A stretch of DNA of 63,491 bases, filler included, from Craspedostauros australis (lineage: Eukaryota), in the NCBI GenBank assembly GCA_030167865.1. It is 11 parts of 11 records of this genome, joined end to end, with 100 filler letters (N's around TTAATTAATTAA, not from the genome) between each part and the next. Parts side by side here need not be neighbours in the genome. Positions count along the whole stretch, not along the records: positions 39,997 to 43,486 come from JALAGF010005574.1; 10 more parts are not named here. One strand, given 5' to 3'. Shown piece by piece: positions 1 through 63,491 of the stretch. Under the pieces are notes generated by a model that did not search any database, was not told the origin of the DNA, and was given only the letters and a program-made list of their open reading frames with translations. The position numbers and the translations under genes are program-made. Every line of letters begins with the position of its first letter. The stretch's first letter is position 1.

Positions 1-84
1 TGCTGATCTTGGGTTGTGCTGATCTTGGGTTGTGCTGATCTTGGGTTGTGCTGATCTTGGGTTGTGCTGATCTTGGGTTGTGCT
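1..84. repeat. 16-bp tandem repeat (TGCTGATCTTGGGTTG)n, about 5 copies, cut by the window start
   Basis: Direct reading of the sequence. Confidence 0.95.
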
Positions 85-651
85 ATTTGATATTTTGAAT
101 AGGCTGCATTGTGAGTTGATCAGATGATGCATGTAGGATGAAGAAACGATGTTCACATGAGTGGTGCAGCTCTGCACTGACACTCAGAGGTTCAGTGTTG
201 AGGACAGACAGGGATCCTTTCTCTTTCCTGCTCTCTATTGTCTGTATTAGTCTTCCTACGTCCAAGTACAAGAGCTTGACATCTTGATTGAGGTTGCGCG
301 TGAGAACACAGGATGGAAAGTGAGTGGAATTGCAGTTGGATTCCCTGCTTGTGTTGAAGCAGGACAAATCTCTTTGTTACTGTCATGTAGAGGTGGCAGG
401 TGACATAGCTGACATGGGAATCGAGGCAAGTGGTAATACAAGGATTCTGGGGAGCATATTGTTCCCAGAACAACTTGGATCAAGTTGATCATGCAATTTG
501 AGTCAGGAATGATCCGTGAATAGAAAAGGAGGAAAAGAGAAAGGAGGATTTTTCTGTTGTTGTAGTTGGAAGATGTTGTGCCAAAATGAATTTCAAGGCA
601 TGACATGGGACACGCTAGAGTGAAACGTAGTCAGTTCTGAAGTGGACTTCA
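85..651 (-). mobile_element. 3' LTR of the copia element at 741-3540 (distal end approximate)
   Basis: Starts with TG right after the PPT GAGAGGGAGAGT on the - strand; shares TGGGAAC.ATATGCTCC...CCTCGATTCCC with the LTR at 49412. Confidence 0.7.
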
Positions 652-663
652 ACTCTCCCTCTC
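652..663 (-). promoter_or_regulatory. Polypurine tract GAGAGGGAGAGT
   Basis: The same tract follows the RNase H stop in five elements (also near 15136-15147, 22710-22721, 49400-49411, 53808-53819). Confidence 0.85.
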
Positions 664-740
664 AGTGTTGAGTCACGGTGAAATTGTGATATCGGTGAAA
701 ACTTCATCTTTCGTTGATTGTTGATGACGAGGAACGCCTA

Positions 741-3540
741 CTAACCCATGATTTGGAATCGTAGGTATTGGAAGGTGACAACAATCACTCCCTTGGTGAA
801 GACATCGGCCAGCTGCTCGCCTGTTGGAATGTGTTGCACACAAATGAACCCAGCCTTGACCCAATACCAGAAGAAGTGCCACTTGGTGAGGAAGTGTTTA
901 GTTCGAGCAGTGGGTTGGTGATTGGTGGCAAGTGAGATGCATGCTTCGTTGTCTTCGAAAACGGTGCACTGGAGGTTTGTGTGTAAGGGCATGTCTGTGC
1001 CAGCGTTGTCGATGACCTGGCGGATGAGTTGTTGGATCGGAATGAGGGGACGCATTGCGAGGGAAAGCGCAGCATACTCAGCCTCCGTTGTTGAGAGTGC
1101 GATCTCCGTTTGAAGCTTGGACTTCCAGATGAGCGGACATCCTCCCAGTTTGATGAGGTATCCGGTGCGTGACTTGACCGCTGTGCGGTCCTGGTCGGGT
1201 TCCTGTCTGTAGAGTCCTGCGAAGTCGGAGTCAACGAAGCATGTGAGGTCCAATTGTCCAGTGGGGCGTATGATGGTACCCTTGTCCTGCGTGGTCTCCA
1301 AGTATCGCATGATCCTCTTGATCGCTTTTGCGTGCGAGCGACGAGGGTCGCTTCCGAAGCGAGCGACCTGGGAGACAGCGAATGCGAGGTCTGGACGAGT
1401 GTTAGTAGTGAGGTAGAGTAGCATGCCCACCACAGAGCGGTAGTTCCAGGTTTCGTCCATGGGTGGTTCATGCTCGTTCCTGCCGAGTGCGGTTTGGGCC
1501 GCGGGTGTGTCAGCTCTGCCGCAGTCCGTCATGCCCGTTGCCACGAGTACCTTTTGGATAAGTCCTGGCTGCCGCAAGTGGATGTAGTCGGCTTGTGGGT
1601 CGCGGTTGACTTCGATACCAAGGAACTCGTTGAAGCTTCCTTCATGAGTGAGTTCGAATCCTCGGTGTCTCATGGACCGAATGAAGTTGTCTGCAAATTT
1701 CTTGGTCTTGGTTGCGATGCCGGCGTCATCGACGTAGAGGACTATCATGTTGCCTTCACGGATGAAGAGGCACTGCTCCAGATCGCAGGCAGTGAATCCT
1801 TTGGCGAGGAGGGATCGGATGAGGTGTTCGTACCACAGGCGAGGGGCGATGGTGAGGCCGTATAGACTCTTCCTGAGGACGAGACATGTGTTTGATCCTT
1901 TGCTTGACTTGAATCCTCGTGGTAGATGGAGAAATACCGGTTTGTGAATCTCAGCTTGGACGAAGGCGTTGGTAAAGTCGATGGATGTCGTGACCCATCC
2001 CAAGACGATAGACGTAATCAGGAAGATGCGGACGGAGGACCATGCCACAGCTGGCGCGTAGGTGAAGGAGTCTTCTGGTATGAGGTCACCTTGGCAACAC
2101 CATCGACCCTTGTACTTTTTGATAGTACCGTCAGGGAGGCGCTTGCGGCGGAAGACCCACGTTCCTGGGTAGATCTTCTCTCCATAAGGCACGGTGTTCT
2201 TGTCGACTTCCTCCCATGTACCCTTCTCAGTGAGATCTTGGATCTCTTTGTTCGCTGCTTGCATCCAAGCGTCTCTATTGTCATCACAGATGGCCTCGTC
2301 GAAGGAGAGTGTGTCTGGGTCAGAGGTTGAAGCCTTGTACGCTGCTGTTTGCTCAGAGGTGTCGAGGTTGGCACCTGTAGCGAAGTAGCTCATGAGCTGC
2401 CAGTCAACATAAGCTGGGAAGTTGGTTGCGTCTGGTTGTGGCTCGATGATGTTCACGGAGTATGCGTGTTGTTCGATGTTGACCCAATCCTTCTGTGGGA
2501 TGCAGTTGTTGGTGTCGAGAATGTGGCTGGGGTCAACTGTTAGGGTGCTTTGGAGGATGGCTTGATAGTCAGTCTCGTGCGTGTTGGGTACCTGCTGCAC
2601 CTCAGTTGTGCTGGGGAGTGGCCATGGTCCTGGGCGAATGGTGCTTGTTTCCCATTGCAGGGACTCGAAGGCCGGGTGATAATCGTGTCTTTGGCCATCT
2701 GCGTCACAGATGGATAGGTGTTTGGCCTTGAACATCGTTGCGCCGAGTCCTCCTTCTGGTAGAGTGTGTCCCTCGCTCATGAGTGTGTCCCTCGCTCATG
2801 AGTGTGTCCCTTGCTCATGAGTGTGTCCCTTGCTCATGAGTGTGTCCCTTGCTCATGAGTGTGTCCCTTGCTCATGAGTGTGTCNNNNNNNNNNNNNNNN
2901 NNNNNNNNNNNNNNNNNNNNNNNNNNNNNNNNNNNNNNNNNNNNNNNNNNNNNNNNNNNNNNNNNNNNNNNNNNNNNNNNNNNNNNNNNNNNNNNNNNNN
3001 NNNNNNNNNNNNNNNNNNNNNNNNNNNNNNNNNNNNNNNNNNNNNNNNNNNNNNNNNNNNNNNNNGAGTGTGTCCCTTGCTCATGAGTGTGTCCCTTGCT
3101 CATGAGTGTGTCCCTTGCTCATGAGTGTGTCCCTTGCTCATGAGTGTGTCCCTTGCTCACGAGTGTGTCCCTTGCTCACGAGTGTGTCCCTTGCTCACGA
3201 GTGTGTCCCTTGCTCACGAGTGTGTNNNNNNNNNNNNNNNNNNNNNNNNNNNNNNNNNNNNNNNNNNNNNNNNNNNNNNNNNNNNNNNNNNNNNNNNNNN
3301 AGTGTGTCCCTTGCTCATGAGTGTGTCCCTTGCTCATGAGTGTGTCCCTTGCTCATGAGTGTGTCCCTTGCTCATGAGTGTGTCACGGTCATCAGACTTC
3401 GATGGTCGCGGAGAGCAGTGGCACGGAAGGCGAGCACGTCGAAGTGGGGAGCCATGGTTCCGGTGAGAATGAAGCTGCTCATCGTACCCTAGAACTTGTG
3501 CATAGGCAATTGCGACTGAATTCTGATGGAACACAGACAA
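741..3540 (-). pseudogene. pol: Ty1/copia pol fragment (IN-RT linker, RT, RNase H), interrupted by a 19-bp array
   Basis: RKSLYGL, LYVDD, FVDSDFAG, IALSTTEAEY and ADVFTKG motifs; close paralog of the 45821-49331 pol; the terminal W of the siblings is TAG here. Confidence 0.92.
2762..3384. repeat. 19-bp minisatellite (GAGTGTGTCCCTTGCTCAT)n with two gaps
   Basis: Direct reading; variant units (CTCGCT, CACGAG) occur in blocks. Confidence 0.95.
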
Positions 3541-4264
3541 GAATGAGTACTTACCTCAAAATTGGGAGTGATCAAGTCCGTCAATGAAGTCGAGTGAAGC
3601 TGTGTGATAGTGTTCTTGGGCTATGCATGGTTAATCAATTTAGATGATGTATAGCTCACCCAATTCAGATCTGTTGAAGTCTGAAATTGTGAAAAGATGG
3701 GGATGCAATGATGTGAACCGATGCTGCGGCAACATGTGTTGCAACACAGCAGTGCATGAAGTGCAGAGCATGAAGTTGTTGTCAAGTTTGCAAGAATGAA
3801 GGAGGTTCATGGCGCCACCAATACCAATCTTGCTTCTTGGAACAACATTGATGCTTGCAACAAATCCGATCATTGCAGAAATGCAATCTTGCCAAATTTG
3901 ATGGGATTGATGAGCTTGTATCTGAGCCAAGATGCTTAAATACATTCACTCATCAAGCCAGTAGGCATGCCCTGTGAAGGTGGATTCGCAGGGATTCAGA
4001 CATACATGTTCATGTGCACATAAGGAGGATGATAGGTAGGACCTGACGCCCATCCTTCAACTCATTATCATCTTCAGGCACCAAGAAAGGTATCTGAGGG
4101 CCGTCGGGAGTTGCGGGAAATGAGGCCAACAGAGAAAGAGAAAACGGTTCAAAACAAAAGTCTCATGCGTGACCTGACGTAATCTATGGAGAACAAGATT
4201 AGACATAGACTAAGGTGAATATAAGCTATTGATATGATAGCCAAAGTCGATGAGAAATTGATAC

Positions 4265-6320
4265 TCGAGAGTGTGCTGAATTCGTCGGTGAGGGCTGATG
4301 GTGGTGTGTCACCACGCCGGATCAGGAAATTGTCGGTTGGCGCACCGGCTGGCTCGTGGTTTTGATTCGTGGCGCGGGTGTCGGTCATGTCGTATGTGAC
4401 ACTGGAATTTCGTGTCTGTTGGCGGTTGGGCGAGGCTGGTGTACTCTTGGTGCGCCTGATGGGTCTGGGTGTTCTCCTTTGTGCCGTTTCGAGGGGGTTC
4501 GGTTCTCGTTGGGTTCTGGTTAGCCGAAGGGTTTTCGATGTCGGGCTGTATTTCATGGAGGTCTGTTGATACCTCGCCATGTTCACGCTCATAGTGTGTT
4601 CTTCCTTCGGCGGTGGTGGTTCTTGCGTTTCCGTGGCCATTATATCGGGATCATCGTCTGCTCTGGTCGTCCTGCTCTTTGTTATGGCTTGTGATATGGC
4701 TTCGCTGTGGTATCCGGACTCATGGATTGAGTTCCAGAATATCGTTCTCGACGTGATGTGGTGGAATGGTGTTTTGGAAAGAGGCTTGGTTAGTATGTCG
4801 GCGATGTTGTCAACTGACGCNNNNNNNNNNNNNNNNNNNNNNNNNNNNNNNNNNNNNNNNNNNNNNNNNNTGACGCAATGTGGGCGAACACGATGATTCC
4901 AGCGGCGATGCATTCCCGGATTTGGTGGAAAGCCAATGAGCAGTGTTTCTTCTTTAGCGTTGAGGATGGGACCGTAGTATTGAGTACCACCGCTTTGTTG
5001 TCTCCGAGCATGATTGCGGGTCCGTCGATGGAGACTCCGAGGTCTCTCAGCATGTATCGCAGACCTGTGACCGCCTCGGTAGCTATCCTGGCTGCCACTA
5101 ATTCTGATCCGTATGTGGATGTTTCCACCGTGTTCTGCCATTTGCAGATGGTCTTAACGATGGTGTTGTTGATCAATAGTACCACACCCGTCATGGATTT
5201 CCGTGTGACCTGGTCATGGCCATGGTCGGCGTCCACGTAACACGTGATTTGAACCGGCTTCCCTTTTGGTGTTGGTACTGGTACAGGGGTGACTTCTGCT
5301 TCGGTAGGGTAGAATTCTCTCCAATGGCTTGAGAGGGTAGTGTCGATGTTCGTGTGGTCCACTGGGTTGGGGTCGCAGAGGATGGNNNNNNNNNNNNNNN
5401 NNNNNNNNNNNNNNNNNNNNNNNNNNNNNNNNNNNTGATACGTTGGATGGTCAGGAGATGTCCTTCCCTTGGTGCCATAGCGAACCGTGCCATCGTCGTC
5501 GTGGCGTATTGGATGTCCAACCTTCCGAGGGTCACGACCCAATTGAGGCAACCCAGTATTGATCGGTAGGTCCTGGCGTCTTCAGTGCTTGTGAAGTCCG
5601 AGGTGTCGCTTTCTGGGTGGCAGGCCTCTACCATGGGGGTGGATGCCTTCGGGATTGTCTTCCCTACTAGTTGCTCCACTCGTTTGATGACGTTTCCGAT
5701 ATATGTCTGGGCTGAGAGTCCGATGCTGACTCCCCTGTCCTTCCAGTTCTTGGGAAGGTCGACGATGTTTCCGCCAAGGTAGTACTCTGGGTCACCGCAT
5801 TGCTTCATGGTGTACTGTTTCTTGAGGTCGTCGATGATTGGGATGGGATCCTTGCTGAAGATCAGTACGTCGTCCACGTACGTGGTGATCATCTCGTAGT
5901 GGTCGTCGGCTTCTCTGGTGTAGATGTCGTTGTCGGCTTTGGAGGGTAGGAATCCCATGGTTCGGAGGGTGTCGGCGAAGTGTTCATGGAACCTCGCACT
6001 TGATGTCCTCAGGCCATAGAGTCCCTTTTGGATGATGAGGGGTTTGCCTTCGAGGTCGCCAAATTCAGGTCCTGCTCGGATGTAACACTTCTCGAGGGTG
6101 TCTGCGTATAGAAACGCGTTCCCTACGTCGCCGGCGTATGCTCTCAGCCTGTTGGCTGCTGCGATGGCGAAGGCGATTCGGATGGTGTCTGATGCTACCA
6201 CTCCTGAGTAGACGTCTTCTGTTGGTGGGGATGTCTTGTTCCCGTTTGCCACCAGTCTTGCCTTTCGACGTAGGTCGAACTTCACGTCGTATACGATGTG
6301 GTATGGGATCTTGTTGTCAT
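4265..6320 (-). pseudogene. pol: Ty1/copia (second, CoDi-like lineage) RT-RNase H with a long C-terminal extension, gapped
   Basis: RKARLVANG, DVGNAFLY, KGLYGL, YVDD, YVDADHG, VETSTYGSE and ADILTKPL motifs; the frame continues about 170 aa past RNase H. Confidence 0.9.
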
Positions 6321-6736
6321 CTCCAATTGTGTCAACATGTACTTAAGTTTTCCCTTCATCCTCTCTATCATCTACATGCATTTGAGTGCAGTCAGTTGGA
6401 TGAAAAGGTGAAGCAACATGCCATGTGAACACCCATGTCAGGAATGAAGGGTACGATTAAGCCGTTTACTCTGTGATCGCCACATCTTCCAAAGTACAAA
6501 TCAGTCTCCAATTGATGTATCAAAGACGGACACACTTCTGATTGTCTAGAAGCCTGTCCTTCCTGTATGTCAAGAGTTTGATAGATGACGAACACATATG
6601 GCAAACTATGGGTAATGAAGAAAGACTTGGATGCTGAAGTGTTCTGAACATGACCGTTGACCAGTGAGCCAACATGTATGCACATGCGCTATCACTTTTT
6701 TATCATTCACAACTCAGAACATGAGGCTGTATGTGA

Positions 6737-8800
6737 ATGGATCATGAAGGAGAACAAAATGTTGATGGGAGCATCTCACGAGGGAACAAGTCAAGCGCAC
6801 CAATAGATCGCACGCGATTGAGACCGTTCAACTTCTGCAATACAATTGTGCACAATCCACACATGGATCTCACACACAAAGAAAAGCAAGAGCTGAACAT
6901 AATGGCAAAGCTGGTGGATGACTTCTTCCAGCACAGCACAGCACAGCACAGCACAGCACAGCACAGCACAGCACAGCACAGCACAGCACAGCACAGCACA
7001 GCACAGCACAGCACAGCACAGCACAGCACAGCACAGCACAGCACAGCACAGCACAGCACAGCACAGCACAGCACAGCACAGCACAGCACAGCACAGCACA
7101 GCACAGCACAGCACAGCACAGCACAGCACAGCACAGCACAGCACAGCACAGAACAGAGGAGGATGAAGACCTGCCAGATCAACAGCCAGATGAGGACCCA
7201 GACATGGACTACATGGACTTCACTGTCAAGGAGACATGGGAGACAATGTTCCCTGGCAATTGCATGGGATTTTGCCTTGCACCCTACATCACATGGGCTG
7301 TACTCTACAGGATGCCCACCATCAGTCTCCACACCACAGTGGCAAGGGATGCAAGGAGGGCCTTGAATGAGATCAACAAGAGATTTCCAACCTGGAGCAA
7401 CATCTACAATCCAGCTGCAGGGAGAAAGGCACTATCCCACAGCTCTGCCAACTTCTCAATCATCTGCCACAACTTGAAGAGGATCAACATCAGGCCAGCT
7501 CATAGTGTGCAGAGGTAGGAGCCCCTCACATTTCCAGATATCAGGAGGCTGCACCAAGCTGCCCCACCTGACCCAGCTGGATAGAGGGACATCTCTTTTC
7601 TCTACTTCCTTATGAGACTGGAACAAGAGGCAAGGCAGCAGTGGGAAAGGTCATGAAGTGGACTTCCTTCAACAATGAGACCAAGAGATATGTCATCTAC
7701 TTCAAATTCCAGAAGAGAGAGCAGACATGCACATGACTCCAAGCAAGGCAGTACTGAATGTGGAAGCATCCAGAATATCTGTTTGGCATTGCCAACCCAT
7801 AGCAGATTTGTATCAACTTGACTAAGCTTTGCTACTATACAGGCTCCCCTTTGAGATACTTCTCTGCTCACTCAGCCAGGACAGGCAAGATCAATGACAT
7901 CATCTGCAGCTCCAAGCTGAAGGAAGATCCCATCTCAGTGGGCCCTGCCAATGAAAGGATCATTGGGGACTGCACAACAACGTCCGATGCAATCAGGCTC
8001 TACTTCAGAAGCCTTTCAGACAGGGCAGGCATGTATGTAGGGCAGATTGACTCAATGGATGAGCTCACAGTGGAGCAACTGCATCCAGAGCTCAAGGGCA
8101 AGATGCAGCCAATTGTGTGGCCTTACATGCCACTGAGCTCAAATGCAGTTGCTGATGACTTGAGAGAGGAGATCATCAATGTAGTGAACTGGTTGGACTC
8201 ACAGCATCCCACCAGTACTACTTCGAAGGGCTGAAAGAGGATACCTTCCGTCACTGTTTGAACAAATCAGCAACATATCGGATGAGAAAGATGTTTCTTC
8301 TTGGGGGGCAGCCTCCTTGAGATTGGGAGAGCAATGTCTTCACCAAACACAAGTATTGGGCGCAAGCTTTGGATCTTGTTTGTGACTGGTGAGATCTCCA
8401 TCAAGAAACTCTTCAAGCTTGCAGAAAGTGAAAAGGTTAAAGCAAGTGAGCACATGTGCAACTACTTCAAGTTGCCAAGGCTTCAATGCCAGGAGAGGAG
8501 GCAGCTTCCACCAAAGCCCAAGAAGAGGTTTGATGTCTTGGAGTCTAGGAATGTCAGGCTGCTTGCCCATGCAGCCAAGAACAGGCTCGGGTTTCTGCTG
8601 AGGGCAATGCAATGATTGGAGCCACACAGTATGATGCAATCAAGCTGTCAGATGCTCAGGTGGCAATGATTGATCTGGCCAATTAGGATGGAAAGGATGT
8701 GGATGAGAGAGCATTTTACCAAGCAGGGCCAGATGTCAAGCTAGACAACCAGACCCAGCAGCCTGTGTATGAGTCTTCTGATGAAGAAGAGATGTGTTGG
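6737..8800 (+). pseudogene. Decayed tyrosine recombinase (Crypton/DIRS-type YR)
   Basis: RDISFLYF/YETGTRG (box I R, near 7585-7630), YFKFQK (K), FSAHSARTG (HxxR, 7869-7880) and IIGD....SDAIRLY (Y, 8001-8003) lie in the right order; stops and frameshifts are present. Confidence 0.7.
6931..7150. repeat. (GCACA)44 microsatellite
   Basis: Perfect pentamer run of 220 bp. Confidence 0.98.
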
Positions 8801-9819
8801 GGCTCTGGGGTTATAGTGTTAATAGTATTCTAATCTGTGATTTGATCGTAATGTTTTAGAACTGTGTTAGAACGAAATCAAAGAGGGGATTCCACACTGA
8901 AACGTAGAGTGATCAGATCGTTGTTGTTGGTGAGGAGATTGTTTGATATTGTGAATTATTCATATGAAGACTGATGAGTCCCAAAGATTGAGATCTTCGA
9001 ACTGTGAGCATGAGGGAGGGCTTGCAAGTCTCGTGCTATTCTGGTGGAAGATAACATGGAGATAACACTTCAATTTTGCGTGTTACTGAGTGCATTCAAA
9101 TTTGCAAAAGTCAGACAACAAACACTATGATGCGCCATGTTGTAGAATGCAATTCCTCATGATGTTGCTAGTAAAATGGTCACACGATTGATCGACCTTG
9201 TTTTGCGAAGGTCTGGTATCCATTCGGAGTTATTCGATCGAAGACTGGACCCTGTCATGATTGGGTGGCAGTGCCTTCTCAGAATTCAGGGAGGCAAGAA
9301 ATTTGATTCATGTCCTCCCAATTCTGTGCATGGAGGGAAAACAATTCATGTGATGCAAAATGTGATGCGCGAATGATATGACATTGTGTCGCACCAAGAT
9401 TCCCGTTCAGCAGTGGAGAAAAGGGGACATAGAATCTTTTTTGATTGGTCAACAGTTGTCACTTATTTTGGAAATATTACGTTGCACTAATAGACTTGCA
9501 GCATTGGAGGTCTGCTCTTTTGCATTGAAGCAGTAGGAAGCACAATTCTTGGCCATCTGGACAGGATAGATGTGCAGTGCATCTTGGCAACAGGCGAACG
9601 TGTCCCTTCAGTCGATGGGAGCAACTTGATGCGAGAGCGGAGTTTTTGAGGCAAAGTCATGAATTTCCATTTGGGTGCCATGGTAGATGCTCCAGGTGAC
9701 AAAATGTTGTAGAAACAAGGGAACTTACTGGACTCCAAAGCATGGTCAATCTGTTGATGTGCAGTAGGTGAACGTGGTTGGTGTGTGTGCACATGCGTAG
9801 CTGTGCATAGTTAGTCTTA

Positions 9820-10861
9820 ATGCTGTAACAAAACCGTTACCTCGGTGGCCGAAGAAAGCTCAGACGCAGGACATCGGAAAGACGGGTATGTTGCTACTTG
9901 GCGCAATGATTGTGACCTGCAAGAACGGCCTCTTCAAGTTCGAGTTTATGGATTTTGTCATTGCTGGCTACTCTACCCAAGACCATAACCAGGTTGCAGG
10001 CATGTTGAAGCTCCTGATGAAGCGGATTCATGTTGAATACCCAAATGTAATGGAGGTCATCATGCAAAGTGACAGCGCAAGTTGCTTCGCAAGCCAAGAA
10101 TTGATTCCATACATCTTCCACCTGAACACCAATGCAGACTGTTAAGTGTCGGCTTGATACCCATTTCAGCTTCATTACTTGTGTGCTGGACTCATATCTG
10201 AAGGAGGGCTTCAAGGTGACAACAGAATCGTAAATCTTCGAGGCAGTGAATCATGCAAAGATAGCAGGAACAATCGTGGTACTTGTTGACTGGTCCAAGT
10301 TGAAAAGTCAATCAAGTCAACGAAAAAGTTCAAGGTGAACTCCATTTTGGTGAGAGCTACACATCACATCAAATGGTTTGATGTTCATGTGGATGTGAAT
10401 GCATCTTCAGGGGTTTCAGAACCTGTCATGGTTCACAAGGAACAGTTGGATGAGCATCTGAAGGAGGACCTTGTAATCAGCTGCAAGTTTGGTGAGAAGT
10501 CCAATAAACCCGCTCTGACAACCAAATTGCTGACATCAAAGCACGGGGGGAAGATGATCTTGTGCCAGAAGATGAAGAGGCGCAAATTATTACCACTGCA
10601 TGTGCTAAATCTGTGAAAGAGAGTGGGATTGGAGATGTTGTAATGAAGCACAAATTGGCAGAACCCACCAGAAATGCCTTGTATCCACCAAAAATGAGCG
10701 CTGGGTGGGCTATGACCAAGCCAAGGAAACGAGTTCCTCTGGCACCACACGTCAAGGTGTTTCTCGATGACTACAACAACCTGAATGATCCAAAGGCCAG
10801 GAAGGCTGCATTGAAACATGAAGCACACAAAAAGGTGATGGAGTTTGTGCAGCACGATTGA
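9820..10861 (+). pseudogene. Decayed DDD (Sola-like) transposase, same family as 24908-29435
   Basis: GKTGMLLLGAM...STQDHNQVAGML...VIMQSDSASCFAS...KCRLDTHF parallels GKAGMSLLGVM...STQDTLQVAGAL...IFQSDNASCFAS...KSPVDGHF. Confidence 0.75.
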
Positions 10862-10960
10862 CTGCTGTGATGGCAAACAACACCAGACCGTGTACAAGCT
10901 CATCTCAACAAGACAATGCCAAACCCAAGAAAGAGAAAATTGGCTCCAAACGACACAGAA

Positions 10961-11181
10961 CAACCACCAACAATCACCAACAATCACCAACAACCACCAA
11001 CAACCACCAACAACCACCAACAACCACCAACAACCACCAACAACCACCAACAACCACCAACAACCACCAACAACCACCAACAACCACCAACAACCACCAA
11101 CAACCACCAACAACCACCAACAACCACCAACAACCACCAACAACCACCAACAACCACCAACAACCACCAACAACCACCAAC
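10961..11181. repeat. 10-bp tandem repeat (CAACCACCAA)n, about 22 copies
   Basis: Direct reading; two CAATCACCAA variants near the start. Confidence 0.97.
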
Positions 11182-11269
11182 TGAAAATCAGCAATTACAC
11201 ACAGGAAAAGGGGCACCAAACACTGCACTTACTACACCGCCTGGGTGATCAATCTGATAGGTGAAGTTG

Positions 11270-11890
11270 GAGATGTTTGGTGATTGTTGTTGTTCTAAGT
11301 TAGTTGTGTTCAATTGATGAGTGAGGTTTGGATTATGAGAACATGATCTCATCATTCTAAAGATGGTGCCTATTGCACGGTTGCTAACGTGCTGCTCGAT
11401 TACCTCGTGGTTTATCTCGCAGTCTTTCCTAGAACATTGCCCAAGATGGCATGTTGATTTACACGATATCTCGTGTTATTCTCACCCTTGGGTCTTTCTT
11501 CACCTCTCCTGGTCATAGCTAATCTTGATCTCTGTTTGATCACATATGGATTGATCCGTCTACGTCGACAAGGTGCATGCATCACCTCTGACGATGTTAT
11601 TCTGGATCCTAAATGTTGTTGCCACGTACTTGATGATGCATTCGGCTAGGCTAGACAGGTCAGCATATCATGACTAAATATAATCTCGATTCCGAGGATC
11701 ACAATGACCGATCCTCTGACGTCATACGATGATGTCAGTGCCTACGTCAGATTCGATGACAGTAGTGACTGAATATCAATCGTGTATCAAGACTCACTCG
11801 ACAATACTCTCAAATCGAGTCGAGTCAAAAATAGTGAATCACGTTTCAGTCTTGAGAGATGGGTACCTAATTTCGCTCTAGATGTTGATA
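11270..11890 (-). mobile_element. Probable 3' LTR of the internally deleted copia (distal end approximate)
   Basis: Follows the PPT-like AGGGGAG (11891-11897) just after the RNase H stop. Confidence 0.5.
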
Positions 11891-11914
11891 CTCCCCTATA
11901 GTCGGGAGTCTTGT

Positions 11915-13903
11915 TCATCCGCCCAGAGTCTCTCCTTTCCAGAATAGAAGCGGCCTCACTAACGGCCAGTACTTCGCCCATGGAAAGAACTTGGTCATGA
12001 CGTCGGCTACGTTTTCTGTTCCGTCTATCTTGCAGAAATGCAGGATCTTCGCAGCTACTGCGGCACGCACGCAGTGGTACGCCAATGCGTTGTGTCGTTT
12101 GGACAACACACTGTTGGGAATGGTGGAGGATGTGATCACGCTCTGGTCCTGAGGTGGTCTGGATGACGGCGGTGGCCGTGACCAGCGCCAGATCCTTGAT
12201 TTCTGCGTCACCGATTCCAGAAACATCAGCACGGTTGGACGTGGATTCCATCACCAGCATGTCATCACCAACGAGACCGCCGTTCGCACCTCCATCCACC
12301 AATGCGCCTTGCACACTCATGTTCGTGTTGTTGAACTTGTACGATACGTTCGTGTGAGACAGGGTGTAGGTGCGACCGTCAATGACGAGGGAAGCCGGCG
12401 GGCTAACGGACGCACTAGACATGGCATTGGAAAGAAGAAGGTTGATTGCTGTGCCAGTGGTAGAACTAGATTCGTTATTGTTACTACCTTTGTCGTTGGT
12501 CTGGATGTCCTGTTGGTTGTTCTGGTTGGATGTGGAGCCATTACGGTTGGTGTTGTTGGCGGAACGCTGCGAGTTGTCACTCTTGCCGCGTCCTGAGTTG
12601 GCACGTCGAGCTTGGAGGAAGTCTTTGCGCTGCTTGTGTGTCAGCTTCTTGAACTCCTCACGTGGCAGTCGCTCTCGCGTTTCCTTGCTGTAGTCCTTGT
12701 TGGGCTTCCAGAGGTTGGGTCCATCGTCCTCGCCTTTTTGCGTTGCTTCTGCTGTTTGGAGTTGTTGGCCTGGCACTGTGGCTTCAGTTTGTTGGCGTCA
12801 TGGCCGTCAAGTTGCACAGCGTATGGCCGAACGAGCTCAACGAGGGTATCGAACTCCATGGTGGTCGCAGGCTGGCCGGGTTTGTAGGCCAGGATCGCGG
12901 TCTGCAGGTAGTCAGTCTGGAAGATAGACTGATACAGCGCCTTGTCGCTCTCGATGGCGTTCGTCAACCACTCTGTCTTTGTCACGTCGTCGATCGGATC
13001 ATCACGCAATGCCCCAAGTTCGTGTACCTTGTGTTGCCACAGGTCCAGGAACTGCTCATGAGTCTTGCGGCACTGCTTGTCCAGCTTGAACTTGATGATG
13101 TCGTCACGGATGCGTCGGATAGTGTTGACAGCAGTAGCACCGGTGGTGTACTCGCGAACCAGCATGCAGTAGACAGCTTGACCGTCACAGATCGACTCGT
13201 ACAGGGTTGCACACTTCCTACTCTTCGTGGTCTGCAGGTTGGATACAAACATGTTGAAGAGGAAGGTGGACTGCACTTTGAAGAGCTCGGCTTGTTCATC
13301 AGGAGGGACGTAGTCAGCATCAAGGACATTGGTGATGTCATGAGCAGCAGCGGTGGCACGCAGATGACGATGGAATGTAGCAAAGTACTTGTCATCAGAC
13401 AACTTGGGGTAGTTGCTATTGTTACGTTTGATGCTACGCGTGAATTCGGCTGCCAAAGAGTGTCCTGTCTTCTCGAACGACGTGTCCGTGTGTTCATGCT
13501 TGGTGTCGAAGGAAAACGCGCTGCCAGTTCCATCAGGCGGGCCCGCTGATGACATGGGCGATGGTGTGTGTGTCCTGGCAATGTACTCCATGTATGAATC
13601 CTCCGTGAGGTCTAGCCATGTCTCTGCAGTAGGATTAGGTTGAGCACTGAACCAGCCAATGGCGTTGGAGATTGTACGAATTGCTATCTTTGACAGTTGG
13701 ACTACGAGGTTAGGTTCTGGATCCGGTTGACGGACGGTCGCATTCATGTCAAGCATATCCTCACGGTTGAGCGAAGCAAAATCCATGATGGTTCGGATCT
13801 CTTCAGTGTGCAAGATAAGCCATTCAGGGGACAAGTCATCATATCCGAGAACGCCGAGGACATGTGCCAGGATGCTGTTGTTGATTGGGATTGGTTCGGA
13901 CAT
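11915..13903 (-). pseudogene. gag: Internally deleted Ty1/copia: gag and protease joined directly to the RNase H C-terminus
   Basis: Gag (FTRSIKRN..YPKL; homologous to 34208-35412) and protease ALVDGGANGG, then QSVITSSTIP..KRHNALAYH..ADVMTK; no IN or RT. Confidence 0.85.
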
Positions 13904-14639
13904 CGTGTTGTTGGGTGTTGCGAGGATGTGGTTGTTGGTCCAGTTTGTTGCTATTATTACCGGACGAGTATATTCCCGCAGCTCCCAGGAAAGTGGTCAC
14001 ACTTGGAAATGACTGTGCCGTCCGCTGTGATGTCGAAGCGTTCGCCAGGATGTGACGGTGAATTTCTGCGCTTGTCGGAATTCGTCGGGAATGGAAGTGG
14101 TGCCGGATGCAAAGTGCCAGTGATGGCGAAGGCGTCAGCGGTAGCATGTTGTCACGAGTGGACTGTGGTTGGGTTGGTCTTGGATGACTGGTTGATAAAA
14201 CCAAAGCAACGGGACCAAGTGAATTCCCCGATTGACAAAATGCGAAGATGACCGTGCTTAATCCGAGGCGAAGGATGACCGATGGATAAAATGCCAACCA
14301 GGACCGTGTGGATTTCCCGTTTGGACGATGTGTTGGCGCGCGACCCGAAGTCGGATGAATGACTGGAACGGCGAAGGAGTTGTGAGCCGGTGATGGCGCG
14401 CCAGTGATGGTACGAACCGAAGGAATTCGTAGCCAATCAGAAGGTGGACTGAGCGCAAATGGCTGTTGTTGATGGAACGAGTGAATGTTTCGCGCCTTTC
14501 GGGGACACGTTCCCTGAGATGGCCTGTTCTCAACCGGCTTGAGGCCGCTTGTTGTTGAGAGCCAGGCAGGGCAAAGTAAATTTAGTAGATGTGAACTGTA
14601 AGGTAATTGCAATAGGTTGTGAATTACAATCGATTTGGA

Positions 14640-15135
14640 TTATGATGACAGGTTGTCCAACTTGAGGCGTCATAGAAAAGTCAAGCATGCAGAGCCATGG
14701 GATAAGCCGTCCTTTAGCAGAACCAAACAGGACAGCACCTGCTCCTGTGGAGCAGCTGATGCATATCCTTTCTCTGGAGAGGTCTGACCTGAATCTTCCG
14801 ATCCAGAACAAAGAAGAGCCAATTCGGTCTTCTTAAAAGCTACAATCTGATTGGTTGCAGCAACAAATGACAGAAGGAAGCAATGCACTTGCAGATGGAG
14901 TGTTGCTTGCGTCAGAGCAGATGGTGACAGGCGGGATGCGAGATCAGATCGTCATGAGAGCATGGCGAGTGTCTGATTTTGCGCCCCGTCTTGCTTGGTT
15001 ATCTACTGTGTCCTTGTTGCACGCTTTGTGCATGTTAGTGGGTCCTGGGTCGAATAAGCGAAGTATTTCGCTCACACAAGGACGCACTTGCTTGGACTCG
15101 CGGCTCTAACGCGGTGGTGGAGCTAGTGTGTCCCA
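14640..15135 (-). mobile_element. 3' LTR of the copia at 15210-20615 (distal end approximate)
   Basis: TGGGACAC start directly after the PPT GAGAGGGAGAGT. Confidence 0.6.
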
Positions 15136-15209
15136 ACTCTCCCTCTCGGCGTTGTTCATGGTGAAGCACAATATAGAAAAACTGCGACTCCTCAATGGTT
15201 GGCATATCC

Positions 15210-18200
15210 CTACCATCCCATGAGCTTGGATCGAAGACGCTCGAACGCGTCTCGGGCAAGCCCCTTTGTGAAGATGTCCGCGATCTGAACCGGTGTTGGA
15301 ACGTGGAGAATGCGGATGAAGCCTTCCTTGACCCAGTACCAAAAGAAGTGCCACTTCGTCAAGAAGTGTTTGGTTCTTGATGTCACCTTGTGCTGCGTGG
15401 CCAGTGCGATGCATGCCTCATTGTCCTCAAACACGGTGCATTGGATGTCTGTTTTGAGACGCTCCTCCATTTGCGTGGCGGCTGCCACTTCGCGAATCAG
15501 CTGTTGGATCGGAATGAGAGCTCGCATGGCGAGTGATAGAGCTGCGTACTCAGACTCCATGGTTGATAACGCAATTTCTGTTTGCAGCTTGGATTTCCAA
15601 ACGAGCGGGCAACCTCCCAGCACCACGACGTAACCAGTTCGGGACCGCACTGCATTGGGTGACTCGTGCCTCCCTCTTATATAGCCCAGCGAAGTCGGCA
15701 TCCACATAGCATTGGAGGTCGAGCTTCCCAGTTGGCTGTACGATGGTTCCTTGTGTTCTGGTTTGCTTGAGATAGCGAACGATCATCTTCATGGCCTTTG
15801 CGTGGGGTTGTCGTGGATCGTTGCTGAAGCGAGCAACTTGAGACACCGCATAGGCCAGATCTGGTCGAGTGTTGGTAGTCAGATAAAGCAACATGCCAAC
15901 GATGGACTGGTAGTTCCAGCTCTCTTTCATGGGTGGTGAATCAAGACAAGCTCCCAAGGCGAGTTGTGTTGTTGGTACAACATTCGGATTGCAGCTTTCC
16001 ATTCCAGTTGCCGCGATGATCTTGTCGATGAGCCCTGTTTGTCGCAGATGAATGGTTCTGTCCTTTGGATTCCTCGTGAGCTGGATCCCAAGGAAGTCCG
16101 AGAAGGTACCTTCTTGGGTCAGTTCGAACCCTCGTCGTCGCATGGAAGCAATGACCTGGTCGGTTTCTGCTTGTGTGCGGGAGGCGATTCCGGCATCATC
16201 CACATATAGCACTACCATCATGCCTGGACGAGTGAACAAGCATTTCTCGTGATCACACGCCTTGAAACCTTCCGCTGTGAGTGCTTTGATGAGATGCTCA
16301 TACCACAGCCGAGGTGCAATGGTCAGTCCGTAGAGGCTCTTCTCCAGCTTCAAGCATGTGTTCGGTCCTTTGGACGAGCGAAATTCCCGTGGTGGATGAA
16401 GGAAGACTGGCTTGTGGATTCGAGCTTGGACGAAGGCGTTCGTGAAATCGATGGAGGAGGTCACCCAGCCGAGAAGCACAGAGACCATGAGGAATACTCG
16501 GACGGAAGGCCAAGCTACCACGGGTGCGTAGGTGCTGGCATCCTCGGACATGAGGTCACCTCTACAGCACCATCTCCCTTTGTACTTCTTAACGGATCCG
16601 TCTGGTAGGCGCTTGCGGCGGAAGACCCAGGTGCCTGGATAAATACGGTCGGTGGCTTGTTCTTTTGGTATCTCTACCCAGGTTCCCTTGCTGGTGAGAT
16701 CGTTGATCTCCTTCTGTGCAGCTTCCATCCATCTTCCTTTGTTGTCGTCGCGCATAGCTTCGTCAAATGTGAGGGTGTCTGGATCCGATTTGGATGCTTT
16801 GAAGGCACCAAGGTGTTCAGAGATCGTCCAGTGTCCATTCACAGCAAAGAAAGCCATGATGTCGCTGTCCACATATGTGGATGCAGGAAGAGAAAGACGG
16901 TTGGTGTAAGAAGTGTGTGAAGCAGCTACATTAGCATGATGTTGCTCATCCTCGTCGCTATCATTTTGGTAGTTGTTTCCTTTGTGCTCGCCTGTGGATG
17001 CTTTGTCATTTGCATCCTCCTCGTGTTCGTTGTCATGGAACATACCAAGCTCCCACATAATAGCGTGTAGAGCGTCGGCAGCCTCCTCATGAGTACGAAC
17101 AATGGCTTGGATGCTGGCGAGGCGTTGGTCGATTTGTGCCATGGTGAAGCAAGGTGGTGGCGGCCAGTAGTCGCTCGCCATTGCAGCTTCTGCATTCACC
17201 AATCCATCAGGTCCTCTTGGGTATGCCGACAGGAAGTGTAGGTATTCCATCGGTAACTGAAGACGTTCTCCTGCGATCACATTGTCCATTGTGATCACAA
17301 TCAATTCCAGGGCATGGCAAAGAGTGCGTTGCTGGTACTCTTCGGACGGAAATGGAATCTGGAGCGTCTGTGTGAAGAACTCGTATAGAGCATGTTGGAT
17401 GAGTGTGCGGAAGGCCTCAGTTGGCATAGAAGGGCGATCCTTGTTGTCGTTGCTGTCTTCGTTTTCCAAAATCTGAGCGAAGTGTTGTTGTTCGTTGTTT
17501 TCCGCTTGTTCCGTTTCGTGCTCAACTGCCGCTCGAATTTCCAGCTGTTGCACGCGCAGAAATCGCTCCATTTCCAGATCACCAAGGGCCCATGCTCTGT
17601 CTTGAGCACTGATGGTGTGAGTTGGTTCGTTGAGAGCGGGGATGGAAGCGCGCATATCGCGTAGGGTGTGGAGCGAAGAAGCGACGAACCCATTGAAGCG
17701 AGGGGTGCCACGGTCGCGCTGTTGCTCGAACGTCTCGATGCACGTGCCCAAAGCGTCATCCAGCTGGGATGATGGGTCCGTATTGGCTGGGGCATCGTGA
17801 TCGGTGTGTTGGGTTACGACGGCAGGAAAGGCGTGCTCGGTAACGAGTGCACCGTCGTCTTCGTCCGTCCATGCAACACGTCCTCCCAATTCGTCGTAGT
17901 TGAGACGTTGCGGGGCCTTTCGTTCTCTTTTGCCTTGCGCACGAATACGAGCAGATCGTCGAGTAGGAGCGGCGTCTTGCTTGCGTCTTGGCTGGCGAAG
18001 AGATGATGGAGGTGGCTGTGACGGCGAGGATGTATGAGATGGCGAATGTGGCGGCGATGGCAAGGGTGGCGAACGCTTGGATGGCGTTGGTTGCAGATCG
18101 CTTCCTTCTTGTGGCGTGACGAAGCCATCTTCGACGGTATCGTCGTCAGGATGCATGGCCACATCTTCGTTGTTGGACTGGAGCGATGGATCTCGCGTCG

Positions 18201-20615
18201 GTGGCAATGGCGATGATGGCGGAGGGCTGCGAGCGACTGCTGGTGTTGTGGACGGGCGTGGAGGAGCGGACATGTCTCCCTCTGTCGAGGGCATGCCAGG
18301 CTCCTCTCCCTCTGTCGATGGTAACGGCAACGACATCACCGATGGTGTTGGGTTGCTAGCCACTGGTGGTGGCTGTGACCGTGGCAGCGATGTGTAAGTT
18401 GGTCGCCGTGAGCTTCCTTGCTGTTGACTGATTCTTGTGGTTGTGTGCTCCGTGCTGGATGGAGCACGCTGCATTCGGTGTGAGGAGGGAACATGGTCAC
18501 TGCGGACGTCATTTCGACGCAAGTGATCGTGCTCCTGTTGTTCGGCTTCGGCGCTCTCTTGTTGTTCCAACTCGATGAGGTCGTCCTCATCGAACGGATA
18601 TTGGTATGTGGTGTCACCGAACATCCGTGTCCATTGTTCTGTGTTATAGTCCGGTAATTGGTTGGAGCTGGTTGCAATGGTGGCAAACCAGTCATCGAAC
18701 ACCACATGAAACTGCAGTGTAATGGAGCCGGTTCGTGGAGAGAGAACGAGTGGTACCGTTGATGCGTGTCTGGGTGACAGTCCCATGTTGACGTACCGCT
18801 CTCCTCGCGGCTCCCATCGCGGGATTTTTCGTCCGTCGGCCAGCGCCTTGTTAAGAACATACACAGGACAGCCCCAAACATGCAAGTTGTGCAATTGCTT
18901 GAGAGGAATGCGCAAACGAGAGAGGATGTCAAGTGGAGTGAGACCGGTTGTGTGATTTGGTACACGATTGTACATATATGCGGCGTGCACAACCGCCATT
19001 GGCCACAACTGAGCATCGAACATCTCAGGCCAGTGGATGCTCTGATGCATCATCATGATCCTTGCCATGGAGACAATAGTTCGGATGCTTCGTTCTGCGA
19101 TGCCGTTGTGATGGTGAGCTCCCACTCCCGCAAACCGATGGATCTGGTTGAATTGTTCGAGATGCTTGGTGTATTTGGGTGATGTGAAGGTTGTTGCATT
19201 GTCAGACAGATACGATCTGACAGGCACACCGACATCATGGCACACGACTTCGAACCTCTGCTTTGCCTCCAGTGTTGCATGGGTTGTCAATGATGCGACA
19301 GGTTCCACATGAATGTATCCAGACGCATGGTCAACAAACATCGCACCCCCTTTGTACATTTCGGATGCATCAGCTTTTCCTCGTCCAGAGAAGAGACGAC
19401 CGGGTGTTCGCCCAACGAAGTGATCGACAGAAACCTGTTGACCTGGGAAGAGGTGGTCAGTTTTAAGGACGCCTTGACGATCGCGAATGATGTGTTGGGT
19501 TGTACCTGGTGTAGCACGTCTGTGTTGCTTTCCGAATTGGCAGGCTGCACACATAGGTAGGTGCTGTAGTCTTGCAGCAGCGGTGTGGAGCTTGCGGGTG
19601 GATTCGGAGTTAGACAGAGTACCTGAGCGAAGGAGGAACTGTACTCGTCGAAAGGAGAGATGGGCGAGTCGGTAATGCCAGCGTAGGAGCTCCTTTTGTG
19701 GCTCCGAGAGGTTGGTGTTGTGAGTGGCGACTTGTGTGACGACGGATGTTAGCACTGAGGGTAGGTCTTGGATGTCCTGAAGTCTATATGTGATGGATGT
19801 AGGAAGGTTGCTTGACGGCTTGTGGTGCACTAAGATCGATCCCCTTTTAGGGTCACCTTGGATTCCGCTTAGCTTGCAGGAGTCTTCCATGAGCGTGAAG
19901 GTCTCTCCTGGGTAGGTCTTGAGCAAGCTGGTGGTGCTGAGAAGTCGGGTGGAGGATCCGGGTACGTAGAAGGCTGGAAGGCAGAGCGTGCGAGGTTGTC
20001 CTGTCGTGTCCAGGATGGTCCAGTTGACGGTACCCAAGATGTTGACCTTGGTGCGGTTGAGAAAACCGCTCAAGAACGTCGTACGAGCTGGTGCCTTGGT
20101 CTTGCCCACAAAGTCGCATTTGTCGTTGGTGATGCTAATGGAAGCTCCACTATCCCACACGACCTCAAAAGGAGCGTCATTGGCCAGGGATTGCTCTGCT
20201 TTGGTTGGTGAGGCAAAGACGTTGTGAAGTCCGAAGGTGGTTGTGATTAGTTTGTACGCGTAGTTGAGTTTTCCCGGTATGTGAGACGTGGTCTGATTCG
20301 CTCCTGTGGTTGAGGTAGAATTAATTTTCGGTTCAGACCCGTTGACATTTTCGTCGGCGTATTCGTGGGCTGGAGCAATTAAATCCCATGGATGTTCGTG
20401 ACGATTGGGACGCGAAGGTGGGCGATGCTGGCTCGAGTGATATTTGTGTTTGGTGGCGAACTTTGACTCACATCCATCTCGCTGATTAACACAACCGTAC
20501 ACTTGGTTTCGTGTGAATGATTTTGTGTTTCGCTTGCAACGACGGTTGTTCTTGAGGAATCGCTTGAAGTCACCGTTGCCGAACAGTTGATCGTAGAGAC
20601 TGTCTTTTGGCTTAT
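15210..20615 (-). pseudogene. pol: Ty1/copia pol (PR-IN-RT-RH), 5'-truncated, one frameshift near 15670
   Basis: VVWDSGAS, WHYRLAH..CAAC, VSVDH/SDN/AER, LYVDD, YVDADFAG and ADIFTKGL motifs; the RNase H continues in ORF 15210-15707. Confidence 0.95.
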
Positions 20616-21559
20616 TAGCTCAAACTAGTATTCCTATTAGTCGTGTTAAGATTTAGTCGAGTTAATCAAATGACCGACTGCTCAGAGTTTGAGCGGGATT
20701 GAAGCGTGACTCGATGTCGGTGGGATGGGGTCCCACCCTCGAATCGTGCTCTACTTAAGACGATGTCGCGTGTCCGCTGAATTTGGGTTTGGGCGATCTG
20801 GCCATCCCACGCCACTTATGGGCGTGACATGACCTGTCCTGAACGGACAATCGGGTCAAACCGTTGGATGAACCTTGTTCCCCCAAATTGATCGGAAGAG
20901 AGTGAACAACAAACTCTCTTTCCGACCGTCACGAAATTGATGTCTCCTCTCGGAAATGGCAACATCGACACCGCGATGATTGCACGTACGGAGACTCAAC
21001 GCTCNNNNNNNNNNNNNNNNNNNNNNNNNNNNNNNNNNNNNNNNNNNNNNNNNNTGTCGGTGGGATGGGGTCCCACCCTCGAATCGTGCTCTACTTAAGA
21101 CGATGTCGCGTGTCCGCTGAATTTGGGTTTGGGCGATCTGGCCATCCCACGCCACTTATGGGCGTGACATGACCTGTCCTGAACGGACAATCGGGTCAAA
21201 CCGTTGGATGAACCTTGTTCCCCCAAATTGATCGGAAGAGAGTGAACAACAAACTCTCTTTCCGACCGTCACGAAATTGATGTCTCCTCTCGGAAATGGC
21301 AACATCGACACCGCGATGATTGCACGTACGGAGACTCAACGCTCCACTATGTTACTACTAATAGAGATGTTGCAGATCCAACTATAATGGATGCCGCACA
21401 TCACATGCTCACAATCCTTTTGACAGTCTCATTTGGATTCGTTACAGCTCTAAAGACTAAGATACACAATCATCAACAACCTCGTTCACCTACTGCACTA
21501 CCACGGATTGATCACCCTTCGGCGTTCAGTAAGTTCACCTCGTTTTCATTATCGTTTTA

Positions 21560-22664
21560 TCACCTCTGGTACGAGCACCTGCTCAAAGCATTGCACGCCG
21601 AAGGATTCCGTGCATGTGATCAAGAGCAGTGCCTCTTCATGCGAGAAGGCATGATGATCGTTCTCTACGTGGATGATGCCGGCATCGCTTCCAAGACCGA
21701 AGCAGAGGCCGACACATTCATCGAATCCATGCGTGCCCGCGGCTTCGAGCTCAAGAAGGAAGGATCATTCACCGAATTCCTGGGTATCCAACTCATCCAA
21801 GATCCCAAGGCTGGAACAGTGCACATGCGCCAGAGCGGACTCATCCAGAAGATCATCGACACCACCAAGATGCAGAAGTGCAAACCAAATGCAACTCCAA
21901 CCATCCTACAGCCTCTGGGTGCCGACGAACATGAACCACCCATGGATGAGAAATGGAACTACTGTTCCGTTGTTGGCATGCTGCTTTACTTGGCTACTAA
22001 CACACGCCCTGATATCGCATTTGCCGTCTCTCAACTTGCACACTTCAGCAACGATCCTCGACGCACCCATGCCAAGGCAATGAAGACACTGGTCCGATAC
22101 CTAGCTGGCACTCACAACAAGGGAACCATCATCAAGCCTACCGGCAAGCTCCATCTGACCTGCTATGTGGACGCCGACTTTGGTGGCCTCTATCGCAGCG
22201 AAGACCATCGATCCATCAACGCCGCACGCTCCCGCTCTGGATACGTCATCGAACTTGGTGGCTGCCCTCTCGTGTGGAAGTCCAAGCTGCAGACTGAGAT
22301 CGCGCTCTCGACAATGGAAGCTGAATATGCTGCGCTCTCACAAGCCATGCGTGTTCTGATTCCATTGCGAGAACTGATCAGTGAAGTCTCGCATACAATG
22401 AAACTTCCACAAGACCTTGAGGCTGGCATCAAGTGCACGGTGTTTGAAGGCAACAACGCCTGCATCTCCCTTGCTACGAAGCATCAAGTGACCTCCCGCA
22501 CCAAGCACTACCTCATCAAGTTCCACTTCTTCTGGTACTGGGTCAAGAAGGCATTCATCAGCATCTTCTACATCCCCACCAAGGAACAGATTGCGGGCAT
22601 CTTCACCAAGGGTTTGCCTTACGATACCTTCACCAAACTCCGTAAGGCGCTCATGGGTTGGTGA
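21560..22664 (+). pseudogene. pol: Ty1/copia RT C-terminal half and RNase H, 5'-truncated
   Basis: LWYEHL, LYVDD, YVDADFGG and IALSTMEAEY motifs; conserved D residues changed to G (VFEGN, IAGIFTK). Confidence 0.92.
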
Positions 22665-22721
22665 TGGTGCGTTGGGCCATCTGACTCTCTCTCTTTCAAA
22701 CAACACATCGAGAGGGAGAGT

Positions 22722-23144
22722 TAGAGTTCATGGCTCCAAGAGTATGGTATCGGGATACTTTTGTGACTCAAATCACAAACGGGAAACAAACCATTCCCGT
22801 GCCCGTTTCCTGCGAATCTCTTCGTCTCACGGTATCAATCAATATATATGCTGGAGGCGCATCTCAACCAAGACTGCTACCTGTCACCGCCAACTCTTGT
22901 GCAGGAAGGCCAAGAACCTCTTTCTGCATGCATTCACAGATCCTTTGTTATGTCATCATGAGTGAAGCATGCCATGGAATGCAAACATGTGCCTGTGCCA
23001 ACATCTGCTTTCTCACCCAAGATCCATTGTGTCACATGAAGCTCAAACCGAGATCTCCCGACACTTCTGATCTTAAATTGAGGGCTCAGATGTTCACAGA
23101 CGCGTTTGCTGACGATGTGTTGCTCGAAACAACATGTCAAACTG
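22722..23144 (+). mobile_element. 3' LTR (partial) of the preceding copia
   Basis: Follows the PPT at 22710-22721; TATATA near 22843; runs into the scaffold end. Confidence 0.65.
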
Positions 23145-23188
23145 NNNNNNNNNNNNNNNNNNNNNNNNNNNNNNNNNNNNNNNNNNNN

Positions 23189-23200
23189 TTAATTAATTAA
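23189..23200. other. Artificial scaffold-join linker TTAATTAATTAA inside an N run (also 31701, 34152, 36194, 39941, 43531, 53556, 55977, 58038, 59887)
   Basis: Identical 12-mer with stops in all six frames, each centred in a spacer of about 100 bp of Ns. Confidence 0.97.
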
Positions 23201-24907
23201 NNNNNNNNNNNNNNNNNNNNNNNNNNNNNNNNNNNNNNNNNNNNCTGCCGAACCATTCCGCCGAGACTCGAACGACCAGTGCTGGCGCAATTCAGTTGCA
23301 TTTTTCGTGTCTGCTTTTGCACGGGAGGCAAAGTCAGGGGCGGACAACTGCTAGCCGCAACAGCTTTTTGGCCGCCGCGATCACATCGGGTGGTCCGCCG
23401 GACCTTTCTTGCATCTGTTGATCTGTGGGGTGGGCGCGTTGAATGTGACAGTTTTGCTCGAGTGTTGCAATCCTTGCCTTCCACACGGAATACAATCAGT
23501 GAGAGGGATAGGCTGAGGATCGTCGCGAGCTGCTGGCTTGAGAATGGATAGTGGAGCAGAGGCGATTATCACCGTACAATAGTGCAGTAATAAGAATACA
23601 ATAGCTGCAAGCAATTTGTGTGCGATAGCGAATACTGTCATCGTCCCTTCGTTCCATGCCTGATTGTCTGCGTCGTGGTTGATCGGCAGAGAGCAGATGA
23701 GCAATGGTTGCGGTGTGTGTTGTGTGTGTGTGTTGTGTTCACCACTTCGGAAAAATCTCTGTATTTGTGGTCACGTGAAGCAAGTACAACTGTCATGCTT
23801 GCATCACACATGTCACAGCGGCCGCTTGTGAACAACGCAACAGCAACCATGGACACTTATCACTTATCAGAAACGACTTTGATTCGCATGCATACATGAT
23901 CCGACATTGTCGTCGCTGCCTCTGTCGTCGTGGTGTGCTTGTTCTGCTACTCACTTTGTGATCGCATTCATGAATGAGCCATGTTGTATCGATGGCGTCG
24001 AGTCTGTCTATTGGCAACAAACGACATTCATCACTAAATGGTGGACATGCAAAGCGCAGCCATCAGACAAGGCACAAGAACACAAACGCGCACGGCGGAG
24101 GGAAGAACAGGCTGCGCAAATCAACATAAACGCACGCACCACAACAAACAACGAAGATCACAACAACGACGATGCTGAAAAGGTGGTCGACATGTCTCCA
24201 CAAATATCTCAGCTGCACATCAGGCAACACATCAGCTGCCACCATCATGGAATCCTCCACTGAGGAAGCAGCACGCGGAGGTGACCGAGTTCAGGATCTT
24301 CTTCTTGTTAGTTTGGAGGCACGGATCCAAGCTTTGAGTATTGCGGAGGCCGCGAGCAGATACCAAACATCACCATGCTGTCGTTGACGTCTGCGCCGAT
24401 TATCCATCATGGAGTTGATTCGGCAATGTTTACGATGAGTCGCTGCTTGCACGCGCAGACAGTACCAGCGCAGTGTCGGAAGCGAGGCAAGAAGAGCGCA
24501 CCTCGCTTGAATGCCAGGGGCGGCGGTACAACACTATCTGTTATACGCGGAAGTGATCTAGATATCGATGAGCATATGGATACAACCGACTGTCTTTGCG
24601 ATGGCAGAGGCGACGTGGTATGCCATGAAGACGCTCGTGATTCGTGCCTGTTCCTGTTCCAGAAGTGCGCAGATGGAGAATGGAGTGTTGTACAGAGATC
24701 TGACGACGACCATGTCGCACAACGAGTTCACGAGTATGGAGCTGCGAGTATAGTGCGAATATAGTATGGTGCGATTATAATATGAATATGATACGAGAAG
24801 GGAGCGACTACGATGCGAGTAGAGCACACCACCAGAGTATATCGGGAGTACGTTTAGAAGCAGAATGCGATAGTCGAATGGTACATTCCTTGTTTCTGGA
24901 CATTATT

Positions 24908-27900
24908 CTATTCTGTGGAGGACTCGGCATTCTTCTCGCCACTTCTCAGAAACGATTTGAAGAAGGAGGCTTGGATTGACACCCTCTGCTCCCAATCATA
25001 CTTCATCACCCTTTCCATCAACCATTCATACAAAGCATATGAGGTGATCCTGTCAGTTCTGTCTTTGCTTTCTTCGATTGCCTCGCACGCAGCTTTTCGG
25101 ACCTTTTCAGATAGTTGTGGTGTCTTCTTCTTCTTCGTGCGCAACATCATCCTGATTTTTTGTTCGGATGCCCAAAGTGGCTTTGATTCCGAAGAGAACA
25201 ACGCATTGGGGCCCGACATGGTTGATTTGGTGGGTGGCTTCGATGACGATTTCACAGTTGGCGATGCTGATATAGATGATGCTGCCAATGATGACGATGA
25301 TTTTGCAGTTGCTTTTCTAGATGCTGTCTTTGTGGTTGATTTCGTACTTGCCTTTTTGGTATACGTGATCGCCCAACCCGATTCGACAAAGTTGGGAGCC
25401 TCGACCTTCTGCTCAACTGTGACATTGTTGGCTTCGTCGCCAGGACGTGGCTGCGAGATGAAATCGAAGACCCAATTTGTGACGAGATCGCGAAGAACAG
25501 CACTTTTTGGAGTATCAGGCTTGCCGCGAGCGCGTGACGTGCGTGTTGTGTATGTTGGCGACAACTTAGTTTCGCCTGGCGTCTTCACGAAGGCAGGCTC
25601 GATCTCTTTGATTTCGTCGCTTTCGAAGTGTATTTGCAGATCTTGGATGTCGTAGCTGTCAAGCTTTTCTTGATCGATGATCTCTGGCTCGGTGATACCA
25701 GAGGATGCTGTGAGTACAGCCCTGTCGTCGCGAAAGTCCACCTGATGCACACCTCGACAGGGAATCTCTTCTGTTCGAAATGGCTTGTTTTCGAGTCCAT
25801 CGGATTGCATAACGGTGGTGCCCTTCAACTTGCCAGCATGCGCAAGCACGGTGATTGTCCCCTTGATCTTGTGCTTGACGAGGTTGGTGTAGATACCTTT
25901 CTCTGTCAACCCCTTTGCGCCCTTTGTGCGGTTGATGGCTCGTCTTAGAACGTTGCCCACAATACCAAAGTGGCCATCCACGGGACTCTTGCCGGTCTGG
26001 GCTTCTGTGAACAGCCACTGCGTGATTTTGGGTAAGTTTGATGGTGGCGTTGACCCGTGATTCTTGGTGGCTTGTTCCTCACTTTTTTGCTTCGCGAACA
26101 AAAACGCGTTGGATTTGATGCGTCTGTGTTTTGCTCTCTGCGCCATTCTCTTCGCTCGTGTTTTTTGTTCTGGCGTTTTCGCAACAGGCTTCCTTCCCAC
26201 AGCCCTCTTCACCTTTCTTCCACATTTGGCCTTGATTGGGCATTTAGTGCTCTTTTTGACCTTGGTAATGGTGCCAACAGTTGTCCTCATGGTTGCCTCG
26301 GTACCGCAAGCTGTACTTTCAGATGTGGCTATTGCGGTAGCAGCAGTGTCATCAGCTGTACTTGTAGATGTGGTAGTTGTGACAGCGTCGATGCTATTGA
26401 CAGCGATTGTCGTGCTGCTTTCGGTTTTGGACTTGGATTTGAGCTTGATAGCAGCAATGGGATGCTTCTTATCATACCCCTTCATGTCGAATGCAACCCC
26501 ATGCTCACCTCTGTTGAGACCGTGGATAAGTCGGATGGATGACGGGCTTGCGAAGCAGCTGGCGTTGTCACTCTGAAAGATGACCTCCTCGAGACCATTG
26601 TGTAGTTTGGGTAGAATGTCTCTGAGGAGNAGCTTCAGTGCACCAGCAACCTGTAGAGTGTCTTGTGTAGAGCGCCCCTCGATGAGAAGGTCAATGAATC
26701 GATGTTCAAATCTTCCATCCACGAAGACAACTGTCATCACACCCAGAAGTGACATTCCTGCTTTTCCAAAGAACTCACTTTGGGTCTCTTTGTTTGCGGT
26801 GGGGAGGAGCTTGCACTTGTGGTCAATCGTGGCAACACATGCATGTGGGTGAGTCATCAAGTATTGGTTGTTTTGCTCACCTTGCTTGAACTGCACCATT
26901 GCCCTGATACGATGAGCCATGTAGATTCTCATCTGANNNNNNNNNNNNNNNNNNNNNNNNNNNNNNNNNNNNNNNNNNNNNNNNNNTTTTGGACTTGGAT
27001 TTGAGCTTGATAGCAGCAATGGGATGCTTCTTATCATACCCCTTCATGTCGAATGCAACCCCATGCTCACCTCTGTTGAGACCGTGGATAAGTCGGATGG
27101 ATGACGGGCTTGCGAAGCAGCTGGCGTTGTCACTCTGAAAGATGACCTCCTCGAGACCATTGTGTAGTTTGGGTAGAATGTCTCTGAGGAGNNNNNNNNN
27201 NNNNNNNNNNNNNNNNNNNNNNNNNNNNNNNNNNNNNNNNNNNNNNNNNNNNNNNNNNNNNNNNNNNNNNNNNNNNNNNNNNNNNNNNNNNACTGTCATC
27301 ACACCCAGAAGTGACATTCCTGCTTTTCCAAAGAATTCACTTTGGGTCTCTTCATTTGCTGTGGGGAGGAGCTTGCACTTGTGGTCAATTGTGGCGACAC
27401 ATGCATGTGGGTGGGTCATCAAGTATTGGTTGTTTTGCTCACTTTGCTTGAACTGAACCATTGCCCTGATACGATGAGCCATGTAGATTCTCATCTGATC
27501 ACTGCAGAAGTCAACTGCACGTGGCATTGTTTCCACCTCCTCCAAAACGTTGTCATCTGTAATCCATTGCCTAGCAGCTTCGACAGCTGTCTTGGCACGG
27601 ATTGGAAAGAACGTCATGGCAGCAGCGCATTTCTTGCAGACGTGCTTCGATGGCTGCCGATCACATTCGGTGAGAGCAAATGTTGCAGAGTGGAGATGGT
27701 CATCATCACACTCAANTTGCATATGGGAGTTGGTATACTCCCATCTCACAAAGGTGAAAGTAGCATCAGCATCATCCACCAGCATGGAAACTTCAGTGCG
27801 AAGATCCGCAGTTGCATCGTTGTCAGGGAGTAATTCCAAGATCCTCTCCATCATGAGTTTGAACTCAGTGATGACGTTGGACATGTCCATGTAGTAGGAG

Positions 27901-29435
27901 GACAAGGCGGTGTGTGATGTGCCACATCTTGTCAAGAGCTTGAGGAGGTCGAGGAAGGTGGGAAAGCCAACCGCACTGTTGTTGTCCTTGATGTAGTTGC
28001 GGAACAGTTCCCTTGGAGGAGTACTGTCGCGAACAAAGATTGGCAAATTATCGTAGACAATGCCATCGAGCATCACAGTACGCGATCTTCCGCCCTTGTA
28101 GTGCCCGATGGTTGTGATGTACGAGATGGCATTCTTGAGGGAGTCTTCGGGTGGACGGAAAGGCCGCTCTATTTTGGGAATTGACTTCCCAGAAAGAAGC
28201 GTGTCCGCCAAATCCTTGAATCGACTGTGTGTGTCTCGGCGCATGGTGATTCGAGTGTTGGCAACCTTGGCTTGTTCTTCTGTTGATAGGGCGCGATAGT
28301 GCAATTGCAGGATACGCTCACAGTCTGTGGCACCGCATGTGCACACCAGCATTGCACGTGCAGCTTTGGAGAAATCGTTGTTTCCAAAGAAGGTGAAGAG
28401 GCAGACAGTCTCCAACAATCCTGCAGGAGGGAGAGCCTTGTCATGTCGGACATACTTGATGGCATCGCACAGTTGGGGTGGAGCCTTGGTGTTGGGGGAA
28501 GCTGTGGTCCAAAACATGGAAACCTGCTCGCCCCAAGCTTGTTCCATGCAGTCCCAATGATGTCTATTAGACTTGGTTGAGATCCCTGGATATCCACCCT
28601 TCAGGAAGTCTGTGAGCGCATCTGGGTTTCTGCCAGCCATACCGAAGAGGGACACGAGCTTTTGTTTTGCAGACATATCCTTCATCCAGGTTGGCCATCC
28701 AGGAGCTGAGGCTTCGTTGTTGATGATGGTGTCACCCATCATTGTATCACCATCGCGATTGTTGTCAATGCTGGTTGGAACTGGAGCAGACATGACAACA
28801 CTGCGATTTGCTTGGAAATGGGGACGAGGTGCTGTTTCGGAGTGGTTTTGATTGCGGCCATCTGGGGCAAAGCCCACCTGCCCAGCTCCTTCATGGTTTG
28901 CTCCACATTGCGGGCAGAACGAGAGTCTTGCATATGCCAGATTGCAGCAACCGCAGAACATGATACCACAACCTTGGCATTTCAAGTTGCCAAAGCAGGT
29001 GATTGGCATGCCGTGTGCGATGGGCGGCATTGGAGAGGTACCGTACGGAGCAGGCGCGGCAACCATAGGTGGCATGGGGTAGTTTGGGATGCCAATGAAA
29101 GCAAAATGCAAGTTTGCATCATACCTAACAGTTGGCATTGCAGCATTGTAGTGTCCACCTTCTGTGGGATAGTTGTAATTGGCATGCGTTGGAGGGGACG
29201 CAGGGTTTGGACCGTAGAGAATGGTCGGATAGTTGGCGGGGGCTGGGGATGGTACAAAGCTTGCCACTGGTGCAATCATCCTAGATTGGTCATGGGAGAC
29301 CGATGGTACGAAGGGGAGAGCATAAGGGTTAAGCCCCTGGCGAGGAGAGTGGACATCTCGACCTTTGAGAGGACGGTGAACCTTTGGTGAAGGCTGGTGG
29401 GCGTTGGTGGGAGAGTTTGGGCGTGGGTGGCTCAT
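24908..29435 (-). CDS. Large DDD-type DNA transposase (Sola-like); assembly shows a redundant segment at about 26440-27496
   Basis: IDHKCKLLP..ETQSEFFGKAGMS, QSDNASCF and FTEAQTGKSPVDGHF catalytic blocks; upstream H..C...H...FAL..C....H.C..C cluster and an N-terminal Cys-rich ribbon; superfamily assigned from remembered motifs. Confidence 0.7.
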
Positions 29436-29949
29436 GATCCGAAGGTGGTGGCAGGGCAAACGAAGGAGGGTGATGGGTGGCTTGATATAGACAATCGAAG
29501 ATGCTTTTGGAATCGGTGCTTGCTGGGTGTTACTAAACATGTGATGAGGAACAGGACAGCCCCAAGAACCACAGCCTGAGAGATTGCAACAGACACAACG
29601 AAGAGAAGGAGGAGGACGACGATGGTGGAAAGCCCACAGCACACCTGAGGTGCCAGTACATGTATGCACACATGTCTGCATTTTCCAAAGTGATGTGCCT
29701 GTGGGTGTCATCAAAATGAGCAGCTGTCCCAGACAAACCGAGTGTCAAACATACCATCTGCAACATGTCGTATGTGACACTTCTTTCCACACTGGGACCA
29801 CTGGTCTCTCTTCTTGTTTTGTTTACCGGTCTTGTCGATCTTGCAACTCGATTGTATGCACATCTACAAACATCAAGAAAAAACGGATTCAACGCTTGGT
29901 TTGATGTCAAAAGGTGCATCTACTACAACCCATGTTATCACTATTGCTG

Positions 29950-31140
29950 TTACTGTCCGTTGCTGCCGCTGCTGTTGCCATTCTTCGGTTGCTATTCTTC
30001 GATTGCCGTTGCTGCTGTCGCCGCTGTCGCCATTCTGCTGTTGCCATTCTTCGGTTGCCGCTGCGGTTGCCGCTGCTGTCGCCATTCTTCGGTTGCTATT
30101 CTTCGATTGCCGTTGCTGCTGTCGCCGCTGTTGCTGCTGTTGCTGCTGCCACCATTCTGCTGTTGCCATTCTTCAGTTGCTGCTGTGATTGCCACTGCTG
30201 TCACCATTCTTTGGTTGCTATTCTTCGGTTGCCGTTGCTGCTGTTGCTGCTGCCGCCATTCTGCTGTTGCCATTCTTCGGTTGCCGCTGCTGTCGCCATT
30301 CTGCTGTCGCCAGTCTTTGGTTGCTATTCTTTGGTTGCCATTGCTGCTGTTGCTGCTGCCGCCATTCTGCTGTTGCCATTCTTCGGTTGCGGCTGCGGTT
30401 GCCGGTGCAGTTGCCGCTGCTGTCGCCATTCTTCGGTTGCCATCGCCGCTGCCACCATTCTTCGGTTGCCGCTATCGCCATTCTGCTGTTGCCATTCTTC
30501 GGTTGCTGTTGCTGCTGCCGCCATTCTGCTGTTGCCATTCTTCGGTTGCCACTGCTGTCGCCAGTCTTTGGTTGCTATTCTTCGGTTGCCGTTGCTGCTG
30601 TTGCTGCTGCCGCCATTGTGCTGTTGCCATTCTTCGGTTGCCACTGCTGTCGCCAGTCTTTGGTTGCTATTCTTCGGTTGCCGTTGCTGCTGTTGCTGCT
30701 GCCGCCAGTGTGCTGTTGCCATTCTTCGGTTGCCGCTGCTGTCGCCATTCCGCTGTCGCCAGTCTTTGGTTGCTATTCTTTGGTGGCCGTTGCTGCTGTT
30801 GCTGCTGCTGCCATTCTGCTGCCACCATTCTTCGGTTGCCGCTGTGGTTGCCGTTGCTGCTGTTGCCGCTGTTGCCATTCTGCTGTTGCCATTCTTTGGT
30901 TGCCGCTGCTGTCGCCATTCTGCTGTTGCCAGTCTTCGATTGCCGCTGTGGTTGCTGCTGCTGTCGCCATTCTCCGGTTGCCATTGCCGCTGTCACCATT
31001 TTGTTGTTGCCATTCTTTGGTTGCTGTTGCTGCTGTTGCCATTCTTCGGTTGCCGTTGCTGCTGTCGCCATTCTTCGGTTGCCGTTGCTGCTGTGGCCAT
31101 TCTGCTGCTGCCATTCTGCTGTTGCCATCCCTGTCACCGC
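29950..31140. repeat. Mosaic low-complexity repeat built from 14-mers (GCCATTCTTCGGTT, GCCATTCTGCTGTT, GCCAGTCTTTGGTT) and GCY triplet modules
   Basis: Direct reading; gives open frames on both strands. Confidence 0.9.
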
Positions 31141-31757
31141 TGCTCTTGTCGCTGCCGTTGAGGCCACGGTTGTTATTGTGACCACTCCATCTGACGAAGC
31201 GGCGAATTGTGTGCGGATGGCACTGCCCCTCCTTGTCTGCGGGTCGAAAGCCGCTGGCGCTGTGTTTTGTCGAGACAGACGGATTATTTTGGAAAATGTG
31301 GGACTGGGTTCGGTCGTCCAAAATGAGAATCTTGGATCCGTCATTTGGCGAATGTGTGATTGATCGTGACTCTAAGTAGAAAATAATGGAGAGCTCGGAA
31401 GAACATGGAAAATTGAGATATGGGACCAAAATACGACTGACCAAGATCATGTGATGGAGTCTGGAGATCACATGATGAGATTCAGAGCCCATGTGATGGA
31501 GTCTGATGACTATGTTATGTGACCTATCAACCATGTGTGAGAAACGAGCAACCATGCATGAGAAACAAGCAGATCACCAAGAGGCAAGACATCCAATCGT
31601 GCAGAAATATGAAGGCATGCCACTACACGGTGAACTGAGTAGAAATTGAAGAATGANNNNNNNNNNNNNNNNNNNNNNNNNNNNNNNNNNNNNNNNNNNN
31701 TTAATTAATTAANNNNNNNNNNNNNNNNNNNNNNNNNNNNNNNNNNNNNNNNNNNNG

Positions 31758-33160
31758 CATCCTCATTGTGGTTCGCAGGTGCCGGGTACGCGGTTGCTAT
31801 CGGCACGTCATCATCGGTTGGCCTCTCCGGTGGCGTAGGGACCTCTGGTTGCTCATCCCGGGTTGTGGGAGGCATCGGCTCTGCTGCATCGGGATGATTC
31901 TCCGCGGTCGTGGTGGGGGCTCCTTTCGCGTTGATGGTCCCACTCGTGGTTTTCTTGGCGGACCTGACCTGTTTGATCGTCTTGATTCTTGACATTCCCG
32001 AGGAAACGGTTGAATCCTCAGATTCATCGAAGAGCCCCTTTCTCTTGGGGCGGTTGCTTTGCTTGCTGCTGGNTCCAGAGCTGGGTCGTCGCNATGNCTG
32101 GTTCCGGTTGANTGAGTTGTCTTCTGGTCGGAAGATGGACCCAGAATCGTCACTGTCACCGGGCTCTGGGGCGGACGCGCTATCCACGGAATGGTCTGTT
32201 GGGATCACGGGCTTTGGTCGCACCTTGTCGGTGTACCCTTGCCCATCTCGCGTGGCTGTCAAGATTTTGGACGCCGGTGATGGTCGTGAGGATCGCCTGA
32301 CGGGAGGTCTGGGATGGCTGATCACCGCTCCACTTGCGATCTCTGCTTCCACGTCAATCACGCTTCCTGGGTCCTGCGATTCTTGGTCTTCATCGCGGTA
32401 CACCTCTGATTCAGACTCTTGGCGGCTGGCTTCTTCTGCGGTCATCTTTTCGTCGAAGAATCCGTCAGGGATCTCATCCAGGAACCTGCTCTCTGGTGTC
32501 TCTCCCACTCCGAGACTGGGACGGGTGTCTTCGAGGGATGGTATTCCATCGACCATATCATCCTCATCGGAAGGGGGAAAAGGCTCATTCGCGAGTGCTT
32601 TCTTCTCTCGTGCGAGGTTGATAGCGAGGGTGTCGCTTTGTTTCCGGACCATTCGTGCCTTCCTTGCGCGTGTGAGGATGATTGGGATTCGGTTCTTCCT
32701 CACCTTGAAGAAGTGGCATATGGATGGCTTCCGCATGGTTGCGCGGAACTCGTCGGGTGGTTCGCCCCATGCGCCGTCCTGAGCGGGGTAGAGGCACTGA
32801 CCATCGGCAATGGCGATGCTGAGGACCTCGGTGGTTTGGAGGTCGTTATCCAGGTATTCGGAGAGGGTGAGGGGGTAGATGGATTGTTTCTCTACGTGGG
32901 TGATCTCGCCGGGTGGTGCGTTCTCGTTTCCCTTCGTGCAGAAGATTCGGACTCTACGGCCACTGTATCCGACAACGATTCCTTGGAAGGGTCCCTTCTT
33001 TCCTGCGGGATATAGCACCCTGGTTCCGGGGACGGGGCATTGAATGCCATCGTAGAACGGAGTGTACTTTGGGAATGTCATCTTGCGTGTCCTCGTCTGG
33101 AATGGGGAGAGGTTGTGTCCGGGATCCTGGTTGTGGCGGTTCCGTTTTTGTGGTGAGAGC
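31758..33160 (-). CDS. Uncharacterised ORF downstream of copia RNase H; N-terminal SH3/KOW/Tudor-like segment and acidic disordered tail
   Basis: At least 440 open codons, open upstream of the ATG at 33081 to the gap; GTRVLY..GKKGPFQGIVVGYSGRRVRIF pattern. Confidence 0.6.
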
Positions 33161-33615
33161 NNNNNNNNNNNNNNNNNNNNNNNNNNNNNNNNNNNNNNNN
33201 NNNNNNNNNNNNNNNNNNNNNNNNNNNNNNNNNNNNNNNNNNNNNNNNNNNNNNNNNNNNNNNNNNNNNNNNNNNNNNNNNNNNNNNNNNNNNNNNNNNN
33301 NNNNNNNNNNNNNNNNNNNNNNNNNNNNGATGGCTGGCATGGTGGCTCCAGGTGGCGGTTTCCGGAACTTGGTCGCTGTGGCGACGTGTGATTGGTTGGA
33401 TGGCATGATGGGTCCTGTCTCCAGCATGTCTCTTGGGTAGTAGAGNNNNNNNNNNNNNNNNNNNNNNNNNNNNNNNNNNNNNNNNNNNNNNNNNNNNNNN
33501 NNNNNNNNNNNNNNNNNNNNNNNNNNNNNNNNNNNNNNNNNNNNNNNNNNNNNNNNNNNNNNNNNNNNNNNNNNNNNNNNNNNNNNNNNNNNNNNNNNNN
33601 NNNNNNNNNNNNNNN

Positions 33616-34107
33616 AATTTCGCGTCTGTTGGCGGTTGGGCGAGGCCGGTGTGCTCTTGGTGCGCTTGATGGTTCTGGGTGATTTCCTTTGTGCCGTTTC
33701 GAGGGTGTTCGGTTCTCGTTGGGTTCTGGTTAGCCGAAGGGTTTTTGATGTGGGGCTGTACTTCATGGAGGTCTGTTGGTACCTTGCCATGTTCACGCTC
33801 ATAGTGTGTTCTTCCTTCGGTGGTGATGGTTCTTGCGTTTCCGTGGCCATTATATCGGGATCATCGTCTGCTCTGGTCGTCCTGNTCTTTGTTATGGCTT
33901 GTGATATGGTTTCGCTGTGGTATCCGGANTCNTGGATTGAGTTCNGGAATATCGTTCTCGACGTGATGTGGTGGAATGGTGTTTTGGAAAGGGGCTTGGT
34001 GAGTATGTCGGCGATGTTGTCAGCTGACGCAATGTGGGCGAACACGATGATTCCAGCGGCGATGCATTCCCGGATTTGGTGAAAAGCCAATGAGCAGTGT
34101 TTCTTCT
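33616..34107 (-). pseudogene. pol: Ty1/copia RNase H C-terminus plus extension (second copy of about 4406-4952)
   Basis: Near-identical to the first copy: AFHQIRECIAAG..ADILTKPL.. Confidence 0.9.
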
Positions 34108-34207
34108 NNNNNNNNNNNNNNNNNNNNNNNNNNNNNNNNNNNNNNNNNNNNTTAATTAATTAANNNNNNNNNNNNNNNNNNNNNNNNNNNNNNNNNNNNN
34201 NNNNNNN

Positions 34208-35412
34208 GCTGGGCCTTGTTGGCTGCAGCTACTCCGGTTGCATACTCTTCACGGAGCATGGTATACACCCCATGACCGTTCTCGTCATCGGTGTATGCTT
34301 GGAGACAGTTGCGGCTCTTCGTGGTCCTGAGGCAGTGGGTCAAGACGTAGAAGAGGAAGGTGCGCTGTTTGTCGAACAGCTCAGACTCNNNNNNNNNNNN
34401 NNNNNNNNNNNNNNNNNNNNNNNNNNNNNNNNNNNNNNNNNNNNNNNNNNNNNNNNNNNNNNNGTCGAAGACCATGAACTGGTCATCGCTCTTCAGGATC
34501 GGATAGTCGCTGAGGTTCCGCTTGATGCCCTTGTCGAAGGCAGCGGCTCCGTCAGAGACAGGTTCAGGAGGTGGTGGTGGTGTCACCATGGATGACATGG
34601 TGGGTTCGGGTGTCGGCATGGAGGCATCCACACGCTTCTTGAGTTCAGCTCTCATGAAGGTCTGGAGCCTCGCAGCGTTCAGGTCAAGCCAGACGGAGTC
34701 GCCGTCGCCAGCTTGCNNNNNNNNNNNNNNNNNNNNNNNNNNNNNNNNNNNNNNNNNNNNNNNNNNTCCTGAGGCAGTGGGTCAAGACGTAGAAGAGGAA
34801 GGTGCGCTGTTTGTCGAACAGCTCAGACTCGTCTTGGGTCGGGAGGTACTTGGGGTCTACGACGTTCTTCACACCGTGCGCTGCAGCGGTGGCTCGGAGA
34901 CGTCTGTCGAAGACCATGAACTGGTCATCGCTCTTCAGGATCGGATAGTCGCTGAGGTTCCGCTTGATGCCCTTGTCGAAGGCAGCGGCTCCNNNNNNNN
35001 NNNNNNNNNNNNNNNNNNNNNNNNNNNNNNNNNNNNNNNNNNNNNNNNNNNNNNNNNNNNNNNNNNNNNNNNNNNNNNNNNNNNNNNNNNNNNNNNNNNN
35101 NNNNNNNNNNNNNNNNNNNTTCAGGTCAAGCCAGACGGAGTCGCCGTCGCCAGCTTGCGCGTCATACCACATTGGGAGTGCGAGGATCTTGCGAATGTGC
35201 AACACAGTCAATCGGCATGAGTATGGGTCTCCCGAGGTGGGAGTGATGTCGCGATGAAGACCGTCGAGGTCTTCCTTGGTGAGGAAGGTGAGGTCGTCAA
35301 CGTTCTCCACCGCTGCGTCGATGATAATGCGGCGATGGTCGGAGTCGTCGGAGATACCCACGGCCTTGAGGACGTGGTTCAGGATGGTGATGGGGTCGGT
35401 GGGTTCTGTCAT
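34208..35412 (-). pseudogene. gag: Ty1/copia gag fragments (gapped, with redundant pieces)
   Basis: MTEPTDPITILNHVL.. and FDKGIKRNLSDYPIL..RATAAAHG, homologous to the gag at 12641-13903. Confidence 0.85.
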
Positions 35413-35810
35413 NNNNNNNNNNNNNNNNNNNNNNNNNNNNNNNNNNNNNNNNNNNNNNNNNNNNNNNNNNNNNNNNNNNNNNNNNNNNNNNNNNNNNNNN
35501 NNNNNNNNNNNNNGGAGGCTCTTGTTGTTGTTCGGTTCCTGCTTCACGTCGTCACGTGATGCAGTTGGTTCGTTGCTGATGGGATCAGCTCGGTGGGGTG
35601 GAGGTGTTTTCACGCAGTCAGGTCAGGACGTAGTGCGTGCGACTGTTAATCTGTTATCACGTAGTTGTACACAGCGAAATCACACGAGTCCTTCAAGAGA
35701 GATCAAGTCTTTCAGGACGAGGGTGACGAGCTGGTGAGTGAAGACACTGTTTGGGTTGAGTGACTTCTGGTTCTATGTTATCTTCATNNNNNNNNNNNNN
35801 NNNNNNNNNT

Positions 35811-36149
35811 CTTCAAGGTCAGCTCTCAGTCATTGCACCTCTGCGATCTTGTTCTGATGTGGAGATGACCCATGATGTGGCGATGATGTCTTCTGTGTCG
35901 ACGTCATTCATCACCGTTCCATGGCTCTGTCGATTCCACATTCCATTGATGATGCTTGAGGTCGTCGAGTGTGTTGTCATTTCAGGTTTAGTTGGGAAGT
36001 ATATCAGATCGGATTGGGTATCACATGTTTGCCGGGTGGTGGCCAGACCGAAGCTCTGATGTTCCCTAGTGTGTCCCTCATGTCGAAAATCATGTGTCTG
36101 AGGAAAGCATCGTTTCAGCACATACAAGGACAGACTAATCAGAAAACGA
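35811..36149 (-). mobile_element. Probable 5' LTR segment of this gag element
   Basis: Upstream of gag; shares AGGTTTAGTTGGGAAGTA with the solo LTRs at 54193-56724. Confidence 0.5.
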
Positions 36150-36249
36150 NNNNNNNNNNNNNNNNNNNNNNNNNNNNNNNNNNNNNNNNNNNNTTAATTA
36201 ATTAANNNNNNNNNNNNNNNNNNNNNNNNNNNNNNNNNNNNNNNNNNNN

Positions 36250-39200
36250 GCGAGACCAAAGCGTTGCGGACTGTCACACCCGGCGCGCAGGTCGTCAGCA
36301 TCCCAATGCTGCTATCCTCGATCGTGACTCTCCTGTATTTACTGTTTTCCTTCGTGTGGAAGGTGACGACGGATACGAACGATCGTCGGATGGTGATGAG
36401 GTCGACTCCGGATGGATGGAAGCTGTCACTGAAGATCTTTGATCGCAGATCGATGTCCAATCCATGAGCCATGTGGACCAGGTTCCAAATGATCGAATTG
36501 GTGGTCAGTCCGTCGAGTATCATGCATGCTCGGTCGAAGTGATAGTCGCATGCCCAGTCTGCGAATTCACTCCAGATACCGGTCCTCGCTTGGCCCGGTC
36601 TCTTCTTGCCGATCATCACCCACTTGAGTATGATGCTGGTTATCACCAGCAGGACTGATGACAGACCGATGGATACAACCCAATATTGCAGTTTGGAGTA
36701 TCTCCAGTCTCGGAGGTCATCGCGGACCAAGATATCAGAGATCAGGAAGCAGCAGAAGGTCATGTACAGCTCGACGAGCAGCCATGCCATCTTCATGCCA
36801 CCCAGGATGATCCATCTGCCATCGTTGTCGTTTGGTGTTACGCTTCCGGCAATGTCTGCAGCTGTGCTCGCATCTGCTTGTTGCAGATCGTCGTTGTTGT
36901 TGTTGTCGCTGTCTTTGTCATTGTCACCATCGTCGCTGTCGTCAATGATACTGCTGTTGCGGCTATGTGACGCTGCCGCGCTTTCGACATATCCAGGATT
37001 GCCTCGGACGACGGTGTTGGGCGGTGCTTGGGCACCCTCCACCAGCACAGAGACGTGCTGCACGTAGCAGTTGGAACCGACCTTGACGCCTGGACTGAGA
37101 ATGCCCTTGATCGTCGCATTCGATCCCACCTGGATCTTGCGAAACCGCAAGCTGGGACCTTCTTCATCTTTCCATGGTCCGAACATTCGGCAACGGATCG
37201 GCTTGCTGACCAAGGCATTGGCATCAATCTTCGCCAGATCGAACTCCCGAATGAAGGAATCGATGTTGCATGAACGATGGACATGCGCTCCCATGAGGTA
37301 GCAGAATGCTGTCATCAATGGTGTGCCCACGATGAAGCGTCCGACGAAATTTTCCCACATATCCACGAGTCGGTCCACGAACCACCATCGAAGATAGTAG
37401 GAGTACGCGAGGTTCGTGTATCCCTCTTGGTACCTGCCGATGACGGTCCACTTGGCCAGGATGACCTCCAGCGTGAGCGTGATCATCCAGAATGGGATGA
37501 CCAGCGGGTAGCACATCCAGATGAAAGCTGACGAATCGATGAAGAAGACAACGCGGGTGCGATTGTCGTTGGCCAGGACTTTGCCGATTTCATAGGCTGG
37601 GATGATGGACAAAGCGAACATGAAGAGGATGATGAGCACGCCGATGGCCTGGATGGTGGTGGATGTTGTTTGGGGGAACTGTTTCTCGTTGCGCATGCTG
37701 GTGAGTCTCTTGAGCATTGGGAGACGCGTTGGGAGTGGTTCTCCGTGCGATGTCTCGAGGAAGGTTTCGAGATCCATGAGCGTTGAGAATATCTCAAAGC
37801 AATTCGGAGGGAGGGTGGTGCTGTACCGTTCTGACAGTGATTTCCGGAGCTCCAGTTCCGCCATGGATGACAGCCCAACGTCCTCCCACGTTTCATCTCC
37901 CTTGACTTCCGATCCCGTTGCGTTCGTGATGATCTCATTGAACGTCTTACTTTGGAGGTCCTCGTCTTGGTCTACGTTCCTCGCCGACATGGTTTCGGTT
38001 GGCGATGACTTGGCATTGCCATTCTGTGCAACTTGGGCGGCTGGATTTGGGTTTGCGCTGAAGTTCAAGATCATTTTCTCGTCCCCGTCATGCAAACGTT
38101 GTCGGTTGCGGCGTCTCTGGATCTTGCCGCTTGTTGTTTTGGATATGGTGCGTTCTTCCACAGCTGCGATTGTGACAGGTGTCAATCCGATGTGCTCCAT
38201 CACGGCCTTTCTGATCTCCTGACAGACTGTTGCAGCATCGTCTGCACGATTGGCTCGGATCTCAAAGACGATCTCGAGCTGTCCATCGTTGCCTGATTCA
38301 TCTGATGAGAATGCTGCGACACAGCCTGGACGGACGGCAGATGATGCCTCTTCAACGGCGTGCTCGATATCTTGCGGATAGTAGTTGACACCATTGACGA
38401 TGATGATGTCCTTCTTGCGTCCGCAGATGTAGAGATAGTCATCTTGGTAGAATCCGTAGTCTCCCGTTCGCAAGTACACTTTGCGATCGGTATTGGTGTC
38501 GGATGATGAATCGCCTTTGAGTGTAGCTTGGAAGATTTCGGCGGTGAGCTGTGGCCGATTGTAGTATCCGGCTGTCACAGAGGCCCCGGCGATCCAGATC
38601 TCTCCTGTGACGCTGTCTGGACATTGTACTCGGGTATCCGGGTCCACGATGATGATATCGATGGAGCTGTGCAGATTGCTGCGCTGTGCGATGGCGATGA
38701 ATGACTGCAGATCTTCACCTTCGCGGATAGTGGAAAGATGAGAGTTATGATTGCAGCTGACACCAACGACGTTCTCCGCCAGTCCATACGCTGCGAGGAA
38801 CCAGTCCTTGCGCAAGCCATACGGACAGAATGCATCGGCGAACCCTTTCTCCGTGTCCAGCCGGATTGGCTCTGCGGCATTCTGGAAATGAAGTACGCTG
38901 GAGAGGTCCAGCTTGTGCGTAAGATTTGTCTTGGCCTCGTTGAACTTGCGGGTGACCAACCGATAGGCGAAGTCAGGAGCGGCGCTGATGTGGCACTTGT
39001 GTTGTGACATGAGGTCAATCCAGAGCACCGGGTTGCGGATGAATGCGACGGGGGATATCATGTGGGAACGAAAGGCGCCTGCCAATGGAGCAATGCCCAT
39101 CTCGATGAGGCCCATGTCATGGTACTGCGGCAACCAAGAGCATATGGCGATGCGCTTTGGGATGTTGCTCGTATCACCCAGCTGGTCTTGAAATGAAGCG

Positions 39201-39896
39201 AACCAGTAGCTCTGTCCGAGCTCGATGTTGGCCTGCAGTGCTTTGTGGGTGACCATGACGCCCTTGGGATTGCCGGTGCTCCCGGATGTGTACTGGAGGA
39301 ACGCCAGATCCGACCCCTCAATGTTTGGTTCATCGAAGGACGGTGGCGGCGACGAGAAGCGGCCAGAGATGAGGTTGGAAAGGAGGCCTTTCTGTGTCTG
39401 CTTGGAGTTGTTGTTGCTCTTGCTGTTACTGTTGCTTTTGTTGTTGTTGCTCTTGTTGGCGATGAACGGATCGTGACGGATGATGCGATCGGTAACTTGG
39501 TACTTGACACCGCTCGGCCACATGGCGCGGCTCTTGGATGCTGGGTTGGCGCGATCGGCGGCTCGAAGGAGATTGATGGATGTTTGGGTGAGGATGAGTG
39601 CTGGAGCGCAATCCTCGACCACCTTGTTCATCTTGGTGAGCGATTTGACGAGCGGAGGTCCCGGAGGGTAGACCAGCACGGCAGTCACGCCTGCACGGAG
39701 ACATCCCAAGAAGACAGCGAAGAAGTGCAGACCAAAGTCGTAGCAGAGGACGACGCGATCACCTTTGTTGGTGCCCCATTTATTGCGAAGGAGGTGGGCG
39801 CAGTGCCCCGCTTCATCCCAAAGCTGCTGGAAGGTGTAGTTGTTCACTGCCTTTCCCTTGTCGTTGTACCAGGTGGAGAAGACGGTGTCGGACTTG
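36250..39896 (-). CDS. Fatty acyl-AMP ligase + phosphopantetheine carrier + transmembrane/Pls-like terminal domains (partial at both ends)
   Basis: FLQYTSGSTGNPKG, SWLPQYHDMGLI, YGLAEN, GEIW, LRTGD, GRKKD and KTTSGKIQR motifs; carrier DVGLSSM; TM pairs followed by KW..IGR/K...G and YYLRWW; hexapeptide-like segments; one uninterrupted frame. Confidence 0.9.
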
Positions 39897-39996
39897 NNNN
39901 NNNNNNNNNNNNNNNNNNNNNNNNNNNNNNNNNNNNNNNNTTAATTAATTAANNNNNNNNNNNNNNNNNNNNNNNNNNNNNNNNNNNNNNNNNNNN

Positions 39997-42900
39997 GTCC
40001 AGCGCATTGGAAATGTATTTGTCGCATCCGACGCTCCATTTTCCTTTTGCGTTCCTGGAATAATCGTTGCCGAGATAGTATTTCGGCGGTCCGATGTCTT
40101 TGACTGTGTAGACTTGTTGGATCGCCTTCATGTACTGATCTGGGTCTTTGGCGACTATCTTGAAGTCGTCGACGTGGGTGCAGATGTAATCGTAGCCAGA
40201 GTCGTCTCTGCGCTGGATCCATACATCTTGATCATGCCGGGATGGCGTGAATCCCATTGATGAGAGAGTGTTAGCGAAGTGTGCATGGAATCGTTGAGCG
40301 CTCGACCGAAGACCGTACAGTGCTTTCTTGAGCACGATGACTTGTCCTTCTTTGTCGCCGAATGCCTTTCCTGCTGTCGCGTAGATCTTCTCATTGGTGT
40401 ACGCATTGACGAATGCGTTGCCGACGTCGCCGCATAGCTGTTGCAGGTTGTTTGCATCTGCTATTGCATCAAGGATGCGGACGCTTGTCGATTTGACGGT
40501 TGAAGAGTAGACTCGGATGTTGTCCGCCAGCTCGATGAGATGCCCGCCTGCTACCAAGCGCCCCTTACGTCGCAGANNNNNNNNNNNNNNNNNNNNNNNN
40601 NNNNNNNNNNNNNNNNNNNNNNNNNNCGCCAGCTCGATGAGATGCCCGCCTGCTACCAAGCGCCCCTTACGTCGCAGATCTTGCTTGACCGCGAATATGA
40701 GTCGGAGTTTTGTGCTCTGGTAGTCTGCTGGTGGTTGGTATGTCGATGGGTGGAATGTGAAACAGTCGAGTTCGATCAATGCGTCGATCTCTTTCTTCGC
40801 TGCATCTCTCCATTGGTGATCCCCATTGGCTTCATCCAGTTGCAATGCATGTTTCATGTTGCGTGGGACCTCGACACCGTATTGGTATACAGTGGCGAAG
40901 TAGTCTCGTTTCGGCTTCTTCTTGCCTGGACGGATTCGTCTGATGATGATGATGTTGTCGTCGTCATCCATTGCGAATGCTCGAGTCCGCTCGATTCTGC
41001 GGATTCTGCGCCTGATGGCTCGCAGTGCATGCTTTGCCCACTTGAGTAGGACTTGTGATTGTCGATTGTGTCGACCGTTGCGTCGTGGTTCGTTGTCGAT
41101 GATGTATCGTGCTACCATTTCGGGATGGTCTGCTCGAATCACGTCGTATCGGAACCACTGCGTTTCAGCGTTGGACCATTGCACATTGAAGTGTAGATGT
41201 CCGTCTCTGAATGCGTGGCTGAGGATGGAGTTGATTGCCAAGTCGTCAGATTTCTCGTTTTCGACCTGATTTCGGAACAGCTCGTCATGCTCTCTCTCNA
41301 TGAGAGAGGACTCACGCCCCTGAGAGCGGTGCTCCGGAGGATCTGGCATCGCCGTGACGTCGGAGTCATCGGTCTCCTCAGAGATGTTACCCGTGGATGC
41401 GTCGCCGTCGTCATCTGAGATGACGCCGTGTGCATTATGTTCCGGCATGTCGCCGTCGTTGGGAATTATGTTGGGCTGACCGAACCATCGGTCTGCCGTG
41501 CCTGCTGGCGTGTTGTTCTCGGATACGCCCCTGACCTCCTGCGTCTCCGGCTCCGGTGGACCCGCCATCGCCCCTGACTGCACAGCAATCGCGTCGATGG
41601 CCTCGCGGACCTGTCGAGCGAGTTCCGCCGGCAATGTCTTGGTTCTGGCGCGTTCGCCGGATTCGCCGCGCGTAGTGGTGTGGATGATATCGAGTCGAGC
41701 GATGCGGTTGATTTCCGCATCCGTGATGCGTGGAGGAATGGCGTCTTCGACGACACGCGGCTTGACGATGTTGCGCACAAGCGCGGTGCCCTTCGTGACG
41801 TCATCGCCTCGTGGAGACCATATGGTGTAGGTAAATGGATCGCCGTGATTCCATGCGATGCCAAGGAAGTACCCTGGCTTGAATGGATGGTTGGGGAATT
41901 TGGTCATGGGCTCGAAGAACCATACGGGTTGGAAGAACGTGAAGCGAAACATCGAGATGTCGGGAGTGTTGCCGCGAAGAATCTCGATCGGTGTACGCCA
42001 TTGGAGGCTTGCTTTCGCCGTGTAGTTCCATGTGTCGATCGCGTGTTGCACAGCGTAGCACCAGAAAGAGAGTGGCGCCGAGGCCGCCCATAGAAGCTGG
42101 TATGCATGCCGCTTGACATTGCCGATCGCCCGTTCTGCGTGGTTCTGGTTCTGATTCATGGGCACAGTGAACTGGTGCTTGATCAGATAGCGGGATGTGA
42201 CCGCTTTCCATGCCTTGCCCGATTGCACCTGCGAATTGTCTGAAACGAGTAGATCCGGAGCGCCGACGCGGATGATGAAATCCGTGAGCGCCCCTGGCGC
42301 CATGGCCTCACGGCTCAGTGGCTTCGCCCAGATGAATTTCGATTGGTTGTGCGAGAATAGCTGGAAACACTTGTAGTGCCTGATGGACTGGACGGTAGAG
42401 AAGAACGTGTCCGTGTCAACTCTGCCGTCGATTCTGGTGGGTTGCAGCACTCCTGCTCGCTGCGCTCGATACTGCCGCGGGATAAGCCTTGACTCTGCCT
42501 CGATCGGAGTATCCGCCAGCTGAGTGGATGCCGCCATGGTTTTCTCCACCACGTGTGGTGGAAGGTGCCGGAAGATTCGCGTGAAATCGACCCGACCTGT
42601 GTTGCGTCGTAGACGCTGATGTCTGTCGCATATGATGATATGCCGTGCCGTCGCCATCTCGTGGGCTGTTGGCTTTCTGATGGGAATGCGGAGCGTGTTG
42701 CCTTCATGGTTCTCCAGTGGTATGCTGATTTCGTCCGATGAGACCCGCTGCTGTCCCTGATGTTCAATTAGGCGATCGTAGACGTTCAGTCCGGACGCGC
42801 GCATATGATGTGTGTTAAACAGTGATTCCGTCTGCTGTGGATGCTTGTCGAGAGCCACGTANNNNNNNNNNNNNNNNNNNNNNNNNNNNNNNNNNNNNNN

Positions 42901-43260
42901 NNNNNNNNNNNNNGCGTCGACCATCTGGAATGTCTCGATTGGTGAGTTGATCGTCGCCCCTCGGGCACGAAACTCTTGTTGGTGTGTGTGGGTCACCTCC
43001 CATCCCGACGCATGAACGATGTCTCCGTCCGCCCCTGAGTCTAGGATGATAAAGCCTTGGCTATTGGTCGTTACTCTCGCCCTTCGGATGCAATGCTCCA
43101 CTGTCGGGTGGGTTGTACACGGACGGGACTCTTGTGGTGCCACCGGACGTGCACGTCCGGGCATTCCCGCTGCGGTCGTCACGCTCGCCCCCCTACAGTC
43201 GCGGGGTTTGAGGTGGATGACAATCTCCGACTGACGGCGAGTTGTGCCCGTCTTTGATTG
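39997..43260 (-). CDS. pol: Ty1/copia pol (PR, IN, chromodomain-like, RT N-terminal part), truncated by the scaffold end
   Basis: IILDSGADG, DTFFS/VSDNS/QNHAER, RKGRLVAGGH, DVGNAFV, KALYGL and HVDD motifs. Confidence 0.92.
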
Positions 43261-43486
43261 TCAAGAACCGGCGTTCCATGGTCCTTGGGTGCCGGGTCGT
43301 CCGGTCTTGTGATCGCCCGTGCGAGGCCGCTTGGGCCCTCGCTGGGTCAGTGGCAACTCGAGGTTGCGCGCGTAGTCTGCTGGCTTGTTGCGCTTGAGGG
43401 TATCCTCATCAATGGGTTTCCCGGTGGTGCGGAAGTGACGAGACGCTTCGACGAGGAGCACTTGAGTGCTCACCGGCATGCGACGG
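43261..43486 (-). CDS. gag: Probable gag C-terminus ending in TGA, in frame with pol
   Basis: Open from the scaffold edge to TGA at 43263-43261; 26 sense codons then lead into ORF 39949-43182. Confidence 0.6.
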
Positions 43487-43585
43487 NNNNNNNNNNNNNN
43501 NNNNNNNNNNNNNNNNNNNNNNNNNNNNNNTTAATTAATTAANNNNNNNNNNNNNNNNNNNNNNNNNNNNNNNNNNNNNNNNNNN

Positions 43586-46500
43586 NGAGCCACCAGGACA
43601 ACTTCAAGTTCAAGGCGAAGGCAAAGGGCAAGAACGTTCCCAAACAGGACAACCTCTCCATTGACATGGCCGCTTGGACATGCTTCACAGCCACCTCCAG
43701 TCAAGACGAAGACACCTGGTGGTCCCTCATTTGGAACCTCTTCACCTCTTTCAACTACTCCGGTAGCATCATCGGATTGGTTCTCCTCTTCGCTTCACTC
43801 CAAGTCATCACCATCGGAGTAGAGTATGGGTGGTACATCGCGGCAGCTAATGCCTGGATGCTAATCGCCGTAACTCTACTCCTCCTCCACACGAACGTTC
43901 CACGAAGACCCGACTTAATCAACTCTANTGATTTAGCCTATAACAAGGCACGAGTCAAGGAACGGTTCAAGCAAGTGCACAAACGTCCCACACACTTCAA
44001 TGGAGCTGTGAAACGCAGTCTCTACGACCTTGTGATGGAAAGTCTCGACCCAGATGAACCCAAACCCGTAAACGTGTCGAAAGGAAAATCCCCACGAACA
44101 AAACGTGTGTGGCGCCCCCAGGCCCGGACTAAAACTCGCAATCACAGATCAAAACGTCGTTACTGGAACCAGTCGAAAACTTCCACTTATGGTAAAAACC
44201 AGCCATTCACGACTGCAAAATTGCCCCGCCAGGAAGGTCGCACCTCATCCATCTCACGAAACCTTTGGAGCCTATACCCAACTCGTGNNNNNNNNNNNNN
44301 NNNNNNNNNNNNNNNNNNNNNNNNNNNNNNNNNNNNNTGACAATGACATGCCCGCACTACTCACTCTGCAAGGTCTAGCATCTTACTTCACCAATCGCAA
44401 CGCTTTCGCATCTCCAGCTAAGGCTGAGAGTTATCTCTCGCCCGATGCTCCATTCGAACTTGTATGGGACAGCGGAGCGTCAATCTCTGTGACAAATGAC
44501 ATCAACGATTTCTGTTCTACTCCAAGTCCTCCACCAAGACCGACCTTTCTCAACGGGTTCCTCAAGAAAATCCAAGTGAATGCGTTGGGGACCGTCGAAT
44601 GGCATGTCCTTGATGTAACTGGAAGCCCTCGCAAATTGCGACTGCCTGCTTTCCATGTTCCCGAATCAAAGGTCAAGCTAATCAGCACTTCCAGTCTCCT
44701 CGAAGAGTATCAGGGCGAAACAATAGTGTTCGACAAGTCCTCCTGCAAACTCAGCGGAATCCTGGGAAGCGACGATCGCAATGCAATTGTAGCAAACTAC
44801 AAGAAATCCACAAGGTTGCCAACATCCGTCGGCTACAGCGTCGACAACATTCATGATGTGCCAGCTGCACTAACGTCCATCGTCTCTACCGTATCGGATC
44901 ACAACGTGAACCTCACCCAACCGCAAAAGGAACTTCTTCGGTGGCACTATCGTCTCGGACACTTATCCTTCAGTCGAGTGAAGTTCCTGCTGCGTTCGGG
45001 TGCACTCACTGGGTCAGAATCGTCTAGAAAGATGCACACAGCTGCGGCAAAGGTCACGAGCCTTCCGCTTTGCGCCGCATGTCAATTCGGAAAGCTGCAC
45101 CGTCGCCCTTCACCAGGCATAACCCAACATGTCATTCGTGACAGACAAGGAGTTTTGCGCACCGACCACTTGTTCCCAGGACAACAAGTATCAGTGGACC
45201 ACTTCGTCGGTCGAACACCAGGACGCCTCTTCTCAGGACGAGGCAAAGGTGATCCAAACGAAATGTACAAAGGCGGAGCCATCTTCGTCGATCACGCCTC
45301 CGGATACATTCATGTGGAACCAGTAGCAGCGCTAACCACACACGCTACCCTCGAGGCCAAGGAACGGTTCGAACTAATGTGTCGAGATGTGGGAGTCCCC
45401 GTGCGATCTTACCTATCAGACAACGCAACTACCTTCACCTCACCCGAATACTCCAAGCACCTTGAGATATTCCATCAAGTCCATCGATTCGCAGGCGTCG
45501 GCGCTNNNNNNNNNNNNNNNNNNNNNNNNNNNNNNNNNNNNNNNNNNNNNNNNNNNNNNNNNNNNNNNNNNNNNNNNNNNNNNNNNNNNNNNNNNNNNNN
45601 NNNNNNNNNNNNNNNNNNNNNNNNNNNNNNNNNNNNNNNNNNNNNNNNNNNNNNNNNNNNNNNNNNNNNNNNNNNNNNNNNNNNNNNNNNNNNNNNNNNN
45701 NNNNNNNNNNNNNNNNNNNNNNNNNNNNNNNNNNNNNNNNNNNNNNNNNNNNNNNNNNNNNNNNNNNNNNNNNNNNNNNNNNNNNNNNNNNNNNNNNNNN
45801 NNNNNNNNNNNNNNNNNNNNCCTTAACAAAGCACTGGCCGACGGGCGCAAGATACCCCGATGGGAACCAAGAGGAGAGAGATACGTGAACATGGGTCTCT
45901 CCACTAAGCATGCTTCAACCGTACCCCTGGTCCTATCACCACGGACAGGTTCAATCACACCACAGTTCCATGTTGTGTTCGACGACTGGTTCGCAACAAT
46001 TGCTACCGACTTGAAGCAACTTCCAAGCTATCAATCGGAAGAATGGACTNNNNNNNNNNNNNNNNNNNNNNNNNNNNNNNNNNNNNNNNNNNNNNNNNNN
46101 NNNNNNNNNNNNNNNNNNNNNNNNNNNNNNNNNNNNNNNNNNNNNNNNNNNNNNNNNNNNNNNNNNNNNNNNNNNNNNNNNNNNNNNNNNNNNNNNNNNN
46201 NNNNNNNNNNNNNNNNNNNNNNNNNNNNNCCACAGGTATTGGCGAAAGAGTCGCAACCAACGACACAACAGATCCCGGATCTCATGAGTGAAACTCTCGC
46301 CCCTCCGATGCCAGCTTCAGAGGGAGCCAACAAGCAAATGTCGTCGACAGAGGGAGCTCCCGATGAGTTCCCGGTACCTGATCCTACTATAGAGTCACCG
46401 GACCAGCGAACACTTCAACCGCAATTTGACTCACCTCTCCGAGAGTCACCAATCTCGGGACCGGCAACTCCATTACCACCTTCAGATCCGACACCAACTG

Positions 46501-49331
46501 AGACCAGTTCCACGACACCAATCATGCCCAAGCTTGAACCAACGCCAGTAAGACTTCGAAGCACGAGAAATCGCAAACAACCAAAGCGATTCACGTATGC
46601 ACGCATGGGAGGCAAAGCCGCATGGTTAGACGACGAAGGTACCGATGACTACTACTTCTGTCCCGCGGTGGCTAACATGGAAGAAAATGAACAGGAAGCA
46701 ACAACCAGGGAACTACACCCTGATTCTGCATCAATCATCACATTCTCACAAGCTGTCGTCGATTGCCTACATACAATCGAACCTCTCCAACGCAAAGGCA
46801 GCGACTCCCTCTCCATCGACCTACACCAATTCAAGGTGGACGCTCACTACTTGTTGCGCAGACTTCGAGGTCGATTCAATACGTTGAATCCACAACCAAC
46901 CAACATCGTCCTTCCAACGTTCACCCCAAAGCCGGCTAAAGAAGAAGCAAGCATCAACATGGCCGATTGGTGGCAGCCGGATCCAGACGACATGGTCGAA
47001 GAAGGACCAACGCCATTCCAGGACGTCTACGAGGACTTCTACTCGGACATGGAGAGACATTTCGAAGTCGATCTTCACTGCGAGATTCGTTGTGACGACC
47101 TCAGGAGACAAGCGACTGACTACGCCGTCGGCCAATTCGTCAACAGACTGAGCACTTTCATTCGAACCGGCATCATGAACCCCAGCTTCGATGCCTTTGA
47201 CTACATGTCATCGGCCAAACCAGAGCCATGGTCGTATCAGGATCCGGAATANTTGATGATGAAGGGTTTTCTTCCTCCCGAATCCAGAATCAGTGGAAAC
47301 ACATTCTTCAAAAGAACTCGCTCCGTGTGGAACGCCATCTCTGAGAACCATCGCTATCGTCTCGCATTCGAACTACTCCGTCGCCAAGTCACGACGATTC
47401 GTCCAGGGCCATGGCCACAGCCAAGTGAATTCGAAGTTGAGAAATTTATCCAAGGAATGATCGATACCAACACGGCACCTCTTAAGGTGGCCCCAGCAAC
47501 GCGAGCGTCCGATCAAAGCGGATCAACACTTGAAGTCGACCCATCATCCATCCTCGACACAGCAACATGTATCCCAGAGCACACATGGGCGAACATCGAA
47601 CAACATGCTTACGCTGTCTCCATCATCGAGCCACAACGAGACTCAACGAACTTCCCAACATATGTTGATGGACACATGATGAGCTACTTCGCAACAGGTG
47701 GCGATTTGGACATCGCCGAACGCTCATCCACGTACAAAGCATCCAGCAATGACCCTGATACCCTTTCTTTTGACGAAGCGATTCGCGACGACAACAAGGA
47801 TGAGTGGATGCAAGCAGCCGGAAAAGAAATCAAGGCACTTACCGAGAAGGGAACATGGGAAGAGATTCAAAAGGCCGACGTCGTCAACGATCGAATCTTC
47901 CCAGGGACCTGGGTCTTCCGTCGCAAGCGCTTGCCAGATGGTACTATCAAGAAGTACAAGGGTCGCTGGTGTTGCCGCGGAGACCTCATGAATGAGGATG
48001 CATCCACCTACGCGCCAGTCGTGGCCTGGTCATCCGTTCGCATCTTCCTGAGCACATCCATCGTGATGGGTTGGACAACTACATCCATCGACTTCACAAA
48101 TGCCTTCGTGCAGGCCTCCATCCACAAGCCTGTGCATCTTCACCTTCCTCGCGGCTTCAAGTCAAGCAAGGGGCCCAACACCTGTCTCCGACTTCGCAAA
48201 AGTCTCTACGGATTGACGATCGCTCCGCGCCTGTGGTACGAGCACCTCATCCGAGCTCTAATCACAGTCGGCTTCACAGCTTGCGATCAAGAGCAATGCT
48301 TGTTCATCAAGCGCAACATCATGATTGTTCTCTACGTTGACGATGCAGGAATCGCCTCCAAGACTAAGAAGGATGCTGATGACTTCATTGCATCAATGCG
48401 TGAACTCGGGTTCGAGCTTACCCAGGAAGGCAGCTTCACCGAATTCCTGGGGATTGAGCTCTGCCGTGACCCGAAGGCGGATACTGTCCATCTTCGACAA
48501 CCAGGATTGATCAAAAAGGTCCTTGAGACAACGAAGATGTCGAACTGCAATCCATGTCCGGTACCTACCACCCAACTCGCACTCGGACAGTGCAAGGATG
48601 AACCAGCCATGAACGAGAAATGGAACTACCGCTCTGTCGTCGGCATGCTGCTCTACCTCACAACAAACACTCGTCCCGATCTCGCCTTCGCAGTCTCCCA
48701 AGTCGCTCGCTTCGGACACAATCCCCGCCGCTCACACGCCAAAGCTGTCAAGCGCATCATGCGCTATCTCAAGCACACCGAAACCATGGGCACCATTGTT
48801 CGCCCTACAGGGCAACTCGACCTCAAGTGCTACGTGGACGCTGACTTCGCAGGCCTCTACCAACGTGAGGACAGCAAAGACCCGGTGTCGGTCAAGTCGC
48901 GCACGGGATATCTAATCACATTGGGTGGATGCCCTCTCATTTGGAAGTCGAAGCTCCAAACTGAGATCGCGTTATCCACAATGGAGTCCGAGTACGCCGC
49001 TCTCTCCCTGGCAATGCGAACATTGATTCCCATCCAACAACTCATTCGCCAAGTGATCAACAACGCCGGCACCGACATGCCGCTGCACACCAACCTCCAG
49101 TGCACTGTCTTCGAGGACAACCAAGCCTGCATTTCCCTCGCCACCAATCATCAGCCGACCGCGCGCACCAAACACTTCCTAACCAAGTGGCATTTCTTTT
49201 GGTACTGGGTCAAGGCAGGATTCATTTGCATTCAACACATCTCCACGCCGGAACAGCTCGCAGACATCTTCACGAAGGGACTGTCCATCGTGGTCTTCGA
49301 ATACTTACGGTTCAAAATCATGGGCTGGTAA
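43586..49331 (+). CDS. pol: Ty1/copia gag end, hydrophobic spacer and pol (PR-IN-RT-RH), gapped
   Basis: LVWDSGAS, WHYRLGH..CAAC, VSVDH, SDN, LYVDD, YVDADFAG and ADIFTKGL motifs; frames across the gaps are uncertain. Confidence 0.93.
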
Positions 49332-49411
49332 CAACCAACAAACAACAATGAAGGATGAAGTTTTCATCGATACCACAACTCCAATCACGACCCAACACTG
49401 AGAGGGAGAGT

Positions 49412-50020
49412 TGAGATTCAATGAGGGACAGACTACAACCGGACACGGTATCAACCAGATGGGAGAAATTCTCGTTTTGGCGCGAAATCCTCCGACTTGA
49501 TCGACCACCAAATCTTTTCTCCTCCTTTCTCTCCTCCATTCACGAATCCATCATGACTCAAACATGACCGATCGGACTCACACCTCACCTTGGGAACTAT
49601 ATGCTCCTCAGATCCTTTTACTACAACATACCTCGATTCCCTTCACACTGACGGCTACTGCATTATTGCCGTAGTCTCATCATGTGTATCCAACTTGCTT
49701 CAACCTGAGCAATGGAATCCGAGGGTCAGCTCCAGCCACAACCACTGCTTCATGACTGTCACTAACATGCGTCATGGCCTACACTACAGTGTATCTACAT
49801 GTGCGGAGAGCAAGGCACTGTTATGATCATCAACCCCGAGCACTGAACCAAGTACATCAGTGCAGGGTCTCGCCAAGTTGTGTGACATCGTTTCTTCACC
49901 CCATTAACACCACAAGCTAACTCATAATAAACACAGACAAGGATTAGCTACAAAGCACTCATCTACTCATCGTTACAGTAACAACTCTTCAATCAATACA
50001 CCCCTCTTGAACTGCATCAC
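49412..50020 (+). mobile_element. 3' LTR (end approximate)
   Basis: TG after the PPT at 49400-49411; similar to the LTRs at 85-651 and 53612-53807. Confidence 0.65.
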
Positions 50021-53000
50021 ACGGCTATCCCGAAGCTGGCAGATTCAAGAGACATCCTCTACCGATTCGCGCCAACTACGCCCGAATCCTAACTCTGCTT
50101 CAGACTTGTGGTTTGCTGCGTGTACTGGAAGCGGCATTCCATTCTGGGTGATGTGAATGTGGATGAATGAATAAGTCTGCGATGACAGGCAGCGACAACT
50201 TTGTGACAAGTTTGTGGGAAGTACCTGCCATGATGCACGTGTCCATATGCTGCGAAGTATGCCAACGAGGATGGACAAGCCGCGGCTCTGACTGTTGCTG
50301 ATGTGCCTTCTACGAAAGGAGAGGTCTTTTTGTTGGGCCACCCTCCTCAGCTTCCTTCAATCGAATGGAAGAGCATGCAGCTGTGGTGTCAACTTCCTCT
50401 CTCTGCATCATGCGCGGCCATGTTTCTGCTTCTGCATTGCTGTGTTGCTGCCAGTGCCACTTCCATTACCATTGCATTTGTCCCTTTTTTGTCCATGGCA
50501 TAGATAGCTGCAGAGGAGCTTGGACAAGCCATTGGTTGCTCATCTTGTCTCAACTGCTGATGCCAGAATTGTGGGTGGTGTTGTCTGCTGCCTTGATGTG
50601 GGACCTCTCTTTCCTCAGTACGTCTTGCATCTTACATCTTGCATGTGGTTTGGTGTGGAGTTCTTGGTTGTGGCAGGACAGACTCACACCTAGTGCTAGT
50701 GCTCGTGTAGAGATGTGGAGTGTTGTGGAGTTTGATAGATTTCGTTTGAGTTCAATGGGTTGTGCTGTGTCGCAGCAGAGAGTGAGAGTGTGTGTGAGAG
50801 ATTGCACAAGTGACGTCTGCTGCGCTTGTGAGTAAGGATGGCCATGATGATGATAATGTGGATGATGATGATGATGCGGATGGCCAAGCTTCTGGATTCT
50901 CCTTTTTGTGTTGATGTTTGTTCTTCTCTCATCAAGTTTTGCTGACGCCATTGAAACGAAGATGGTCACTAGGTTGTTGTTTGGCTGATCGTGGGTGTTT
51001 CGTTTCGTTTCGTTTCGCCTGTCTATTTTTCGCTGTACCTTCTGTGGCTCTTGTTGTCCAAGTCTGTTCATGACTCATCCAAGTCCTCGTGACTGCTTTC
51101 GCTCCATCAGATGCCATCTATCCAAACATCATTGACAACGCATCTGTATCTTTCTCGTTTCGGAACGCGCGCACGCACACACATGTCAACAGAAAGAGCA
51201 GAAACGGAACGAAACACAAGAGGGAGAAGAAGGCCACAATGCCGACGATGTTGACATGGAGTACGATACTCTATTCCATTCCATTCCATGCTTCACTCTC
51301 CACTCCACTCTGTTGTGGCATCTGTCTGAACTGCTCCACAAAGGATCGGCATCATACACTCTGTGCCTTGCAAGTACACACAGGAAGAATACAAGACAAG
51401 GCCCACCATCATCATCGCCATCAACGCCATGTTCACATAGATCTGCTTTGACACGATCTCTGGCCTTCCTGAGGGAGTATAACACATCATACTCGTCATG
51501 AAACTCGCAGGGATATCGATTTCCATCATGTCACAGACGCCATCCAAACGTATTGGCACATTCCGCAACTACAACTCCGCTCCATGAAGGAATGGTGATC
51601 ACCATGCCTCCGAGCCAGAGGGATGGCGACTTCTTCACAGCCTCCCCCTCTCCACGGTCGCCCTAGTAGTACAGGATAGCGCAAGTTCAGTTGCCCCCTC
51701 TACTCATATGAGTACAAAGCTTGCTGTTGTTCTGGAGCAGCTCCACCACTGCCAACACACTCAACACACACAATCATGACGATCTTCAATGATGGCACTG
51801 CGGTTGCACTTGGCGCACCACCATTGTCAGTGCTCTATGGCCAGACATGCACAGTGCATTTCGGTGTATACGAATCAAACACTGCTCACCATCACTCTAC
51901 TGCATCGTACTATTGCCATGATCTCATGTATTCAAATTGGAATTGAGCTGGATGATTGGCGCTCTCTGTGCCCGTGCGATTCCTGTTGGAAATCCGGGGT
52001 GACCCAGCCTTATTAGTTATATCTGGTTACCTATTCCTGTTGTTGCATTCTCAGAACTGTGAGCATAACATCTTCAGCTCTTCCAATTCCATTTGCCATA
52101 GCATGTATAATCCACAGTAACATCATGTCATACTGTTGCCTTCATGCTGTCTTCATCATGCATTCTCGCTTGTATTCATTGATCCTTTCATCAGGCATCT
52201 CCATCATGCATTTCATCATGCATATCATCATCTACATTCATGCGGTACGATTCCGCAGTCATGCACTTGACTTGTCACAGGTTTCGCCCTTGATCTCTTG
52301 ACACCTTTTCTTACGATTGGTGTCAAGCTTGATGTCCTTTCTGAATTGTTCTAGTCCGCGAGTGGCACGTGTTTCGGTTCTCCAGATGGGGTGATCACAG
52401 ACCTGCTGGTCGTCAATGTTTCTCCTGTGACGTCGTTGTTTGGATCGTCGCGATGTCATGCTTGATGTTGGGACATCCTGTTTTTCGATGTTGTGGCTTT
52501 TCTTGATTCAGAGAGGACAGGCTTGTTTTCTTGTCAAGACTGAGATCAGTCACGTTTGTCTTGAGTCACGGGTGTGATCAACAAGACTCAAAGATGTGAT
52601 CAACAAGAGTTAACTTCAGTTGTGATTGATAATTTTGGGAGGTGCAGCAATCATGGGTATCTTGACAAAGTCGTACCACCGATTCCTAACATGCACCGTC
52701 CGTCTTGGGACCGTATACCAACAGTTTTGATTAACAAAAGCAGAACACACAGCAACATCGAGTGCCTCGACGGACGCGACCGAGGGTGCGTGAGTCTCAA
52801 GAGAAATCGTCTGAAATGAGCTTAATCGAAGTAGTCGTTATTTTCTCAAATACTGGACTGGTGAATCCACTTACAGTAAGTGGATCCACGAGTCCACTTA
52901 TTTTTCTGTTTCGTGCACAGGAGTCGTAAGTGGACTCACCAGTCCACTTACAAAAACGCCCACACACAAAATTCCTTACGGATATGGGAGTATACAGAGG

Positions 53001-53611
53001 GGATGGGGTGCTCAGATACGATGGATATGATGAGGAAGGGCATGATTGTCGACCGTGAAGTGGGGGTGGGTGAGTGTCGCCCAGAGTTTTTTTATGTGAC
53101 AACACGCAATATCACGGGCCGAAATGGTATTGAAACTAAAGTTATCTATTTTTAAGTTCAATATTCACTATCACTGACAGTCAGGTATTCACATGGTATG
53201 CTCAGTTTATGGTTTAACTGAGTTGGTGTATAGATATAGCATCATAAGGGGTTGCTGAGGCTGGTTTGGAGTTTGAGTCGTGATTAGCCTTGATTTGTCC
53301 GCAAAGCACGACAGAATCCCAAAGTGGGGCCCACAGCTAGCATTTGCATGGTGAAATTACCAGTTTACAGAGGGTACAGAGGGTTTTTCAATGATGTGAG
53401 GAGACCAAGCTGAGTTGGAAGTGGCCGAGTGAAGTCAGTCCATCCTAGATCAAGAGTGGTGAGAGCTGTGAGTTGACCAATCTCGGATGGAAGCTGCCCA
53501 GTGAAGTCAGTNNNNNNNNNNNNNNNNNNNNNNNNNNNNNNNNNNNNNNNNNNNNTTAATTAATTAANNNNNNNNNNNNNNNNNNNNNNNNNNNNNNNNN
53601 NNNNNNNNNNN

Positions 53612-53807
53612 ATATAGTTCCCACATGCGTTGGTTGGCTTAGATGGACCGTAGCATGGGAATCGGGAATGATTCGTGACTGAAAAGAGGGGAGGGCAAGG
53701 AAGGTCTGTCCATTGTCGGGTTTGGACTATTGCGCGCCAAAAGCAATTTCAAGCAACGACACGGGATACTCTAAAAAGGAAAGTAGTCGGTTCTTAGTTG
53801 AACTTCA
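53612..53807 (-). mobile_element. Partial 3' LTR
   Basis: TG after the PPT; TGGGAACTATAT motif shared with the 49412 LTR. Confidence 0.7.
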
Positions 53808-53880
53808 ACTCTCCCTCTCAGTGTTGTGTCGTGACAAGATATAGATTTCGAAGAAAACTCCATCCCTGGTGTTGCTGGCT

Positions 53881-55114
53881 TTACCAGCCCATGATCTGCT
53901 TGCGCAGATACTCGAAAAGAACAATCGCCAGTCCCTTTGTGAAGATGTCGGCGGGTTGTTCAGTCGTGGCAATGTGTTTGATGCAAATGAACCCTGCCTT
54001 AACCCAGTACCAGAAGAAGTGCCACTTGGTCAGGAAGTGCTTAGTGCGTGCCGTAGGTTGATGGTTGGTGGCGAGCGCGATGCATCCCTGGTTGTCTTCG
54101 AACACCGTACATTGGAGCTGCGTGTGCAGCGGCATGCTTGTGCCAGCGTTGTCGATGACTTGGCGGATGAGCTGTTGGATGGGGATGAGCGCTGTTGGCA
54201 AGTTCCGCTCACGGTAACCTACGATCGTGGAAGATGGTGTTGGTTGATAGTCTTCTGTTTGCTATTTCATTACTTGGCTACTCCGATCCTCTCAGTGTAT
54301 GCCCGTTCTCTTGCCCGATGCTCTTGGTGCTTCAATCTGTTTCGTAGATTCGGTCTCCGACTATGAGTCGGTACGCGAGATGCTCTCTCGCTCCTCTCTG
54401 TACTCTCTCTCTCTCTCAACATCGTGTGCTCGTCGCGCACGATACTCCGTGTTCAATACGTACTCCGTATTCGACACTCCGTTCATNNNNNNNNNNNNNN
54501 NNNNNNNNNNNNNNNNNNNNNNNNNNNNNNNNNNNNNNNNNNNNNNNNNNNNNNNNNNNNNNNNNNNNNNNNNNNNNNNNNNNNNNNNNNNNNNNNCTGA
54601 CTTGGAGACAGATGTCGACGTGGTGACACGATGACATCCTGTCAACGTCAGTAGGTGTCCTTCTGCTCTCCAGATGTCACGTTCCATTGGTGATGCAGTG
54701 GTCTGTCAGATGATATCGTCATCTGAGGTTTAGTTGGGAAGTACCTCGAGATTCTCTTGGTACCATTGATGGATGGACGGACCATCTTCCAATTCTCTCA
54801 GAAATCGTCATTTGCAAATTTCCTCCAGAAATCTTGCCCCTTTTCGTGTGTTCCGTTTCCCCTGTAATTCTGACGNNNNNNNNNNNNNNNNNNNNNNNNN
54901 NNNNNNNNTACCGTCCAAGTGCGTATGAGAGAATAGCGGGTGAACGATGCACATATACACGTACATCTTGACATATACTCACATGTACATCTCGACAGAG
55001 CGCGCGCATGGCCAGAGACAGGGCCGCATACTCGGCCTCCATTGTGGAAAGAGCGATCTCCGTCTGAAGCTTTGACTTTCAGATTAGCGGGCACCCACCC
55101 AGTGTGATGAGATA
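53881..55114 (-). pseudogene. pol: Ty1/copia RNase H fragment split by LTR insertions
   Basis: YLITLGGCPLI*KSKLQTEIALSTMEAEYAALSLAMRAL (54998-55114) continues as ALIPIQQL...QIMGW (53881-54192). Confidence 0.9.
54193..54997. mobile_element. Solo LTR-like element (TG...CA) with 6-bp TSD GAGCGC
   Basis: GAGCGC|TGTTGGCAAG ... CATCTCGACA|GAGCGC; removing the element and one TSD restores AMRALIP. Confidence 0.85.
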
Positions 55115-55932
55115 TGTTGAGATGTACATGCGTGTATATGTCAAGATGTACGTATGTGTATGTGCATCGTTCACCCATTATTCTCTTATACTCACGTACG
55201 GACGGTACAACTACATTCGTGTTGTAGTGAACTGTGATTTGACAAAATCACACCACAAATAGAACACACGAAAATGAGCAGGATTTCTGGAGGAAATCTG
55301 CAAACAACAATTTCTGAGAGTATCAGGAACATCGTCCGTCCATCCATCAATGGGAACGCATGGTACCAAGCGAAACTTGGTATACTTCCCAACTAAACCT
55401 CAATTGACGATATCCGCACCGAGACATCGACATCATCGACAGAACGTGACATCTGGAGAGCAGAAGGACGACAACTGACGTTGACAGGATGTCATCATGT
55501 CACCATGTCGACATCTGTCTCAATGTCAGAAGCAGAAGGTGAAGATCAGATGACAGAAGTACATCAAGATCACGGATACATGTAGAGGAGTTCAAATGGC
55601 AAGTACTCGTGGAGTAGAAGCCATTAGTAAACGAACGGAGTGTCGAATGCGGAGTACGCATCGAGCACGGAGTGACACGTAGTACAAACACGCGCTATTG
55701 AGAGAGAGAGAGAGAGAGAGATAACAAGCAAGAGCGAGAGAGTATCTCGCGTACCGACTCATAGTCGGGTTCAACCAATCTGTGAAGAGACAGACGCGCC
55801 GAGAGCATCGGGCAAGACTACGGAGACACCAAGAGGATCGGAGTGCTTCAACTAATGAAATAGCAAACAGAGAAACAGTAACCACCACCGTCTTCCACGA
55901 TCGTAGGCTCCCAACATCGGGACTTGCCAACA
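55115..55932. mobile_element. Related solo LTR-like element in the opposite orientation
   Basis: TGTTGAGATGTACATG ... GACTTGCCAACA, reverse-complement similar to 54193-54997. Confidence 0.82.
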
Positions 55933-56032
55933 NNNNNNNNNNNNNNNNNNNNNNNNNNNNNNNNNNNNNNNNNNNNTTAATTAATTAANNNNNNNNNNNN
56001 NNNNNNNNNNNNNNNNNNNNNNNNNNNNNNNN

Positions 56033-56724
56033 GTTGACATCCTGTCGACGTCAGTAGGCGTCCTTCTGCTCTCCAGATGTCACGTTCCATTGGTGATGCA
56101 GTAGTCTGTCAGATGACATCGTCATCTGAGGTTTAGTTGGGAAGTACCTCGAGATTCTCTTGGTACCATTGATGCATGGACGGACGATCTTCTGATTCTT
56201 CCAGAAATCGTTATTTGCAAATTTCCTCCAGAAATCTTGCCCCTTTTNGTGTGTTCCATTTCCCCTGTAATTCTGACGAATCACAGCATACTATCGACAC
56301 GAGTNTAGTTATACCGTCCAAGCGCGTATGAGAGAATAGCGGGTGAACGATGCACATATACACGTACATCTTGACATATACTCACATGTACATCTCGACA
56401 TCGGTGTACGCCCGTTCTCTTGCCCAATGCTCTCGGTAGTTCAATCTGTTTTGTAGATTCAGTCTCCGACTATGAGTCGGTACGCGAGATGCTCTCTCGC
56501 TCCTCTCTGTATTCTCTCTCTCTNNNNNNNNNNNNNNNNNNNNNNNNNNNNNNNNNNNNNNNNNNNNNNNNNNGTGTGTTCCATTTCCCCTGTAATTCTG
56601 ACGAATCACAGCATACTATCGACACGAGTATAGTTATACCGTCCAAGTGCGAATGAGAGAATAACGGGTGAACGATGCACATATATACGTACATCTTGAC
56701 ATATACTCACATGTACATCTCGAC
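56033..56724. mobile_element. Two further partial copies of the same LTR family, one ending inside the other
   Basis: CATCTCGACA ends at 56400 and 56724; internal LTR sequence resumes at 56401. Confidence 0.75.
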
Positions 56725-58093
56725 ACAAGTTGCAACTCAAGCACAATTGTACGCAGTTGAGATGTGGGTCATGCATGGGACGTTTCTGTGATTGGTCACT
56801 TTTCGGAAAACAGTATTTGCAAACCCTGATCCAAGCAACTCGATCCTGCTCGTGTGTGTGTGCGTGATTCAAAACACCCATGACTGTACTTTTATAGAAT
56901 CTCTATATATGTACTATCCTAATTTGATCAACTCAAATTAGCAACCACCATCACCNNNNNNNNNNNNNNNNNNNNNNNNNNNNNNNNNNNNNNNNNNNNN
57001 NNNNNNNNNNNNNNNNNNNNNNNNNNNNNNNNNNNNNNNNNNNNNNNNNNNNNNNNNNNNNNNNNCTTTGTGAGGATGGCGTGGCGAAGAGCCAGGACGA
57101 GAGTATCATTCACTCTTGACCACCATCTGTGCATTTTGAACAGGCCCCCCTTCCACCCCCCACACATACACCCACTCCCTCCTTCCTTCCCCATCCCTCT
57201 ACGGGGACTGGACATTGGTGGAGAGTATAGTAGAGTGGAATCGTTCATCATTCTCCACACTCCAGCCATGGCCTTGCTATCTGCTCCGTCTGTCTATCTT
57301 TTCTCGAGGCATGTCGAAGACTCTGTCGAGTGATTGCGTTTCAGCTGTGCAGACGTTCGAGTGTTGGCGTGTGTTCCTCTCACATGAGACATAGCGCAGC
57401 AGCACAGACGCACACATGATAGCTGCTACATGCCTATGTATTAGTACATCTAATCGATGAGTATTGCTGCTTTCGTTCCCATCACCATGATGATCATTTC
57501 CAGCACGGATATCGTGAGGCTGAAGATTGCTCACAATTGCGTTTTCGAGAAGGACAAGTTGACTTGGTTTGGCGAGGACAGAGAAAGAATGAACAGACAT
57601 CTGGGAGGATGATGATGGGAGTGACTTGTTTCTGGCTCCAGATTTTGGCAACGCATCAACAACCAACTCCTCTCCTCGCATGTGTGTGTGCGCACCATTC
57701 CAACACCCATCTCTCTTCGCCTATTGGCTTTGATCTTGTGTAGTAACTGTTCTAATATCTTTTAACGAAGTATTGTCGGGCATCGCCCGACACTTGTTAA
57801 AACTACTTTTTGACACAGGGAGAGGATCCCTTGTGCTTGCACAACATTCTCCAAGGATGATCCTGGCATTTCACACACCGCCTTGACTGTCCACCACCCC
57901 CCATCCAACCTCCCCCCACACACACAATACCCACATCCCCCAATACTACTTGTATCATATACTAGTATATGAGCTGCGAGTATCAGGATCTCCNNNNNNN
58001 NNNNNNNNNNNNNNNNNNNNNNNNNNNNNNNNNNNNNTTAATTAATTAANNNNNNNNNNNNNNNNNNNNNNNNNNNNNNNNNNNNNNNNNNNN

Positions 58094-58763
58094 AATATTA
58101 TTCGTCACATGTTCGGAGACTATTTGTCACACCTTTGTATACCATGTCATTATGACTATGACTAAGCATACAGACGCAATTGATACCTGTATAACCGCAA
58201 GGAGGGTAGCCTGTCCTCTGGTAACGTAAAGAAGACACCCACGGCGGATCAGGAGGTCCTGATACCACGCCTACCATGGTAACCATCCAGATGACGACGT
58301 CGATCAGAACAGCATGTCTATGGGCAAGTGACGCACCTTCTTCAGAGGACAGCACACGCCCCTCCTACGGACAAGAACATCCGCAGGTTTGGAACATCAG
58401 AAAGGATCAGAACATCCGCAGGTTTGGAACATCACCAAAGGAGACATCGGGTATGAGACAATGGCGTCATGAAGATCAACGAAGGAAACATGAGACAGGC
58501 AAGTGCTCAGGGCTGCAGATCCCTACCATGCAAACGTAGACAGCTACAGCAACGCAGAGGCAAAGAAGCAAGAACAGAGCATGATGAATGAAGAGGGAAG
58601 CACCTAAGAGACAACAGGATGCCCCGTGTCGTTACCGCAACAGATGCCTGTCAAGAAAACGAAATCGGAAGAGAAAGTGAGATTGTGCTCACAGTTCTAA
58701 AACGGTACAGTTTCTAACAGCAGATTAGAATGTAGTACTAACTATAACCCCGGATTTCCAACA
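58094..58763 (+). mobile_element. 5' LTR (partial) of a third-lineage copia
   Basis: Ends ACCCCGGATTTCCAACA; second copy at 61233-61577; gag lies downstream. Confidence 0.75.
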
Positions 58764-59188
58764 CGTTTCGAAACGTTACGATTGAAATCCTACGTTTCTA
58801 CCACCATCAACACAGCNNNNNNNNNNNNNNNNNNNNNNNNNNNNNNNNNNNNNNNNNNNNNNNNNNCAGAGGCAAAGAAGCAAGAACAGAGCATGATGAA
58901 TGAAGAGGGAAGCACCTAAGAGACAACAGGATGCCCCGTGTCGTTACCGCAACAGATGCCTGTCAAGAAAACGAAATCGGAAGAGAAAGTGAGATTGTGC
59001 TCACAGTTCTAAAACGGTACAGTTTCTAACAGCAGATTAGNNNNNNNNNNNNNNNNNNNNNNNNNNNNNNNNNNNNNNNNNNNNNNNNNNNNNNNNNNNN
59101 NNNNNNNNNNNNNNNNNNNNNNNNNNNNNNNNNNNNNNNNNNNNNNNNNNNNNNNNNNNNNNNNNNNNNNNNNNNNNNNNNNNNNNNN

Positions 59189-59842
59189 TACATGATCATG
59201 TTCGACGGCAAGCGGTCCAGCTGGAAAGCTTGGAGTGCAAAGTTCCTAGCCCGCGCTAACCGCAAGGGCTATGGTGACTTGTATCTCAAGGACATGGGTG
59301 ATGTGGTTGTGAAGGAAGAACCGTTCGTCCCCTCTGTTGCTTCCCTCCCTGTGAAAGGCAAGAAGAAGGACGACGACGAAGCCAAGAAGCCAAGTGTCAT
59401 GACTCCTAAAGAGGAGGCTGAGTACAAGAAGGCATTGGCGAAGTACGCGTTTGAAGAACTGACCATGGCTATTAGCCATGANNNNNNNNNNNNNNNNNNN
59501 NNNNNNNNNNNNNNNNNNNNNNNNNNNNNNNNNNNNNNNNNNNNNNNNNNNNNNNNNNNNNNNNNNNNNNNNNNNNNNNNNNNNNNNNNNNNNNNNNNNN
59601 NNNNNNNNNNNNNNNNNNNNNNNNNNNNNNNNNNNGGGATGCGCATGAAGAAGGGAGAACACCCGGACACGTTCCTCACCGAGATGGAAGTGCTCCGTGG
59701 ACGCCTCTCCCACGCCGGCGTCGACTTGGACATGACTCAGTACCACATGCTCGTGCTTAACGCCCTCGCAAGGGACTACGAGATGGATGTGAAGCTCATC
59801 GAGCTCAAGTTCACCGGCATCGAAAGCACGATGTCAATCGAG
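59189..59842 (+). CDS. gag: Ty1/copia gag (partial, gapped)
   Basis: FDGKRSSWKAWSAKFLARANRKGY and PDTFLTEME..L, typical copia gag. Confidence 0.8.
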
Positions 59843-59942
59843 NNNNNNNNNNNNNNNNNNNNNNNNNNNNNNNNNNNNNNNNNNNNTTAATTAATTAANN
59901 NNNNNNNNNNNNNNNNNNNNNNNNNNNNNNNNNNNNNNNNNN

Positions 59943-61182
59943 TGTGTCCATGGAGTCGAACTCTTTCTTGATGGCTGCTCGATATCCCTTTTGATGAATA
60001 GGGTCTGGATGATTGAAGGCTCCATCAAATGTTGTAGGTTCGATGTGCTTCTCTGGTTCCTTGTTCTCGTCCTGCATCGACAGTCCGATGTCGATCGCTG
60101 GTGCTTCGGTGATGATTGCGTTCATCCCGTATAGTCCTGTTGTGCTATGATGAGTGATCTCGATCTCTTCATCTTCGTCTTCGATTTCGATTTCTTCGTC
60201 ATCTGTAGTTTCGTTGTTGGACTCGTCGGTTACCTCATCGCTCAGTTCGTCACTATCGTCATTGGATGATGGCTTGCTCTCATAACCCTCTTCCTCTCGA
60301 CCTTGTTCGTTGAAGTCTACGAGCTCACGCAGAGCTCTGGGAATGCTCTTCCCTGTGGTTGGCTTGGGATTAGCTTCTCCCTTCCTGCCTCGTGCTTCGT
60401 GACATCGGATTCTCTCCTTTCTAGCTATGTCACGCTTGCTTGGTTTGCTTGGTGGAGGCCTGGATGGTGTGTCATGTGTAGACCTCGCTGGTGTGTTCGG
60501 AGGAGTGATGCCTGTATCATCTTCGGCTTCGTCGCCGGATGGTGTGATCTCGTCATCCTCATGATTGGATTCGTTCCGATCTTTTTCGTCGTTATGGACT
60601 AGTTGGGTTACTGCTCCATTGTCCTCATCATCCTCATCATCGCTGTCTGATAGGATGTGATACTTGTTCATGTTGGCGAAAGACACTCTCTTTGCTTCTG
60701 ATGTTCGACGCGTTGCCGTCCTTGGCATTGCTCCCTTCCGTCCGATGGTCGTGAAGCCGTCTGCGTCCGTTGTTCCTACTTCATTGGATATGTTCGGTGC
60801 TGGTGCCCAGCCACGGAACTGTCTGTATGATTGGTTGAGCCATTTGATGTCGCGAGAGCAGACCAGTGATTTGGTCGATGGTCTGTACATGTTGTAGACC
60901 CCTGATGCGTGTTGGTGTGCATATCCAATGAACACCATCTCCTCTCCTCTATTCTTGAGCTTGGCGGTGATCCCGCCGTAGGTGGTCTTCACAACACCCA
61001 CCTCTCCAAATGTACGGAGTGCATCCGCATATGGTGGATCGTTGCCAAAGAATTGTCGATGTGGTGACTCCTTTTGATTCTTCGCTACGGTGATGTTAGC
61101 GATGGCGGTGGCAGTGCTAGCAGCTGCTGCCCACAGGCCATGCCTATACTCTTCGTCGAGCTGTGCTCCGTTGAGCATGGAG
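59943..61182 (-). pseudogene. pol: Ty1/copia integrase C-terminus, linker and RT start (partial)
   Basis: GLWAAAASTAT, LRTFGE, KLKNRG...FIGYA and EPTTFDGAFNHPD....AIKKEF motifs. Confidence 0.88.
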
Positions 61183-61232
61183 NNNNNNNNNNNNNNNNNN
61201 NNNNNNNNNNNNNNNNNNNNNNNNNNNNNNNN

Positions 61233-61577
61233 CAGGTTTGGAACATCACCAAAGGTGACATCGATCATGAGACGACGGCGTCATGAGATCAACGATGGAA
61301 AACATGAGATAGACAAGCGCTCAGGACTGCAGATCCCTACCATGCAAGCGTAGACAGCTACGACAATGCAGAGACAAGGAAGCAAGAACAGAGCATGATG
61401 AACGAAGAGGGAAGCACCTAAGAGACAACAGGATGACCCGTGTCGTTACCGCGACAGATACCTGCCAAGAAAACGAAATCGGAAGAGAAAGTGAGATTGT
61501 GCTCACAGTTCTAAAACGGTACAGTTTCTAACAGCAGATTAGAATTCAGTACTAACTATAACCCCGGATTTCCAACA
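61233..61577 (+). mobile_element. LTR 3' part inserted antisense into an integrase
   Basis: Homologous to about 58420-58763; integrase sequence resumes at 61578. Confidence 0.8.
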
Positions 61578-63491
61578 TTGGTTGATGGTCTGTACATGTT
61601 ATAGACCCCTGATGCGTGTTGGTGTGCATATCCAATGAACACCATCTCTTCTCCTCTATTCTTGAGTTTGGCGGTGATCCCGCCGTAGGTAGTCTTCACA
61701 ACACCCACCTCTCCAAATGTACGGAGTGCATCCGCATATGGTGGATCGTTGGCGAAGAATTGTCGATGTGGTGACTCCTTTTGGTTCTTCGCTACGGTGA
61801 TGTTGGCGATGGCGGTGTCAGTGCTCGCAGCTGCTGCCCATAGGCCATGCCTATACTCTTCGTCGAGCTGTGCTCCGTTGAGCATGAAGCGGATCTTGGT
61901 GTAGAGGTACGCGAACTTGCGTTCTACTCTACCGTTCTGTTGCGGCGTGTTCGATGCCGTGAATTCGAATTTCACGTTGAGTCCTGCATCGATGAGAATG
62001 TCCTGCGTGGATTTGTTCTCTCCGCTGTTGTCACCTCTGAAGATGATCTGTTGGTCACCAGTCTGTGACTTGATCGTTTGGATGAATCGTTTGATGTATC
62101 CTGGTTGATCACTTTTGTTCTTGAGAAAGAAACTCCAGCAGTGATCCATGCAGTCGTCCACAATCAGGGTCCAGTAGCGTTTATCTCCAAAGCTTATGTG
62201 TTTAGTGTAACTAATGTCAATGAAGAGCCGTTCACTGCTGCGAGTTGCTCTCGGAATGGTTGCCTTCGGAATATTCTTCACTCTTGTATTCGCGACCGCG
62301 CAGTCGCGACATACCGGCATCTCGCCGATGATCTTCCATCCGTATTGGGCGGCTGTCCGCTTCATGGTCTTGAGTGGCGCGTGGCCGAGCATTCGATGCA
62401 AGTTCACCGCGCTGATCTCCTTCGATGGATTCTTGATGATGGCTGTGCAAGCCTTGTCGTCATCTGTTGGCATGATGGGATGCATCTGCACTCCCATAAT
62501 GAATCCGTTCGATGTGGGGAAAACTCGGTCGAATACGATCTTTGTTCCGGATCCGTTGATGATGTCCATCAGAATGCCGTTGTTACCAAGCTGGTAACCG
62601 TTGTACAGAGCCTTTTTCGTAGAGAAAAGGTTCACCGCCATTTTCGGTGTGTACTTCACATCGTCGAGCTGGATGATGTGGCCAGTGTTGTTTCGTTGCT
62701 TGACCTTCAAGCGAATGGATCCCATTTTGGGAGAGTCCAGCTTCGTGCTGTCTCCCACTTGGACGAAGGACTTGATTTGCTGCACGTTGAAGAGAGCAGC
62801 GTCTGAGTTGACGATGTGACACAAGGCTCCGCTGTCGGCGAGCCAGGTGTCCTTGTTGACCTTGTCTTTGTATCTGCTACTCAGCTCGTGGAGCTGCTCC
62901 ACGGCTGCTGCAGCTATCTCGTCGTCAAAGCTGCCGTCGTCGTCGTCGTCTTCGTGGACTCCGTCTTTGTTGTACGGATTGCGATGATCTCCATCATCCA
63001 TGTCGTCATCGCTTGGTAGTTCTGCGTAGTCCGATGGAACTGTGCTGTTCCGATGTGATCCTGTGGCTGGATCATAAGGGTTGACGCGTGGTCGTTCGCG
63101 TAAGAGTACGCGCATGCATCCTCCAAGGACGTAGTGTAGATCCAATTCTGAGAGTTGATCCTCTTCTGCTGCCTCCAATAGTCGGTTGAGGATGGCTGCG
63201 TTGGCGAGTATCTCTTCAATCGACTTGAAGTTGTTGGACAGGATGGTGCTCACCATGTTCACCCATATGTATTGCATTGGTTTGTTCACGAATCCTGGGA
63301 ACATTGGCAGTGCAGCTGTTAGAACCGCGTCGTAGATGAGCTGCTTCTGCATTCGTTTTGCAGTGACCGTTGGTTCCGGGAAGGTCTGGAGTCGGTAGAT
63401 GTCGTCGACTCTTCTGGGATTTGGTTCCGGTGGGAATTGGATTCGGATTGGGTAGACGACGTGTTCATAGGGATTGAACGTATCGTTTGGA
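61578..63491 (-). pseudogene. pol: Ty1/copia protease and integrase, interrupted by the LTR; frame open to the window end
   Basis: WLADSGA, HRMLGH..CRDC, FIDIS, GDNSGE and NGRVER motifs. Confidence 0.9.

Follow-up and report, generated by a model that had tools for sequence, protein, structure and literature searches.

How a retroelement sets its ratio of Gag to Pol is a classic question in the study of recoding. To our knowledge, elements of the copia type for the most part do without recoding, Tca2 being the known exception with an in-frame stop, by a mechanism that is still debated; the CAR-YYA signal we know from the replicases of plant RNA viruses and not from LTR retrotransposons. A 2003 survey of gag/pol recoding by Gao et al. 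reportedly found single ORFs to be dominant in the Ty1/copia group.

Tca2, a Ty1/copia element of Candida albicans, is described in the available text of PMC2194720 as having a gag-UGA-pol arrangement in which the stop is followed by 8 nt of purine-rich spacer and then by a possible pseudoknot with a bulged stem, and its flanking sequence is given there as insufficient for readthrough in yeast. In murine leukaemia virus (MuLV) the stop is UAG, an H-type pseudoknot begins after a spacer of 8 nt, and readthrough of about 5% sets Gag:Pol (available text of PMC2194720 and PMC5009743). According to the same portion of PMC2194720, CAR-YYA is sufficient by itself for a leaky stop in tobamoviruses, and Drosophila copia sets its ratio by splicing. 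The CoDi elements, Ty1/copia elements of diatoms (Maumus et al. 2009), carry an ORF1 upstream of a polyprotein ORF2 (PMC2806351, available text). Within the available text of the literature searched, we found no CARYYA-type stop in an LTR retrotransposon and no recoding in diatom elements; the element described below may itself be contained in Additional file 1 of PMC2806351.

This element, a CoDi-like member of the Ty1/copia group, carries one in-frame TGA between the presumptive end of gag and the protease. At a rough probability of 0.5, we read the TGA of this one copy as a genuine, leaky gag terminator of the readthrough type. Most ribosomes would stop there and yield Gag only, while a small fraction would decode the UGA with a near-cognate tRNA and run on into protease, integrase and reverse transcriptase, so that the fraction reading through would set the Gag:Pol ratio. 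The main signal would be the leaky UGA-C tetranucleotide together with the CAA-UCA hexanucleotide, and a short hairpin or H-type pseudoknot 8 nt downstream may contribute. A serious contender, which we nevertheless hold at less than even odds, is that the family encodes gag and pol in a single ORF and that in this copy alone a codon was turned into a stop, by mutation or by a mistake in base calling or assembly. The copy would then be dead or crippled, the CAA-UCA context happenstance, and the downstream pairings coincidental.

The TGA, its frame and its context

The window, that is, the whole stretch of 63,491 nt of DNA that was analysed, is a chain of 11 unplaced contigs joined by ten 100-nt artificial spacers, each consisting of 44 N, TTAATTAATTAA and 44 N. 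Mapping of N runs placed the spacers at 23145-23244, 31657-31756, 34108-34207, 36150-36249, 39897-39996, 43487-43586, 53512-53611, 55933-56032, 57994-58093 and 59843-59942. Because the window is made of joined unplaced contigs, features on either side of a spacer are not genomic neighbours. The element lies on the minus strand of the contig at 39997..43486, as delimited by the N runs and TTAATTAATTAA linkers and read by translation, and it is truncated at both its 5' and 3' ends. Both ends are contig ends, and any LTRs would fall outside 39997-43486. Upstream, the element is cut off by the spacer at 43487..43586 (44 N, TTAATTAATTAA, 44 N), beyond which an unrelated contig begins.

With the stop written as X, the read-through product comprises 1163 residues, with 74 open codons before the stop and at least 1088 after it. 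Translation places the protease active-site motif DSGAD at residue 149, 74 codons past the stop (43027..43041, minus strand). On the same strand, alignment shows an integrase region conserved with relatives at residues ~300-585 (41731..42588), and Pfam locates the reverse transcriptase (RVT_2) at 40009..40575, the contig ending inside this domain and RNase H being missing. The only Pfam match to the read-through protein is this RVT_2 domain (PF07727, residues 971-1159, E 3.1e-16, with a score of 60.2 bits where the cut-off is 31.6). The order PR-IN-RT makes the element Ty1/copia-type. Between integrase and reverse transcriptase, at residues ~745-800 (41100-41250, minus strand), lies a conserved block of ~50 residues with the pattern H..W.dg.L.f.V.W....t.W........D.P...A.YI, which is common to all close relatives; it is chromodomain-like by eye, and Pfam gives no call there.

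On the minus strand the junction reads GGT TCT TGA CAA TCA AAG ACG GGC, exactly as a sequence-only reading of this DNA had reported, with the TGA at 43261..43263 (residue 75 of the read-through product) and CAA TCA at 43255..43260. We likewise agree with that reading that the six bases past the stop, CAATCA, match the leaky-stop context CARYYA, and that the TGA shares its frame with the listed ORF at 39949..43182, 26 sense codons separating it from the listed GTG start. The broader claim, that this is a copia gag-pol junction, held in part: the pol is of copia type and the TGA lies in its frame, but an upstream gag ORF ending at the TGA was not confirmed. The 74 open codons before the stop continue the pol frame (43264..43485, minus strand), match the 'W-R...N.G' block of relatives weakly, and probably correspond to the tail of gag plus a basic linker. 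Pfam detected no gag domain in these 74 residues, and a tblastn search of the window with the gag regions of ten relatives detected no gag of the element's family (best E 0.074, for a match downstream of the stop). Only 74 codons of the contig lie before the TGA, with no recognisable gag among them. The stop is real in this assembly; a gag-pol junction, with gag upstream in the same frame, is what we infer from it.

Past the stop, the peptide block TRR...EIVIHLK (43207..43242, minus strand; TRR at residues 82-84) aligns with the block RR..D-T-V-E-I/V-K-L of relatives, and its conservation indicates that the pol frame is coding from 7 codons downstream of the stop. A frameshift site at the junction was considered and rejected, as the conserved blocks on the two sides of the stop share one frame. 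An alternative genetic code was rejected too, there being no other TGA, TAA or TAG in 1127 codons.

The quality of the contig bears directly on whether the stop might be an isolated lesion. It contains two internal gaps (40577-40626 and 42862-42913) and a lone N at 41299. Each side of the 50-N gap at 40577-40626 codes for the same 17 residues (LRRKGRLVAGGHLIELA; 40525-40680, minus strand); this stretch is single in the closest relative, and so the duplication is probably an unmerged overlap that reflects weak assembly of the contig. Because the contig is unplaced, gapped and duplicated at one gap, the stop may stem from a wrong base or from collapse during assembly, and the position of the TGA only 223 nt from the end of such a fragment also favours a stray change. 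Such a change would be easily made at this site, which is rich in arginine and lysine, since one C-to-T transition in an arginine codon gives TGA; over the whole frame, 370 of the 10143 possible single-base changes create a stop. On the other side, the TGA at 43263-43261 is the sole stop in the 1127 readable codons of the contig. The copy has a CpG observed/expected ratio of 1.19 and retains 28 intact CGA codons, and hence bears no sign of methylation-driven decay.

The leaky context is rare in this sequence. Although the contig is rich in C and A, only 6 of its 1122 in-frame hexamers match, and in the whole window the context follows 15 of the 3787 stop triplets, a chance rate of about 0.4-0.5%. 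One of the matches, TAA CAA CCA at 49329-49337 on the plus strand, is the ordinary pol stop of another element, with no coding frame after it. It serves as a reminder of the chance rate, and the occurrence of CARYYA by chance past that stop speaks for a fortuitous context at the TGA as well. The same holds for the way in which the junction came to notice: it was picked for its context, which inflates the apparent rarity.

Several other features were noted in the window. An open frame of 1199 residues fills the whole contig at 36251-39847 (minus strand) and encodes an AMP-binding enzyme and not a transposon (PF00501, E 1.6e-55, with DIP2-like and C-terminal AMP domains). At least four copia-type elements of other families are represented at 15553-20502 (minus), 46230-49328 (plus), 744-2780 (minus), 5194-6285 (minus) and 44108-45505 (plus), with RVT_2 matches at E 5e-24 to 5e-38 and gag_pre-integrs domains; the reverse transcriptase at 5686-6273 is the one nearest in the window to that of our element, at 46% identity. 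Finally, TAGCAACCA occurs five times at steps of ~100 nt over 30220-30775 (minus strand), presumably within a tandem repeat.

Predicted RNA structure after the stop

A structure downstream of the stop had been proposed along with the context, and its individual pairings are all present. The TGA is followed by the 8-nt spacer CAATCAAA, after which GACGG (43252-43248) can pair with CCGTC (43237-43233) to give a first stem, S1, and ACAACTC (43245-43239) can pair with GAG(A)TTGT (43227-43220; GAGATTGT) to give a second, S2, with one bulged A. By enumeration of pairings, this amounts to a candidate H-type pseudoknot at 43220..43252 (minus strand), starting 8 nt past the stop and having loops of 2, 1 and 5 nt. 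The S1 hairpin alone has a predicted energy of -6.0 kcal/mol. A further pairing, of TGACAATC (43263-43256) with GATTGTCA (43225-43218), was also found, and its helix appears in the minimum free energy (MFE) fold. We reject this 8-bp helix as a downstream stimulator because it includes the stop codon, and the stop and the next bases sit inside the ribosome while the stop is being decoded.

The nested fold as a whole is no better than those of dinucleotide shuffles, with z of -0.46 for 72 nt and -0.41 for 171 nt. The 63-nt stretch that would extend beyond a ribosome paused on the stop likewise gave no better value than shuffles (z 0.05).

How unusual the pseudoknot appears depends on the space searched. 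The searches used a simple enumerator with crude stacking energies. In a narrow search space modelled on the observed structure, 1 of 1035 in-frame positions and 4 of 3106 positions of the contig, 673 of 113056 positions of the window and 9 of 3000 shuffles gave a pseudoknot at least as good (0.1-0.6%). In a broader and more neutral space, which allowed spacers of 4-10 nt, stems of 4-10 bp, a single bulge at any position and wider loops, 29 of the 1008 in-frame positions did so, as did 14853 of the 213327 shuffles (3-7%). The pseudoknot is therefore sterically reasonable yet only marginally unusual, and the 3-7% of the broad search, together with nested folds that do not exceed shuffles, fits coincidental pairing around a lone lesion. 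Moreover, its arms share sequence with the codons for the conserved block TRR...EIVIHLK, and coding may account for some of the complementarity as a side effect.

Relatives and the linker between gag and protease

Whether the stop is shared by sibling copies bears on every reading of it. In the window, blastn with the junction and tblastn with the whole read-through protein returned no second junction, only distant copia elements with 46% and ~25% identity in the reverse transcriptase. The one relative to come out of a protein word search, P0002 (52% identity), starts at the protease and does not cover the junction; a search for shorter proteins returned none. Searches of viral contigs and of prokaryote genome contigs yielded no relative of the element. 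Across the window and the collections searched, the family is thus known here from one copy, and that the stop is common to the family is what we infer from the single junction.

More distant relatives are plentiful. An exhaustive HMMER search gave 17051 matches at E up to 0.001, and protease motifs were counted in 151 proteins, namely the 150 matches listed, of those 17051, plus P0002. The motif pattern occurs in 17 of the 151; one occurrence, in P0022, is spurious, as integrase aligns there at residue 11, leaving 16 that are credible. At least 225 residues precede the protease in 12 of these 16, as in a fused gag, which weakens the case for readthrough; of the remaining four, three start with Met 20-118 residues before the protease and one is cut at the protease. 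The N-terminal part of these relatives is a copia gag, P0153 matching Retrotran_gag_2 with 29 bits against a cut-off of 27.

A scan of metagenomes gave 22 loci, eight of which extend upstream of the protease. Four of them, L001-L004, have uninterrupted gag-pol frames, of 1161+ (running off the contig), 1814, 1820 and 1918 codons respectively. L008 is free of stops in the ~267 codons before the protease and L005 in 82 codons; L010 is decayed, and L007, described below, has a single in-frame TGA. In a local alignment of the linker, the stop of the window element falls within a lysine/arginine-rich block flanked by a gag-tail motif, IP.IP..L....W.....N.G, which the window element matches weakly, and by RR..DTVE(I/V)KL before the protease. 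All ten aligned fused gag-PR relatives (L001, L002, L003, L008, P0004, P0154, P0167, P0172, P0019 and P0048) have sense residues through this block; L004 and L005 were left out of the alignment, their proteases having been missed by the motif pattern. Together with the uninterrupted ORFs of L001-L004, this tally of 10 of 10 supports the TGA being an accident of one copy. The relatives that have sense codons at the position of the stop are, however, at 57% identity or less, a distance at which their sense codons would be compatible either with a family-specific stop or with its absence, and so neither prove nor exclude one.

Two related families are themselves interrupted between gag and protease. 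L007 (133-5798) is a complete copia-type element with a gag of ~494 codons, one in-frame TGA (1615-1617) and a pol of 1393 codons running to a TAG. All three database records that extend to the end of its gag ORF (P0173, P0174 and P0176) stop at one and the same residue, and as these differ from one another by 1-2 residues, the stop of L007 is a stable feature of its family. Two members of the L007 cluster are filed under a Bacteroidota MAG at NCBI, which suggests that a contig of eukaryotic origin was misbinned. The L007 stop lies 27 codons before the protease Asp, at a place that is not homologous to the stop in the window, and its context is TGA GGA GCA, not CARYYA. The narrow search detected no pseudoknot there, and the best one from the broad search was matched at 36 of 1985 in-frame positions.

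The second family is that of P0003, the best overall HMMER match among those listed (43% identity). Its cluster at 90% identity (including P0153, P0154, P0159 and P0163) contains split proteins, four with gag alone (434 aa) and two with pol alone (1297 aa), and in addition two fused forms, one of 1731 aa and a partial one of 1535 aa; 434 and 1297 add up to 1731. For at least 398 residues the gag-only form matches the fused form at 97% identity, and it then diverges inside the basic block, the pattern expected from a change of frame. This family may thus possess a programmed frameshift or slippage site, or it may possibly consist of two co-existing variants.

Counting the window element, L007 and the P0003 family, all three interruptions in otherwise intact members of the clade sit in the gag-PR linker, which at 131 codons makes up about a tenth of the coding length. 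This coincidence of place counts against a random lesion in the window copy. It also raises the idea that in the stramenopile (CoDi-like) copia clade this linker is a hot spot for switching from a single ORF to two ORFs by recoding. The window family would have made the switch by UGA CAA UCA with a spacer and pseudoknot like those of Tca2 and MuLV, L007 by another UGA, and P0003 by a change of frame. We put this forward tentatively, since the proposal with its three cases taken jointly is, in our estimation, rather unlikely.

Weighing the readings against known systems

Readthrough at the TGA is a plausible mechanism, and somewhat better supported than chance. In its favour, the stop is the only one in the copy, it falls at a sensible boundary and it has a rare leaky context; its spacing and pairings recall Tca2 and MuLV, and related families are interrupted at the same boundary. 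The support is weakened by the absence of the stop from all ten fused relatives, by folds that do not rise above shuffles and by a pseudoknot whose rarity depends on the search, as well as by L007, the stop of which stands elsewhere in the linker and lacks CARYYA. That the evidence comes from a single copy, on a low-grade unplaced contig with gag outside it, weakens it further.

These same weaknesses are what make a lone nonsense change or sequence error a real possibility, although that account has to accept a coincidence of ~0.5% for CARYYA, times ~10% for a position in the 131-codon linker, times 0.1-7% for the pseudoknot. A third account, that the TGA is the true end of gag and that Pol is produced by ribosomes that reinitiate 32 codons further on at an in-frame ATG (Met at residue 107, before the protease), or from an internal promoter, by splicing or by some other bypass, we consider improbable: the conserved stop of L007 without CARYYA would suit it, as would the Tca2 junction, which alone gave no UGA readthrough in yeast and for which a minor internal promoter was found (available text of PMC2194720), but the sequence here indicates no splice site or promoter, and the block TRR...EIVIHLK lies between the stop and Met 107 and hence would be lost on reinitiation.

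If the TGA is indeed a leaky terminator, an in-frame UGA would be known from a copia lineage other than and unrelated to that of Tca2, in this case in a textbook leaky context, and the element would offer a cleaner model. With the two related interrupted families, it would show how easily single-ORF elements switch their strategy of expression. Should the linker prove to be a hot spot of this kind, the window family would be the first LTR retrotransposon seen to carry a readthrough signal of the plant-virus type, and recoding would be described for the first time in this algal group. If instead the stop is an isolated lesion, the finding is an ordinary one, and a warning against reading stops in chains of unplaced contigs as biology.

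Set beside the described systems, the element belongs to the same superfamily as Drosophila copia and the single-ORF copia elements, and most of the relatives that we found have a single ORF, whereas here a stop lies inside the frame. With the CoDi elements it shares the order PR-IN-RT, its closest relatives coming from aquatic metagenomes; the available text of PMC2806351 proposes no mechanism of expression for them. The likeness to tobamoviruses lies in the CAA UCA past the stop, which fits their CAR-YYA consensus. Moloney murine leukaemia virus resembles it in that a stop in frame is followed by 8 nt of spacer and then by an H-type pseudoknot, the last being a candidate here, as far as the available text on the virus goes. 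The virus differs in being a retrovirus with another order of pol domains, in using UAG, and in having a longer, experimentally proven pseudoknot, as against candidate stems of 5 bp and of 7 bp with a bulge. The closest parallel in layout is to Tca2. Its host is a fungus, whereas our element comes from a probable stramenopile alga, a diatom or another member of that group, as its CoDi-like architecture and its relatives in aquatic metagenomes suggest. In the available text of PMC2194720, the Tca2 stop is present in many copies and expression of pol was shown, as against one truncated copy known from sequence alone here, and the CARYYA context is not described for it there. Both are nevertheless copia-type elements in which an in-frame UGA precedes pol and is followed by an 8-nt spacer and a possible pseudoknot (PMC2194720, available text).
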